This document shows, piece by piece, positions 1 through 64,000 of a DNA stretch of 64,000 nucleotides; the first letter of the stretch is position 1, and each line of letters starts with the position of its first letter. The notes under the pieces were generated by a model. The model did not search any database and was not told the origin of the DNA. It saw nothing but the letters and a program-made list of their open reading frames with translations. The translations under genes were made by a program, and so were the position numbers. Source of the DNA: Octopus sinensis (lineage: Eukaryota); NCBI RefSeq assembly GCF_006345805.1, contig NC_042998.1, positions 143,158,001-143,222,000 on the forward strand, written 5' to 3'.

Positions 1-432
1 CTGACCCAAAGACTTACTCTTTGTAAGTCTAGTACTTATTCTATTGGTCACTTTTGCCAAACTGCTAAGTTACAGGGACATAAACACACCAACATGTCAA
101 ACGATGGTGAAGGGACAAACACAAACACAAAATTATATATACACATATATATACATATACACACAGATATATATATACACAAATATAGATATATATACAC
201 ATATGATGATGATGATGATATATACGCACATATATACATACATATATAACACATACACACACATTATATACATGTGCACATGCACACACACATGCATACG
301 CATACATATAGGGCTTCCTTCAGCCTCTGTCTATCAAATCCATCTGTAAGGCTTTGATCTGCCTGGGGATATAATACAAAAACACTTGCCCAAGGTGCCG
401 TGCAGTGGAACCAAGCCCAAAACCATGTAGTG
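1..432 (-). mobile_element. tRNA-derived SINE family A (type-1 tail), inside the presumed MAU2 3' UTR
   Basis: Reverse complement of the family A head/body and tail, with expanded internal TA/CA microsatellite. Confidence 0.75.
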
Positions 433-892
433 AAAAAAAAATGTAACATATTCACATACATAAGTACATGCATATGTAAAACAAATGTTGGTAATAGTAA
501 TGGAGTGTAACAGATGATGATGATGAAGATGATGATATGATGGTGGTGGTGGTGGTGTACACAGGAGAGAAGACAGGCAGAGAGCAGGAAAAGGAGGCAG
601 GAAGTAGGAGGAAGGAAGGAAGATAGAAGAGAGAGATAAAGTAGAAACTTTTACTTATTTTGTAGTCACCCCCTCCCTCCCCACCCTCTTCTTTTCTGCT
701 TTTCTTTGTCTCTTCTCTGTTTTCACTCCAGGACCATTAAATATCTCCATCACCCCTATTATTTCTTTTTTAAACCTGCACACCACTGCATCATAACATG
801 CAGCAATGCAGGTCAGTTAGGTATTCATTTGATCAGCTGCACAGCCAGTTGGTTAAAACAACAGATGGGAGGGAAGGTTCACCTGCATCTTC

Positions 893-952
893 TCACAAAA
901 TGCTACTGGACACCTCTGATGACAGGTGGAAAGGACACGGACCATCGGTCCA
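893..952 (-). CDS. MAU2: MAU2 last coding exon [19 protein letters not shown]
   Basis: gttttcag|TGG ACC GAT GGT; TGA stop at 895-893; matches human WTDGPPP. Confidence 0.94.
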   Translation of the reverse strand, partial: WTDGPCPFHLSSEVSSSIL

Positions 953-1664
953 CTGAAAACAAAGAAGAAAAAAAGAAAATCAATATAAATAAAACACAAA
1001 CATCGAAGAAATAATATTAGTTTACATGAAACATTGACATATTTTACTTGTTTCAATCTTGAGACTGGTCATGCTGCAGCACTGCCTCTTTTTGCTTCTG
1101 GTTTTTTTTTTTTGTAGTCAAAGAAATCAAGACCAGTACATTTTTTTTTAAAGTACTGGTTACTAGCATTTATTCTATCGGTGTCTTTTACCAAAATGCT
1201 AAGTTACAGGGACATAAACACACTCCAATCAGTTGTCAAGCAATGGTGGGGGACAAACACAAACACTTCACATATATACTCTTACTTGTTTCAGTCATTT
1301 GACTGCAGCCATGTTCGAGTACCGCCTTCAGTTGAGCAAATCGACCCCAGGACTTATTCTTTGTAAGCCCAGTACTTATTTCTATCAGTCTCTTTTGCTG
1401 AACTGTTAAGTTACGGGGCACGCAAACACACCACCATCGGCTGTCAAGCGATGTTGGGGGGACAAGCACAGACACACAAACACATACATATATATATATA
1501 TATATACGACAGGCTTCTTTCAGTTTCTATCTACCAAATCCACTCACAAGGCTTTCGTCGGCCGAGGCTAAAGTAGAAGGCACTTGTCCAAGGTGCCATG
1601 CAGTAGGAATGAACCTGGAACCATGTGGTTGGGAAGCAAGCTACTTACCACACAGCCACTCCTG

Positions 1665-1701
<37 letters not shown>

Positions 1702-4700
1702 TTTTTTCACTTGTTTTAGTCATTTGACTGTGGCCATGCTGGAGCACTGCCTTTAGTTGAACAAATTAACCCCAGGACTTATTCTTTGCAAACCTAGTAC
1801 TTATTCTATTGGTCACTTTGGTGGAAAACACTAAGTTACGAGGACATAAACACACCAACATAGATTGTCAAGCAATGGTGGGGGAACAAACACAGACACA
1901 TACACAATGGGCTTCTTTCAGTTTCAGCCTACCAAATCCACTCACAAGGCTTCGGCTGGTCCAAGGTTTTAGTAGAAGACACTTGCCCAAGGTACCACAG
2001 TGGGACTGAACCTGGAACGATGTGGTTGGTTAGCAAGCTTCTTACCACACAGCTACACCTATATATGTATGTGTGTGTGTGTGTACACACACACAGAGTT
2101 TTGCCTACCAAATCCACTCACAAGGCTATAGTCAACCCGAGGCTATAGTAAATCCATTTGCCTAAGCTATCATGCAGTGGGACTGAACCTGGGACCATGT
2201 GGTTGGCAAGCAAACTTCTTACCACACAACCACACTTGTGCCTATAATATAGGTAAATGACTTTTTAAATTTAGTTTTGAAAAGCCAAAACAATGTGAGA
2301 TATAAGAAGGTAAGACATTGGTCCTAAGCACAAAATGAACAAAATACAAGGTAAAAATACAGATCATTGACTTATGATCATCATCATCATCATTTAATAT
2401 TCAAGTCTTCCTGAGTCTCACTCCTCCACAAGTTCCATCCATTTTAAGTGATCAGCACTTCTGTATACAAGTGTCTACATACATATGCATCACATGACCA
2501 AACAAGTGCAGCCTTCTCTCTTGCACACGGCATTTAATTCATCTTATCCCCAACATTTCCCTCAGTACACTAGCACTGTCACACATTTACACTGACATTG
2601 CACATCAAATATGTATAGTTATATTCTCATAATTACAACAGCTGAGTGAGTAGTGATGCTACTACTACTCTGAGAACATTGGAATACTATTCACATATCC
2701 AAGGCGGAATTGCTACCACAGACACACGCACACACACATACATACAGCATTAGAATATTATTAACAGCATCATTTAGCATCCACTTTTTCATGCCTGCAT
2801 GGGTTAGACAGGATTTCTGGAGATAGATTCTCTATTTCCAGATGCCCTTTCTGTTGCCAACCATCATCTGTTTCCAAGCATTTTTCACAGAAAACTAGAA
2901 ACAAACATTGCTTTGTAACACAATGATACACATTTACAATCATTACATGATGCTAAGATAAGGCTGTACACACACACACACACTACAACTCATATATCTG
3001 GAACATTACTACAACTCCACAGATATACTGCACTGGAGTTATTAACCACATATTTGATACAGTTATGCTACTCCACACTCACACAAACATCCATCATATC
3101 CAAAAACTGATTTAGCAAGGGCGGTGCTATGATTCAAAAATATTTTCTTTTATTATCTCTGCCTCTTCTAACCCTGACAAAACAATATCTGCTCCTCTGA
3201 ACCAGAAAATTACATCCCATTAATCCTACAGCTCCCCTTTCATTAATCTCAATTGGCCACACTCCATGTACCCAACACTAGATGCTGAAAATAAACATTA
3301 TTCTCAATCAGGCTTGAAGGGTCACAGAAACTAATAATATGAAAAAAAAGATGTGTGGTGAAGTGCCTAAGCCATAGTTATGTTTAAGCACTTATGAGCA
3401 TGAGTGCTTTTATTCATACTTACTTGTATTAAGCCATGTTCAGATAACTGTGATGACTGAAAATGATCTTTAAGGAGATCTTGAGAAAAGCTGGTGTGCA
3501 TCCTGTAACCTTCGGCCTCTTTTACCTGGTCCCCACACAAACGATATAGGTCTATAATACAGAAGAAAAAAACAGTTATGAAATTAAGCACATCAACAGT
3601 AATTAGAAATAGCAACACAATCATTATCAACACTACCACAACTATGTCTAGACTGTCACACAACATCCATATGATTAATATGGGATTTTTCAGCTAGGTA
3701 GATGCAACTTGTATACAAGATATGGATCAGTGGAGCACAACTGTTTGATCAAGTATCTTTATGTCTATCATAGCTGTGCTCAATCAAGGTTGACAAGAGT
3801 AACCCAACAACAATAATATTACAGCAAATCAAATGGTCTCTCAATATTGCAGCCATATTTTCCTCAATAAACTCTTCTCTAGCTTTAAAATTGTGACCAA
3901 ATGTTTAAAATCCTGGTTTTTATGGCAGTATCATGTAACAGTGATGACAGGACCAGAGCCAGAATGCTGAAACATAACACATTTCATATCTACAAGACAG
4001 TGGTTCATAGTTGTGAATTGTTCTGACAAGTTTTAAAAGTAATCATCATATCATTGTTCTGCTTAAAATCACAATATTTAGAGAGATTTTATTTCAAACT
4101 TGTACAACTCATGCCAAAGTGGAAAAAGAGATATTAACACTATTTTTACCATATTTCTGTTGAAATACACCGTCAATGTTTCAATGAAATTAGTAAAACA
4201 ACTTTGCTGTTATTTAGCTGGTGTTAGGAAAAAAGGCTTTAATCTAGGTATCTTTTAGACAGGAAGTTTGTATCATTGAACCAAGGGTGGTCCTGAGTGG
4301 GTTGCTATCAAAAGGGTTAAAATAATGAAAGTCTATACTAGAATGGGAAAATAGACATTAAATAGATAAATGAATGAATGTTGTAGCAATGATCCAAAAT
4401 ATATTATCATCACCATTCAATGCATGGGTTAAATGTTTTGTCAGGATCCAATGAGCCAGATGACTGCATTGGCCTCCAGTGTCTGGTATAGCATGGTTTC
4501 TACAGCTGGATGTCTTTCCTAATGCCAACCACTTTACAGAGTGTATTGGGTGATTTTTCCTGTGTGATCAGTATGAGTTAAAGTCATCAAGTAACTTGCA
4601 AGACAAAGGAAAAGCCTACAAGGGGAGGTGGCTTTATGGGAGGTGTTGAAAGGTATGAAAAAGGAACAACTAGAGGAGTCTTGCTTTAGAAGAGATACAT

Positions 4701-7700
4701 GGCTACCACACTGGAAAGAAGATAGAGATATGGCGAACAAGATGTCAGAGCATAAAGATGTTTGGTCACCACAGAAAAATATAAGTAAAGCAAAACAAAA
4801 AAAAACAATAGGGAGAAGGTAAAGAAAACTGGAAAGAGTAACTTCCCTCATTAAGTAATACTAACTTAATTAAAGCATGCAAAATTACCTTTGAGTAATG
4901 AAGAGGCCCAGAGCTGAACATGTACATCCGGGATTTTACCAGCCAACTGCATGGCTGGAGTTACCATGTTCATGGCTTCCTGCAATAGAAAATAAACATG
5001 GCAGATGATAGCAGAGAATGAACTATTCCTAGAGAAATATATAGAAAAAATGAATAACTGAAGTAGAGCTTTACTGTGTGGATTTGTCTGGGATGAAATT
5101 TTGAACTAAGAACATAAAGATTTGGAAGAAATACCACTAAAACTTCTCTCTGACATGCTAATGATACTTCTAACAACAATAATAATAATAATAAAGACAA
5201 ATTGATAGAGTTGTTAGTACATCAGACAAAATGCCTAGCAGCATTTCTTCCAGCTCTGTTTTGAGTTCCAACACCACCAAGCTTTGTCTTTCATCTTTTC
5301 AGGGTCAATGTAACAAATTTCCCTATCCCCATTAAAATTACTGGCTTTCTACCTGAATTTGAATCAAAACAATAATAATAATAATCTTTCATATTATAGC
5401 CATAATTGGTGAAAGGGAACAATCAATTACATCAACCCCAGTGATTTATTTTATCAATCCCGAAAGGATGAACGGCAAAGTCAACCCCAGTGGCATTTGA
5501 ACTCAGAATGTAAAGACAGACAAAATGTCACAAGGCATTTTGCCTAGCAGGGTACCAATTCTGCCAGCTCGCTGCCTTAAACTCAGCAGAAAAGGTTAAA
5601 AGAAGAGACAGAAAGCAGACATTATAAGCCAAGATTTCTTATATGAGTAAAAACAGGGGTGGGTATTGTTGACTGGCTCATACTTATTTTATTGATTTTG
5701 GGTAGAATGAAAGGCAAAGTTGGACCTTAATAAAATTTATACAAAATTAACATCTTAAGATTTGTTTAAATATTAGAAACATAAGAAATATTTGTTTCAC
5801 TGCCACATAAAACACTGGCACTGATTTAGTAACAGTTTATAAACTTCAAACATTTCAACTTCATTCGATAAGTCACAGCTTTATTTGTTGCTGTTGAACC
5901 TAGATCAACTCTGATCCAGCTGCATCATATTGAAAGAGACTCGAGACATGACTTTCCACATCTCAGACTATGTTATCCATGTCCTTCATTAAGACAATAA
6001 GAAACTTTAGTAACTATTTCTAGCAGGCTGAGCAGCCTTGCTGACTCATCCTGTTGTTTTTATAAGAATTTCAAGAAATTCATATTAAGTAAAAAAATTT
6101 AAAAAGTGAATTCTTAGTAACTTTTTCCTGAAATTTCCATAATTTCAAATTCAAGTTTCTAATCCCGTTTTATATAATGACAAAATAATTATCTCCCTTG
6201 TAATAACTGTGCCCATTAGGGGAACCACATGTTCATACTGTTTTTGGTTTTTAAAAATACTAGTGGTAGGTATCAGCAACTGAGTGACACTAGTATATTA
6301 TCACTATATTACAATCCCTTGTCACTGCCACCAACATAAATACAGTGAACCAATGATTGATCTGTCAGTTACTTGTAATCCCTGACACTAATGTACACCA
6401 ATTGTGAAATAAAAATAATATGTCAAAAAACCTTAACCAGAAAATGTGGAACAAATTTTCAAAAATAGCAAAAAAACAAAAATAACGAAAAATAATGATG
6501 CCAAATTATATTTACCCTGCTATTTCCTAATGATAAAAATATATGCCCTAATAAAACCAGTGAACATGATGTTAAACGATTTAAGTCTTCAGCATTGGCC
6601 ATTTTCAGCGTCTCGCGTAGGTAGCGTCTGAAGAAAAAATACAAAGATAAAGAAATGTGGATTAACAAAACCAAATACAAGAAGTGAATAACTACAACAA
6701 TATCCATCTACTTTCATCTTTTTTTTCCACTTAACTACTACCATTCTAAGTGGGGAAAAGAAAAGCATATTCTAGAAGTTCCAGAAGTTTTCTGGAACTT
6801 CCAGAAGTTTTCCATCTTTGATGAAATGTCTCACTTCATAAAATGTTTAATAAGTCAGAGGTTATGTCATGCAGATGATCACTTCAAAAAAGAATGAAAT
6901 AATGCTTCATGATAATCAATGATTTTTATGAACAATGTATGAAGTATAATCAAAAACAAATGTGAGTTCTATGCAACTTTTTCTTTAAATTTCTTCAATT
7001 TCAATTTTCTAGACCTGCATTGAATTATGACAAAATGATTTATCTCCCTCATAATAGCTGTGATAGAGGGACCACAAGTGCATGAAGAATATGAGATGAG
7101 AAAGTCATAAATATTAAAATTTATAGGGAAGAGAAAACAATTATATGACATTCATGCCTTTCTCCAAATGAAATAAATGAAAGAAAATTGTTAAAAGAAC
7201 AGATTAATGTCAAGTTCTAAATTATCTGATGATGATCAGCTACAATATTTTCACATCACCACAGCACACTTCATGTTTAGAAAATATGAACATTCAACTA
7301 TCTTTTTTTTTTATATACTATTTTACATCCATTTTCCAATACCTGCATAAGCAGATTTTTTTTTTCACTGTTGGAATAATTGTTTTTACAGTTGAAGATG
7401 TTTCCTACTATTAAAAATTTAACTGTGAAGATGCAAGACAGATTTGGGGGTATTTTTTTTTATCAATTAGCGTGGAACAAGAGTTATGTACCTTGCTGAG
7501 CAGTACGCTACAAAGGCTAATAAAATATTACTTCCTGACTATTCAATAAGTAATCCAGTACCCTAAATTTTATAACCATTCTATTTTATCTTTGATTTTA
7601 AAGCAAAATTCAACTAAAAGGAAGATAGTTTTAAAACAATAGTTTGAGTACATAGGGAATTGTGTGAACTTCTCTTGATCACAGTTACAAACTCAATTCA

Positions 7701-10700
7701 ACATACCACATATGTATTTCTACATAGATTAAACATCAATATTGATTGCTTATATATAAGCAAAACACTCCATCAGTATTAATCGCTTTTATAAACACAA
7801 AACCTCATTACTGTTAATTGCTTATATAACCACAAATCCTATATAAAAATAAGGTCTCACAGTCATACATTGAAAAGAATTAATGAAGCATGTAAAGTGA
7901 ATTGGCAACTTATAACATGAAGGTATGAAACTAAATGAAGCAACTTATTTTGTTTGTCACTCATTCTACTTAATCCATTGACCTTAATGATCTCTAATAT
8001 AAAGTTATGAGGAATATGTGAGATGAGTTGGTGAAATATGATCTTCACTTGTTGAATCTCACAAAGAGACCAAGACTTCTTGCAATTTGCTGTGCTTAGG
8101 AAGACACATCAAGCTAAGTGAAATCGTGATCATGACCAGCACCGGTGACACATAAAGGGCACCCATGCCAGTAACATGTAAAAGGCACCCAGTGCACTCT
8201 GTAGAGTGGTTGGCATTAAGAAGGGCATCCAGCTGTAAAAACCAAGCCAAAACAAAATGCAGCTTTCCAGCTCCAGCCAAACCATCTAATCCATGTCAAC
8301 ATGTAAAACAGATGCTAAATAATGATGCTAATGCCTCTCTCTCTCTCACACACTCACTTCTACCAAATTCTCTGAGACTGACCAGAAACCATGTGATTGC
8401 AAAGCTAGTTTCTTAACCTTATCTTCAACTTATCTAAAAAAAACAATCATAATCACTGCCATCATCGCCATTTTAATGTCTACAATGGATATAGAAAGTA
8501 ATGTCTGTAGAAAAACAGAAGAGACATTCATTACCACTCTTCCTCTTTTTCTAGCTTTGATACAGCAGAAAATTAATTAACACAGCCAATTAACTTGGGA
8601 AGAAATCATTTTTCGTGCTTTTTCCCCTTTAAAATTCTAACTCTGTTTTTAAAACCTTTTTAGCATTTAAACCAGCCATATTCAGCCCAAATATTGTTTT
8701 ATGTTCAAACCAGCCAGATTTGGCCTCTCACACTACCCTTACAAAGTCATTCTAAAACTAAACAATCACACTGTCAAAAACTCAAAGCTTCAAAATAATG
8801 CATGATTTATTAAAAATGCCAATAAATAAGCATTGCATATGACAGAGTTATCTGAATCCTAAAGGCTAAAACCCCAAGTTTCATTTTAAACAGCATTACT
8901 CACTTGGCTTCATTATAGCCTGCCTGAAAGAATGCCTGCAATCCACGAACATAAAATGCAGAAGCCCGTAAACTGTGCGAGCTGAAAATAAAATAAAGGA
9001 AAATTTTATCAAGAACAAATAGATGAAAGAAACAATAAAGCAAAAATTAATCTTGAGAAAAGTTAATTTCAAGACACACCGCAGGCTTCTTTGGGGGGCA
9101 TTGGATTGCATTACTGAAGCACTTAAATTCTATTCATTCACTTTCTTATATGTGCGTTTCTTACCAATGTGAATTTTACAGTCATCCAGCAATGTTTTTA
9201 ATTAATATTTTAAATCCATTTTTGTACATGAGCGTATTAAGCAAATCTAAAATTTTTTTTTCCCAAAATATTTCACCTGTTTTATGCTCAAACTGGCCAA
9301 CTCTGGCCTCTTACACCAACTCTACAATGTCATTCTAAAAATTAACAGTTATCTCATCAAAATCTTAGAGCTACAAAATTATGCATGAAGCATTACTTTT
9401 GATAGAATAATGTGAATGCTAAAGGGTTAGATAGAATATAAAACAAATTTTTAAAACCACAACAATAATTTTTTTTTCTGAAAACAATACGAAATAGACA
9501 TGTCAATAACTTCATTTATATTATTTACAATTGATGGATATTTGTCCTCATCTTGTTTGTTGTTAACACAACGTTTTGGCTGATATACTCTCCAGCCTTC
9601 ATCAGGTGGCCTGGGGAAATTTCGAACCTGGGTTAACAACAAACAAGATGAGGACAAATATCTGCCAATTGTGAATAATGTCCATAATTCCTCATCTCTT
9701 AAATATAGAACTGTATTGTCAATAACTGTTTCCAAAAGGTTTATAGTTACTTCTAGGAAAATTACTTTTATTTACAGTTTATTTTGTATTTTTAAGTCTT
9801 TCCCTTTTTGATTCCATATATACAAGTTAACTCAGTTTACATCCATGCTGAACTAGAAACTACAAAATCCTTCAGATAACTGAAATTTGCTTGAAGCCTT
9901 GTAAACACACCAGAATGGCATGCTGATAATAGACTTTTTCTCTGAACTTTTGGATTATTTTCTCTCTTACATTTGATAAGGGAAATCACTCCCAATATGT
10001 AATAGGAACATTATTGAACAACTTATGCAAGGTAATACAATAGCTTTTCTTTGTCTTCATTTATTGACATCCCTTTATATATTGTACCTAACTTCATCTG
10101 CATTAAAGATCTTAAAACAATATTCTGTCATTACAACTTTTAATATAATTTTTATTCCAATAAAATGGTTATTATACATACCCGATTCGGCTCATTACTT
10201 CACTGTCTGTTGACAACCTTCTATCTCTAGAAACAACACATTAAGAAACAATGACAGCTATATAAAACAAAGGAGGGAGGTGGTTATGAAGAGAAGGGGA
10301 GGAGGAAATGATCATAGCATTAAATTAAACTTGCCATGTATATATATATATATCACAGTATATGTATATACACCATTAGAAGGCCTGATGCTGCGTAATT
10401 GTCAAGATAAAATTTTTCTATAGGCTTGTGTTGAAAACAATACATATTCAAGCAAGATAAACACCATCAAAGCAGTGATTCACAAGAACAAATGTGTTTG
10501 GTCACTGTTATGCACCTGATTGCCATCTGCTTAAACAATCAACATTACAACTGTCCTTCATTTAAATTCCATGCTAACCCTTTTGATACCAACTCACCCA
10601 AAACTGGCCTGCTTCTAAGATATAAGCTTCCTGTTTTAAGGTGATCTAAATAAAAAACCTTCCATCCAAATTTCATGTTAATGTTCCAGATACCAGCTTA

Positions 10701-13700
10701 ATAATGACAAATTTATTTTACTAAATTCTTTATTATTTTCAAAATCATTTGAAGCAAAGGCATTGTATTTCAACAGAAATGTGATAACAAAAGGTTTAAT
10801 ACTCCTCTTGAACCTTTGTAATTCAAAACCTGCACAAAAGACATGAGCAGGGAGAGTGCTCCAGACAGCTGACATTCTGGGATGGAAGAACTGAATGTAA
10901 GGGTTAGTGTTGGGCTATATAATTCGTAATAATTAAAGTCAGGTGTTGAAAACAACAATTTTATGATTACTTTGTATTTAAATGTGTATTAGCTTTATGA
11001 GATAAAAACTCATTAACTAAAATTTATGCTTATGGAAATAAAGAACAGTTGAAAAATATAACTTACGTGGAAGGAGAAACCTTCTGGGGTGAAACTACTG
11101 TTTCCAGAAGACTTATTAAATCTGTTTGTCTATTTGTTCGTAAATATACAATAGCAAGGTTCAGTTTTACAAATGTTCTTAAATCTACATCGGTAGAAAG
11201 CTGCAAGTAAAAGGATAAAAGAAAAAAATGATGAAAATGAAAAGTTAAACAAAAATATTTGGGTCAGCTCACACACTCAACTAATGATGCCTCTCATCTA
11301 TTTACAAAAGACAGTAAAGGAGGGATTATGTGATTGCTTGACACCTGCTAGAAGTAGAAGCTAAAATCTATTTTGCCCACATTGTGGATAATGTAGTCTG
11401 ACATATGTACTAATGATGATGATTTAGGTCTGAAACATATTTAATAAGTCTGCTAGATCAGAAATGATCAAGGTTCAACAACAAACCGGACTGTGGTTAG
11501 TCAAGTGAAATCAATATATATATATATATTTAAAGTTAAGGTGGCAAGCTGGTAGAATCACTAGCATCCAGGTAAAATGCTTAGCAGCATTTCATCAGTC
11601 TGAGATCAAATACTACCAAGGTTGACTTTGTTTTACGTCCTTTTGGGGTCAATAAAATAAGTAACAGTTGGGCACTGGGGTTAATGTAATCCACTTTCAA
11701 CTTCCTCTGAAATTGCTGGCCTGGTGCCAAAATTTGAAACGAATTTATATGTAAAGTTCACCAATTGTTACAAAATCAATGCCTGCATTTAATGTGGCAG
11801 ATGAATAAATATTTCTGTTTTGATCATTTAAGCAAATCTTAAAAAGCTTATTTTCTATGAATTTTATCGAAGATCAATTTTACCTTTTGTTCCACAGAGG
11901 CAACTTGTGTGATTTGCCTACCTTACAGTTCTGTGATGAGGAAACAACATCGAAGAGAGGAAATGGCTCTTGTACCATACTCTAGTTAACACATTCAACA
12001 GATCAGATTTCTTCCAAATGAAGATTTAAAGCAGATAGTTCTACCAATAAGAGATACTTGGTACATTTCATTTTAATTTTGTCTCAACACTGGTCCAGCA
12101 ACAACAGTTGTAGCTGTTTAAACCAAGCAGATGTCTGATCAATTGATGACATTTCAACCATCTTTTAATAAAATATAGAGGACTACTTTAGCTGAGGTGT
12201 CCAAGCATTCCATATCAAGATGTTAGAATTTGAGTTAAGAGAAATTTAGCTATTATTTCTAGCAGGTTAGTCAACTGCATAGCAACTCCCTTATTCTTAG
12301 ATTTATACAGTGGAGCATTATTTTACTTTGATTCTTAAAACTGAATATCACTTCAATGAAAGAGAACTTCTAGAGAATATAAAATCAGTGAATTAGCCCC
12401 CCCCCCCAAAAAAAAACAAATAAAAAATGTAATATGTTTAACATCTACAGAATTTTTGCCTAACATAAATGAAGGTTGAATTTGCAGCAGAAAACTTACT
12501 TTAAAAGCTGTATTAAACTGTGACTCTGCTGCCTCCATACAGTTCATAGACATAGCATAAAGGCCCTAGAAGGAGGGAAGAGACAGAAAATAATAATAAA
12601 AGTACATGAAAAGCTTTTATGTCGTGTGTATGCATGTGTTTCAATGAATGTTACCTTTATGTACAATAAGTATGTCTTATACATGAAGCTTCAACCTTAA
12701 ACAGGAAAAAAATATGAAGTTGTGACATTAGTTTGTTTGTTTTACATCTATTTTTCCATGTTGTCATGGGTTAGATCAGTGGTTCTCAATCATTTTTTGC
12801 CTACAGACCCCTTTGATCTCTATTTTACTAAGATAGACCCTCCTGGTCATGCAATGTTTAAAAATATCCTATTATATTTTTTATAATTAAATATTATCAG
12901 GAACTGTATTAAAAAAATAAAATATTTTGTGTATTGTAAAAGTATAACCAATTTATTGCAGATAAATTTTAACAACAAAATCTTATAAGGACCCTCAAGT
13001 GCCCTATAGACTCTGGTTGAGAACCCCTGTATTAGATGAATACATATAACCAAAGGATTGTTCTGCAGCTGGATGCCCTTCCCGTTGCTAATCTTTATCT
13101 GTTTTTCAAATAAGGGAGTTTCCAATCAACTCATCTTCAAGACCACAAAGCTACTGGGTAATTTGTTGATGAGGAAATGTCAACCAATAATACCATCTGC
13201 AGCTCAGCTCAGCACAGAATGTAAAACATTCACACAGATTCAAATATATATATATACATAAGATATGTGTGTATATGAGTTAAAACAAACAACGAAGAAA
13301 TACAAAGAAACTAAAGACAGGTCACTCACTAATAGTGTGTGTATTTGAGCTCCATGAGTTGAAAATAACCTGGGTTGTTGTTGGCAGACATTACAAGCCT
13401 GGAAGATCTGAAAGGAGACAGAAAATGTAAATAAATATTATTATTATTATTATATAGTCATTACATTAATTTTTAAAATATAATACAGTCATTATTATGG
13501 TGCTTTTCACACACACAAACACACTCATGCAACATTAATCACTCCTGCTAACCCTTATCCATCATTTACTAGATCCAACTCTCACATTTGTTCTTCCTTC
13601 ATTAAATTCACCTCCTCATCCATATCCCATCTCTCATAATCCCATACACACCCCCACAACCTCTACCCACCCACACTCCTGATTCTTCTGTTTTAACTCA

Positions 13701-16700
13701 CTTCATAGCTCAAGGGTCCACAATCACTCCTATCCTCTTTTCTAAACTGTATGTAGTCATGTAGTTCCTCTACAGTAAGAAACCCACCCTACTCTGGCTC
13801 CTTCTTTCACACTTTAATCCCTCATCTCCTAGTATAAATCTGTTCCTTCAGGATCAGGATTCATAGTTTTGAAAGCTGCAGGGTGACCTAGTCAAGTGCT
13901 GGTGGCACGAAAAAGCACCCAGTACACACAGTAAAGTGGTTGGTGTTAGGAAGGTCAACCAGCTGTAGAAACCATGTCAAAACCTACATCATCCTCATCA
14001 ATTAACATCCGTTGTCCATGCTGGCATGGGTTGGACAGTGTAGCCAGAGTGGGTGGGGGGGGGCTGCACCAGAGTCCAGTATGATTTGGCATGGCTTCTA
14101 CAGCTAGATGCCCTTCCTCATGCCCAATCACTAGAGTGCACTGGGTGCTTTTACATGGCGCCACACAATGTGGCCCTTGGACCCATCAGAACCTATGAAA
14201 TGGTTCATCCTATACCACTATAGAACACAGTCATTAAATTACAAATTATTATATAAGTACACTAATTTACAGAGATTTAAGGTTTGGATGACAGAATCAT
14301 AGAAATGTCTTCATAGTGCTCTGAAATTTTGCCATTATATCAACTATAAAATAACACTGATCTAATTCCTCTTTCAGTCAATAACCCAAAATATCTACAA
14401 CAAGGTGATGCAGCAACTTCTGTTCTTGGCAACAGGATTTTTTATAAGTCCTTTGTTGTACTTGAAGGATCCAACAGTCAACATGAGATATGGTTTAAAA
14501 GGCACCAGATTTTTTTTTTAATCAATATTAATTAACAAGATTCTAAGAGAATCTCAAAAGAAATCTTGTCAACAAACAAAATTTTAGAGTCATCCACATG
14601 TGAAATTCATTTCTCAGCCTATTCTAAGACAACAAATCCACCTGATAAATCTACCATCTGATTTTGTTATATAATCCATATTTTTTCCGTGTGTGTGTAG
14701 TTTATTTGTTTAATGTTGGTGTTCTGTGGTAGCATGACTCTCACTCTCTCTCTCTGAAACTACAGAATTACACAACCCATGCTAGAATTTGACAAATGTC
14801 CATTCATTTTCACCACCCACTATTCCTTGGAAGCTCATGGGGATTTGAGTCCTGGGTTCTTCCTCCAAAGAGTCCTATCAGAAGCAAGTGTCATTACATG
14901 ACAATCTAAACCCATATGGTTGACATATATAAGAACAAAGCTCTTTTTCTAACAGTATTATTGGCATTAACTGTTCCATATTACTAATCTCCTTTTTATT
15001 GACCTAAACATTATCGTGAACTGTCCTATATCACTGTAAATGAAACACCAAAGGATACCGATGAATATAGAAAAAGAGAAAGCAATCTTGAAAAATTGGT
15101 TGACTTACTTCTTGGATGGCAGCAGACTTACTGCCCATTATTAGACGACACATGACGATGTGTTCAAGCAGCATCAGTTGGAATGATGATAAGAGTGGAT
15201 GGGCGTCCAGCACTGAAGAGGCAAAAAAAAGAAGGCTTTTAAAATATAAATAGGCCGGAAAATATGTTGCATTCAGAATCTTAGGTACATTAAAAAACAT
15301 CAGAAGGATTAGAGCCTAACAGAGGGAACAGCTCAAAATAAGTATTTCTTCCATGTAGCTTTTACAGTGCATAAAGGTTGTGCAGGGTGAATTGACTCCA
15401 GCTTTAATGCAGTTAATATTTTAAATGAGGTCTGAGAATTTAGTAGTTGAAAGAAGAAATGGTGACTGAACAGTAACAGGGGGCTGTATGGATTGAAATG
15501 TGATTAAAGAGTTGTGCCCAGTGAAAAATGCAAAACTGAACTTCAGGTAGCGAAGGGACGAAACTCTTCCTCTACTAATTTTTTTTTTTTTTTCAGGCAG
15601 AATTATGTCTGCGAGGTGTGGCTGAACAAGTCAGTTGGTCTGAGGTGTACAACCAAGTTATCCACCCCGCCCATCTTCTGTTGCTTGCCCCACCACTCCA
15701 TTTTTTCTCTTTTTTTGTCTCCTTGATGAGATAGTTCAGAGAGCAGAGTCTCGATAACTTCATCTTTTATTCTTTTTTTTTATTTCTTTTCTTGTCAAAA
15801 TATGTTGCTAATATATAAATGTATCCAATTAACAAAAAAAAATTATCAACATAGGCACTGGCCTGGCTGTGGTAGGAAGCTTGCTTCCCAACCACATGGT
15901 TCCAGGTTCAGTCCCACTGCTCAGCACCTTAGGCAAGTGTCTTCTACTATACCACTGTGCTTACCAAAGCCTTGTGAGTGGATTTGGTAGACAGAAAGTA
16001 ACCCATCATGTGTGTGTATGTGTGTGACCATAGCTTGATAACTGGTGTTGGTGTATTTACATCCTCAAAACTTAGCAGTTCAGCAAAATGAGACTGGTAG
16101 AATAAGTACCAGGCTCAAAAAACGAAAGTCCTGGGGTCGATTTATTCAAGTAAAACTCAAGGTGGCAGTCACATGACAGAAATAAGTAAAAGATAAAAGA
16201 TTGATTCACAGCAATCAAAACTTTTGTAAACATTAGCAAGAAAATAATTTTTCTTTCCCCACACTCCCCCACATCAAAATCGCAAATATCTACAGTCATT
16301 CTTGCGCATACAAAAATATAAAATGCAAAATAATGAAAACATAATTACTTTTTAATTTTTCAATCTGCATGAGAGCTTTGTCAGTATATTTTTGTGCTTT
16401 GTCCATGTAGCCCGCCTGCATGGAATGCATCACTGTAACCTGTAGAAGGAAGAGGGTAGCAACAGTGATGTTAGATACATACAGTGTTGATTTACCTATT
16501 GTTTGATCATGCCAGCATGGAAAGCAGATGTTAAATGAGGATGATGATATATTAGTTAATGTCAAGTATTTTGAATTAAAGTAATAGGGCTTAAGACAGT
16601 CATATATATGTGAAGGGGGTTAGGGTTTTGGTCTCATGATCATCATCATGTCATGGGTTCAATTCCTGAACTGGGGAGCAGTGTCTTTAGGCAAGGTGTT

Positions 16701-19700
16701 TCATTTCACTGTTAGGCGACCTAAATGAATGTGTGTATGTCTCCTTATTTTGACACTGCATAATAGTTGTAAACATTTGTCACCATCATACAACTGATAC
16801 CCTTTGTTTCCAACCTTCCAATGTGAAACGTGACTAGCCATGAGGAAATACAATCTTGCCTGGAAACAGGTGAGGATTGGTGACAGGAAGGGCATCTGGG
16901 TGTAGAATATCTGCTTCAACAAACTTCATCCAACCCATGCAAGCATGGTAAAATAGACATTAAAATGATGATAATGATAATCTTTAATGGTAGATGTGCA
17001 GTCTGTAGAAGTTGCTACCAATGTAAGATCTGTTACATTTATTACAAGTTATGCAGTATACCACATAGACCTATGAATATATACATCCACATTGTTGATA
17101 GGCCAGCTGACTAACATATAATGAAACCACTGCCAGACATATTTCCTCTGGGAAGATCCAATGCGTGTCAAATGTATATTCAACCTAACTCTATGAATCA
17201 CTTGACAGCAATTTTAAAAAACAAGTGTTGTTTCAAGGAGGTAGAGAAGGCATGAACTTTCTTTGTGGGTATATTATCAAGCTGATGCCCTAGCAAAGGA
17301 TGCTGTGTAGCAGCATTCAAAATGGAACATAAAGTAAAATATGATACCACCCACCCACTTGGAGAGCAGTAACCTCCAAACAAGAACTGACTCAAGCCAT
17401 GAAAACATTTCCAACACATGCCATCATGAAAAGATGTAAAATGATCATGATGAAGATGACAATTATGATGATGATGATGATGATGATGATGATGTTGGTG
17501 GTGTCAATGGTGCTTTTGTACTCAATAAAATCATTGTTTGTTATAGTCAAGAAATATAGTCAATATTTCATACACAATGCTAAACAAATATTGAACCGAT
17601 AATGAATGATCAATACCTGAAATTGATTGATTTAGATGATATAATGAATTTTTAATGAAACTTTAGACCAATGTAATCAATGATTAATACAACTTTAATC
17701 AATAACCAATATCTAAATATCATTTCAGAATAAAAAAAAATCTAAATGATTTGAGTTCAAGTCAGTATATGGGTATTAAATAAAATTCTCAGTCATACTC
17801 ACAAGATAAACTAAGACACACATATGTTCTTTGGGTAACCATTGGAACTGGTCTATCTGGTTGCTAGAAAGTGGTTCTGAAAAAAATCAGGAAATGCATC
17901 ATCAATAAAACTTGCAACACAGTTCTATATACATATGAAACAAAAGAGAGAAATTCTTGTCTGATATTGAATTTTCTTTTTCTGTTTTTAATAGACAAAC
18001 TTTGCAGTCAATTTAAATATATTTACAACACATTGACCTGAGAAAAGGGTAGTTTCAGTGCAATCTGCCACCAAGAAAAATTCTTGCTAGAGGACAAAAA
18101 TGTTAAAACATCAAAGTGATTTTATAGCACCCCCTATTGGGGTCTTCTATAACCCCAGACTGACTGACTGACCAAAGCTTTGTGAGTGGATCTGGTAGTC
18201 AAAAACTACAAGAAGCCCATCATGTGTATGTGTAAATATAAATAAGTGTTTCGGATAACTCCCACCTGTTTCCTCTTGAAGCACATCTGCTTATTCCATT
18301 ATCATAATCAATATGCATCCATTCATAGTCAGTGTTGTATGTAGATCAAAACACATTAAAATTGAGAATTATGGAAATATTATTTGCAGAGTTGCTGAAT
18401 AACAAAACAAGAAAATGGAAATTTTTTGGTACATGTGTAATAGAGATAAAATAATACCAAAGAACTTCATTTTTCTGTTTTGTGTGTGTATATATATAGG
18501 CTTAGAGGTTAGGATACTCAGCTCACAAACATGAGGTCGTGAGTTTAATTCTTGGCAATGCATTGGGTCCTTCAGCAAGACACTTCATTTCATGTTGCTT
18601 CAGTCCACTCAGCTGGCAAAAATGATTAGTATTTGTATTTCAAAGGGCCAGCCCTGTCACATTCTGTATCATGCTGAAGCTTCTTTAGAATTATGTAGTA
18701 ACTGACAAACTGTCAGTTAATTATATATATATATACATATATATAACATTAATAATAAGGAGAATGGAACCTAACTGAGAGCAAACATGGTATCTGCTTA
18801 TATATATATTGGGTCATCCTAATATTTTATTTTTCAAAATTAAGATAAAGTTCTTTTTTAATCTAAAACATACTCTCCCTCATTTTCTACAATACTCTTC
18901 CACCTATCTGGTAGACTTACTTGCAAGGCCTCTCTTCAAAAGTCCACTTGTCCATGACAAAAAATACTCTTCTAGTGCTGTTCTGACCTTGTCTACAGAA
19001 TTCATATTTTTTCTGTCCAAATGATTTTGAGGATTGCAGAATAAATGATAATCAGATGGGGCAATATCCAGGTAGGGTATCGTTTCCCATTCGAACTGCT
19101 CCAGCCTTTGGAATGTTATTCTTGCTATATGTAGCCAAGCATTATCCTGATGGAAGAACATCTTTTGTTTTGAAACCAACGATAGCTGTTTTTCTTCTCG
19201 CGCCAACTTGAGCCACTCAAGCTGCTAGAAGTAGATCTCCTTTGTAATCATTTGGTTTGGGTTTAAATGTTCAAATTGGACTAAATTTTTCATATCCTAC
19301 CAAACAGATAACAACTTACATGGATGAAGACTTTCTTTAGCCAGGGGTGCCACTGTTTCTCCTTTCCCTAACCACTGTCATTGGCGCTTGACATTTTTAG
19401 AGAACCCATTTCTCTTCACCAATCACTATTCAGTTGAAAAAAGAGTACACATTCACTCGATGCACATGATTAGACTCGGAAAGTTTGTGAGGAACCCATT
19501 GACCCAATTTGCTGACTTTTCCGATGGTATGCATGGAAAAGTAGACATTAAACAAGGATGAAAATGACATATGATCAATGGATTAGACTCATCAATGGTA
19601 TCTTATGATAATAAAAGAACACTGGATTTTAAATATAGAGTCATGTCTAACTAGTTTAATGTCTTTAGTTTTATTAATTATCTTTCAATTTTAAATAAAA

Positions 19701-22700
19701 AAAATTTTTTTTTTCAGCTTACCATCATCTGAATGTAACTGGGTAACTGTTTGTATACTCTGTTGTAACTGTTTTAAACATGGTTTTACACTTTTTACCT
19801 GAAAGACAACAAAAAACAAACAAATAACTGATTTGGCATTAAATTAACTGATTTCTGATACTGAAATAAGAATTAATTAATAATTAACAGGAGATATTAA
19901 CCCTTTCATCATTGTATTTCTACTGAAGTACACTTCCTTCATTTGAAAATAATGAAAAATTTAGTGAAATAACTCAGTCGTTATTAGACTGGTATTTAGA
20001 GTACAAATTAACATGTAATTTTGATGGAAAGCTTTTAATTTAGATCACTTTAAAACAGGAAGTTTGTATCATAGAGCCAGAGGCATTCATTCTCAGGTGA
20101 GTTGATATCAAAAGAGCCAAGAGAATTAAAAATTTAATTAAAACAAACATTAGATTATGCTCCATTCTGCTGATATACATTTTTGTTTTTGGAAAAGTAT
20201 CTGCATATAATATAATTCAATATAAAAGTTGGTTGATTTATTTTTCCAGTCACATTTTACATCATATAGAGAGGGAGTGAGAGAAATGGGCAAGTGCATA
20301 AACTAGACTTGATGCAGGAGGAGGAGAGGGAATAAATCATAGTAATTATGGGAGGAGTTATGCAAATGAGAAATTTGGTTTATTTAAATTTATTTTAGTG
20401 ATACATAATTTGATTTAGAAAATTAGTATTCATTTCCTCATTTTGTATAAGCATCAAGTAACACAATAAAAGATGAATTATAATTATTATATGTATGTCA
20501 TGTGAAGGCACATGGCTCAGTGGTTAGAGCGTTGAGCTTACAATCATGAGGTAGTGAGTTCAATTCCTGGACCAGGCTGCGTGTTGTGTTCTTGAGCAAG
20601 ACACTTTATTTCACGTTGCTCCAGTTAACTCAGCTGTGGAAATGAGTTGTGACATCACTGGTGCCAAGCTGTATCGGCCTTTGCCTTTCCCTTGGATAAC
20701 ATCAGTGGTGTGGAGAGAGGAGGCTGGTATGCATTGGCGACTGCTGGCCTTCCATAAACAGCCTTGCCCGGACTTGTACCTCGGAGGGTAACTTTCTAGG
20801 TGCAATCCCATGGTCATTCATGACCAAAGGGGGTCTCCCATGTATGTCATATTTACTGCTATTACTCACTGTAGCAAAAATATACTTCAAAGTTACTCAT
20901 CATATAATAGTTAAACACTTTAGTAGTAAAATAATTCTAAGACTTTTATCTTTGTGTTCCAATCATTGGACTGCAACCATTCTGGGGCACCACCCTGAAG
21001 GGTTTAGACTAATAAAACCATATGGTTGCAAAGTGAACTTCTTAACCACACAGCTACCTCTGTGCCAATGGCTACCACCTACATCTATGCTCACACCTGT
21101 GCCTTGACAAGTAAAGAATATATCACAACCAACAGACAATTCCAATAAATATCTTACTTAGAAGAATGAAATATATCAATAACAAAGGAAATGACACATC
21201 ATCATCATCATTTAGCATTTGTTTTCCATACTGGCATAGGTAAGATGGTTTGACTGGGGCTGGTAAACCAGAGAGCTGCACCAGGCTCCATCTGTTTTGG
21301 TTTGGTTTCTACAGCTGGTTACCCTTCCTAATGCCAACCATTCCACAGAGTGTACTGGCTATCTTTATTGTGTCACCAGCACAGGTGCCCTTCGCATGTC
21401 ACTGGCACAGGTGCCTTGCGCATGTCACCAGCAATGGTCACAGCTACAATTTCACTTAGCTTGACACATTTAGATTTAAAAGTTGAATGATGAAAATTAA
21501 AAGTTTGAATGACAAAGGTCAAAAAGTAAAAAGGAAAAAACAATATATTATATACACACCTGCCCAGCCATTAAATAGTGACAAACTTGAAGAACTAAGA
21601 AAAATACATTAAGAGATTCTTTTTGAGTTGGTGATCCTTGATAACGTTCAATTAAAGCACCGGCCATTGAAAGAACCTCCTTCACCTCAGGCATCTTTTT
21701 ATCAACTAATAGTAACTAGAAATAAAGAAACAAGAAAATCAAACAGGCACAAATAATTAATAAAGACAGACAAAATAAAATTTAAAAACTAACACTAACA
21801 TTAATCCAACTTGAAATTCAACATTAAATCATATCTGTTATCCCCTCTCTATATATGCTATGCATAAGGGCATCAAAGATCATGAACATCCATGCCCAAG
21901 TATTAAGATTTATGATTTTTCTTGGGAACGATACAAAAGTGATTTTTCTGTTTACCTTATGCTTGTTCAGTTAAAGTTTACTGTTAGTCTCCTGCTCTCT
22001 TGAACTTATCCCTTAACCCTTTAGTATTTAATCTGGCCATACCCAGCCCAAATCTGTTTTTTTGTTAAAACTGACCAGAACCAACCTCTCATACCTACCC
22101 TACAATGTCATTCTAAAAATATACAAACACCTTGAAGCTACAAAATAATGCAAGATTAATTCAAAGCAATGTGAATAAATAAGCAATACATTTGGCAAAA
22201 AAATCTGAACGCGAAAAGATTAAGTACAGTTTAAGCTTTAACTCTTAGGCAAGGAGACTGATTCATGTAACAGCAGAGCATATCCCATATACTGGTGGCC
22301 CTGTGTAATACATGTATAAAGGCTAGTGCTCCTCCAAATCCTTTATGCATTACCCACTGGACATTTCCAAAGATGAGTAAAAGATTTGTTAATGGAAGGC
22401 CTACAAATAAACCACATTGCAACAATCTGGGACTAAAAATATTCAGAGGAGAGCAAAAAAAAAATAAACTACAGGTGGAGTAAGAAGCATTAACTTTGCA
22501 ATGAGATGGAACTTACCATTCCTTTACTGAGTAGAAACAATAGGCGTAGGTAATCAGACTTGGCTGACAAAGCAAAATCGGAACCAACACCCAATAACTG
22601 GCATGCAGACACATAGTCTCGTTCAGAGGCATGGATTTGCTGATCAAAGGGAAAAAAAAATAAAATAAAAATAAAAACAAATTCTATTTAAAACAATGCA

Positions 22701-25700
22701 ATAAACAAAATTATTCCAAATAAAATGGTCAATTTAACTGAGATCTAGTTGCAGAGATGTTCAGATTTATCAATTTATAGGCAGAGGCTTTAATTACTAA
22801 TTTAACTAAAAGTATACATATAAAAAATATGAGAGATCACTATATGGATCCCTTGTATGTATACACACAGGTGCAGTGATGCAAACAGAATAAATAGAAT
22901 TCAAAATATGAGTAAATTAATATCTTCATTGATATTCAAGGGACGAGAGTTTCGGACATTGGCACTTATCAAACTAGTTTGATAAGTGCCAACACACAAA
23001 ACTTTCAGCCTTGATAAGTGCCAATGCACAAAACTCTTGGTCCTTGAGTCACTCTATTACTTCTGCTATATATATATATATATATAAAAACCTTTCTTTT
23101 TAGTTGGCATGTAAATAATAGACAACTTAGTGTGCTATAAACTTCCTGTTCAATCAAATCAACAAATAAATTCCAGTTGGAACCACTTCATTTTATTTCC
23201 ACTACTTATGTCCTTGACAAAGGCACAAACATTACAATGTACATTTCTATTTCCCCAAAATTTCTGGTCTCATTATCTATGGCAGAAACTAATATTAATG
23301 CCGCAATTATATTATTGTTTCTACTCCTGGGAATTTTATCCTCATTAATAGAATAGTGGAACTGAAGAAAAGGCAGAGATTTAGAGTATTCAGAACAAGC
23401 CTTGTACTTTCACCATATTTTTCATCATTGATACAATAAGCACCAAATAAGTACTGGGATTGATTTAATGACTAAACTGCCCCTTATAATGTGTCGCCTT
23501 GTGCCTATGTCAGTAATCTATTATTATTATAAGTGAGCTAACATTTAAGGTGATGAGCTGGCAGAATCGTTAGCATGCTGGCCAAAATGCTTAGCATTTC
23601 GTTCATCTTTACATTCTAAATCCAAATTCTGCAGAGATCAACTTTGCTTTTTATCCTTTCAGGGTTGCTAAATTAAGTACCAGTCAAGCACTGGGGTTGA
23701 TGCAATCAACTACAACCCTTACCCACATATTTCAGCCTTTGTGCTCATAGTAGAAAGGATTATTGTTAAGATAGTAAACTGACAGAATGTTAGCACATCA
23801 AACAAAATGCTTAGCATTTCTTCTGGTCCTTTATTGGCAAAGTGCCAAAGGTCACGATCACCTGAAGCAATAATAACCTTTGGTTAGCTGCTGTATCTGA
23901 GTTCATTTGTTACATTGTTTGTTTTTCCATAACATGGCTTGGACAGAAATTGATTTTGAGGCAGGATTTTAGTCAGATGCCCTTTTTATTACCAATTCTC
24001 ACCTGTTCGTTTGTTTGTTTGTTTTTTAAAGGGAATTTTTTATTTCACAGGTCTTCAAAAGCAAAGAAAAACCAATAACAGTGTCAACAAGGAGTGTAAA
24101 CATCATCAATGCACCTACATGCACATGGACAGAGACACACACATACACACACACAGTTTCCATCTATCAAATTCATTCAGAAGGCATTATTCAATACAAA
24201 TCTATCCAACATAAGAAGCAATACTTACTGCAAGATGGAAAAGTAGTCGACAATGCCAATAGGGAGCTTGCTGTGACACCTCAATTGCCTTTTTCAAAAT
24301 AGGTTTAGCACGGTCTACTTGCTCCTATAAACGTTCAATAAAAACTCAAGTAAGACAAGATTATGGATCGCAAAAGAAAAAAAAAGATTTCATATATCTA
24401 ACATAGTTTGAAGAATAAGGTAAACTCAAATATTTCCTCAAAAGGATTTTTCATGACCAAAGTTCCTCGCTGAGTCGCTTTAACAAAATTTTCAATTTAG
24501 TCTATTCATCTGCCGCTTATAATTTTCAATCATTTAGATACAGAGTGCAACAAAACAAACTTCTCACATTTTATAGGTTGACAAATGTTTCAACAAATGC
24601 ATGGTGTGCACCTGGAAAAAAAACTGTAAAACAGTTGCTACATGAAGGTACCATTACCACCTGATAAACTTCACTCATAACACACCAATGGCCGTGTAAA
24701 ATATGGGAGATTTATCCACTCACACACTTCAAATCACAAATAGTCCACTCAACCTGGTTAAAAACGGGACCTTAAAATGTAGTTTTAAAAACAAAGGCAG
24801 AAGTGAGTGCTCACAACATCATTAGTAAACTTACAAACATGACATGGGGCACAAATCCTCAGACCCAACATTCAACTAGTTTAGTTCCTTATCACCACTA
24901 ACCCACATAGGTAAGATCTAACTATGTTAAGAAACTAGGTCCAGCCCTCCATGACTCCTACCTAATTTGATCAGGACACAGCCCCACCAGTTAATGGCTC
25001 AACAACCAGTATGAAGGAAGGTCAGCACCAATAACAAATTGATAGATGTTACTCTGTTTTATCAAAATCCAATTCAGAGTCACAAGACCCAAGCAGGATT
25101 TCTACACATCAAAGGCACAGAGAAATGTGTTCAACATCAACCAAACAAAATCTAAACTTTTTTTTTTTTAACTTTTAGTAATCAAATGAAAATGCATGGT
25201 CTTATGGTCAGGATGTTGCACTCACAATCACAAGATTATGGTTTTGATTCTCAGAGCAAGTAGTGCATTGTGTTCTTGAGCAAAACATTTCATTTTACAT
25301 TGCTCCAGTTCACACAGCTGTAAAGGAGTTCCAGCAACAGCTGAGAAGTTAACCCTGCAATTGACCAGTGTCCTATTCAGGGGGAAGTGTTGAAATCTTA
25401 GTCATTTATACACCAGGGAAACTGGGTTAAGCTCTGACCTTATGAGCTTTAAGTTTCATGACAGACCTAAGCCTGAATCAGAATGGAAGGCAATGTCGAT
25501 GAGCCTTTACAGAGCCTTCAAGATTGTTGGGAGGGAGTCTGTGTATCTTCAGACCAAACATCTGGCCTGAATACTTGCAAAAAGAATAAGGTCCACTAAC
25601 AGTTCCCAAGGTACGAAGTGGTGGTTTTGAAGTGAGTAACGGACAGAAGTAAACTCAATAAAATGACCAAGTCCTTGCTGTAAGAAATGGTAGCACTGTA

Positions 25701-26569
25701 AACCTGATGAGTGTTTAGTTCAGTTCCTCTTGTAAGTATAGTTCTGTCAAACTAACTAACTTTAAACATATGATATATAAAACAGAGACTTTTCAGTGGC
25801 ACCTGTACAACCAAAAGGTTTCTGGGTTTCACAATTATGAATTAGTCTCCAGAGGAGGAAGATTAGTGCCTCTAGCCTTTCCAGGGCTTCTAAGCCAACA
25901 GACAACTGGTTCATCATCATCATCATTTAACCTCCTCCTTCCATGCTGGCATGGGCTGGATGGTTTGACAGGAGCTGGCCAGAAGACTACACCAGGTTAC
26001 TGGGTCTGTTTTGGCATAATTTTTACAATTGGATACCCTTCCAAATGTCAACCACTTCATAGTGTGGACTGGATGCTTTTTACAGGGCACCAGCAGAGTT
26101 ACCAAGTAACTTGCAAGACAAGAAATTTTGGATATCATTCATAAAATGTAAATGACTATACAGAGATCTTTGATAACTTTTACAATGCAGCACACATTCA
26201 TAATTTCAATATAATTTATTATTTAATCTCTTGCATTACAAACCATTAACTTATGAGATCAAACAATTACAACAACTGCAGTGTGCCCTGATTTTCTTAA
26301 GTCTACCAAGCTATAATGAAACAGTTGCCATTTAACAGTAAACCCAACTTTAACAATTTATCTTCAAATGTACACATCTAACAGAAATATTTAGAATGGA
26401 AATTCAAGTGAAAAAGAAATTACAAGAAAGATGGAGGGAATGTTGTCAGAACTGAGGACTGAAAAAGAAATTTTAAAAAGATATAAAAACAAAAAGCACC
26501 TACCTGCTTTTCATAAATCTGTGCCAAAACACTAGCTGCTTCAAACCGTACATCATCTGCAGCAGCCAT
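893..26569 (-). CDS. MAU2: MAU2/Scc4 cohesin loader subunit, 5'-partial; 16 coding exons joined (1533 nt, 510 aa + stop)
   Basis: Spliced translation is colinear with human MAU2 from ~residue 99 to the C-terminus ([77 protein letters not shown]). All junctions are GT-AG with consistent phases. Confidence 0.97.
1043..2245 (-). mobile_element. Cluster of same-orientation SINE family A copies (about 1043-1265, 1281-1664, 1700-2060, 2095-2245)
   Basis: Repeated blocks cttacttgtttcagtcatttgactg, ccaaatccactcacaaggc, gactgaacctggaaccatgtggttgg; A/B-box-like head on the minus strand. Confidence 0.85.
2400..2605 (-). mobile_element. RTE-clade LINE ORF C-terminal fragment, decayed
   Basis: Minus strand translates, with stops and shifts, as MCNVSV...[27 protein letters not shown]...[11 protein letters not shown], matching the RTE RLRWFGHV..GRPRKTW motif. 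Confidence 0.75.
3424..3551 (-). CDS. MAU2: MAU2 exon (128 nt) (D)[42 protein letters not shown]
   Basis: tattatag| ... |gtaagt. Confidence 0.96.
4134..4320. mobile_element. TTAA-flanked MITE family C (~200 bp); other copies at ~10575-10799, 19897-20120, 29707-29920, 35776-36230, 39494-39710, 43016-43350, 56105-56326
   Basis: Ends ttaaccctttt...aaaagggttaa; shared core accatatttctgttgaaatacac...aataatgaagaatttagtaaaataac...aagtttgtatcat. Confidence 0.75.
4889..4979 (-). CDS. MAU2: MAU2 exon (91 nt) [30 protein letters not shown]
   Basis: tattgcag| ... G|gtaatt. Confidence 0.96.
5200..5580. mobile_element. Two inverted copies of SINE family E (about 5200-5365 +, 5395-5580 -); others at ~11535-11740, 23545-23760, 32280-32460, 52480-52860
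   Basis: Shared gcaaaatgcttagc...gagttcaaat...gactttgcctttcatcctttcggggtc(g/a)ataaaataagtacc block. Confidence 0.75.
6516..6627 (-). CDS. MAU2: MAU2 exon (112 nt) [37 protein letters not shown]
   Basis: ttcttcag| ... |gtaaat. Confidence 0.97.
8060..8330 (+). mobile_element. 5'-truncated RTE LINE 3' end (ORF end + 3' UTR + GAT tail); many similar remnants, e.g. ~13880-14160, 21197-21460, 25910-26120, 37600-37885, 59000-59232, 61545-61722, 63105-63270
   Basis: Encodes ...[16 protein letters not shown] followed by gagtggttggcattaagaagggcatccagctgta...ccatg...aaat(gat)n. Confidence 0.7.
8652..8870. mobile_element. TTAA-flanked MITE family B (~210 bp); other copies at ~9208-9430, 22013-22223, 34925-35152, 35943-36166, 52260-52475
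   Basis: Ends ttaaccctttagcatt...gctaaagggttaa; shared core cctaccctacaatgtcattctaaaa...aataatgcatgatt. Confidence 0.75.
8904..8981 (-). CDS. MAU2: MAU2 exon (78 nt) [25 protein letters not shown](K)
   Basis: attttcag| ... |gtgagt. Confidence 0.96.
9515..9712 (-). mobile_element. Penelope-like element pseudo-LTR fragment with inverted duplication
   Basis: 48-bp inverted arms (9520-9567, 9632-9679; 44/48 match) enclosing a hammerhead motif. Confidence 0.65.
9566..9609 (-). ncRNA. Minimal type I hammerhead ribozyme motif (G12 mutated, probably inactive)
   Basis: CAC-CTGATGA-A-GGCTG-gagagtatat-CAGCC-(A)AAAC-GTT^GTG. Confidence 0.6.
11067..11200 (-). CDS. MAU2: MAU2 exon (134 nt) [44 protein letters not shown]
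   Basis: acttgcag| ... |gtaagt; NLA-VY-R and SLLE motifs; phase fits neighbours. Confidence 0.93.
11535..11740 (+). mobile_element. SINE family E copy
   Basis: aaggtggcaagctggtagaatc...cttttggggtcaataaaataagta...aaattgctggcctggtgccaaaatttgaa. Confidence 0.75.
12500..12565 (-). CDS. MAU2: MAU2 exon (66 nt) [22 protein letters not shown]
   Basis: ccttctag| ... |gtaagt. Confidence 0.96.
12777..13029. mobile_element. hAT (Charlie-like) MITE
   Basis: TIRs CAGTGGTTCTCAA...TTGAGAACCCCTG; flanks ggttagat / tattagat resemble an 8-bp TSD (6/8); interrupts an older RTE-tail-type repeat. Confidence 0.75.
13330..13407 (-). CDS. MAU2: MAU2 exon (78 nt) [26 protein letters not shown]
   Basis: cctttcag| ... 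|gtgagt. Confidence 0.96.
15109..15212 (-). CDS. MAU2: MAU2 exon (104 nt) (M)[34 protein letters not shown]
   Basis: ctcttcag| ... |gtaagt. Confidence 0.96.
15851..16200 (+). mobile_element. SINE family A full-length copy
   Basis: A-box-like tggctgtggtagg, B-box-like ggttcagtcc, body gtgagtggatttggtagacag, (TG)n, tail gaaataagtaaaaga. Confidence 0.85.
16349..16439 (-). CDS. MAU2: MAU2 exon (91 nt) [30 protein letters not shown]
   Basis: ttctacag| ... |gtaatt; near-identical to the human segment. Confidence 0.97.
17465..17493. repeat. (GAT)n microsatellite; other simple repeats at ~515-557, 1667-1699 (TA), 27338-27368 (TG), 47287-47324 (TA), 62799-62836 (TA)
   Basis: Directly visible. Confidence 0.95.
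17803..17876 (-). CDS. MAU2: MAU2 exon (74 nt) (E)[24 protein letters not shown]
   Basis: ttttttcag| ... |gtgagt; phase 1 start matches previous exon. Confidence 0.96.
18808..19532 (-). mobile_element. Decayed mariner transposase fragment
   Basis: [17 protein letters not shown] and [10 protein letters not shown] motifs (mariner [26 protein letters not shown]) with frameshifts; TA-run at the end. Confidence 0.9.
19723..19798 (-). CDS. MAU2: MAU2 exon (76 nt) [25 protein letters not shown]
   Basis: tctttcag| ... G|gtaagc. Confidence 0.96.
20503..20838 (+). mobile_element. tRNA-derived SINE family F; related copies at ~18495-18700, 25190-25470, 34455-34590, 46404-46660
   Basis: A box tggctcagtggttagagc, B box gagttcaattcc, central gtgttcttgagcaagacactttatttcac block. 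Confidence 0.85.
21560..21715 (-). CDS. MAU2: MAU2 exon (156 nt) [11 protein letters not shown]...[22 protein letters not shown]
   Basis: tttctag| ... CAG|gtgtgt; [19 protein letters not shown] motif. Confidence 0.96.
22517..22639 (-). CDS. MAU2: MAU2 exon (123 nt) [41 protein letters not shown]
   Basis: tttgatcag| ... |gtaagt; SAC-LLGVG and LFLLSKGM motifs. Confidence 0.96.
22936..23048. repeat. Three ~32-bp units (one inverted, two tandem) around a perfect 34-bp palindrome; hammerhead-like
   Basis: ttggcacttatcaaact|agtttgataagtgccaa at 22959-22992; unit TTGATAAGTGCCAATGCAC(G/A)AAACTCT. Confidence 0.8.
24229..24324 (-). CDS. MAU2: MAU2 exon (96 nt) [32 protein letters not shown]
   Basis: tttatag| ... 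|gtaagt; conserved PYWHCRLLF. Confidence 0.96.
26504..26569 (-). CDS. MAU2: MAU2 exon (first in window, 66 nt) [22 protein letters not shown]
   Basis: Acceptor gtccttaacgttacaaag|, donor CAG|gtaggt; aligns to human IPQFEDVKFEAASLLSELYCQE. Confidence 0.93.
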
Positions 26570-26586
26570 CTTTGTAACGTTAAGGA
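26570..26586 (-). promoter_or_regulatory. U12-type (minor spliceosome) branch site and 3' splice site
   Basis: Minus strand reads gTCCTTAACgttacaaAG|ATG: consensus U12 branch motif close to the AG with no polypyrimidine tract. Confidence 0.75.
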
Positions 26587-27333
26587 CAATATATTGACAA
26601 GTATAAAACATTGATATATATTATATGAAGCAATGCCTAAGTAAAGAGAGTACTCATTACATGATTGAGAGTATGTGATGTAAGTGTACGCATGAGTCAA
26701 GAGTAAATACTCAAGCTAGACATAAAGAAAATTGTCAACACTAAACTTCATCACTATAATGTATAAAATTAGTTTAACAAAAATATTTGCTTATATGTGT
26801 ATACATACATGATAGATGTTAGATGAGCATGACCATTGCTGACAGGTAAGCGTCAGCTGTGCACAAGCAATGGTTTTAAGTTGAGTGCAGCTTGCACGAT
26901 ACCAAAATGACTCTCACTAGCAATACCAAGAAGCCCAGAGACAAGCAAAGAGCAAGATATCCAGCTCAGTAGAGCAGCAGGTTTTATATATGAGTTAGTC
27001 AACTCCTAGATGGATACCTTAGCAAAGATCAAGGACCCTTCACTGCAAGTGAGTTTAATGTGCCCTCGAACACCAACCCAACTATTTCTACATCCTGTCA
27101 CTCTCGTGTTAGTTAACCCACAGCTGGGACCCTGAAGGTGTTACCACACTAGGACAGAATAGACCTGGAAACAATAGTGGCTAAGACGCGGTTTCACAAT
27201 CCTCAAAACCCTGGAACTCCTGAAACAGAGGGCCCCACAACCAGATGCTGTTTAAAGTCATACCCAGGACATACATACATATATGTGTATGTATAAACAT
27301 ATATACGTGTGAATGAGTGTGTATAAAAATATA

Positions 27334-27370
<37 letters not shown>

Positions 27371-27534
27371 TAGTAACAGTCCAAGGAAAGCTAGCAGGCT
27401 GAAAATACTATCACCACTATTCTTGTAAATGTATAATAAATATGTACTCTAAAAGAAGTATTCACTAATCCTTTAGTTTAATGCTAAATTGCAATTGCTC
27501 TTATAACTTGATATAAAAGTAAACATTGACCATT

Positions 27535-27910
27535 TATCTTTCACTTGTTTTAGTCATTGGACTGCAGCCATGCTGGGGCAATGCTTTGAAGGGTTTAGTT
27601 GAACAAATTAACACCAATAGTTATTTCTCAAGTCTGGTACTTATTGTAATGGTCTCCTTTACTAAGCTGCAAAGTTATGGGGACATAAACAAACCAACAC
27701 CAATAATCAAGTGTGGGAAGACACAAACAAACTAACACACACACACACACACACACACCCAAGCATCTTTCAGTTTCTGTCAGCCAAATCCACTAACAAG
27801 GCTTTGGTCAGCCCAGAGCTATCGAAGAAAACACTTGTCCAAAGTACCATGCAGTGAGACTGAACATGAAACCATGAAATCAAGAAGCAGACTTCTTAAC
27901 CACACAGCCA
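27535..27910 (-). mobile_element. SINE family A full-length copy
   Basis: Reverse complement of head, (CA)n and tail. Confidence 0.85.
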
Positions 27911-30138
27911 AATATTTAAAATAACAAAAGCCACCCATGGTACCCATATTGTTTAAGATGAGTGAAGGGAAAAAGAGGTTAAAAGCATTTTTTCTTCATT
28001 TTTAAGAAAACAACAGCATTGAGAAGACAGGTCTTGGTGACTAGATACTGTAGTCCTGTAAATGTATAGAATACTGAATAACTTATAGAATAGAATGATT
28101 AAAATAGCTCAACTGAGATAACAGATTTATGAAAAGATTATCAAGAGAAACTAGAAAAGATTATCAAGAGAAACTAGACTAAGTTTAATGACTAAGTGGT
28201 TTGGTAATTCGTTCCTTTTGACAGCAGGTGATTATGTAATATTTCTGCAAATCAGAGCATGTGAAAATGTTTTTTGTATCTTAGCAAACTTAAGAAAAAT
28301 ATTTTTTAATTTTGTACAAAAAGGTGTGAAGTGGTTGAGTATTTGTGGTGTTGGATTACTAAATAATACCTTGCTAAAATACGATATATTATACTCTTAT
28401 ATAAGGGCAATAATCACATTATCATCATCATTAACATCCATAATCTATGCTGGTATGGGATGGATGATTTGACAGGATCCGACATCCAAGGATTGTATTG
28501 TGCTCCATTGTCTACTTTGGAATGGTTTCTACAGCTGAGTGCCCTTTCTAATACCAAACACTTTACAATGTGTACTGGATGCTTTTTCCATGCTATCTGC
28601 ACTGATAAGGTTGCATGCAGTTTGCAAGACTATGAACCCCAAGTGAAGCAGCTTTATGTTAGGAGATGAAGAAAGGGACCAGTGCAGAACAGATTATGAA
28701 GGGACTAACGCAGAACAGATTTATGAATGGACCAGTGCAGAACAGATTTCTCACTGTAAAAGAGCTACATGATAACTCACATTCTAAAAGAGAGGGTAGG
28801 GGGCGATTGGGGTGGGGCTGGGTGAGGGGTACCTGTTCAAATCTATAAACATAAAGATCCACCTTAACCTATGGATAAATAACTAAAATAACATCCAGAT
28901 ATTGTGTAAAATTACTAAAAAGTTAGACCTCTATGAATGCCAATGATATGTAACAGCTGTACGTTAGATATAATTGTGATATTTTTGTAACTCTGAAATG
29001 AGAGAGGAATATTTCTTGTACACTAGTATCACAATAAAATTTAGTCATCATAGGGAATCTATGTATGCTAGGTGAACCCAAGTACACAGTCAAAAAATAA
29101 TAAAATGCACAAAAACATCTAAACCCAGACTAGAGGTATATTATCTTTAAATCACCACTATTATGGGAAAACAAAATAGAAAATAACTGCTACTATTTAG
29201 TACTATTTAGTGAGTTCAAGAGACCAATGAGAATAATCTCCCCTTGATGAGATTATTTACTTGAATTTTAGCATCAAGTAGAAAGTTGCAGAATATTCAA
29301 TGTAAAACAATGTGCAAAATGCTTTTCTCAAAAGGTATAATCAACACACATGAACGTTTCCAACTGGGAATTATAAACCTAAATGTGGACTCAGATGACT
29401 GAAAACTCCCTAAACAATTTGCAATGTCTCTCTCCTCACCACTACATTTGAAATATAATTATAAAATCTAGTTAACATGTACCTTTTGTTACAAAAATAA
29501 AGATTAAAATTACAAATACATATAAATAAATATAGTTTTCATATAATCTCTCTCTCACTCTCTCTCTGTACTATGCCCATAGGTATCTAATTATACAACT
29601 ACCTGAGGGTTCACCCTGATACGTTATCTCCACCATCATTTCTCTCTTTCTTGCTAGGGTAGCTATGTACCTCTACAGCAAGGCACCTGAGAACAGGGTG
29701 TCCAAGTTAACTCTTTTGATACCAACCCACTTGAAACTGCATCAGGTACTATGATACAAACCTCAGGTTTTAAAATGCTCTAAATAAAAATCTTCCATCA
29801 AAATTTCTTGCTAATTTAGATTCCAAACACCAACTTAATAATGACAGCATTATTTTACTAAATTCTTCATTATTTTCAAAATTAATCAAATCAAAGGTAA
29901 TGTATTTCAACAGAAAATATCTTTCAGTCCATTGAGAGTGTGGCCATGCTGGAGAACAGCCATGAAAGATTTAGTCAAACAAGGCAAAATGGTCCCAGTA
30001 CTTAGTGTGATATTTATTCTATCAAGTACTTTTGCTTAACTGCTAAGTTACAGGGATGTAAACAAACCAACATCGGTTGTCAAGAAATGTGCAGGAGACA
30101 ATGACACAAACACTATTTATTTTGATATATATATATAT

Positions 30139-30805
30139 CCATAAAGTCTCTTTACAATTTCAAAAATTTATTACAAAGGCAATTGATGGGATACGTTTAA
30201 CAGATTTGTTCTATGTACTTAGCAGTTATCAAACTTTTTAACCACATAGCATTTGTGTTTTTCAGGTACCCTGTTGATGGAAAAGGTTCTGTTAAATGAA
30301 ACCTTTAAAAAATGGCTACTCTTCAAGAAAAGACAGAATGTGTATGATGGTTTGTTGAAACAAAATCAGACATCCACACCTAGTAAAACTACAGGATTAA
30401 GTATCCATCAAGTCATGCATGGCACAAGAAATTTATGGAAACAAGAACAGTGTTGGATAAAGGGAAGAGTGGACGACCAAAATTATCTGAGGAAAACATC
30501 TATAAAGTCCATACATACTGTTGCCAGACAATTACAGATTCCGTGTTCAACAGTGTACAAAGTCTTACACAGTAACTTGAAATTGTATGTTTACCAAGTG
30601 CAATTCATACATGCACTCAAACCAAATGATAAACCAAGACGAAAAGAGTTTGCAGTTAACATGTTGGAACGAATTTCTGAGGATGCAACATTCCTCACCT
30701 GAGAGTGTTTTAAGTGATGAGGCAACCTTTCATGTTTCAGGGAAACTGAACACACATAATGTGAGGATCTGGGGAACAGAACACCCTCACATGACTAGAC
30801 AACTT
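30139..30805 (+). mobile_element. Decayed Tc1/mariner-superfamily transposase fragment
   Basis: HTH-like ARQLQIPCSTVYKVLH and first catalytic D motif LSDEATFHVSGKLNTHNVRIWG; frameshifted; begins after a TA run. Confidence 0.85.
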
Positions 30806-30935
30806 TACCAATATAGGGCTACCATATATTTAACAATATAGGCAATACTGCTTAAAGAAGTAATCACATTTAGACCTGAAGATAAATGAAGCCAAGACAA
30901 GATTATAAATACAGCCACTTCTGAATAAAAATATT

Positions 30936-31347
30936 AGGTGCAGGCATGGTTGTGTGGTAAGAAGGTTGCTTCCCAACCATATGGTTCCAGATTCAGTCCC
31001 ACTACATGGCACCTTAGGCAAGTGTCTTCTACTATAGCCTTGGGCCAACCTCAGCCTTGTGTGGATTTGGCAGACAGAAACTAAAAGCAGCTTGTTGTGT
31101 GTGTGTGTGTGTGTATAAATATACACATACATACTCACACACACATGCATATACGTCTGTTTGCCCCCCACCCCATCCATCACTGCTTGATGACAACTGT
31201 TGTTAGTGTGTTTACACCCCTGTAGCAGTTTGGCAAAAGAGACTGATAGAATAAGTACCAGGTTTTAAAAAATAGTCCTGGGGTCAATTTGCTCAACTAA
31301 GATCCTTCAAGGCAATGCTCTAGTCAAATGGCTGAAACAAGTAAAAA
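30936..31347 (+). mobile_element. SINE family A full-length copy
   Basis: Head ggtgcaggcatggttgtgtggtaag, (TG)n, tail ctgaaacaagtaaaaaga. Confidence 0.88.
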
Positions 31348-31513
31348 GAAGAAAAAAGAATAGAATAGGCATGGTTGTGTAGTTGTCTTCAACTGACCAA
31401 TACCTTGCAGGGTGAACTTGGAGGTGGAAACTGTAAGGAACCTGTCATGCATGTGTGAGTGTACATATGAATGTGTGCATGCGTATGTGTTTGTGTCTTT
31501 CTTTTCTTCACAT

Positions 31514-31872
31514 TTTTATCTCTTACTTGTTTCAGTCATGAGACTGTGACCATGCTGGAGTACCACCTTGAAAATTTTTTTTTACCAAATAAATCAATCC
31601 CAGTACTTTTTTTTATGCCTGGTACTTATTCTATTGATCTCTTTCGCCAAACTGCTAACTTACGGGAATGTAAACACACCAACACCAGTTGACAAACACA
31701 GACACACATATGACAAGCTTCTTTCAGTTTCTGTCTACCAAATCCACTCACAAGGCTTTGGTTGACTCAAGTGTATAGTAAAAGACACTTGCCCAAGCTG
31801 CCACACAGTGAGACTGAACCCAGAACCACAGGATTGGGAAGTAAGCTTCTTACCACATAGCCACACCTGTGC
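31514..31872 (-). mobile_element. SINE family A full-length copy (inverted relative to 30936-31347)
   Basis: Reverse complement of the same head and tail. Confidence 0.88.
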
Positions 31873-34004
31873 ACTGATTAAAAATAAAATTACTGTTCAT
31901 ATAAACAGTGCTATTATTATTACAACCGTCTGCAAACACATGCTCAGCCACTGAGCTGTTCATTGTTTGAAGGGTAAGGAGAAATACTGCCTTGCTTGGA
32001 GACAGGTGAAGGTCAGTTCATAGAAAAACATCCAGCCAAAGAAAAATCTGCCTCTACAAGTTCTATCTCATACATGCAATTTTAGAAAAGTAAACATTAA
32101 ATTGATGATGAATATGATGGTGGTGGCAGTTGTGATTCTGGTGATAATGATGAGTCTAATTCACTAACTTAAGTATTGTAATTTCTAGTACTCTTTAAAA
32201 GTGGTTCTAACTATTTTAAGTAAACAAAATACTACAGACTAGAAAAATTATAATGGGTTTCTGGGAAGGTATGTAAAAGCATCAGTTAAAATTCATTGCT
32301 GTACTTAGTTATGACCCTTATGTTCTCAAGTTTACTTCCCACTAGGTCAAACACATGTCATCCTTCTGGAGTCAATAAAAGAAAATACCAGTCAAATACT
32401 GGGGTTAAGAAAATAATCATTTATATCTCCCCAGTAAACTTAAATCTTTATGTCTGTGTTTTATAATAGAGAATCACTACCAAGACACAGATGGATATAT
32501 GAAATATTATTAGGATGGGAAGAAATTTTATTTTATTTATATTCTAAGATTCAAATAAATCATTTTAAGACGTCTGTTGTAACATTTGTAATAACCATCA
32601 TCATCATTTAACATCCACTTTTCTCCATGCTTGCATGGGTCAGATAGAATCTAGTGATGAAGATTTCTTGTTTCCAAGTGAAGTAATATTCCCCCATGAC
32701 TAGAGATGTACTACTGGAAATGAATGATATTGCTCGTATGACAGTGACACTCATTTACAACCATCACATGATGTCAGTACAACACACACACACAAATGAC
32801 AGGCTTCTTTCAGTTTCTGACAACCATGTCTATTCACAAGGCTTTGGTTGGCCAGGACTACTGTAGAAGACACTTGCTCAAAGTGCAATGCAATGGGGTT
32901 GAACTCAAAACTACTGTATTTGATGGCATATAAGGAACTTTTTATTTTTTTAAAAAGTCTCAAAAATATTACCCTGGGTTCCATGTGAAGTTGGGTCTAT
33001 AATACAAGGCTTTAATGCTCTAAAAAGTTTTGTTCCTGAATATACACCGAAACTGGAGTACATCTAATATGCACATGTGTTGTTTAGGCCATCAAATACA
33101 GTATTCAACTGTACAGCCTGTACCTGTGCCTAATAAAGCATAATGTTTATTAAAAATTCAGGTCCTTTTTTCTTTCAAAAGTAGCATAACAAGAATCATG
33201 TAAGTCTTGATTACAAATGATTTCAAAGAACAATCAGACACAACAATGACAAAATAAGTCTGGGATTTCACAAACAATCATATATTCCAGGGTTTTCTAA
33301 ATCAAGGTAAGACTATAACTACACCTGCAGTAATAGCTAGCTGGTAGCTACATAAACTCATAAGATATTACTTGCAGATAGCCAGACTGCTTATTCATGG
33401 AAGAAGGGGTAGGAATAGAAAGGTAATAATTTCAACTATAAATGAGGAGGCAAAGGTAACTTTTTCTGTAAACATTTTAATTGCTACTGTTTGACTTAAA
33501 ACTATCCCTTGTCTAGAAGGATAAACTAGCAGCAGAAACTAAGCTCTCTCTACCCTACAACAATGACTGTTTCATAGAAACATCTGCTGAGTTGTTTCAG
33601 TGGATTTGGTGGGTTTTTAAGAGGAAAACAAATGGCAGAACAATAAGGATTATATATTATATAAAATAAAGTGTTTAAATGTGTGTGAAATATGGAGTGA
33701 GAAAAAGAGAAGGGATATGTGAAAGAAAAAAAGAAAATATGAGGAGGAGGAGGAAGAGAAAGGAATAAAGTAAATTCAAATGTATTTGTTACCTCATGTG
33801 GTAAATTAAATTGTAAAACATAAAAAAGATTTTTTTTTCGATCTAAACACTATTTCAAATGGTATTACATTACATTTAAAAGATATTTTCCTTTGTGGAT
33901 AATTTGTATTTGTCAATTAACAGGGTGCAAACTGCAAATGTAAACCATTTGACTATGCATATGTCAACAAAGACACCTGATGAGAGAGATCAAATTAAGA
34001 AATC

Positions 34005-34385
34005 TTTAATCTTTCACTTGTTGCAGTCATTAGGCTGTGACCATACTGGGAAACTGTCAAAGCTTTTAGTCAAACAAATTGACCATAGTACTTATTTTTA
34101 AGTCAAGCATTTACTCTAATGGTCTTTTTTACAAAACCACTAAGTTATGTTGTGAGATCATAAACAAACCAACACTGTTTGTCAAGTAATGGTGAGGGAC
34201 AAAAAACAAACACACACACTGTATGTGTGTATGTATGTGTATATATATATATAGCAGGTTTCCATAGTTTCCAACAACCAAATTCACTCAAGATATTGGT
34301 CAGTCTGGAGCTTAGTTGACAAGATGCTACACAAGTAGAACTGAACGCAAAACTACATGGTTACAATGCAAATTTCTTAACCCAA
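34005..34385 (-). mobile_element. SINE family A diverged copy
   Basis: Degenerate tail and head blocks. Confidence 0.7.
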
Positions 34386-35289
34386 GCATTTATGTAAAAT
34401 ATATTTTTTAATTTTTATCTCTAAAAATGAGGTTAATAATTTGAATAATTACAATCGCAAGTCATGTAGCCTAATGGTTAGAGTGATGGGCTTGTGATTT
34501 TAAGGTCCTGGTTTCAAAGTATAGTATACTCAAACAAGGCCCTTCATTTCACATTGCTTCAATCTACTCAGCTGGGAAGGAGTACCAATCTAATACACAT
34601 TCAGCTCTCTTTCTCTTCTGCCACCTGTCACAGATGGAGCTGTAGAAACTATGCCAAAACAGACTGTAGAGCATGAAGTAGGTCCTCCTACTTGTTAGAT
34701 TCAACCAGTATTTACTATCTATTAAATGGTGATGATGATGATTTTTAGTCATGTCCATATACCAATATTTTCACAGGTCACTGAAGTACATAGTTAATAT
34801 TAAATAGAGGACAATAAAAAAAGAGGCAGGTGTAGCATGAAGGATGAACATTCTAGGTACAATGTCTCTGACTAAAAGAATCCTTGAGATATTAGTATCA
34901 ACTTTGTTTTACAACACATCAACATACATTTAGCATTTAAAGCAGCCATATCCAGTCCAAATATTCTATCTCTTTATCTGTTTTATGCTCAAACTAGCCC
35001 GATCTAGCCACTCACACCTAAACTACAAAGTCATTCTAAAAATATGCATCATTGTAATCTCAAATCTATGAGATAATGCATGATTAATGCAAAACAAATT
35101 TAAATAGATAAGTATAACATTTGACAGAGTAATCTGAAGGCTAAAGAGTTAAGATGACAATCTATCAACAATAAATACATTCTAATATATTCTCAAGATA
35201 AGAATTTAGGGACCAGTAACAGATTCACAAGTGAAAAACTTACAAAACACCCCAATACAAAAAGTTGGTAGTACAATTTCTAAGCCACT

Positions 35290-35705
35290 TGGTGCAAGTG
35301 TGAATTGCTAAAGACGTTTGCTTCCCAATCACATTCTTTCGGGTTCAGTTCCACTATGTGGCACCTTGGAAAAATGTCTTCAACTATAGCCTCCAAGCCA
35401 ACCAAAGCATTGTGAGTGGATTTAATGGACAGAAAGTGAAAGAAGTTTGTCACACACGTGTGCATGTGTGTGTTGATGTCTCCATGTCTTGACATCACAT
35501 AACAGCTGTAAACAAGCATCATTGCCATACAAGCAATGTTTTTCATTTCCAAACTTCTGTGGAGTCATGTCTTGCCATGGAGAAAATTGCTTGGAAACAG
35601 ATGAGGGTTAGTGACAGGAAGAGCATCCAGCCACAGAAAATCTGCTTCAACAAATTCTGTCCAATCCATGCAAGCATGGAAAAGTAGATGCTAAAGTGAT
35701 CATAA
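35290..35705 (+). mobile_element. SINE with family A head and RTE-type tail; similar copies at ~32595-32915 (-), 43465-43866 (-), 61165-61535 (+)
   Basis: Family A head, then gcttggaaacag...gacaggaagagcatccagcc...ccatgcaagcatggaaaag. Confidence 0.75.
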
Positions 35706-38522
35706 AACAATGATGAACTGGCACAGAGGGGGAAAACATCCAGTTTGGATGGGATTTGAATGGAATAACTGAAGATTAATCCTTTTGTCACCATATTTCT
35801 GTTGAATTACACTGTGCCATTGTGTCAAATAATTTGGAAAATAATGAAGAAATTAGTAAATTAACTTTGTCACTATTAAGATAGTGTTTGAGACATAAAT
35901 TAACATATTTCATTTCAATGGAAAGGTTTAGTTAAGATCATTTTAACCCTTCAGTATTCAGATTTTTTTATAAATTGTTTATTGATTCACATGGTTTTGA
36001 ATTAATCACACATTGTCTTGTAGCTTCAAGATTTCAATGGTGTGCATGTATATTCTTAGAATGGCATTGTATGGACGGTGTAAGAGGTTGGATCTGATTA
36101 GTTTTAACATAAAACAAGTATAACATTCAGGTCGGATATGGCCAGATTAAATGCTGAAGGGTTTAAACAAAAAGTTTGTATCATAGTGCCAGGGGCAGTT
36201 TCAGGTAGGTTGGTATAAAAAAGGGATTAATTAGGGTGGAGAATAGCCATACAGATCACCAACTAACTGCCTTATTGTGGACCCAGTTTTTTGTAGCATT
36301 CAGCAAGTTAGGCAAATATTCCAAGCAACAGCAATAGTTGATCACTATAAATGTCCCATTCTTCTTATCAGCCATGTAAACCAGTTGAAGTTTGTGAGTC
36401 AATACTACAGTTCAATTGACAATTATCACTCAATGATTAGTTAAGATAATGAAGCTGTTTGTTGGTCATCTCAGTTTAAAAAGAGGCACTTAATCCCCTT
36501 AGCCCCAACTTCACCCAACAATCAGGAAATAACAGAGCTAAATCGTTTTTGACATAATTCTATTTGAGCAGAACCCAAAGCTTAAGTCCTTACTTCATTT
36601 CAGATCACAACGATATACAACCGTCATCTATCATATGAATCATCATCATTTAATGTCCACCTCTTGCATGGCTCAGACAGTTTTCCAAAGCAGATTTTCC
36701 ACAGTGTGATGCCCTTCCTATCACCAGCCAATACTTGGTTCCAAGCCTGTTTTATAGTTCCCTATGTCTTGACATGCTTTCACAGAATACTAATGATAAA
36801 TTACATTCATTTACAACCATCATGCAATGTCAAGGAGGTACAAACATAAACATACAAACAATTACTCTCCTCCTCAACTAGGAAACGTTTATACCCAATT
36901 GTGCATGTGCGTGTGTGTGGTGGCTGCTGACTTATTAGACAATTAGGACCATTGCTGACATCTTATTTCTATTATTTCTACAGCATGATGCCCTTCCTGT
37001 CACCAGCCAATAATTGGTTCCAAGCCTGTTTTTTTTTTTTCAATGACCTTGAGACCTACAATGGTTTTTAAAGCCACAAGTAACAAGCATTTTTCATTTT
37101 CAAATGTGGTATTCATATTCATAAGTTATAACTGGGTTCTGAAATTGAAAGTCTTTTCTATGCATACAGATATCCTAGATTACATCCAGAAAAAGGGCCT
37201 CCTGACTAACTGGTATAGACTCACTAATAGACAGGTTCCAGCCTTTACAGGCATGGTGTCTCCTCTCTCCACCTTTTTTACTGCTGGCTGGCTTCATGCC
37301 ACAACTGATCAGACACTACTGTCCCCTACTCATCCTCATCCAATCACACTTGTTGTAGCCAACCCCTCCCCCTCCTCAGGCCTTGCACTAATCAGTATGC
37401 CCAGTCTGTCCTTTCCATAGCATCATCCCTCTGGAATTCCCTTTTTACTCATATCTTTCCCTGCCGGTGTCGACTTACAAAGGGTCAAGAAAAGAATGAT
37501 ATCAATCTCACTTGTTCTGGTGGACCTGCAAAATCCAAGGACACCACCCCTTCCTCCAGACCTCAAGAAGTGTAAAACAAAAAATCTTAACTGCCAGTGC
37601 AGATGCCCATTTAAAAAACCTCCAGTCCACACTGTAAAGTGGTCGGCATTTGGAAGGGCATCCAGCTGCAAAAACCATGCCAAAACTAACCTCACTTGTG
37701 CTGATGCCACATAAATAGCACTAAGTCCACTCTATGTGGTTGGTGTTAGGAAAGGCATCCAGCCATAAAAACAAAAACATGCCAAAACAGACACAGAAAT
37801 ATGGTGCAGGCTTCTGCCTGGCCAGCTCCCATTAAACCATCCAACCCATGCCAGCACAGGAGGAGGACATTAAATGATGATGATTTCATGAAAAGTTACA
37901 TGGTTATACCATCGTAACTCTCACGCTACTAAACTAAAATGCCCAATAATTAGAGACCTTGATATAATGCTTGACTATTAAATTTTTTTTCTTCCTTTTG
38001 GAAGACAATTTTCAGAAAACTGAAAAATAATAGCCTAACATTCCAGTATATATTTGTCATAACACTACATAAGTGGAAAATGAAAATTATAGTGTAATTA
38101 TAGAGGGGGAGAGGTATTAAAGAGGGTTAATTTTATATCTTCAGTGTTGAGTGACAACTTTAAAATTTCTATAACAAAGTTTGGCTATAGTTCTTGCTTC
38201 TTCAAAGGAAAAAAAAATACATAATTCAACATAACAGTCAAACAAGAAGAGGTCAAAGAATGCGTACAAGAAAGACCTTTTCATTAAATATTATTAAATT
38301 TTAAATTATAGGTAGATAATGAAATATTTCTAAGTTGCCTTTTATAGCCCCATCTGTAACTGACACACACACATTTAACCTGATGGAATAACTAAAGATT
38401 AACTCCTTTGTTACCATATTTCTGTTGAATTACACTTTGTAGCACTAAGAATAATAACAATCACTGAATACATACAAAAAATAGGAAACTGAGAACTTCA
38501 AACACAGTAATAAATATATAAT

Positions 38523-38910
38523 GAGCACAGGCATGGCTATGTGGTAAGAAACTTGCTTACCAACCACATGGTTCCAGGTTTAGTCCCACTGCATTGCACC
38601 TTGAGCAGGTGTCTTCTACAATAGTCTCAGGCCAACCGAAGCCTTGAATGGATTTGGTAGATAGAAGCTGAAAGAAGCCTATCATTGTGTGTGTGTGTGT
38701 GTGTGCCTGTGTTTGTTTCCCACCACCACTTGACAACCAGTTTTGCTGTATTTAGGTCCCCCTAACTTAACGGTTTGGCAAAAGGGACTGATAGAATAAG
38801 TACTAGGCTTTAAAAAAAAAATTAGTCCTAGGGTCAATTTGTTCAATTAAAACCCTTCAAGGCCATGCCTCAGTACAGCTGCGGTCAAATGACTGAAACA
38901 AGATAAAAGA
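38523..38910 (+). mobile_element. SINE family A full-length copy
   Basis: Complete head, (TG)n, tail gactgaaacaagataaaaga. Confidence 0.88.
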
Positions 38911-40394
38911 TATAGTTGGATATGGTGAGGAGGAGGAGAACGATGCCAATATCAAGGAGGCTGTAAAAACAAGCTTGTAGATTTAATGAGGAGAGGGAAA
39001 TAAAGAGACATTCATGCTTTTCTTAAGGAGGATATTAGCAATATAAAGAAGGTGAAGAAACAATTACAATAAAGAATTACCACCCATGCTAGCATGGAAG
39101 ACGGACATTAAAGGATGACCCTAAGGATGAATTAAAACTGGGTTATGGATTTGTTACAAGTTTACCTTAACCTTCCAGTATTATTAGCATAACAAAAGTG
39201 TTGCCCATCAAATGACAGGTAACTTTGGAAGTATATTTTGTATATTTGCAATAAAAGTATGCTGTTATTTTTCTTAATTTTATCAACATAATCCAGTATA
39301 CTTAATAAAACACCTATTTCTGCAAAATTTCATTAAAAAATTTGTACTTTACAGAAAGTTATGACACTCATCCTGCACCTCTTATGTTAACCTCTGTATC
39401 TCTTTTACTCCCTCTTTCATGTAAAGCAAGTCTAGAGAAATCTACCAACATTTATCTCAGCCATGATTATGTCTTTGTTGAAAGAGGGCAGCATTAACCC
39501 TTTTGTTATCATATTTTTGTTGAAATACACTGTCATTGTTTCAATTAATTCTGATAATAATGAAGAATTTAAAACAACTTCGCTGGTCGTTGGAACACAT
39601 AAGCGTAAATTTTGATGGCAAGTTTTGGCTTAGATTGTTTTAAAACAGGGAATTAGTATCAAAGAACTAGGGACATTAGTCACAGATATGGTTGGTTTCA
39701 GAAGGGTTAAAGTGATGCCAAAATGAGATTTTATTCAAGAAATCAGAAAAGAGATAAAGTGTATTAGTGATCACCCACTGGAAACAGTTGAAAACAGTAA
39801 CTTAAATTAAAATAGTATCTAAGAACAATTTTTGAGGTAATATTCAGAAAATACCTGACAACCACTATATGCACCACTACAAGAGTTAGTCCTTACAAAC
39901 ACCGAGAGAGTATTATCTTTACATTCTGAGTTCAAATGCTGCCATGGCGAACTTTGATTTTTATCCTTTCAGAGTCAATAAAATAAAGTAAGTACCAGAG
40001 TTGAAGCAACTGACCTGGTCTCTCTCCTCAAAACTGCTGTCCAACAACACACAAATGATTCTGCCAACTCACAACCTTAATAATTATTATTATGACTTCT
40101 TTTATTGGCCAAGAAGGCCCAAAATGCTGAAAGGTGGTGGGGAGGGTTAACACAAATATAACTACATTATCAATAACTTACCCAGTAGCAGGGAAAATCC
40201 AGGAGAACTCACAAAACCCCAAATTATTCTGCTTTATCAAAGGCTTCAAAGAGTATCTTCCTCCACTTTCTTTCCTCCTACTTAGAAAAACAAAATCCCC
40301 TGACCAGGCTCTAATTGTCTGTTTTAGCATGGCTTCTATGGTTGGATATCCATCCTAATGCAAACCACTTTACGGAGTGTGCTTGGTGCTTTGT

Positions 40395-40915
40395 ACATGT
40401 CACTGGCACAGGTGCATTTACATGGCACTAGCACAAGTTCATTTTATACGTCACCAACACAAGTGCATTTTGAGTGGCACCAGTACAAGTTCATTTTATG
40501 TGACACTGGTACAAGTACATTTTACATAGCACCAGCACAAGTGCAGGTGCTGACAAGTGCATTTTACTGACACAAGTACATTTTACATAGCACCAGCACA
40601 AGTGCAGGTGTTGACAAGTGCATTTTACTGACACAAGTACATTTTACATAGCACCAGCACAAGTGCAGGTGCTGACAAGTGCATTTTACTGACACAAGTA
40701 CATTTTACATAGCACCAGCACAAGTGCAGGTGCTGACAAGTGCATTTTACTGACACAAGTGCATTTTACATAGCACCAGCACAAGTGCAGGTGCTGACAA
40801 GTGCATTTTACTGACACAAGTACATTTTACATAGCACCAGCACAAGTGCAGGTGTTGACAAGTGCATTTTACTGACACAAGTGCATTTTACGTGGCACCA
40901 GCTTGAATGCATTTT
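40395..40915. repeat. Minisatellite: ~5 diverged 25-26 bp units, then 6+ near-identical 61-bp units (starts 40511, 40572, 40633, 40694, 40755, 40816, 40877)
   Basis: Unit acaagtacattttacatagcaccagcacaagtgcaggtgctgacaagtgcattttactgac. Confidence 0.95.
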
Positions 40916-42727
40916 ACTATATATATATATTAGAGACAGAGAGTTAGGAAAATATTGATCTAAAACAGCTATCAGATGACGACGGAAGACAACTTGAAGT
41001 TAAATATGGTTAACCTATGATGATCAGCCACTTTGAGGGAAAAACAAAAATGATATGGAGTTCCAACAAGTTCAAAATTCTAGAAAACAAGGAAAGATTG
41101 AGCATAGTGTAAATTGCCAAGTCTAGGAGATGAGACACTGGAAGTAAAAGGAAAAGATGCAATGGAACAACTGAGGTTTAAGGAGTTGTATACAGCCAGA
41201 TTAAGATTTTGGAGTGGCTCTATTTCCATGGAACAAGTGAATGTATAACAGTTAATACTGTCATATTAACAGCATGGATGTGGATTTTTATCAATGTTTA
41301 ATCCTTTCATCTGAAATATTGATGCTACTGCTTACCTCTAGTTTAAATATTAAATTCATCTCCTCTTGGATAAGGCATCAAGCTTATGAGATGAGATGAT
41401 TGGGTGCAGCTGCTTGGATACTGACAATTTAGCACAGTTGACTGGACATTCGGCCTGCTTTAACAACAGTACTTTTTGGCACTGGAAGCAAATACACACG
41501 TACGTATGCACATGCAGAAATATATACATACAGATAAACAGAGAGGGACAGAGAGAGAGCAACAGAGAAACATTAAACTGTCTCATGTCATTTAAGTCAG
41601 TATTGAATCAGCAATGCCAAAACACTCTGCAATTAATATTCCCAGATGATTTGGTACTTGTTTCTGATGGACATGCAAACTATGACAATGTAGAATAAAG
41701 TGCTTTGCACATAAATTACAATAAAATACCTGCAGTGAATTTAAACTCACTTTTACCTGTAGTTGCATGTCATGTGGCTCAGATTAACATATGATGGTCA
41801 CTCCCATCAGTTTCGATGTATAAGTGTTTGAAGGACAGGTCTTAAAGAAAGGAAAAAAAAACACTAAGAAGCTGCATCTATTTGCAATGGATGCATGAAT
41901 GTAATTTTAGCCTGGGTATGGACTTTGCTGTGAAGTCGCAATGATGATTTTCATTTTGCCTGGGATTGGGCAAGTGTGTCTATTGGTGGTAGGATGTAGT
42001 TCTAACACCATACAGATCAATCTAAGTAATGACTTTCCCAAGATGTCAGATTAAGCTAACATACTGAATAATTACCTAATTTCAATGTGTTGAACCACCT
42101 CAAAGTCACCTTTATTTGTCTAACTGAGCAGTCAGACAAATAAAGGTTGACAAATTAAGCACTAGAGTGAAGTAAGTACTAATCAACTAAAAGCTTTTGA
42201 AGGTGGTGCCCCAGTAGGACCTCACTCCAATGACACAAACCAACAAAAGAATAGGTCTAGAATTTATGAAAACTAATGGAGTTTATTCTCAGTTCAAAAT
42301 TATAGGTATTACATTTTTTTATCTCATAGCACATTGTTTTTTACTTATTTTTAAAATCTCTTATCCCAGTTATTACCATCCATTTTTCCATATTCACATG
42401 GGTCTAGACACAGTTTGTTACGGCAAACTTTTATATGGCTGCATGCCATGTCACTAACCTACACCTCATTCCAAGCAAGGCAATATTTTCCCATGACAAG
42501 ATAATTTTTATCACAGAAGATTAGAAATGGACACCACTTGCATGACAGTGAGATTTGTTTACAACAACCATGTAAAACCAAGACAATACAAACACACACA
42601 CATTAATGACTTGTAGGCACAGGGTATTTCATTATCCAACCATAATATGCTATAAAGTATATTAAACGCTTTTATAAGGCAATAATGTGTACTACTGTGT
42701 TAGCAATGCATTTAAACTATGTGTTAA

Positions 42728-42856
42728 GGTCATCTCTACAGATTTTCTATAGAAATTATAGCCAGCACTGATTTTGTCAGCACTTGGATATGAAAGAAAC
42801 ATTGTAACAAAATCAGTGCTGGCTATAATTTCAATAGAAAACCTGTAGCGATGACC
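42728..42856. repeat. 129-bp inverted repeat (50-bp arms, 3 mismatches, 29-nt loop)
   Basis: ggtcatctctacagattttctatagaaattatagccagcactgattttgt ... acaaaatcagtgctggctataatttcaatagaaaacctgtagcgatgacc. Confidence 0.9.
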
Positions 42857-44024
42857 CACATACACATATATGAGACAGAGATAACAGGCTTCTTTCAAGG
42901 GCAAGATGGATAATGAATGTAATCAAAAGTAAAAACTGAAATGAAAACTGAACTCTAACCCAGGATATCAATTAGAGTCTTAGACCAATATTCTATCAAT
43001 GAATCAATACATGTCTAACCATTCTGTTACCATGTCTGCTGAAATACATTACTTTTGTTACTATTAATTTTGAAATTTATGAAGAATTAAGTAAAATAAC
43101 TTAGTCATTACTAAGCTACTGTTTGGAACAAAAATTAATATAAAATTTTATAGAATGTTTTAATTTAGATCACCTTAAACCTTTTATTAACATATTTCTG
43201 CTAAAGCATAAGGTTTTGTTTCAAATAAGCTGGTGTTTGGCAAATAAATTAACATGAAAGTTTGATGGGAGGTGTAAATTTACATCACTTTAAAAAAGTT
43301 TGTATTACGCAACCAGGTTGTTCACAGGTGATTTAGTATCAACAGAGTCAAGTCTATTATTCCAAGTCTTAGTTGCAGTTATCCAATCTGTGTTGATCAC
43401 CTTATTTTGCAAAGTAGACAGGACTCAAAACAAAGTTTTACTACACGTGACTGTAGGGATCAAAATTGATCATCATCATGATGGTTTAACATCCATACTT
43501 TTTCCATACTTGCACAGATCAGACAGAATTTGTTGAGGTAGATTTTATACAGCCAGTTACCTTTCCTGTTGCCAACCCTTATCTGTTTCCAAGCAAGATA
43601 ATATTTCCTTATGGCCAGATGAGTTTTTTTGTTTTTTTTCTGTAGAAGACTAGAAATAAACATCAGTTGCATACTCATTTAAAACCACACCACATCAAGA
43701 CAAGAGTAGACACACACATACATACTGACTTCTTTCAGCTTCTGTCACAAGGCTTTGGCTGGCCCAGGGCTATAGTAGAAGTCAGTTGCCCAAAGTGTCA
43801 TACACTGGGACTGGACTCTAGACCAAATGGTTTGAGAAGCGAGCATGTTAACACAGCCACACCTGCATTTATAAAATACAAAAACATTTGGCTAAAGTAT
43901 TAACCCTAATCCTCTTAGACAAATTCATACACTAAATAAAGTTAGTCCAACTAAGAATCATTCACAATATTCTTAAGATATAATGTAAACAAAAGAAAAC
44001 AACCCACCCTGGGTATATAAAATC

Positions 44025-44340
44025 TCTTGTCTTTTACTTGCTTCAACATTGAACTGCAGCCATGCTGAAGCACTGCCTTGAAAAGTTTAGTTGACAAAAT
44101 CAACCCCAGTACTTATCATTTTTAAGTCTGATACTTATTCTATCGATCTTTTTTAGTGAACTGCTAAGTTATGGAGATGTAAGCAAACCAACACCAGTTG
44201 TCAAGCAAGTGGTGGGGAATGGACAAACACACACACATGTGCACAAAATGAGCTTTCTCAGTTTCTGTCTACCAAATTCATCGCAGGCCCAAAGTGACAT
44301 GCAATGGGACTGAACCCAAGACCACATGATTGCAAAGCAA
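44025..44340 (-). mobile_element. SINE family A copy with internal deletion
   Basis: Reverse-complement tail and partial head. Confidence 0.8.
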
Positions 44341-44884
44341 CCCTGTTTTTGAAGAAAGGAAAGGGTGGAAGATGAAGTAAATAGAAGCAAAGACATATCA
44401 ACTGTCGCAGGTTAAATATGACAAGTTTTATAACTTAATCAACGAAGAGTTCCAAATAAACCCAGTATTTTTCCTGTTGGACATGTCAACAATATTATTC
44501 ACCATATCCACCCTCAACCCTACCCAAAGTTTACAGTCATTGCCCACCTCTCCTCCTTTCAACCATTCATTTCTCAATCTTTTCTTTTCTACTCTAGGCA
44601 CAAGGCCCGAAATTTTGGGGGAGGAGGCCAGTAGATTAGATCCCTTTCCAATTCCACCCAATCACTCCTACCCAATCTTCTAGAAATTGAGCAGTCTTAT
44701 AGCTTCTTTGCAATAGGAAACCTGTACGGCTCTGGCCTTTTGTCTCTCATACTTTAACCCTTCATTTCCTAGCATAAAGCCACCACCTCAGAGTTTCATG
44801 GTCTAGTAAACTGCATGATGACTTCACTAACGTTGGTGGCCTGAAAAAAGAACCAAGTATACACTGTAAAATGATTGGTGTTAA

Positions 44885-45458
44885 CCCTTCATGGGCAGGT
44901 GGGATTCCTTGAGGCCCCAGCAAATATTTTAAAGTTATGCAATTTTTACATTTTTTATTTAAATGATTTTATATGTATGCACATAAAATTTTTAAGTTAA
45001 AAATTTCCAGCCATATGGATGTTATGGCATAAAAATATGGTCATTGGACACCATTGGCCTTCTGTGAAATAATTTTTTCTTTCAGATATTCTGATTAACT
45101 ATAAGTCAATTTTCTTTGTATTTGTACTGGTATGAATCGATATACTAAATAATTTTTGTTTTATTTTATATTTAGTGCTATATGTATAGCTCATAAACCT
45201 ATAAAAGATGTTGATTTCTTTCAATAAAGGTTTTTTCAGTCAATAGATTATATTTTAATTCCCCTCCATTAAATTCTAATAATTACAAATATATACCTAT
45301 AAGGTGCCAAATTTGTTCTGTATCATGCACTCACACATATACAAGATTAAACAAATATTACTTTATGGATAGTACAGAAATGCACAAAAATAAAAGGGGG
45401 TCCCTCGAGGACCCCAATGGCCTTTTGTGTAATTCCAACCCCGCCGGCCCATGACAGG
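44885..45458. mobile_element. piggyBac-type non-autonomous element (574 bp) with TTAA TSD
   Basis: TTAA|CCCTTCATGGGCAGGTGGG ... CCCGCCGGCCCATGACAGG|TTAA; subterminal near-palindrome ggggtccctcgaggacccc; splits an RTE tail. Confidence 0.8.
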
Positions 45459-47283
45459 TTAATAACAGCCTCCAACTGTCAAAACAAAGCCAAAGCAGAG
45501 ACTGAGCACGATGCAGTCCTTGGGCCCATCCGATCGTATCAAACCATCCAACTCATGTCAGCATGGAACTAAGCATTAAATGATGATGATTTTTTTATCT
45601 TACAACAACTTTAATGAATTTGTTATTTCATACATAATTATGTTCAGTACCCATGCTGGCATGGCTTGGACAGGTCACTACAGCCAGAGTGAGCACATAT
45701 TCAGAAGTTACTGCACACACAGACAGTCAGAAGATTGCATTTCTGTGTGTTTCATACATTTGTAAGAATTACTGGAGTGGGTCTTTTACAGCAGGACATC
45801 ATCAAATACAGAATTAACAAATTCAAGCCCAGTATATTACTAGTATCCATTATGGCAATGCTGGGAGATGATAAACAAAGTGGGGCAATGAATTGTAAAG
45901 CATCTAACTAATTCAAACAGTTCTACTTTCCACAACACATTCAGGACCCAGTACTCTTCAATACAGAAATTATATGCAGAAGACAAGTGCATGGTCGAAC
46001 CAGTTTCAAGATAAAATACTAAATTAGAATAAAAACACTAGCCTTTTGAAAAGCTGCAATAGTGCCAGTGGAGTGGTCTTATATTTGTTTTTTTCTTTTG
46101 ACAAAAGCAAAACATAAAAAAAAAAATACGATTAGAAATCATAATGGAGAGAAACATTTATAGACAACAGTTGGCAAGTAGAGTAGAGGGAAGAATTAAA
46201 TTTACTTCATTCCATGCCAACATCAACACAAGTGGCCTGTCAAAAAAAAAAAAAAGAGAGACCATCTGGTAAAAAAAGGCCAACATATTTGGGATATTGG
46301 CCAACATAGCCAAGCAAAAGCTGTATGATGATTAATAATATAGTTGAGTAGTCTTGGTTAGCTCCACTCAAATATATGTCAATTTAATATAATACAGTTT
46401 GAGTGAAGGCATGTGGCCTAATGGTTAAGGTGTTGCACTTGCAATCATAAGATTGTGGTTTCCCTTCCCAGACTAAGCAGTGCATAGTGTTTTTTAACAA
46501 AACACTTCATTTCATGCTACTCTAGTCTAAATGAATTCCAGCAATAGCTGGAAAGTTAATCCTGTGACAGACTGACATCTCATTCCGGAGTGTTGTAGTC
46601 TCAGATCACTTATAAACCAGGGAAACTGGCCTTATTAGTCTTAGGGTATATGACAAAGTTAAGTAAGTCTAAGTCATTAATGGAACCAATTTACTCACCA
46701 CTCAAAACTATCTGATACCACTTTGTGCTTACAGATTATGTGATGATCTCTCTCTTCAAGTAGATTCATTCATACAAACTCAAATAAGTGATAACAAGTA
46801 CCTGTTAGGTATTTTTGCCAAAATGTCCAAATGGATGAACTAAAAAAAAAGCTGATGTGACACTGATAGCAGCTTATTATCATAGTTTTATGTACAGGGT
46901 AATCAAGTTTATTTATTTAGTCATTCCTAACAATTTTCTCATAAATTTCAATATTTGCTATTTTTGAACATTTTATATTTTTTCTTTCAATTTTGCTCTA
47001 TTGCCCCTAAATGTTCTTTATAATTTCCTATGCATGTACAAGGCTTTCATCAACATCATTTTAATGTCCACTTTTCTATACTGCTATGTGCAGGACAGAA
47101 TTCATCGAAGAAGATTTTCTACAACCAAATGCTCTTCTTGTCCTTCACCCTCACCAGTATCCAAGCAAGATAACATTTTCTTATGGCCAGACAAGATTTC
47201 ATTGAAAATGATGCTCACCACTTGTAATGACAATGACACGTGTTTGCAACTTTCATGCTAAGAAAATAAGCCACATACATACA

Positions 47284-47289
<6 letters not shown>

Positions 47290-47328
<39 letters not shown>

Positions 47329-48973
47329 GGCAATTTCTGTCTGTCTGATACTATCTTGCTGCCTACACCAATGAACCATTCTTCTAGAAACTTTGCATAC
47401 ATGTTAAACTAACACCCAGTTGAATTATAAGGCTAGTTGGATTTCAATAAAAATTTATAATGGGCCCCATAGATGGGGGCTGCAGCACATGTTTACAAAT
47501 CAATAACACATCAACTGATATGAATTAAGTAAGACTTCTGTAAGGCTCAAGCATATAAAAAAGCGTGTGACCTTTGTGAGAACAACTCAAGTTTCCAACG
47601 GAAAACAATTCTGCATGCAGCACCTGTATGTCACATTAAGGACACGGTCAGCTGCAAGATTCATGGATAGAACATGGAACAATGTAATGACCAATGACCT
47701 GGAAGTTGGCTCACCATGAGATTATTTGATGAATTGAATCCAAATCACCATAACATCTTAATCATTTTTATCAAGCAACACGAGATATAGCCATACTATG
47801 GTAAGCTACAGCACGCTACAATGCCAGCTACAATATGTGGATTTTCTTACAAGAAGTTTTCTGTAAAAGGTACATCCCATATCACCTGCCCCAAGTCATC
47901 CACTCCATGTCAACCATCCCATATCATCCACTTCAAATCAACCATCCCATGTCCTACAACTCCCAAGTTTCCCATCCAATATTACCCACATAAGTATGAC
48001 TGAAATGAACAAATGTTTAAGCAGTAAAGAATTTCAGTAATCTTGGTTTTTATTATCCTATTGTATAGCCTACAAGTTTTGTTTCAAATTATCCCAAATT
48101 ACCCACATAAGCATGACCAAAATGAACAAATTTTTAAACTTATATGTTTAAGTGATTACTTACAAGTAAAATTATTTATTTTTTTTATTTCATCAGGAGA
48201 CAGCAACAGAGAGAGAAGCTTGCCTAACTGCAGATAAAGCAGCCCATGAAAGAGTAAGGCAAGCAGAAACAGCAAGAGAGACAGAAGCTCACCTTAATGC
48301 AGATAGAGAGTCACACCGATGCACAAGAGAAGCTGAAGACGCAACACCTAACTGATTCTAAAATTTACATATTGACATAAATCGAATCAAGTCAAACCAA
48401 ATCAAAATAGATGAACATCAATGGAATTTGTATCCTTGTGGTACCAGTGCCGGTGGCACATAAGAAAACCATCCGAACGGGACCGTAGCCAGTACCGCAT
48501 CGACTGGCCTCCGTGCTGTGGGCACGTAACAAACACCGTCCGAGCGTGGCCGTCTGCCAGCCTCGTCTGGCACCTGTGTCGGTGGCACATAAAAACACCA
48601 TCCGAGCGTGGCCGTCTGCCAGCCTCGTCTGGCACCTGTGTCGGTGGCACATAAAAACACCATCCGAGCGTGGCTGTTCGCCAGCCTCGTCTGGCACCTG
48701 TGTCGGTGGCACATAAAATAACCCACTACACTCTCGGAGTGGTTGGCGTTAGGAAGGGCATCCAGCTGTAGAAACACTGCCAGATCTGACTGGCCTGGAG
48801 CAGCCTTCGGGCTCCCCAGACCCCAGTTGAACCGTCTAACCCATGCTAGCATGGAAAGCGGACGTTAAACGATGATGATGATGATGATGATGACATAGGA
48901 TTAGGGAGAGGAACTAAAATGGGAACTGGAAATAATCTCTACTTCTCCAGGTATTACAGGGTAATTCAGCTAG
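47290..48973 (+). mobile_element. Helitron-like remnant, interrupted by an RTE insertion at 48380-48890
   Basis: 5' (TA)n-aaatggcaatttctgtctgtctg start; 23-aa STPR-type repeats at 48197-48355; 3' end ccaggtattacagggtaattcagCTAG|t (decayed hairpin + CTAG). Confidence 0.6.
48380..48890 (+). mobile_element. Young 5'-truncated RTE 3' UTR copy with three 62-bp internal repeats and (GAT)n tail
   Basis: CpG-rich; TSD-like TGACATA at 48373-48379 and 48891-48897. Confidence 0.85.
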
Positions 48974-48993
48974 TGTGTGTGTGTATGTGTATA

Positions 48994-50192
48994 TCATCAT
49001 CATCATCATCATTTAACGTCCGCTTTCCATGCTAGCATGGGTTGGACGGTTCAACTGGGGTCTGGGGAGCCCGAAAGCTGCACCAGTCCAGTCAGATCTG
49101 GCAGTGTTTCTACAGCTGGATGCCCTTCCTAACGCCAACCACTCCGAGAGTGTAGTGGGTGATTTTATGTGCCACCGACACAGGTGCCAGACGAGGCTGG
49201 CAGACGGCCACGCTCGGATGGTGTTTTTTATGTGCCACCGACACAGGTGCCAGACAAGGCTGGCAGACGGCCACGCTCGGATGGTGTTTTTATGTGCCAC
49301 CGACACAGGTGCCAGAGGAGGCTGGCAGACGGCCACGCTCAGATGGTGTTTTTATGTGCCACCGACACAGGTGCCAGATGAGGCTGGCAAACGGCCACGA
49401 TCGGATGGTGCTTGTTACGTGCCCACAGCACGGAGGCCAGTCGATGCGGTACTGGCTACGGCCACGTTCGGATGGTTTTCTTATGTGCCACGTGCCACCG
49501 GCACTGGTACCACAAAGATACAAATTCCATTGATGTTCATCTATTTTGATTTGTTTTGATTTGATTTTCACTTGCCTCAACAGGTCTTTACAAGTGTCAC
49601 AAGAAGGAAGGTATGCACAGGTGGACTGACTACGTCCCAGGTAGGGGCCATGGGTTATGGCCTGACTAGTCTTGCCGGGTCTTCGGATGGTGTTTTTATG
49701 TGCCACCGACACAGGTGCTAGATGAGGCTGGCGAACGGCCACGATCGGATGGTGTTTGTCATGTGCCCACCGCACTGACTGATACTATCTATCTGATGGA
49801 TTTCTTGTGTGCCACAGGCACTGGTACCACAAGATACAAATTCCATTGATGTTCATCTATTTTGTCTATTTTGATTTGATTTGATTTTCACTTGCCTCAA
49901 CCGGTCTTCACAAGTGTCACAAGAAGGAAGGTATGCACAGGTGGACTGACTAGTCTTGCCGGGTCTTCGGAAGGTGTTTTTATGTGCCACCGACACAGGT
50001 GCCAGATGAGGCTGGCGAACGGCCATGATCGGATGGTGTTTGTTACGTGCCCACAGCACGGAGGCCGGTCGATGCGGAACTGGCTACGGCCACGTTCGGA
50101 TGGTTCTCTTGTGTGCCACCGGCACTGGTACCACAAAGATACATATTCCATTGATGTTCATCTATTTTGATTTGTTTTGATTTGATTTTCAC
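48994..50192 (-). mobile_element. Young RTE 3' UTR copy with four ~62-bp repeats and ~310-bp higher-order duplications
   Basis: (CAT)n at 48994-49011; reverse complement of 48380-48890; block repeated at ~49570-49890 and ~49890-50190. Confidence 0.85.
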
Positions 50193-50299
50193 ATATATAT
50201 AACGGGAAGCTTTATGAAAATAGACAAAAGACGAAGGCAGGTGGAAAACAAACGAACAATTGTATTAGTATGGCGCTCAGGAAATATAAATAAAACAAG

Positions 50300-50337
50300 T
50301 CTTTAACGTTTCGAGCCTACGCTCTTCAACAGAAAGA
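50300..50337 (-). ncRNA. Minimal type I hammerhead ribozyme motif (A6U core variant), helices intact
   Basis: TCTTT-CTGTTGA-A-GAGC-gtag-GCTC-GAAAC-GTT^AAAGA: 5-bp helix I, 4-bp helix II, palindromic AACGTT helix III. Confidence 0.65.
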
Positions 50338-50756
50338 TACACAGAGAGAAAAAAAACACAGAAAGAAGGAGAGAAAAAAAATGCGTGCAGTAGCTAACGA
50401 ATCAACATGGCGATCTGATTTCGGCCAGAGGTCAAAGATCAAACATGAGACGCGAGAGCGAAATAAGGGGAGATAATAGGGTTGATAATAGGGTTGAAGG
50501 ACCAGCTAATAATGTGTAGGAGGGCTCTGGACGTGTGTATGTATAGGGTTGGTGTATGTATTAGTATGTATAAGGGTGTGTGTGTGTATGAGAGAGTATT
50601 AGTGCGTAGGATTGGTCTGGACGTGCGTATGTATGGGGTTGGTGTATATATATATATATATATATATAGTTCAAATTTACAGAAAACAAAAGCCAAAGAT
50701 GGGTGAAGGAACAACAAGCAGGTTTATTAGTTTAACACTTATGAAAAATGGAAAAG

Positions 50757-50795
50757 TCTTTGATGTTTTGAGCCTACGCTCTTCAACAGAAAAGA
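50757..50795 (-). ncRNA. Second copy of the same hammerhead motif, decayed
   Basis: TCTTTT-CTGTTGA-A-GAGC-gtag-GCTC-AAAAC-ATC^AAAGA; two G>A changes at CpG sites. Confidence 0.5.
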
Positions 50796-53789
50796 TTGAG
50801 GAAAAAAGCAGAGAGAGAACAAAAAATGTGTAGGGATTAACAGTTCAACATGATGAAATTGCTGAACAAAAAACAGGCTTCTTTCAGTTTCTGTCAATTA
50901 AATCCACCCACAAGACACTTGTCTATGACGTTATGCAGTGGGACTGAACCTGAAACCATGAAATTGGGAAGCAAACTTTTTAATCACACAACCATGCTTA
51001 CAACTTTCAATTAAAAAAAACAATCTAATTGGAACATCTAGTCTTCATACATTTTCCAATGACATTAGTAATGTAAGCAAAGAAAATGGTCAAACTCAGA
51101 ACCAAATTTTGGACTTGGCTCAAAGTACAGGGGTGGCTATATGGTTAAGAAACCACATGGTTACAGGTTCAGTCCCACTGTGTGACACTTTGAGCAAGTG
51201 TCTTCCATTGAAACTTTCTGAGTGGATTTAGTAATCAAAAACTGATGAAACACCTGATGAATAGTATATGTATACACCTATATATGACTAATTTCAGTTA
51301 AATTGCTGTAGTTTATAACATTACTTTGATTCACGCAACATTGCATCATTAAAAGTTATTCATAATTAGATCACTAGTAAATTAAACAGAGCATCACAAC
51401 ATTTCAAAGATGGTTCAAGAACATCTAAATACTACTTTTAGCTCATCAAGTTCTGTGTTCTCACACACACACACACAAACACATGATGACAGATTTTCTT
51501 TTCATGAACGACAAGTGAGGGTTCAGTAAAATGAAGCATTAATCATGTTCTATGGACACAAAGGTGTCTCTTGACACCTGCTGATGCCTTGTAAACCTTT
51601 TGGCAAATGAAACGAGTTAAGGATTCAGTTTGTTTTAGTGCTTGTGGATTATTTACTATGTGTTTTATTAAGTGGGTGGCAGGCCTGCTTTACTTCATGC
51701 CACAAAACCACAATGACAGGGAAGGTTTCCATTTAGAGGAGCAGTGTTTTGCCTGTGTGCCTTCATGATTGCACACAAAATTGGTCCTGATGTTGGAGTC
51801 AACTTTACTCTAATCTTTGAACTGAGAAGCAGGACTGACACCAGGTTCTGTGTTCTGATGCTCTGTTTTTCCAGGGAACGTTGTATTGCTTCAGATTGTC
51901 TGTGGCAACATGTCCTGTAACTGCCTTACCATCCATCAAAATCACAATGGCTGAGTACACAATAGAGCATGAATGTTATCTTTTCTGTTTTTAGCAATAA
52001 ATCCAGATTATTTGACCCAATTACAGCTAAATATAGTCTTTTGTTTCAGTATTTCTTTGAAGGTTTTAAAATGAAACAAAACAAAATAAGTATCAGCCAC
52101 TCCCCTCTGTGACCCTGGGCAGATTTTTTTTTTTCATGTATGTCAACATGACTTCCACACTGCAAGATAACAGTGAGTTGCTAGCAAAAAAAAAAAATAC
52201 ATGCCATCATGCTTTAAATTGTTAAAAACTGTATCTGCCTTATTTTGATTGACAAATCATTAACCCTTTAGCATTCAGATTGTTGTCAAATGTACTGTTT
52301 GTTTATTTACATTCTTTTGAATTAATCATGCATTATCTTGTAGCCTTAAGATTTCAATGATGTGATTGTTTGCTTTTAGTATGACATTGTAGGGTAGGTA
52401 TAAGAGACTGGATTTGGCCAGTTAGAGCATTAAACAAAGAATATTTTAGCCAGATATGGCCAGTTTAAATTCTAGTATCAAATAAAATGCATTGTGCTAT
52501 TTAGTTATAGAACCTTTACATTCTGAGTTCAAATCCCACCATGGTCAACTTTGCATTTCATCTTTCCAAAGCCAATAAAATAAAGTACCAGGCATATATT
52601 GGGATCAATATAATCTACTGTAACTCTCCCATAAAATCTATGGCCTTGTGCCTATGTTAGACATAATTACTTGGCAAAGTCATTAAAATACATGCAAAAT
52701 GCCTTGCGGTATTTAGTTAGACCTTTATATGTTCAGGGCTTAAATTTCCCTAAAGTCAACTTTGCTTTTCATCCTTCCAGGGTCAATAAAATATCAAATT
52801 TTTGGCTTGATAATAAAAGATTTGACCCCTTCCCAATTTAGAGTCTTGTACCTATGTGTGGGAGGGACCAATTGCTATAAATCATAATAGTTACCAAACT
52901 ATACAACTCAATTACTTCAAGTCAACAATGTAGACCCCACGTAGTTGTCCAGTCTGCTAGAAATACCAGCCAAATCTCTTTCAAGTAATCTGAAAAAGTC
53001 CTACACACCCCCAAACAGATGAAATGTTCATAGTGAGAATGCTTTTGATCATAGGTCCCTGAGGACTAATGAAAAACACATTATCATGTTATTACAATTA
53101 ATACTTGCTTACGTTTGGAAGTTTCAAAGTTTTGAGGAGTGTGGAACTGCTTCTTAGTCACTATTGTTCCCAGATCTGATCCAGAATAGTTGTACCTATC
53201 AGGGTCCTAGCTATAGGTCAATTAGCATGCTGCAGAATTGCCTCTGGAAGGTCATTCACAGACACCCTAACAGGCCCAGAGCAAATGGAGCCCTTCAGCT
53301 CCTTAACTATTCATCTATGAGAAAGTAACTCCATACAAATCAGTAAATTAACCCATGGGATAATCCACTGGCATTTAAAAGAGCCTAAGGGAATAACTCC
53401 TTGTAAAAAAAAACAGAAGGAAAGACCTCAAGTCAGATATATACAGTTATACCTAAACAATACCTAGCATTTCCTGTGACTTCCATGGATACTGCAAATG
53501 CATTGACTTGTAGTGTATCCATGAGTGGAAAGGCAGTAAATGTACATAAGGTTAAGCACTTGCTTCTGGAAACAGCCCAGGTACAGTAGAGTTGGTGAAA
53601 TTACTGTTTCTACAATACCTCTGACAACATTGAAAAAGGTCAACCATGTTTGTTAAGCTTTCTTCCCTCAGAATTGTAGGGATGGCCTGTAAGACAGTTC
53701 ATACAATTACTTAAAAATAGTCATACAGTCACATGTATTTTATTTTTACATAGATTTAATCTAATTTTTAGGTAATTTTAGGATTCCTA

Positions 53790-54152
53790 TTTATCTTTTA
53801 TCTTTTGCATGTTTTAGTCATTGGAGTGTGGCCAGGCTGGAGCACCATCTTGACAGCAGTATTTATTTTCTAGTCTGATATTTATTCTATAGACCTTTTT
53901 TTATTTTTTTTTTTTGCCAAACTGACATAAAATAACCAACACTGAATATCAATCAAACAGTGGTGGGAGACAGACACACATATACATGTGTGTGTGTATA
54001 TACACACACACACAACAAGTTTCCATACATCTACCAAGTTCACTCACAGGGCATCAGTCAGCCTGGTGCTATATCAAGACATTTGCTCAAGGTGCCATGC
54101 CATGGAACAGAACCTAAAACTACTTGGTTGCAAAGCAAGCTTCTTACCACAC
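53790..54152 (-). mobile_element. SINE family A diverged copy
   Basis: Reverse-complement tail and head blocks. Confidence 0.75.
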
Positions 54153-54487
54153 TTCCATTTCATAAATAATAACAAAAAACAATGGTCAAAAATATAAATG
54201 ATGCATAGTTTTAGTTAAAAATCATTGTTTATCTGGATACTTGTATTCTTAGTCATGAACATATTCAAACAGTAAGTTAATTTTGTCATTAGCCTAAGGA
54301 TTAAACAGATTTAGACAATGAGCCCCTAAAAATAGACATACATAAGTGCCTGAAAAATAAAGAGATTTCCAGGCCAAAATAACAGTTTCTAAGCAACCAA
54401 TCATATGTAACATTTATTATTATTCTCTGAGTAGTATAAAGGATAGTTAAGAGCAGAACAATTTACAATAATTTTATCCCTTAGTTA

Positions 54488-55978
54488 GATGTGGCTGTAT
54501 GGTGAAAAGCTTGCTTCTCAACCACATGGTACAGGTTCAGTCCCACTGAGTGGCACCTTGGACAAAAGTCTTCTACTATAGCCTTGGGCCAACCAAAATT
54601 TTGAGTGGATTTGGTAGAGGTAGACAGAAACTGAAAGACTGTTTTTTATATATATATATAAATATATATATATAGAGAGAGAGACAGAGTGATACCTCAT
54701 AGCACAAGTTATCCCATTATCTTCTCAAATACAGGTGTCTGAGACGCAAATCCTTTGAAGTCTCTTTGGGATATGCAGTCAGGCCACAGTTTCCTCCATG
54801 CAGAATTCAGCATTCTCCTTATTACACCCTACCAGGCTATATTGATGATTTTCAGGCAGTTTACAATGTTGTAGTGCTCCTTCCAAAACTAACAACAAGT
54901 TAGATTTGTATTTTCAGTGACTTCAAAGCACCAATGAAACAGGTGTTTGGTGTACAATTTCTTAAAATTAGAAATCACCTGTTGGTCCATGCATGGGCTG
55001 CAAGATAGGGTTGGTGTTGGGTGAAAGGTACAGAACTTTTATGAATTTAAAATTTCATCTTCAAGGTTAGGAGGGTGAGGAGAAGCGTTGACAAGGATGA
55101 GGAAGATCTTGAGGGTTCTGCTTCAGGAGATCCCCATACAGTACTTGTGCTTCCTCGCAGATGATAGTCTCCATAACCATATCCCCTGCAAGTTGCTTCT
55201 CGTTGATCCACAGAAGCAATTTTTCCATCCTTTTGTGGACATGTGTGCATTGCTTAGAGAGCCTGGAGACACCCTCTGTTATTGTAACAGCCTCGATTTT
55301 GTCCTTCTTCAGGATGGTGCAGATTGTCGACATGCATCGTTCACAACACACACTCCTCTCTCATGTTTATCAATGATTTCCTTCTTCAATTCTATCGTAA
55401 TCAGCTTTTACTTCTTCTCAGCACGGTCCTTTGCACTAACCTTCTTAGGACCCATGGCTAATACAACTAATCATTATAAAATGATAGCAAAAAATGCACA
55501 AAACTAAACAAAAACACTGGGAAAAAAACAACAGGGATACTACAACGAGATAAACATGTTAACTGAGCGGAGACTTCGCTTGTTGGGAGAGCGTATGAGC
55601 TTAGCACCAACTAGCAGTCACTTGTATGAAACTTGTTTGTACTGCGGATTTCCACTCGTACTTCAAGACAAAAATTCACACGAGCCTCAACACATACAGC
55701 AAGTTATCTGTACAATGGTGTACTCGTACTGCAACATTCTACTGTATATATGTGTGTGTGTGTGTGTCTTTGTGTTGTTCTCCCATCACCACCTGACAAC
55801 CAGTGTTAGCGTGTTTACGTCTCTGTAACTTAGCAATTCAGCAAAAGAACCGGCAGAATAAGTACCAGGCTTCAAAACAAAAAAATAAGTACTGAGATCA
55901 ATTCATTCAACTAAAAAATTCTTCAAGGCGGTGCTTCCAGCATGGCCACAGTCTACTGACTGAAACAAGTAAGAGATA
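54488..55978 (+). mobile_element. SINE family A split in its microsatellite (head ~54488-54640, tail ~55747-55978) by a Tigger element
   Basis: Head and tail are colinear with intact copies once 54680-55744 is removed. Confidence 0.75.
54680..55744 (-). mobile_element. Tigger/pogo (TIGD1-like) DNA transposon, internally deleted pseudo-transposase (ATG at 55455)
   Basis: MGPKKVSAK..KLITIELKKEII (CENP-B N), MEKLLLWINEKQLAGD (HTH), LYLSPNTNPILQPM-DQQVISNFKKLY (DDE_1, 4-bp CATG duplication), LNSAWRKLWPD; terminus TA|CAGTAGAA. Confidence 0.92.
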
Positions 55979-56592
55979 ATGATAGTACTCATGCTGCCAA
56001 AGACTGACTGTTGCCACTCCAAAATTATTAGGAGTACCAATAATAATACTCTTTTCATACTGAAAATGGTCTTCAAAAACAAAAATAAAATTATTTTGCA
56101 AGCTTAACCCTTTTGTTACCATATTTCTGTGTTTGTTTCAATTAATTTTGAAAATAATGAAGAATTTGGTAAAATAATTTTGTCAGTATTCTGTTGGTGA
56201 TTGGAACATAAGTATGAGATTTTGATAGAAGATTCTAATTTAGATCATTTTAAAATGTTAAGTTTATATGAGAGATCCAAGGCTGGTGGGGGGGGGGGTC
56301 AGGCAGGTTGATATCAAGACAGTTAAATGAAAAAATATGTTGCACTAAATAGTTAAATGGTTTGATATCAAGTTTTATGACAGATATAGTTCTATGTTCA
56401 AATTCTGCCTGGATCAAGTCTTTTTTTCATCACTTGGGGATTAATAAAGTATCGATATTGAATGCATTCTTTCTACAAATTGTCAATCAACTCAGTATAA
56501 ATCTTCCAAATAGTGAGAACATTACAATAGCAGACAGTGTGTTGCAATCCTCAACAAAAGAAGTGTTAAACTGAAATTCTAAGATTTTAATA

Positions 56593-56948
56593 TAGGTGCA
56601 GGCATACCAATGTGTTAAGTTTACTTCCCATGCACATGATTCTAGGTTCAGTCCCACAGCGCAGAACCTTCTACTATAGTTTCGGACTGACCAAAGCTAT
56701 GAGTGGATTTGGTAGACAGAAACTGAAAGAAGCCCATCATGTGTGTGTGTGTCTGAGTCAGTGTTAGTCCCTCACAACCACTTGACAACCAATGTTGGTG
56801 TGTCTGCATCCCCGTAACTTAGTGGTTTGGCAAGAGACTGAATAAGTACCATGCTTAAAAAAAAATTTGTGGCCAATTCATTCAACAAAAATTTTCATGG
56901 CAGTGCCCCAGTATGGCTGCAGTTGAATGACTGAAACAAGTAAAAGAT
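56593..56948 (+). mobile_element. SINE family A full-length copy
   Basis: Head, (TG)n, tail gactgaaacaagtaaaaga. Confidence 0.85.
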
Positions 56949-58134
56949 AATTAAGAAATATTTTTTTAAGTATTTTACCAGAGAAAAAAATTCTTATCAC
57001 TACAAACTTCAGCTTAGCCATAAAGGGAATCTTAAACAAACTGTCTACCTTATTACAAAGCTAAAAGAATAGTGTTATGGTTCATATATTTTTCATGTGT
57101 GTTTCTATGGTACTTCATATACATCACCATCTAACCCATAACCCATGCTAGCATAGGTTAGATGGCAATGTATTTATAGTTGGATGCCCTTCCTGCTGCC
57201 AACCCTAACTGATTCTTCAAGTAAGGAAATTCTTTTAATTCACAGGTTTTTGAAAGCACTGAGTAAGAGGATGTCAAAGCTGACAATGGAGCTCAACAGC
57301 CTTGAGTCTGCCAGATCCTGTCAAACCAGCCAACCCATGCCAGCAAGAATGGAAAGTGGATGTTAAATGATGAGGATGATGAGATATGTGTGTGTGTGTG
57401 TGTGTATGCACTTGCACACATATGAACGTGCAAATATGCATGAATGTTGATATTTTGCTAAATCACCGTTTGAGCAATGTGGTGCTCTTGTTGACATTGT
57501 AACACCTGTAACTCTGCACTTTCAAAGACCTCTAGTATATAAAAATCCTGTACCTGAAAAACAGACAAAGGTTTGTGACAGGAAGAGCATCCAGTCGTAA
57601 AATCCATTCTCAAAATCAATTCCTGTCCAAACTACGCTAGCATGGAAAAAACAAATGTTAAACAATTTGAATATATTTTACAGAAAGAAAAAAGAAATGA
57701 CACCAACATATCTTCATTGCTGGTTCAACACTTATTTCTTTCCTATAAGTGAGACATGTGTAGGCTAAGTATTTTATTTGGCATAGTTCTTGCAGCAGAT
57801 TATGTTCTTCAACTGCATTAATATTATAGTGTATTCATAGAACCACTTCTGAATTTCAAAGTTCTCTTGAACTTGTTATATGTCAAGTTATTATTATTTA
57901 GCAATATCTAACAATAAAGGTACAGAAATAGCTGGGTGGTTAAGAAATATGCTTCTCAACTACATGAATTCAGGTTCAGTCCTACTGAATGGCATCTAGG
58001 GCAAACATTCAGCTGCTATAGCCCTGGGCCAACCAAAATCTTGAGTGAATTTGGTATAGAGAAACTAAAAGAAACCCATTGTGTGTGCATGGATGGATGG
58101 ATAGACAGATAGATATTGCTATCCATTCATCATC

Positions 58135-58350
58135 TCTGCCCACTATTCTTGGTAAGATCATGGAACAGAGTCCTCAAGCACCTCCTCCTTAGGGACCTAT
58201 CAGAAACAACCATCATTAGACTTTCTGGCTTGATCCCAAGCATGACCAACTGAGACTATGGATATTATCCAACAATCTCATTTTTAGCCTATCCTTAGGT
58301 CTCCTGTTGCTTGGCTCAGGTTGAAGAATCCATCTTGCTACTCTTTCCTG
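58135..58350 (-). mobile_element. RTE/Expander(Rex3)-like LINE C-terminal fragment
   Basis: Minus strand ARWILQPEPSNRRPKDRLKMRLLDNIHSLSWSCLG resembles RPRGRPRTRW.D.I..L.W..LGI. Confidence 0.6.
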
Positions 58351-59351
58351 CAACATAATATGTATATACACATACACACGTGTGTGTGTGTGTGTTTACA
58401 TTTGTACTCTATAAAAGTTACTTGTGATGAGCAGTTGTGTGGATCCTGCCTTCAATGATGTGGGAAATAAGAGACACACCCCCTTACTTGAAAAACAGTT
58501 AAGGATTAGCCACAGAAAGAGCATCCAGCTACACAGACATTGGAGTACATTGCAGTCCTCAGATACACTGGATCCTGTCAAACCACCATGCCAGCAGAGA
58601 AGATAAATGTTTTGAATAAGGGGAAAAAATCCAAAGTGTAAAAGTGAACTCTCCAGGTGGTTGTAGTAGTGAACTACTAGCTGATAAACAAGTTTTAATC
58701 TACTGGTAATGTTTTTGTGTCTTGTGAGTAAGTACATTTAATTCTCCACAGTTCATTTAGTTGATAGTAATCAATACTTTTCATCTGGTAATGTTATGGT
58801 TTCTCATCCAAGGAGGTTTATTTCTCATCTGTTTAAGCCCCAGAATAATAAAAGCTAAAGCACTGGCTCTCAGAAGCACCTTACGAATTTCATAACTTGA
58901 ACTACACCCTGACACCTCAACACCATCTTTTTCCAGTCAGGATAGCTATGCATCTACAACAAAACACCTGTTCCTCTACCATATGTTAACCTCCCTCAAT
59001 ACTACTACTCAGTTGAGAGCTCTTGCAAATTACTTGGTATCTTACAAGTGCCAACACCACAAAGAAAGCACCCCAGTACACTCTGTAGAATGAGTGACAT
59101 TAGGAAAAGACATTCAGCTGCAGAAACCATACCAAAGTAGACACTGGAGCTTGGTACAGTCCCCTGATTCATTGGTTTCCAAACAATCCAAATCATGCCA
59201 CCATGGAAAACAGATGTTAAACAATGATGATATGCCATACATAGTAAATAGGTTGAGGTATACTATTAGATTTTAGTCAAAATCTCAATCAACAAAATGA
59301 AATAAGAAATAAAAATGAGATGAAAGTTGATTATCTGTCATGTAAATATTA

Positions 59352-60470
59352 ATAATGGGGCTGTTCTAAAAGTAATGCAAAAGTGGGCATAACTTTATCA
59401 TTAATTGATAAAGTTCATTCTAATTGCAGATAGAGGAAGAGTAACTCTTCTTGTTTTTCATTGCAGACAATGGATTTCAAGCAGAAACAACATGCCATCA
59501 TTCTGTTCTTGATGAAAGAAGAGTGCAGGCTAACATCCAGACAGCTATAAGTTGTTTACAGAAATGACACCATTGACAAAAGCAGTCTGCACAGCTGGAT
59601 GAGGAAGTTTGAAGTAGAAACTGACATTGAAGACAAACCATACAGTGAGAGACCATCAACTGCAACCACTAACAGGAATCACTAGTAAGGAGACAAAATA
59701 ATTCACACAGTCAAGCAAGTCAAAATGCATTATATAAGATGATGGAAGACTTTGGATATCAGAAAGTGTATGCAAATTAGGTACCTCAGGAGAGGAAGGG
59801 GGAATTCTGTTCTGATCTGCTGTAAGCATTTGAAGTAAATGAAGACATGCATTTTTTTTTTCCAATTTGGTGACAAGGAATGAAATGTAGGTGTATCTTT
59901 AAGGCCTGGAAATAAAGGCTGGCCTATGAAATAGTGTCACACCTCATTTCCATGGTGTAAGAAGTTTGGGAGACAGCAACTGGTGCAAAAGTCATGGTGA
60001 CTGTTTGTAGAGATGACAAGGGGATCCTTTTCCTTAATTGTATGTAATGTGATTGTATTCTGAGCAGTGAGTAGCACATTCAGACACTCACAAAGTCATT
60101 AAGAGGAAGAGACCCAAGAATCTGAAAACAATCCGCATTCACTATGACAATGAGAAACTACACGTTAGGCAACAAACCAAGCAACTAATTAGTAGTCTCC
60201 TATCCACTCCACTGTACAGCCCAGATCTGGTACCCTCCAACTTCCATCTGTTCAGTACAATGAAGAATAGTCTTCATGGACCATGATCTGATGACAAAGA
60301 TGAGTGAAAATGATTGTGAAGAAGTAGGTACAACAGGTTGCATCTAAATTTTTTTGAAGATTTGAGTTTGAATCAACAATGTTGCAAATGCATCTCTTAT
60401 GGAGATTACGTCAAGTAGAACTTTTTAGAGGAAAAACTACTCTTAACATACTTTCAGTAGAATCCTCTTA
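59352..60470 (+). mobile_element. Near full-length decayed mariner element
   Basis: MDFKQKQHAIILFL..IEDKPYSERPST; LGYQKVYAN*VP; LVTRNEM*V; HYDNEKLH; LYSPDLVPSNFHLF; degenerate TIR-like ends. Confidence 0.85.
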
Positions 60471-62304
60471 ATTGAATAAAAATAAATTAAGTGAATGAGG
60501 AGTCCAGAAAAAAACTAGTATAAAAATTCCATTAAAAAAAGGTATGGAAAAAAAGGTATGGCAAACTCCACAAGCTACAGGAAACCTTATCTAAGATGGC
60601 ACTATCTCTGAACAAAACCTATACAGGATAATGGGGGTCCTTTAGTCATGACCTACTTTTAGGTCAGAAAAGGAACTTCAGGGAAGGCAGGGTTGGGTAT
60701 AGTGATAAGTATAGTGCCTGAAGGGACTGAATAGAAAATAGATGACAAGGAGGAAGAAAGATGTAAGAGGTGGGAGGACTTTTATGAAGGTGACACAAGA
60801 CCAGCTAATTCTGGGGAGCAGAGTCCATTGCTGTAGCACACTAAAATGCACTCAATCAACACCATAAAGTAGCTGGTGATAGGAATGATATTCATTGTAC
60901 ATGACATGCAAAAACAATGTATGTACTACAACATCAAAGGTTGGTAACTTTCTCTGTTGCTGTGTCTCTCAAATGACAAAGGAACAAAACAAATGAGATG
61001 TACTACCCATATCAGCATAGAAAAACATCTAAAATGAAGATGGTAAATAGTTACAAGAGCAAATGACAAAGCTGAAATATACAGAACTGTTTATAAAAGG
61101 GTTTTCAAAAGAATCTAACAAGATTAGAATAAAAATTCAGTTTAGCAATGTATCAAATGGATGCAGGATTGCATGTCTCCTAAGACTACATGATTAAGAA
61201 GTCTGCTTCCTAACCATGTGGTTAAGTTTCTTCTAAAGCCAGGGTTGACTAAAACCTTGAGAACAAATTTTGTAGAGAGAAACCAAGAAGCCCATCATGT
61301 TCATATGTGTGAGTGTGTGAATGTCTACATTTGTGTCTCCTTGTCTCATCATCACATGATAGTTCTAAATAAGTGTCCCTGTCATACAGACAGTGTCTTT
61401 CATTAATAATATTCTGTAAAAACATGTCTGGTCATGTGGAAATATTAACTTGCTTGAAAACAAGCAAGGCTTTGGCAATGGAGAGTACCTGGTCATAGAC
61501 AATCTGCCTTAATAAACCCCATGTATATTAATATGATGACTAGTGGCATGTAAAAGAACACCCATTACTCTTGGAGTGGTTGGCATTAGGAAGGGCATCC
61601 AGCCATAGGAACCATGCCAAATCAGATTGGAACCTGGTGTAGCCCTAAAGTTTACCAATTTCAGACAAACTGTCTAACCTATGCCAACATGGAAAGCAGA
61701 CACTAAATGAAGATGATGATGATAGAAAAACACCAACATTAAAATACTAGCATTTGTAATGCTAGTCACAAAAACTTTACACTTAAAAGTAAAGTAATAA
61801 TTCTAAAATGTGGATTCTTAGTTGAAGTATAAAAAGACATAGAAAGAGAACTTGTGGGGTTAATGTTTATTTAAAGCTACATACAATGGAAAATACTGAG
61901 GAATGGGATTTTGTTTTACAAAGGGACTGCAGGCAGATTTAGTAGAGAAGGCAATGAAATTAATGAGTGCACCTGTAGAGCAGGAATAGCCTTGGGTGAG
62001 CTGACAGACAATTAACACTGTTAAACATGATGTAAGATAAATTATGCAGTCAAAACCACCTGCAAAATACAATCTGTAACCTGCAAATTTGAGTCACTCA
62101 AAATCCTCACTAGGATAGTCACAATAAGACATACTTTTATCAGACCCAACACATTAACATTAGAAGTTACAATGTTATTGCTGTAGTTGTTGTTTAGCTA
62201 TTGCTCAGTTGTGATTGAACAGTCATATAAAACAATGGTAATTAAGCTGGATGCTGTTGTGTATAATTTTAGGTATTTTGTAAAATTTTATAAACAGCTG
62301 TTGA

Positions 62305-62796
62305 TGTGGGTATGGTAGTGTGGTTAGGAAACTTGCTTCTCAACTATATGGTTTCAGCTTCAGTTCTATTGCATGGAATCCTGTGCAAGTGTGTAAACTA
62401 CAATAGCTCCAGGCTGAACGAAGTCTTGTGAGTGGATTTGGTAGATGGAAACTAAAAGAAACCAGTCATGTAAGTGTATGTGTGAGTGCGTATATATATG
62501 TGTGTGTGTGCAATGATAAGTGACCAAGACCTTTGGCGATATGCTGTGCTTGAGTAGACCCATCAAGCCAAGTGAAATCATAGTCGTGGCCGATGCTGGT
62601 GCTACATAATCAGCACCTGCGCCGGTGGCACCATAAATAGCACTCATTACACTCTTGGAGCGGTTGGCATTAGGAAAGGCATCCAGCCATAGAAACCATG
62701 CCAAATCAGATTGGAACCTGGGGCACACCTCCAGCTTACCAGTTTCAGTCAAACCGTCTAACCCATGCTAGTATGGAAAACAAATGCTAAATGATG

Positions 62797-62798
<2 letters not shown>
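62305..62798 (+). mobile_element. SINE family A head followed by RTE 3' end (SDQDLWRYAVLE...AK*, 3' UTR, GAT tail)
   Basis: gtgaccaagacctttggcgatatgctgtgcttgag...ccaagtga, then ggttggcattaggaaaggcatccagc. Confidence 0.75.
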
Positions 62799-62841
<43 letters not shown>

Positions 62842-64000
62842 CCTTTCTCTCATATATAAATCAAAACATTAAAACAATTAAATTAATTTAACCCTAGGTG
62901 ATTGAGAATATTATTAAGATTTATATCTTTAAAAGTTTCATGGTACACAGGAAAGTCAAACATTTTTTGGTACTTGGAAAGCATTAAAAGTTAAAGAAAC
63001 ACTGAACAAGCTTTCATCCAGCCACATTGAATAAAAGAAGTAAATGCAATCAATCAAAAATTAATAGAGTCAACTGTTGAATATTTCATTAGTATCATAT
63101 TTAAATCGTTTAACGTCCGTTCTCCATGCTAGCATGGGTTGGACGGTTCAACCGGGGATCTGGGAAGCCAGAAGGCTGCACCAGGCTCCAGTCTTATCTG
63201 GCAATGTTTCTACAGCTGGATGCCCTTCCTAACGCCAACCACTCCGTGAGTGTAGTGGGTGCTTTTTACGTGCTATCATCATCATATAATGTCCATTTTC
63301 CATGCTGGGATGGGTTGGATAGTTTGAATGGATCCAATGCATCAGAAAACTACATCTTGCTCCAATATCTACTTCCGTATCATGCCCCATCATCTACTAC
63401 TGGATCCCTTCCTAATGCCAAATGCTTTACAGCATGTGCTGGGTGCTATTATTCATGACACCAGCACTAGAGAGGTTGTTATGCAATCTACAAACCTAGG
63501 ATCCCCCATAACTGAGTTGGGTTACAGAAGAGAGGAAGGCAGTTTTATGCAATGATATGAGGGTTATGATGAGAGAGAAGGGGCCAGAACAGATTTCTTA
63601 TTGTAACAAAGCTACACACATTAAAAAAAAAAGGAAAGGCCTGCAGTGATGGCGAGGACTTGGAATTTGTAGCAACCATAAGGGTTCTAGTTTTGTATCA
63701 TCTTTAAGATGAGATGGAGTTACAATACTATTTGTTTTCTTGATATGTTCAGCAATGTTCTCCAGTTATCAGTAATCCACTATTATAACCCATCAAATAA
63801 TATATTTCTTAACAAAAGACTAGACTAAAAAAGTCTATTAAAGACACGCATCTAATTACCTGAATCAGTGGCTATGGTGGCATTAGTAAATTCACCCAAA
63901 ATCTCGGAAGACAATTCTCTTAAACAAGATATCAGTTATTCTGACAAACATACTGATATTTATCTTGTTAACAATTAGAACAGGTTTCAGGAAATACAAG

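What the first reader, a model, noticed from the sequence alone, without database searches (positions are those of the whole stretch)
50200..50853. Tandem Penelope-type minimal hammerhead ribozymes with a non-standard CUGUUGA core, in the sense strand of the MAU2 intron
Seen: on the minus (MAU2-transcribed) strand, 50337-50300 reads UCUUU-CUGUUGA-A-GAGC-GUAG-GCUC-GAAAC-GUU^AAAGA, with perfect helix I and II and the self-complementary AACGUU in place of helix III. A homolog lies 457 nt away (50795-50757) with CpG-type G>A decay. Both share A6>U, so it looks like a family trait rather than a random mutation. Known: Penelope-like elements and metazoan non-LTR retrozymes carry minimal type I hammerheads with a palindromic helix III that can work as dimers and can yield circular RNA. 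Inference: a cephalopod PLE/retrozyme family with a variant catalytic core that could cleave the MAU2 pre-mRNA intron or release a ~457-nt monomer.
Basis: partly seen in the sequence, partly recalled or inferred. Interest (0 to 1): 0.75.

Follow-up and report, generated by a model that had tools for sequence, protein, structure and literature searches.

The report
Penelope retrotransposon hammerhead with A6U core
The motif is the cut-off tail of a very abundant Penelope-type jumping gene, not a small tandem retrozyme, and the whole family carries a hammerhead-shaped RNA with one normally fixed core letter changed, so it likely cuts itself only slowly or with help, which has not been tested.

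Summary
The motif is real (50337-50300, minus strand, MAU2 intron, sense). It is the minimal type I hammerhead at the 3' end of a Neptune-type Penelope-like element (unit about 4.56 kb, RT plus GIY-YIG). The window holds a young 459-nt 5'-truncated copy lying against the (TA)n tail of an older, decayed copy of another subfamily. There is no 457-nt monomer and no retrozyme. U6 is a family trait: 13,499 exact copies have U6, 143 have A6 and 341 have C6 or G6. Related elements elsewhere have A6 in 17 of 18 motifs and U6 in none, so U6 is derived. Across six subfamilies up to 33% apart, only N7, H17 and the outer helix I base differ, which is the pattern of a hammerhead under selection. Against strong cleavage: core changes lower activity in published assays, copies typically end 90-110 nt past the cut site, and 27 of 27 mapped long copies read through the upstream hammerhead. 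Most likely a slow, dimer- or protein-assisted ribozyme; cleavage is untested. An effect on MAU2 is unlikely. The scan noted other Penelope core variants on other DNA, none under the A6U words searched.

The parts
50193..50651 (-). Young 5'-truncated copy (459 nt) of the 3' end of a Neptune-type Penelope-like element; ends in CTTCCCG plus a short TA run
   Evidence: 85-97% identical to 13 genomic copies over this span, common 3' end at 50193; longer copies continue into an RT/GIY-YIG ORF
50300..50337 (-). Minimal type I hammerhead motif: helix I 5 bp, core CUGUUGA-A, helix II 4 bp with GUAG loop, GAAAC-GU-U; predicted cut 50305/50304
50329..50329 (-). U at core position 6 (canonically A), fixed in the family
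   Evidence: T 13,499, A 143, C or G 341 exact genomic copies
50507..50662 (-). Two partial copies of a 90-nt repeat of the element's 3' untranslated part
   Evidence: D7; present in longer copies
50645..50668 (.). (TA)12 array: tail of the older remnant and likely target of the young copy
   Evidence: copies of the family end in TA runs
50669..50860 (-). Older, decayed 3' end of another subfamily of the same element (consensus core CUGUCGA, GUC site)
   Evidence: 81-87% to its nearest genomic relatives, 70% to the young copy; subfamily consensus
50757..50794 (-). Decayed hammerhead of the older remnant (G12>A, G16.2>A), predicted dead
26620..64000 (-). Host context: large intron (about 44 kb) of MAU2, between the exon beyond the window and the candidate exon near 26560
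   Evidence: the 26560 exon was recognised from recalled MAU2 sequence and has no Pfam hit; small exons in between were not excluded

Best explanation
The two motifs are 3' end pieces of a Neptune-type Penelope-like retrotransposon whose minimal hammerhead has U instead of A at core position 6 throughout the family, and this hammerhead likely still cuts, but only slowly and probably as a dimer or with help from the element's protein. Shown: identity of the element, family-wide U6, its derived state, the conservation pattern, and that inserted copies carry the cut site intact. Inferred: the element RNA is a head-to-tail, more-than-unit template (unit about 4.56 kb); reverse transcription starts about 100 nt past the hammerhead at the UUAUAUAU of the unit junction, primed in a genomic (TA)n run, and usually stops early, leaving short 3' pieces such as these; the young copy went into the TA tail of the older one. 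Inferred: U6 weakens the uridine turn, so most template molecules stay uncut while cutting remains useful enough in the source elements to keep the fold. The copies in the MAU2 intron are likely passengers.
For: Element: a 485-codon open frame with RVT_1 (E 3.4e-6) and GIY-YIG (E 3e-4), both just under Pfam's cut-offs, upstream of the motif in L046; 775 homologues at E<=1e-20; linker CSRPRCRTC with a Neptune-length spacer; hammerheads 4,563 nt apart in one full copy. U6; also 22 of 24 relatives of the older copy. Derived: 17 A, 1 G, 0 U among plus-strand motifs with helix I of 3 bp or more in 80 related loci; this genome's U6 proteins form one clade, bootstrap 100. Selection on the fold: six subfamilies 4-33% apart differ at 3 of 38 motif columns (N7, H17, outer helix I base) against 35 of 96 downstream columns, Fisher p 6e-4; flank-selected subset 4 of 38 against 32 of 96, p 0.009. 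N7 takes all four bases; H17 is A, U or C in every subfamily consensus. Across 25 chosen representatives 181 of 200 helix cells pair, shuffle mean 122. A Penelope hammerhead in the anole cuts only with protein and is not needed for insertion in vitro (PMC11167929, passages). Weak excess of 5' junctions at the cut site, 19 against 9 at a control TA.
Against: No cleavage assay exists. Single changes in the CUGA turn gave low activity in a mutational scan (PMC9901934, passages) and a natural A6C variant cleaves at under 0.1 per minute (PMC3088659, passages). U6 allows a closed rod (U4-G16.2, G5-C15.2, U6-A15.1) that hides ACGU: predicted P 0.98 alone and 0.78 with 40 nt of context for the window copy, but 0.00-0.08 in context for six other U6 copies and 0.56 for one. 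Helix II and its loop do not vary among the six subfamilies, so they give no covariation; L065 has only 2 bp of helix I and the A6 sister family has a mismatch in helix II. 27 of 27 mapped long copies read through the upstream hammerhead and none ends at the cut site. The junction excess was counted by eye with windows of unequal width, p 0.04 uncorrected, and concerns a few dozen copies among thousands. About half of the 120 copies in the conservation test were picked by the motif itself.
Confidence: 0.58

Rival explanations
1. U6 killed catalysis; the motif is kept only as an RNA structure (for example the closed rod) that the element's protein binds near the start of reverse transcription.
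For: Mutational data on the CUGA turn; closed rod predicted in the youngest subfamily; inserted copies carry the site uncut; hammerhead mutants still insert in vitro for the anole element; loop II GUAG is fixed although it varies in A6 families.
Against: The positions that vary among subfamilies are those free in a hammerhead (N7, H17), with no G17 consensus; the rod is not predicted in context for most subfamilies.
Confidence: 0.27
2. The U6 hammerhead works efficiently in the cell: it cuts unit-length RNA out of a tandem transcript, the ends are joined, and the 4.56-kb circle is the template.
For: Long copies run 292 to more than 1,040 nt past the upstream cut site with scattered ends, and share one unit junction (24 of 27 show it in the slice examined); a circle would carry one intact, re-joined site. 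The model was proposed for Penelope elements in PMC4209133 (parts 1-2).
Against: An uncut tandem transcript gives the same copies. Only 1 of 29 long copies ends in the roughly 750 nt before the zone where most end, which a constant stopping rate on a circle does not predict. No RNA evidence was obtained.
Confidence: 0.12
3. One reading: a retrozyme-like pair that releases a 457-nt monomer or cuts the MAU2 pre-mRNA.
For: Two motifs, same strand, sense to MAU2.
Against: The copies belong to different subfamilies, 70% alike; the upstream one lacks G12 and ACGU; the sequence between them is the element's 3' untranslated part; no array of the unit is seen; strands are equally used genome-wide.
Confidence: 0.03

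Closest known systems
Minimal type I hammerheads of metazoan Penelope-like elements (Cervera and De la Pena 2014, PMC4209133; read parts 1-2 of 4 and supplement file 2 part 2 of 3)
   Same: Short helix I, extra base between 9 and 10.1, G10.1-C11.1, no helix III with palindromic ACGU, H17, U-rich flanks, place in the terminal repeat, thousands of single copies
   Different: U6. Their consensus is CUGANGAH; the listed motifs seen all have A6 and the only core variant named in the text read is U3-A8
Neptune clade of endonuclease-positive Penelope-like elements (Craig et al. 2021, PMC8557442; passages, Introduction, supplement part 54)
   Same: RT followed by C-terminal GIY-YIG, Cys-rich linker with a long spacer as in Neptune1_Nv, variable pseudo-LTR, 5' truncation, insertion in (TA)n
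   Different: Hammerhead core; no tree with named Neptune references was built
PAc Poseidon element of Anolis (Frangieh et al. 2024, PMC11167929; passages)
   Same: Copies come from RNA not cut at the hammerhead; reverse transcription starts inside a tandem template past the hammerhead
   Different: Canonical core there; PAc starts at a site not homologous to the target, whereas here the junction UUAUAUAU matches the (TA)n target (inferred)
Natural hammerhead core variants (Perreault et al. 2011, PMC3088659; passages)
   Same: A position-6 variant exists in nature (A6C, phage Bcep176, under 0.1 per minute)
   Different: A single phage sequence, not a change fixed in more than 13,000 copies; C rather than U
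Non-LTR retrozymes (PMC7229834, passages; bioRxiv 10.64898/2026.07.22.740005, parts 1-2 of 5)
   Same: Type I hammerhead motifs in the same orientation a few hundred bases apart
   Different: Retrozymes are non-coding tandem repeats with a complete hammerhead in each unit; this is the end of a protein-coding element and the two copies are not units of one repeat

Membership tests
Minimal type I hammerhead of Penelope-like elements | Core CUGANGA with A6 | tested here: not met
   U6 in 13,499 copies, A6 in 143; hence filed as a variant, not a plain member
Minimal type I hammerhead of Penelope-like elements | Other core bases C3 U4 G5 G8 A9, extra base, G12 A13 A14 A15.1 U16.1 H17 | tested here: met
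   Invariant in six subfamily consensuses except H17, which is A, U or C
Minimal type I hammerhead of Penelope-like elements | Helix I and helix II with G10.1-C11.1, supported by covariation | tested here: met
   Between families 181 of 200 cells pair, with U-A, C-G and A-U at the first helix I pair (representatives were chosen and are related, so not a probability); no covariation among the six main subfamilies
Minimal type I hammerhead of Penelope-like elements | No helix III; palindrome at 15.1-16.1 for dimer formation | tested here: met
   ACGU in all subfamily consensuses
Minimal type I hammerhead of Penelope-like elements | Self-cleavage as dimer or with protein | not testable with these tools
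   Needs a bench assay; the genomic junction excess is weak
EN+ Penelope-like element, Neptune clade | Single ORF with RT and C-terminal GIY-YIG | tested here: met
   L046:5821-7275; a whole unbroken ORF was not looked for
EN+ Penelope-like element, Neptune clade | CX2-5CxxC linker with long spacer before the two cysteines of the endonuclease | tested here: met
   CSRPRCRTC then about 23 residues, as in Neptune1_Nv and unlike the short Nematis spacer (compared by eye)
EN+ Penelope-like element, Neptune clade | Pseudo-LTR holding the hammerhead; (TA)n targets | tested here: met
   28 of 29 long copies have an upstream hammerhead; 45 of 57 motifs are followed by a TA run 90-109 nt past the cut site
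EN+ Penelope-like element, Neptune clade | RT phylogeny with named Neptune references | not tested
   The tree holds only unnamed loci
Non-LTR retrozyme | Non-coding tandem repeat with a complete hammerhead in at least two consecutive units | tested here: not met
   Two different subfamilies, one dead, sequence derived from a coding element

The most novel reading that the evidence does not exclude
A hammerhead whose uridine turn reads CUGU, a change expected to cripple it, works in cells in an abundant Penelope lineage, probably propped up by the element's own protein, and cuts out a 4.56-kb unit that is circularised and copied more than once around; standard CUGANGA searches miss more than 13,000 such ribozymes in this one genome.
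Probability: 0.17. Interest if true: 0.78.

Novelty: new variant of a known kind. Interest (0 to 1): 0.45.

Why it matters
What the hammerhead does in Penelope-like elements is open: it is kept almost everywhere, cuts poorly in vitro and was dispensable for insertion in the one reconstituted system. This lineage is a natural experiment. A core change expected to slow cleavage became fixed, the element went on to make at least six subfamilies and more than 13,000 copies, and the rest of the fold stayed under hammerhead-like constraint. Natural A6 copies of the same subfamilies and an A6 sister family lie in the same genome, so U6 and A6 can be compared with unaltered sequences. If U6 cleaves, the core consensus and the search descriptors need widening; if not, the motif has a non-catalytic role. 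The locus itself is ordinary.

Tried and rejected
Rfam scan of 48000-53000: no hammerhead match at E<=5. Other U6 families with different helix II (36 matches, 6 in the control): dropped as evidence, because L066/L072/L073/L084/L089 are a chance CTGTTGAA inside a longer A6 motif and L079/L082/L090 look like single mutants of A6 families; most others are decayed copies of the main family. A pseudoknot between loop II GUAG and an upstream CUAC as compensation for U6: not above shuffles (p 0.13-0.29 where present) and no covariation in 45 motifs; rejected. AACGUU as the working palindrome: rejected, since most copies have A17. Tandem pairs L020/L021, L060 and L290/L291 as retrozyme dimers: in L021 and L060 flanking non-element DNA is duplicated too, so these are local duplications or assembly repeats; L290/L291 is a 284-nt A6 pair and was not resolved. 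An ORF for the A6 sister family: the ORF in L313 belongs to a neighbouring U6 copy; none found in 20 loci, so the sister family is not on the protein tree. RNA: no RNA holder listed on record; four runs guessed to be RNA, contigs only, showed no pile-up of ends and cannot show one. Lunse et al. 2017 (RNA Biol, small hammerhead variants of Penelope-like elements) is not held; only its title was seen.

Full report
OBSERVATION. The minus strand at 50337-50300 reads TCTTT CTGTTGA A GAGC GTAG GCTC GAAAC GTT AAAGA, with a 5-bp helix I, a 4-bp helix II and a predicted cut between 50305 and 50304. A second copy lies 457 nt upstream on that strand, with G12 and G16.2 changed to A. Both lie in the sense strand of a large MAU2 intron: the first exon is 6.8 kb beyond the window and 3 of 7 candidate exons further down hit the same Pfam family. 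Rfam finds no hammerhead here.

WHAT THE SEQUENCE IS. A 28-mer of the motif occurs 4,401 times in the 2.72-Gb genome, the reversed control 0 times. Copies share a 3' end about 100 nt past the cut site followed by TA repeats (45 of 57 motifs at 90-109 nt) and have scattered 5' ends. [quoted passage not shown] The linker CSRPRCRTC and its long spacer match the Neptune rows, not the Nematis rows, of the alignment in the supplement of PMC8557442 (by eye). Of 29 long copies found with the element's 5' part, 28 carry a second hammerhead upstream; in one full copy the two are 4,563 nt apart. This is a Neptune-type Penelope-like element with a pseudo-LTR.

THE TWO WINDOW COPIES. The young copy spans 50651-50193 and is 85-97% identical to 13 genomic copies over that span. 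Its 5' end abuts a (TA)12 run at 50668-50645, which is the tail of an older remnant (about 50860-50669) that is 81-87% like its own relatives and 70% like the young copy. The relatives of the old copy show its subfamily had an intact G12 and a GUC site; 11 of 24 have the same CpG loss at G12, though they were picked by likeness to the decayed query. The 457-nt spacing is therefore the length of a truncated insertion beside a preferred target. It is not a repeat unit, and retrozyme membership (tandem units, each with a complete hammerhead; bioRxiv 10.64898/2026.07.22.740005, parts 1-2 of 5) fails.

U6 IS FIXED AND DERIVED. With the rest of a 26-mer held exact, position 6 is T in 13,499 copies, A in 143, and C or G in 341; counts are lower bounds. 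The ten A6 copies examined have flanks of several subfamilies, as scattered mutations would. In 80 related loci from metagenomes, the plus-strand motifs with at least 3 bp of helix I had A6 in 17, G6 in 1 and U6 in 0 of 18, some loci being near duplicates; many of the 80 loci end before the 3' end and gave no motif. Their architecture is nearly the same (for example CTGATGA A GGGC TAAC GCTC GAAAC GTC). On a tree of the endonuclease region the four proteins from this genome form one clade with bootstrap 100; L307 was left out for lack of coverage and the state of L067 is unknown. The same genome holds 579 A6 motifs with another second base in helix II (control 4), among them a sister-like family with helix I GTTT/AAAC that also ends in TA runs.

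THE FOLD IS UNDER HAMMERHEAD-LIKE CONSTRAINT. In 83 copies picked by a downstream 20-mer, 63 retained the motif and 20 were truncated or deleted there; among the 63, N7 was T 33, G 11, A 11, C 8 and position 17 was A 41, T 21, C 1, G 0, while position 6 was T in 59. Clustering 120 copies by their flanks gave six subfamilies of 12-29 copies (2 singletons set aside), 4-33% apart downstream; their consensuses differ at 3 of 38 motif columns (N7, H17, outer helix I base) and at 35 of 96 downstream columns (Fisher p 6e-4). The 65 copies not selected by the motif gave 4 of 38 against 32 of 96 (p 0.009). CpG sites were restored in the consensuses, and a first, tighter clustering left 68 copies unassigned and showed 6 variable columns, three of them CpG decay. 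N7 and H17 are the positions that the hammerhead consensus leaves free (PMC3088659, passages). Between families 181 of 200 helix cells pair against a shuffle mean of 122 (25 chosen representatives); within the six subfamilies the helices are invariant and give no covariation.

EVIDENCE AGAINST FAST CLEAVAGE. In a mutational scan all single changes in the CUGA turn gave low activity (PMC9901934, passages), and the natural A6C variant cleaves at under 0.1 per minute. From my own knowledge, the third base of a uridine turn is a purine whose N7 takes a hydrogen bond that U cannot. U6 also allows a closed rod in which UGU pairs with ACG; it is predicted for the window copy (P 0.98 alone, 0.78 in context) but mostly not in context for other subfamilies, and several A6 motifs have competing folds of their own. 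All 27 long copies that could be mapped read through the upstream hammerhead by 292 to more than 1,040 nt and none ends at the cut site; a few of these ends are alignment ends rather than true ends. Among short copies joined to TA repeats, 8 of 44 loci (first 100 of 299 rows) and 11 of 26 loci start at or beside the cut site, against 4 and 5 at the other TA dinucleotide; p is 0.04, counted by eye, uncorrected, with unequal windows. At most this is a faint trace of cleavage in a very small share of copies.

MECHANISM. Shown: element identity, fixed and derived U6, the conservation pattern, and intact cut sites in inserted DNA. Long copies share one unit junction, CTTCCCG TTATATATT ATGCGCTC, whose TA stretch is where genomic copies end. 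Inferred: the template is longer than one unit, priming occurs in genomic (TA)n at that stretch, and synthesis usually stops early. Inferred: the hammerhead is slow and needs a second copy or the element's protein, as reported for the anole element, whose hammerhead cut only with protein and was not needed for insertion in vitro (PMC11167929, passages), and in line with the low dimer activity in PMC4209133. For MAU2, the only partner in cis has lost G12 and the palindrome, so cleavage of the intron is unlikely.

NOVELTY. Minimal hammerheads in Penelope-like elements are known, and a Neptune element with them is listed in the supplement of PMC4209133. I found no U6 variant in print: searches were made; the one hit for 'hammerhead' with 'A6U' is a twister paper seen only in the listing; the motifs in the part of Figure S3 that I read all have A6 (supplement file 1 could not be searched). 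Lunse et al. 2017, the paper most likely to list such variants, is not held, Repbase and Dfam were not available, and bioRxiv supplements are closed, so the claim is provisional. Other papers seen as passages only: PMC7229834, PMC6155905, PMC6962438; PMC10085705 reference list only. The scan's notes describe other Penelope core variants, including G3-C8 in this genome and weakened cores in other genomes; look-ups by this sequence and by A6U words returned nothing. Verdict: new variant of a known kind; ordinary locus, informative family; interest 0.45.

Noticed in passing
window 48385-50187: Nest of direct and inverted copies of another repeat with 62-nt subunits; inverted arms up to 273 nt at 94%. 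One copy directly follows the 3' TA run of the young Penelope piece.
   Followed up: no
window 50880-51010 and 51151-51205: Pieces of a SINE-like repeat with more than ten relatives in the window; the older Penelope remnant begins at the end of one of them.
   Followed up: no
L287-L295, L300-L303, L310-L330: A sister-like family with canonical A6 (GTTT CTGACGA A GNGC TCC GCTC GAAAC GTT AAAC), same TA-ended layout, whose second helix II pair is often mismatched (C, T or G opposite T); no ORF found in 20 loci.
   Followed up: partly
L332-L360: Long copies almost never end in the roughly 750 nt from the element's 5' part to 290 nt upstream of the hammerhead (1 of 29), then 23 of 27 end within the next 750 nt; unexplained.
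   Followed up: partly
G000:C2:131812503, C5:60782251, C20:28641281: Short copies whose 5' junction repeats the first ten or so bases after the cut site (AAAGACTTGTT AAAGAC), as from a template jump.
   Followed up: no
L197:1982: A related element from a metagenome contig has G at core position 6 (CTGGGGA); its nearest relative L237 has A6.
   Followed up: partly
L066, L072, L073, L084, L089: Another repeat family with an upstream CTGATGA core and an apparently long helix II region of about 45 nt.
   Followed up: no
L020/L021, L060: Tandem duplicates of 632 and 662 nt that include flanking DNA between TA arrays; local duplication or assembly repeat.
   Followed up: partly
window 19224-18907 and 55360-55070, minus strand: Open frames resembling mariner- and pogo-type transposase fragments in MAU2 introns (resemblance recalled, not tested).
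   Followed up: no
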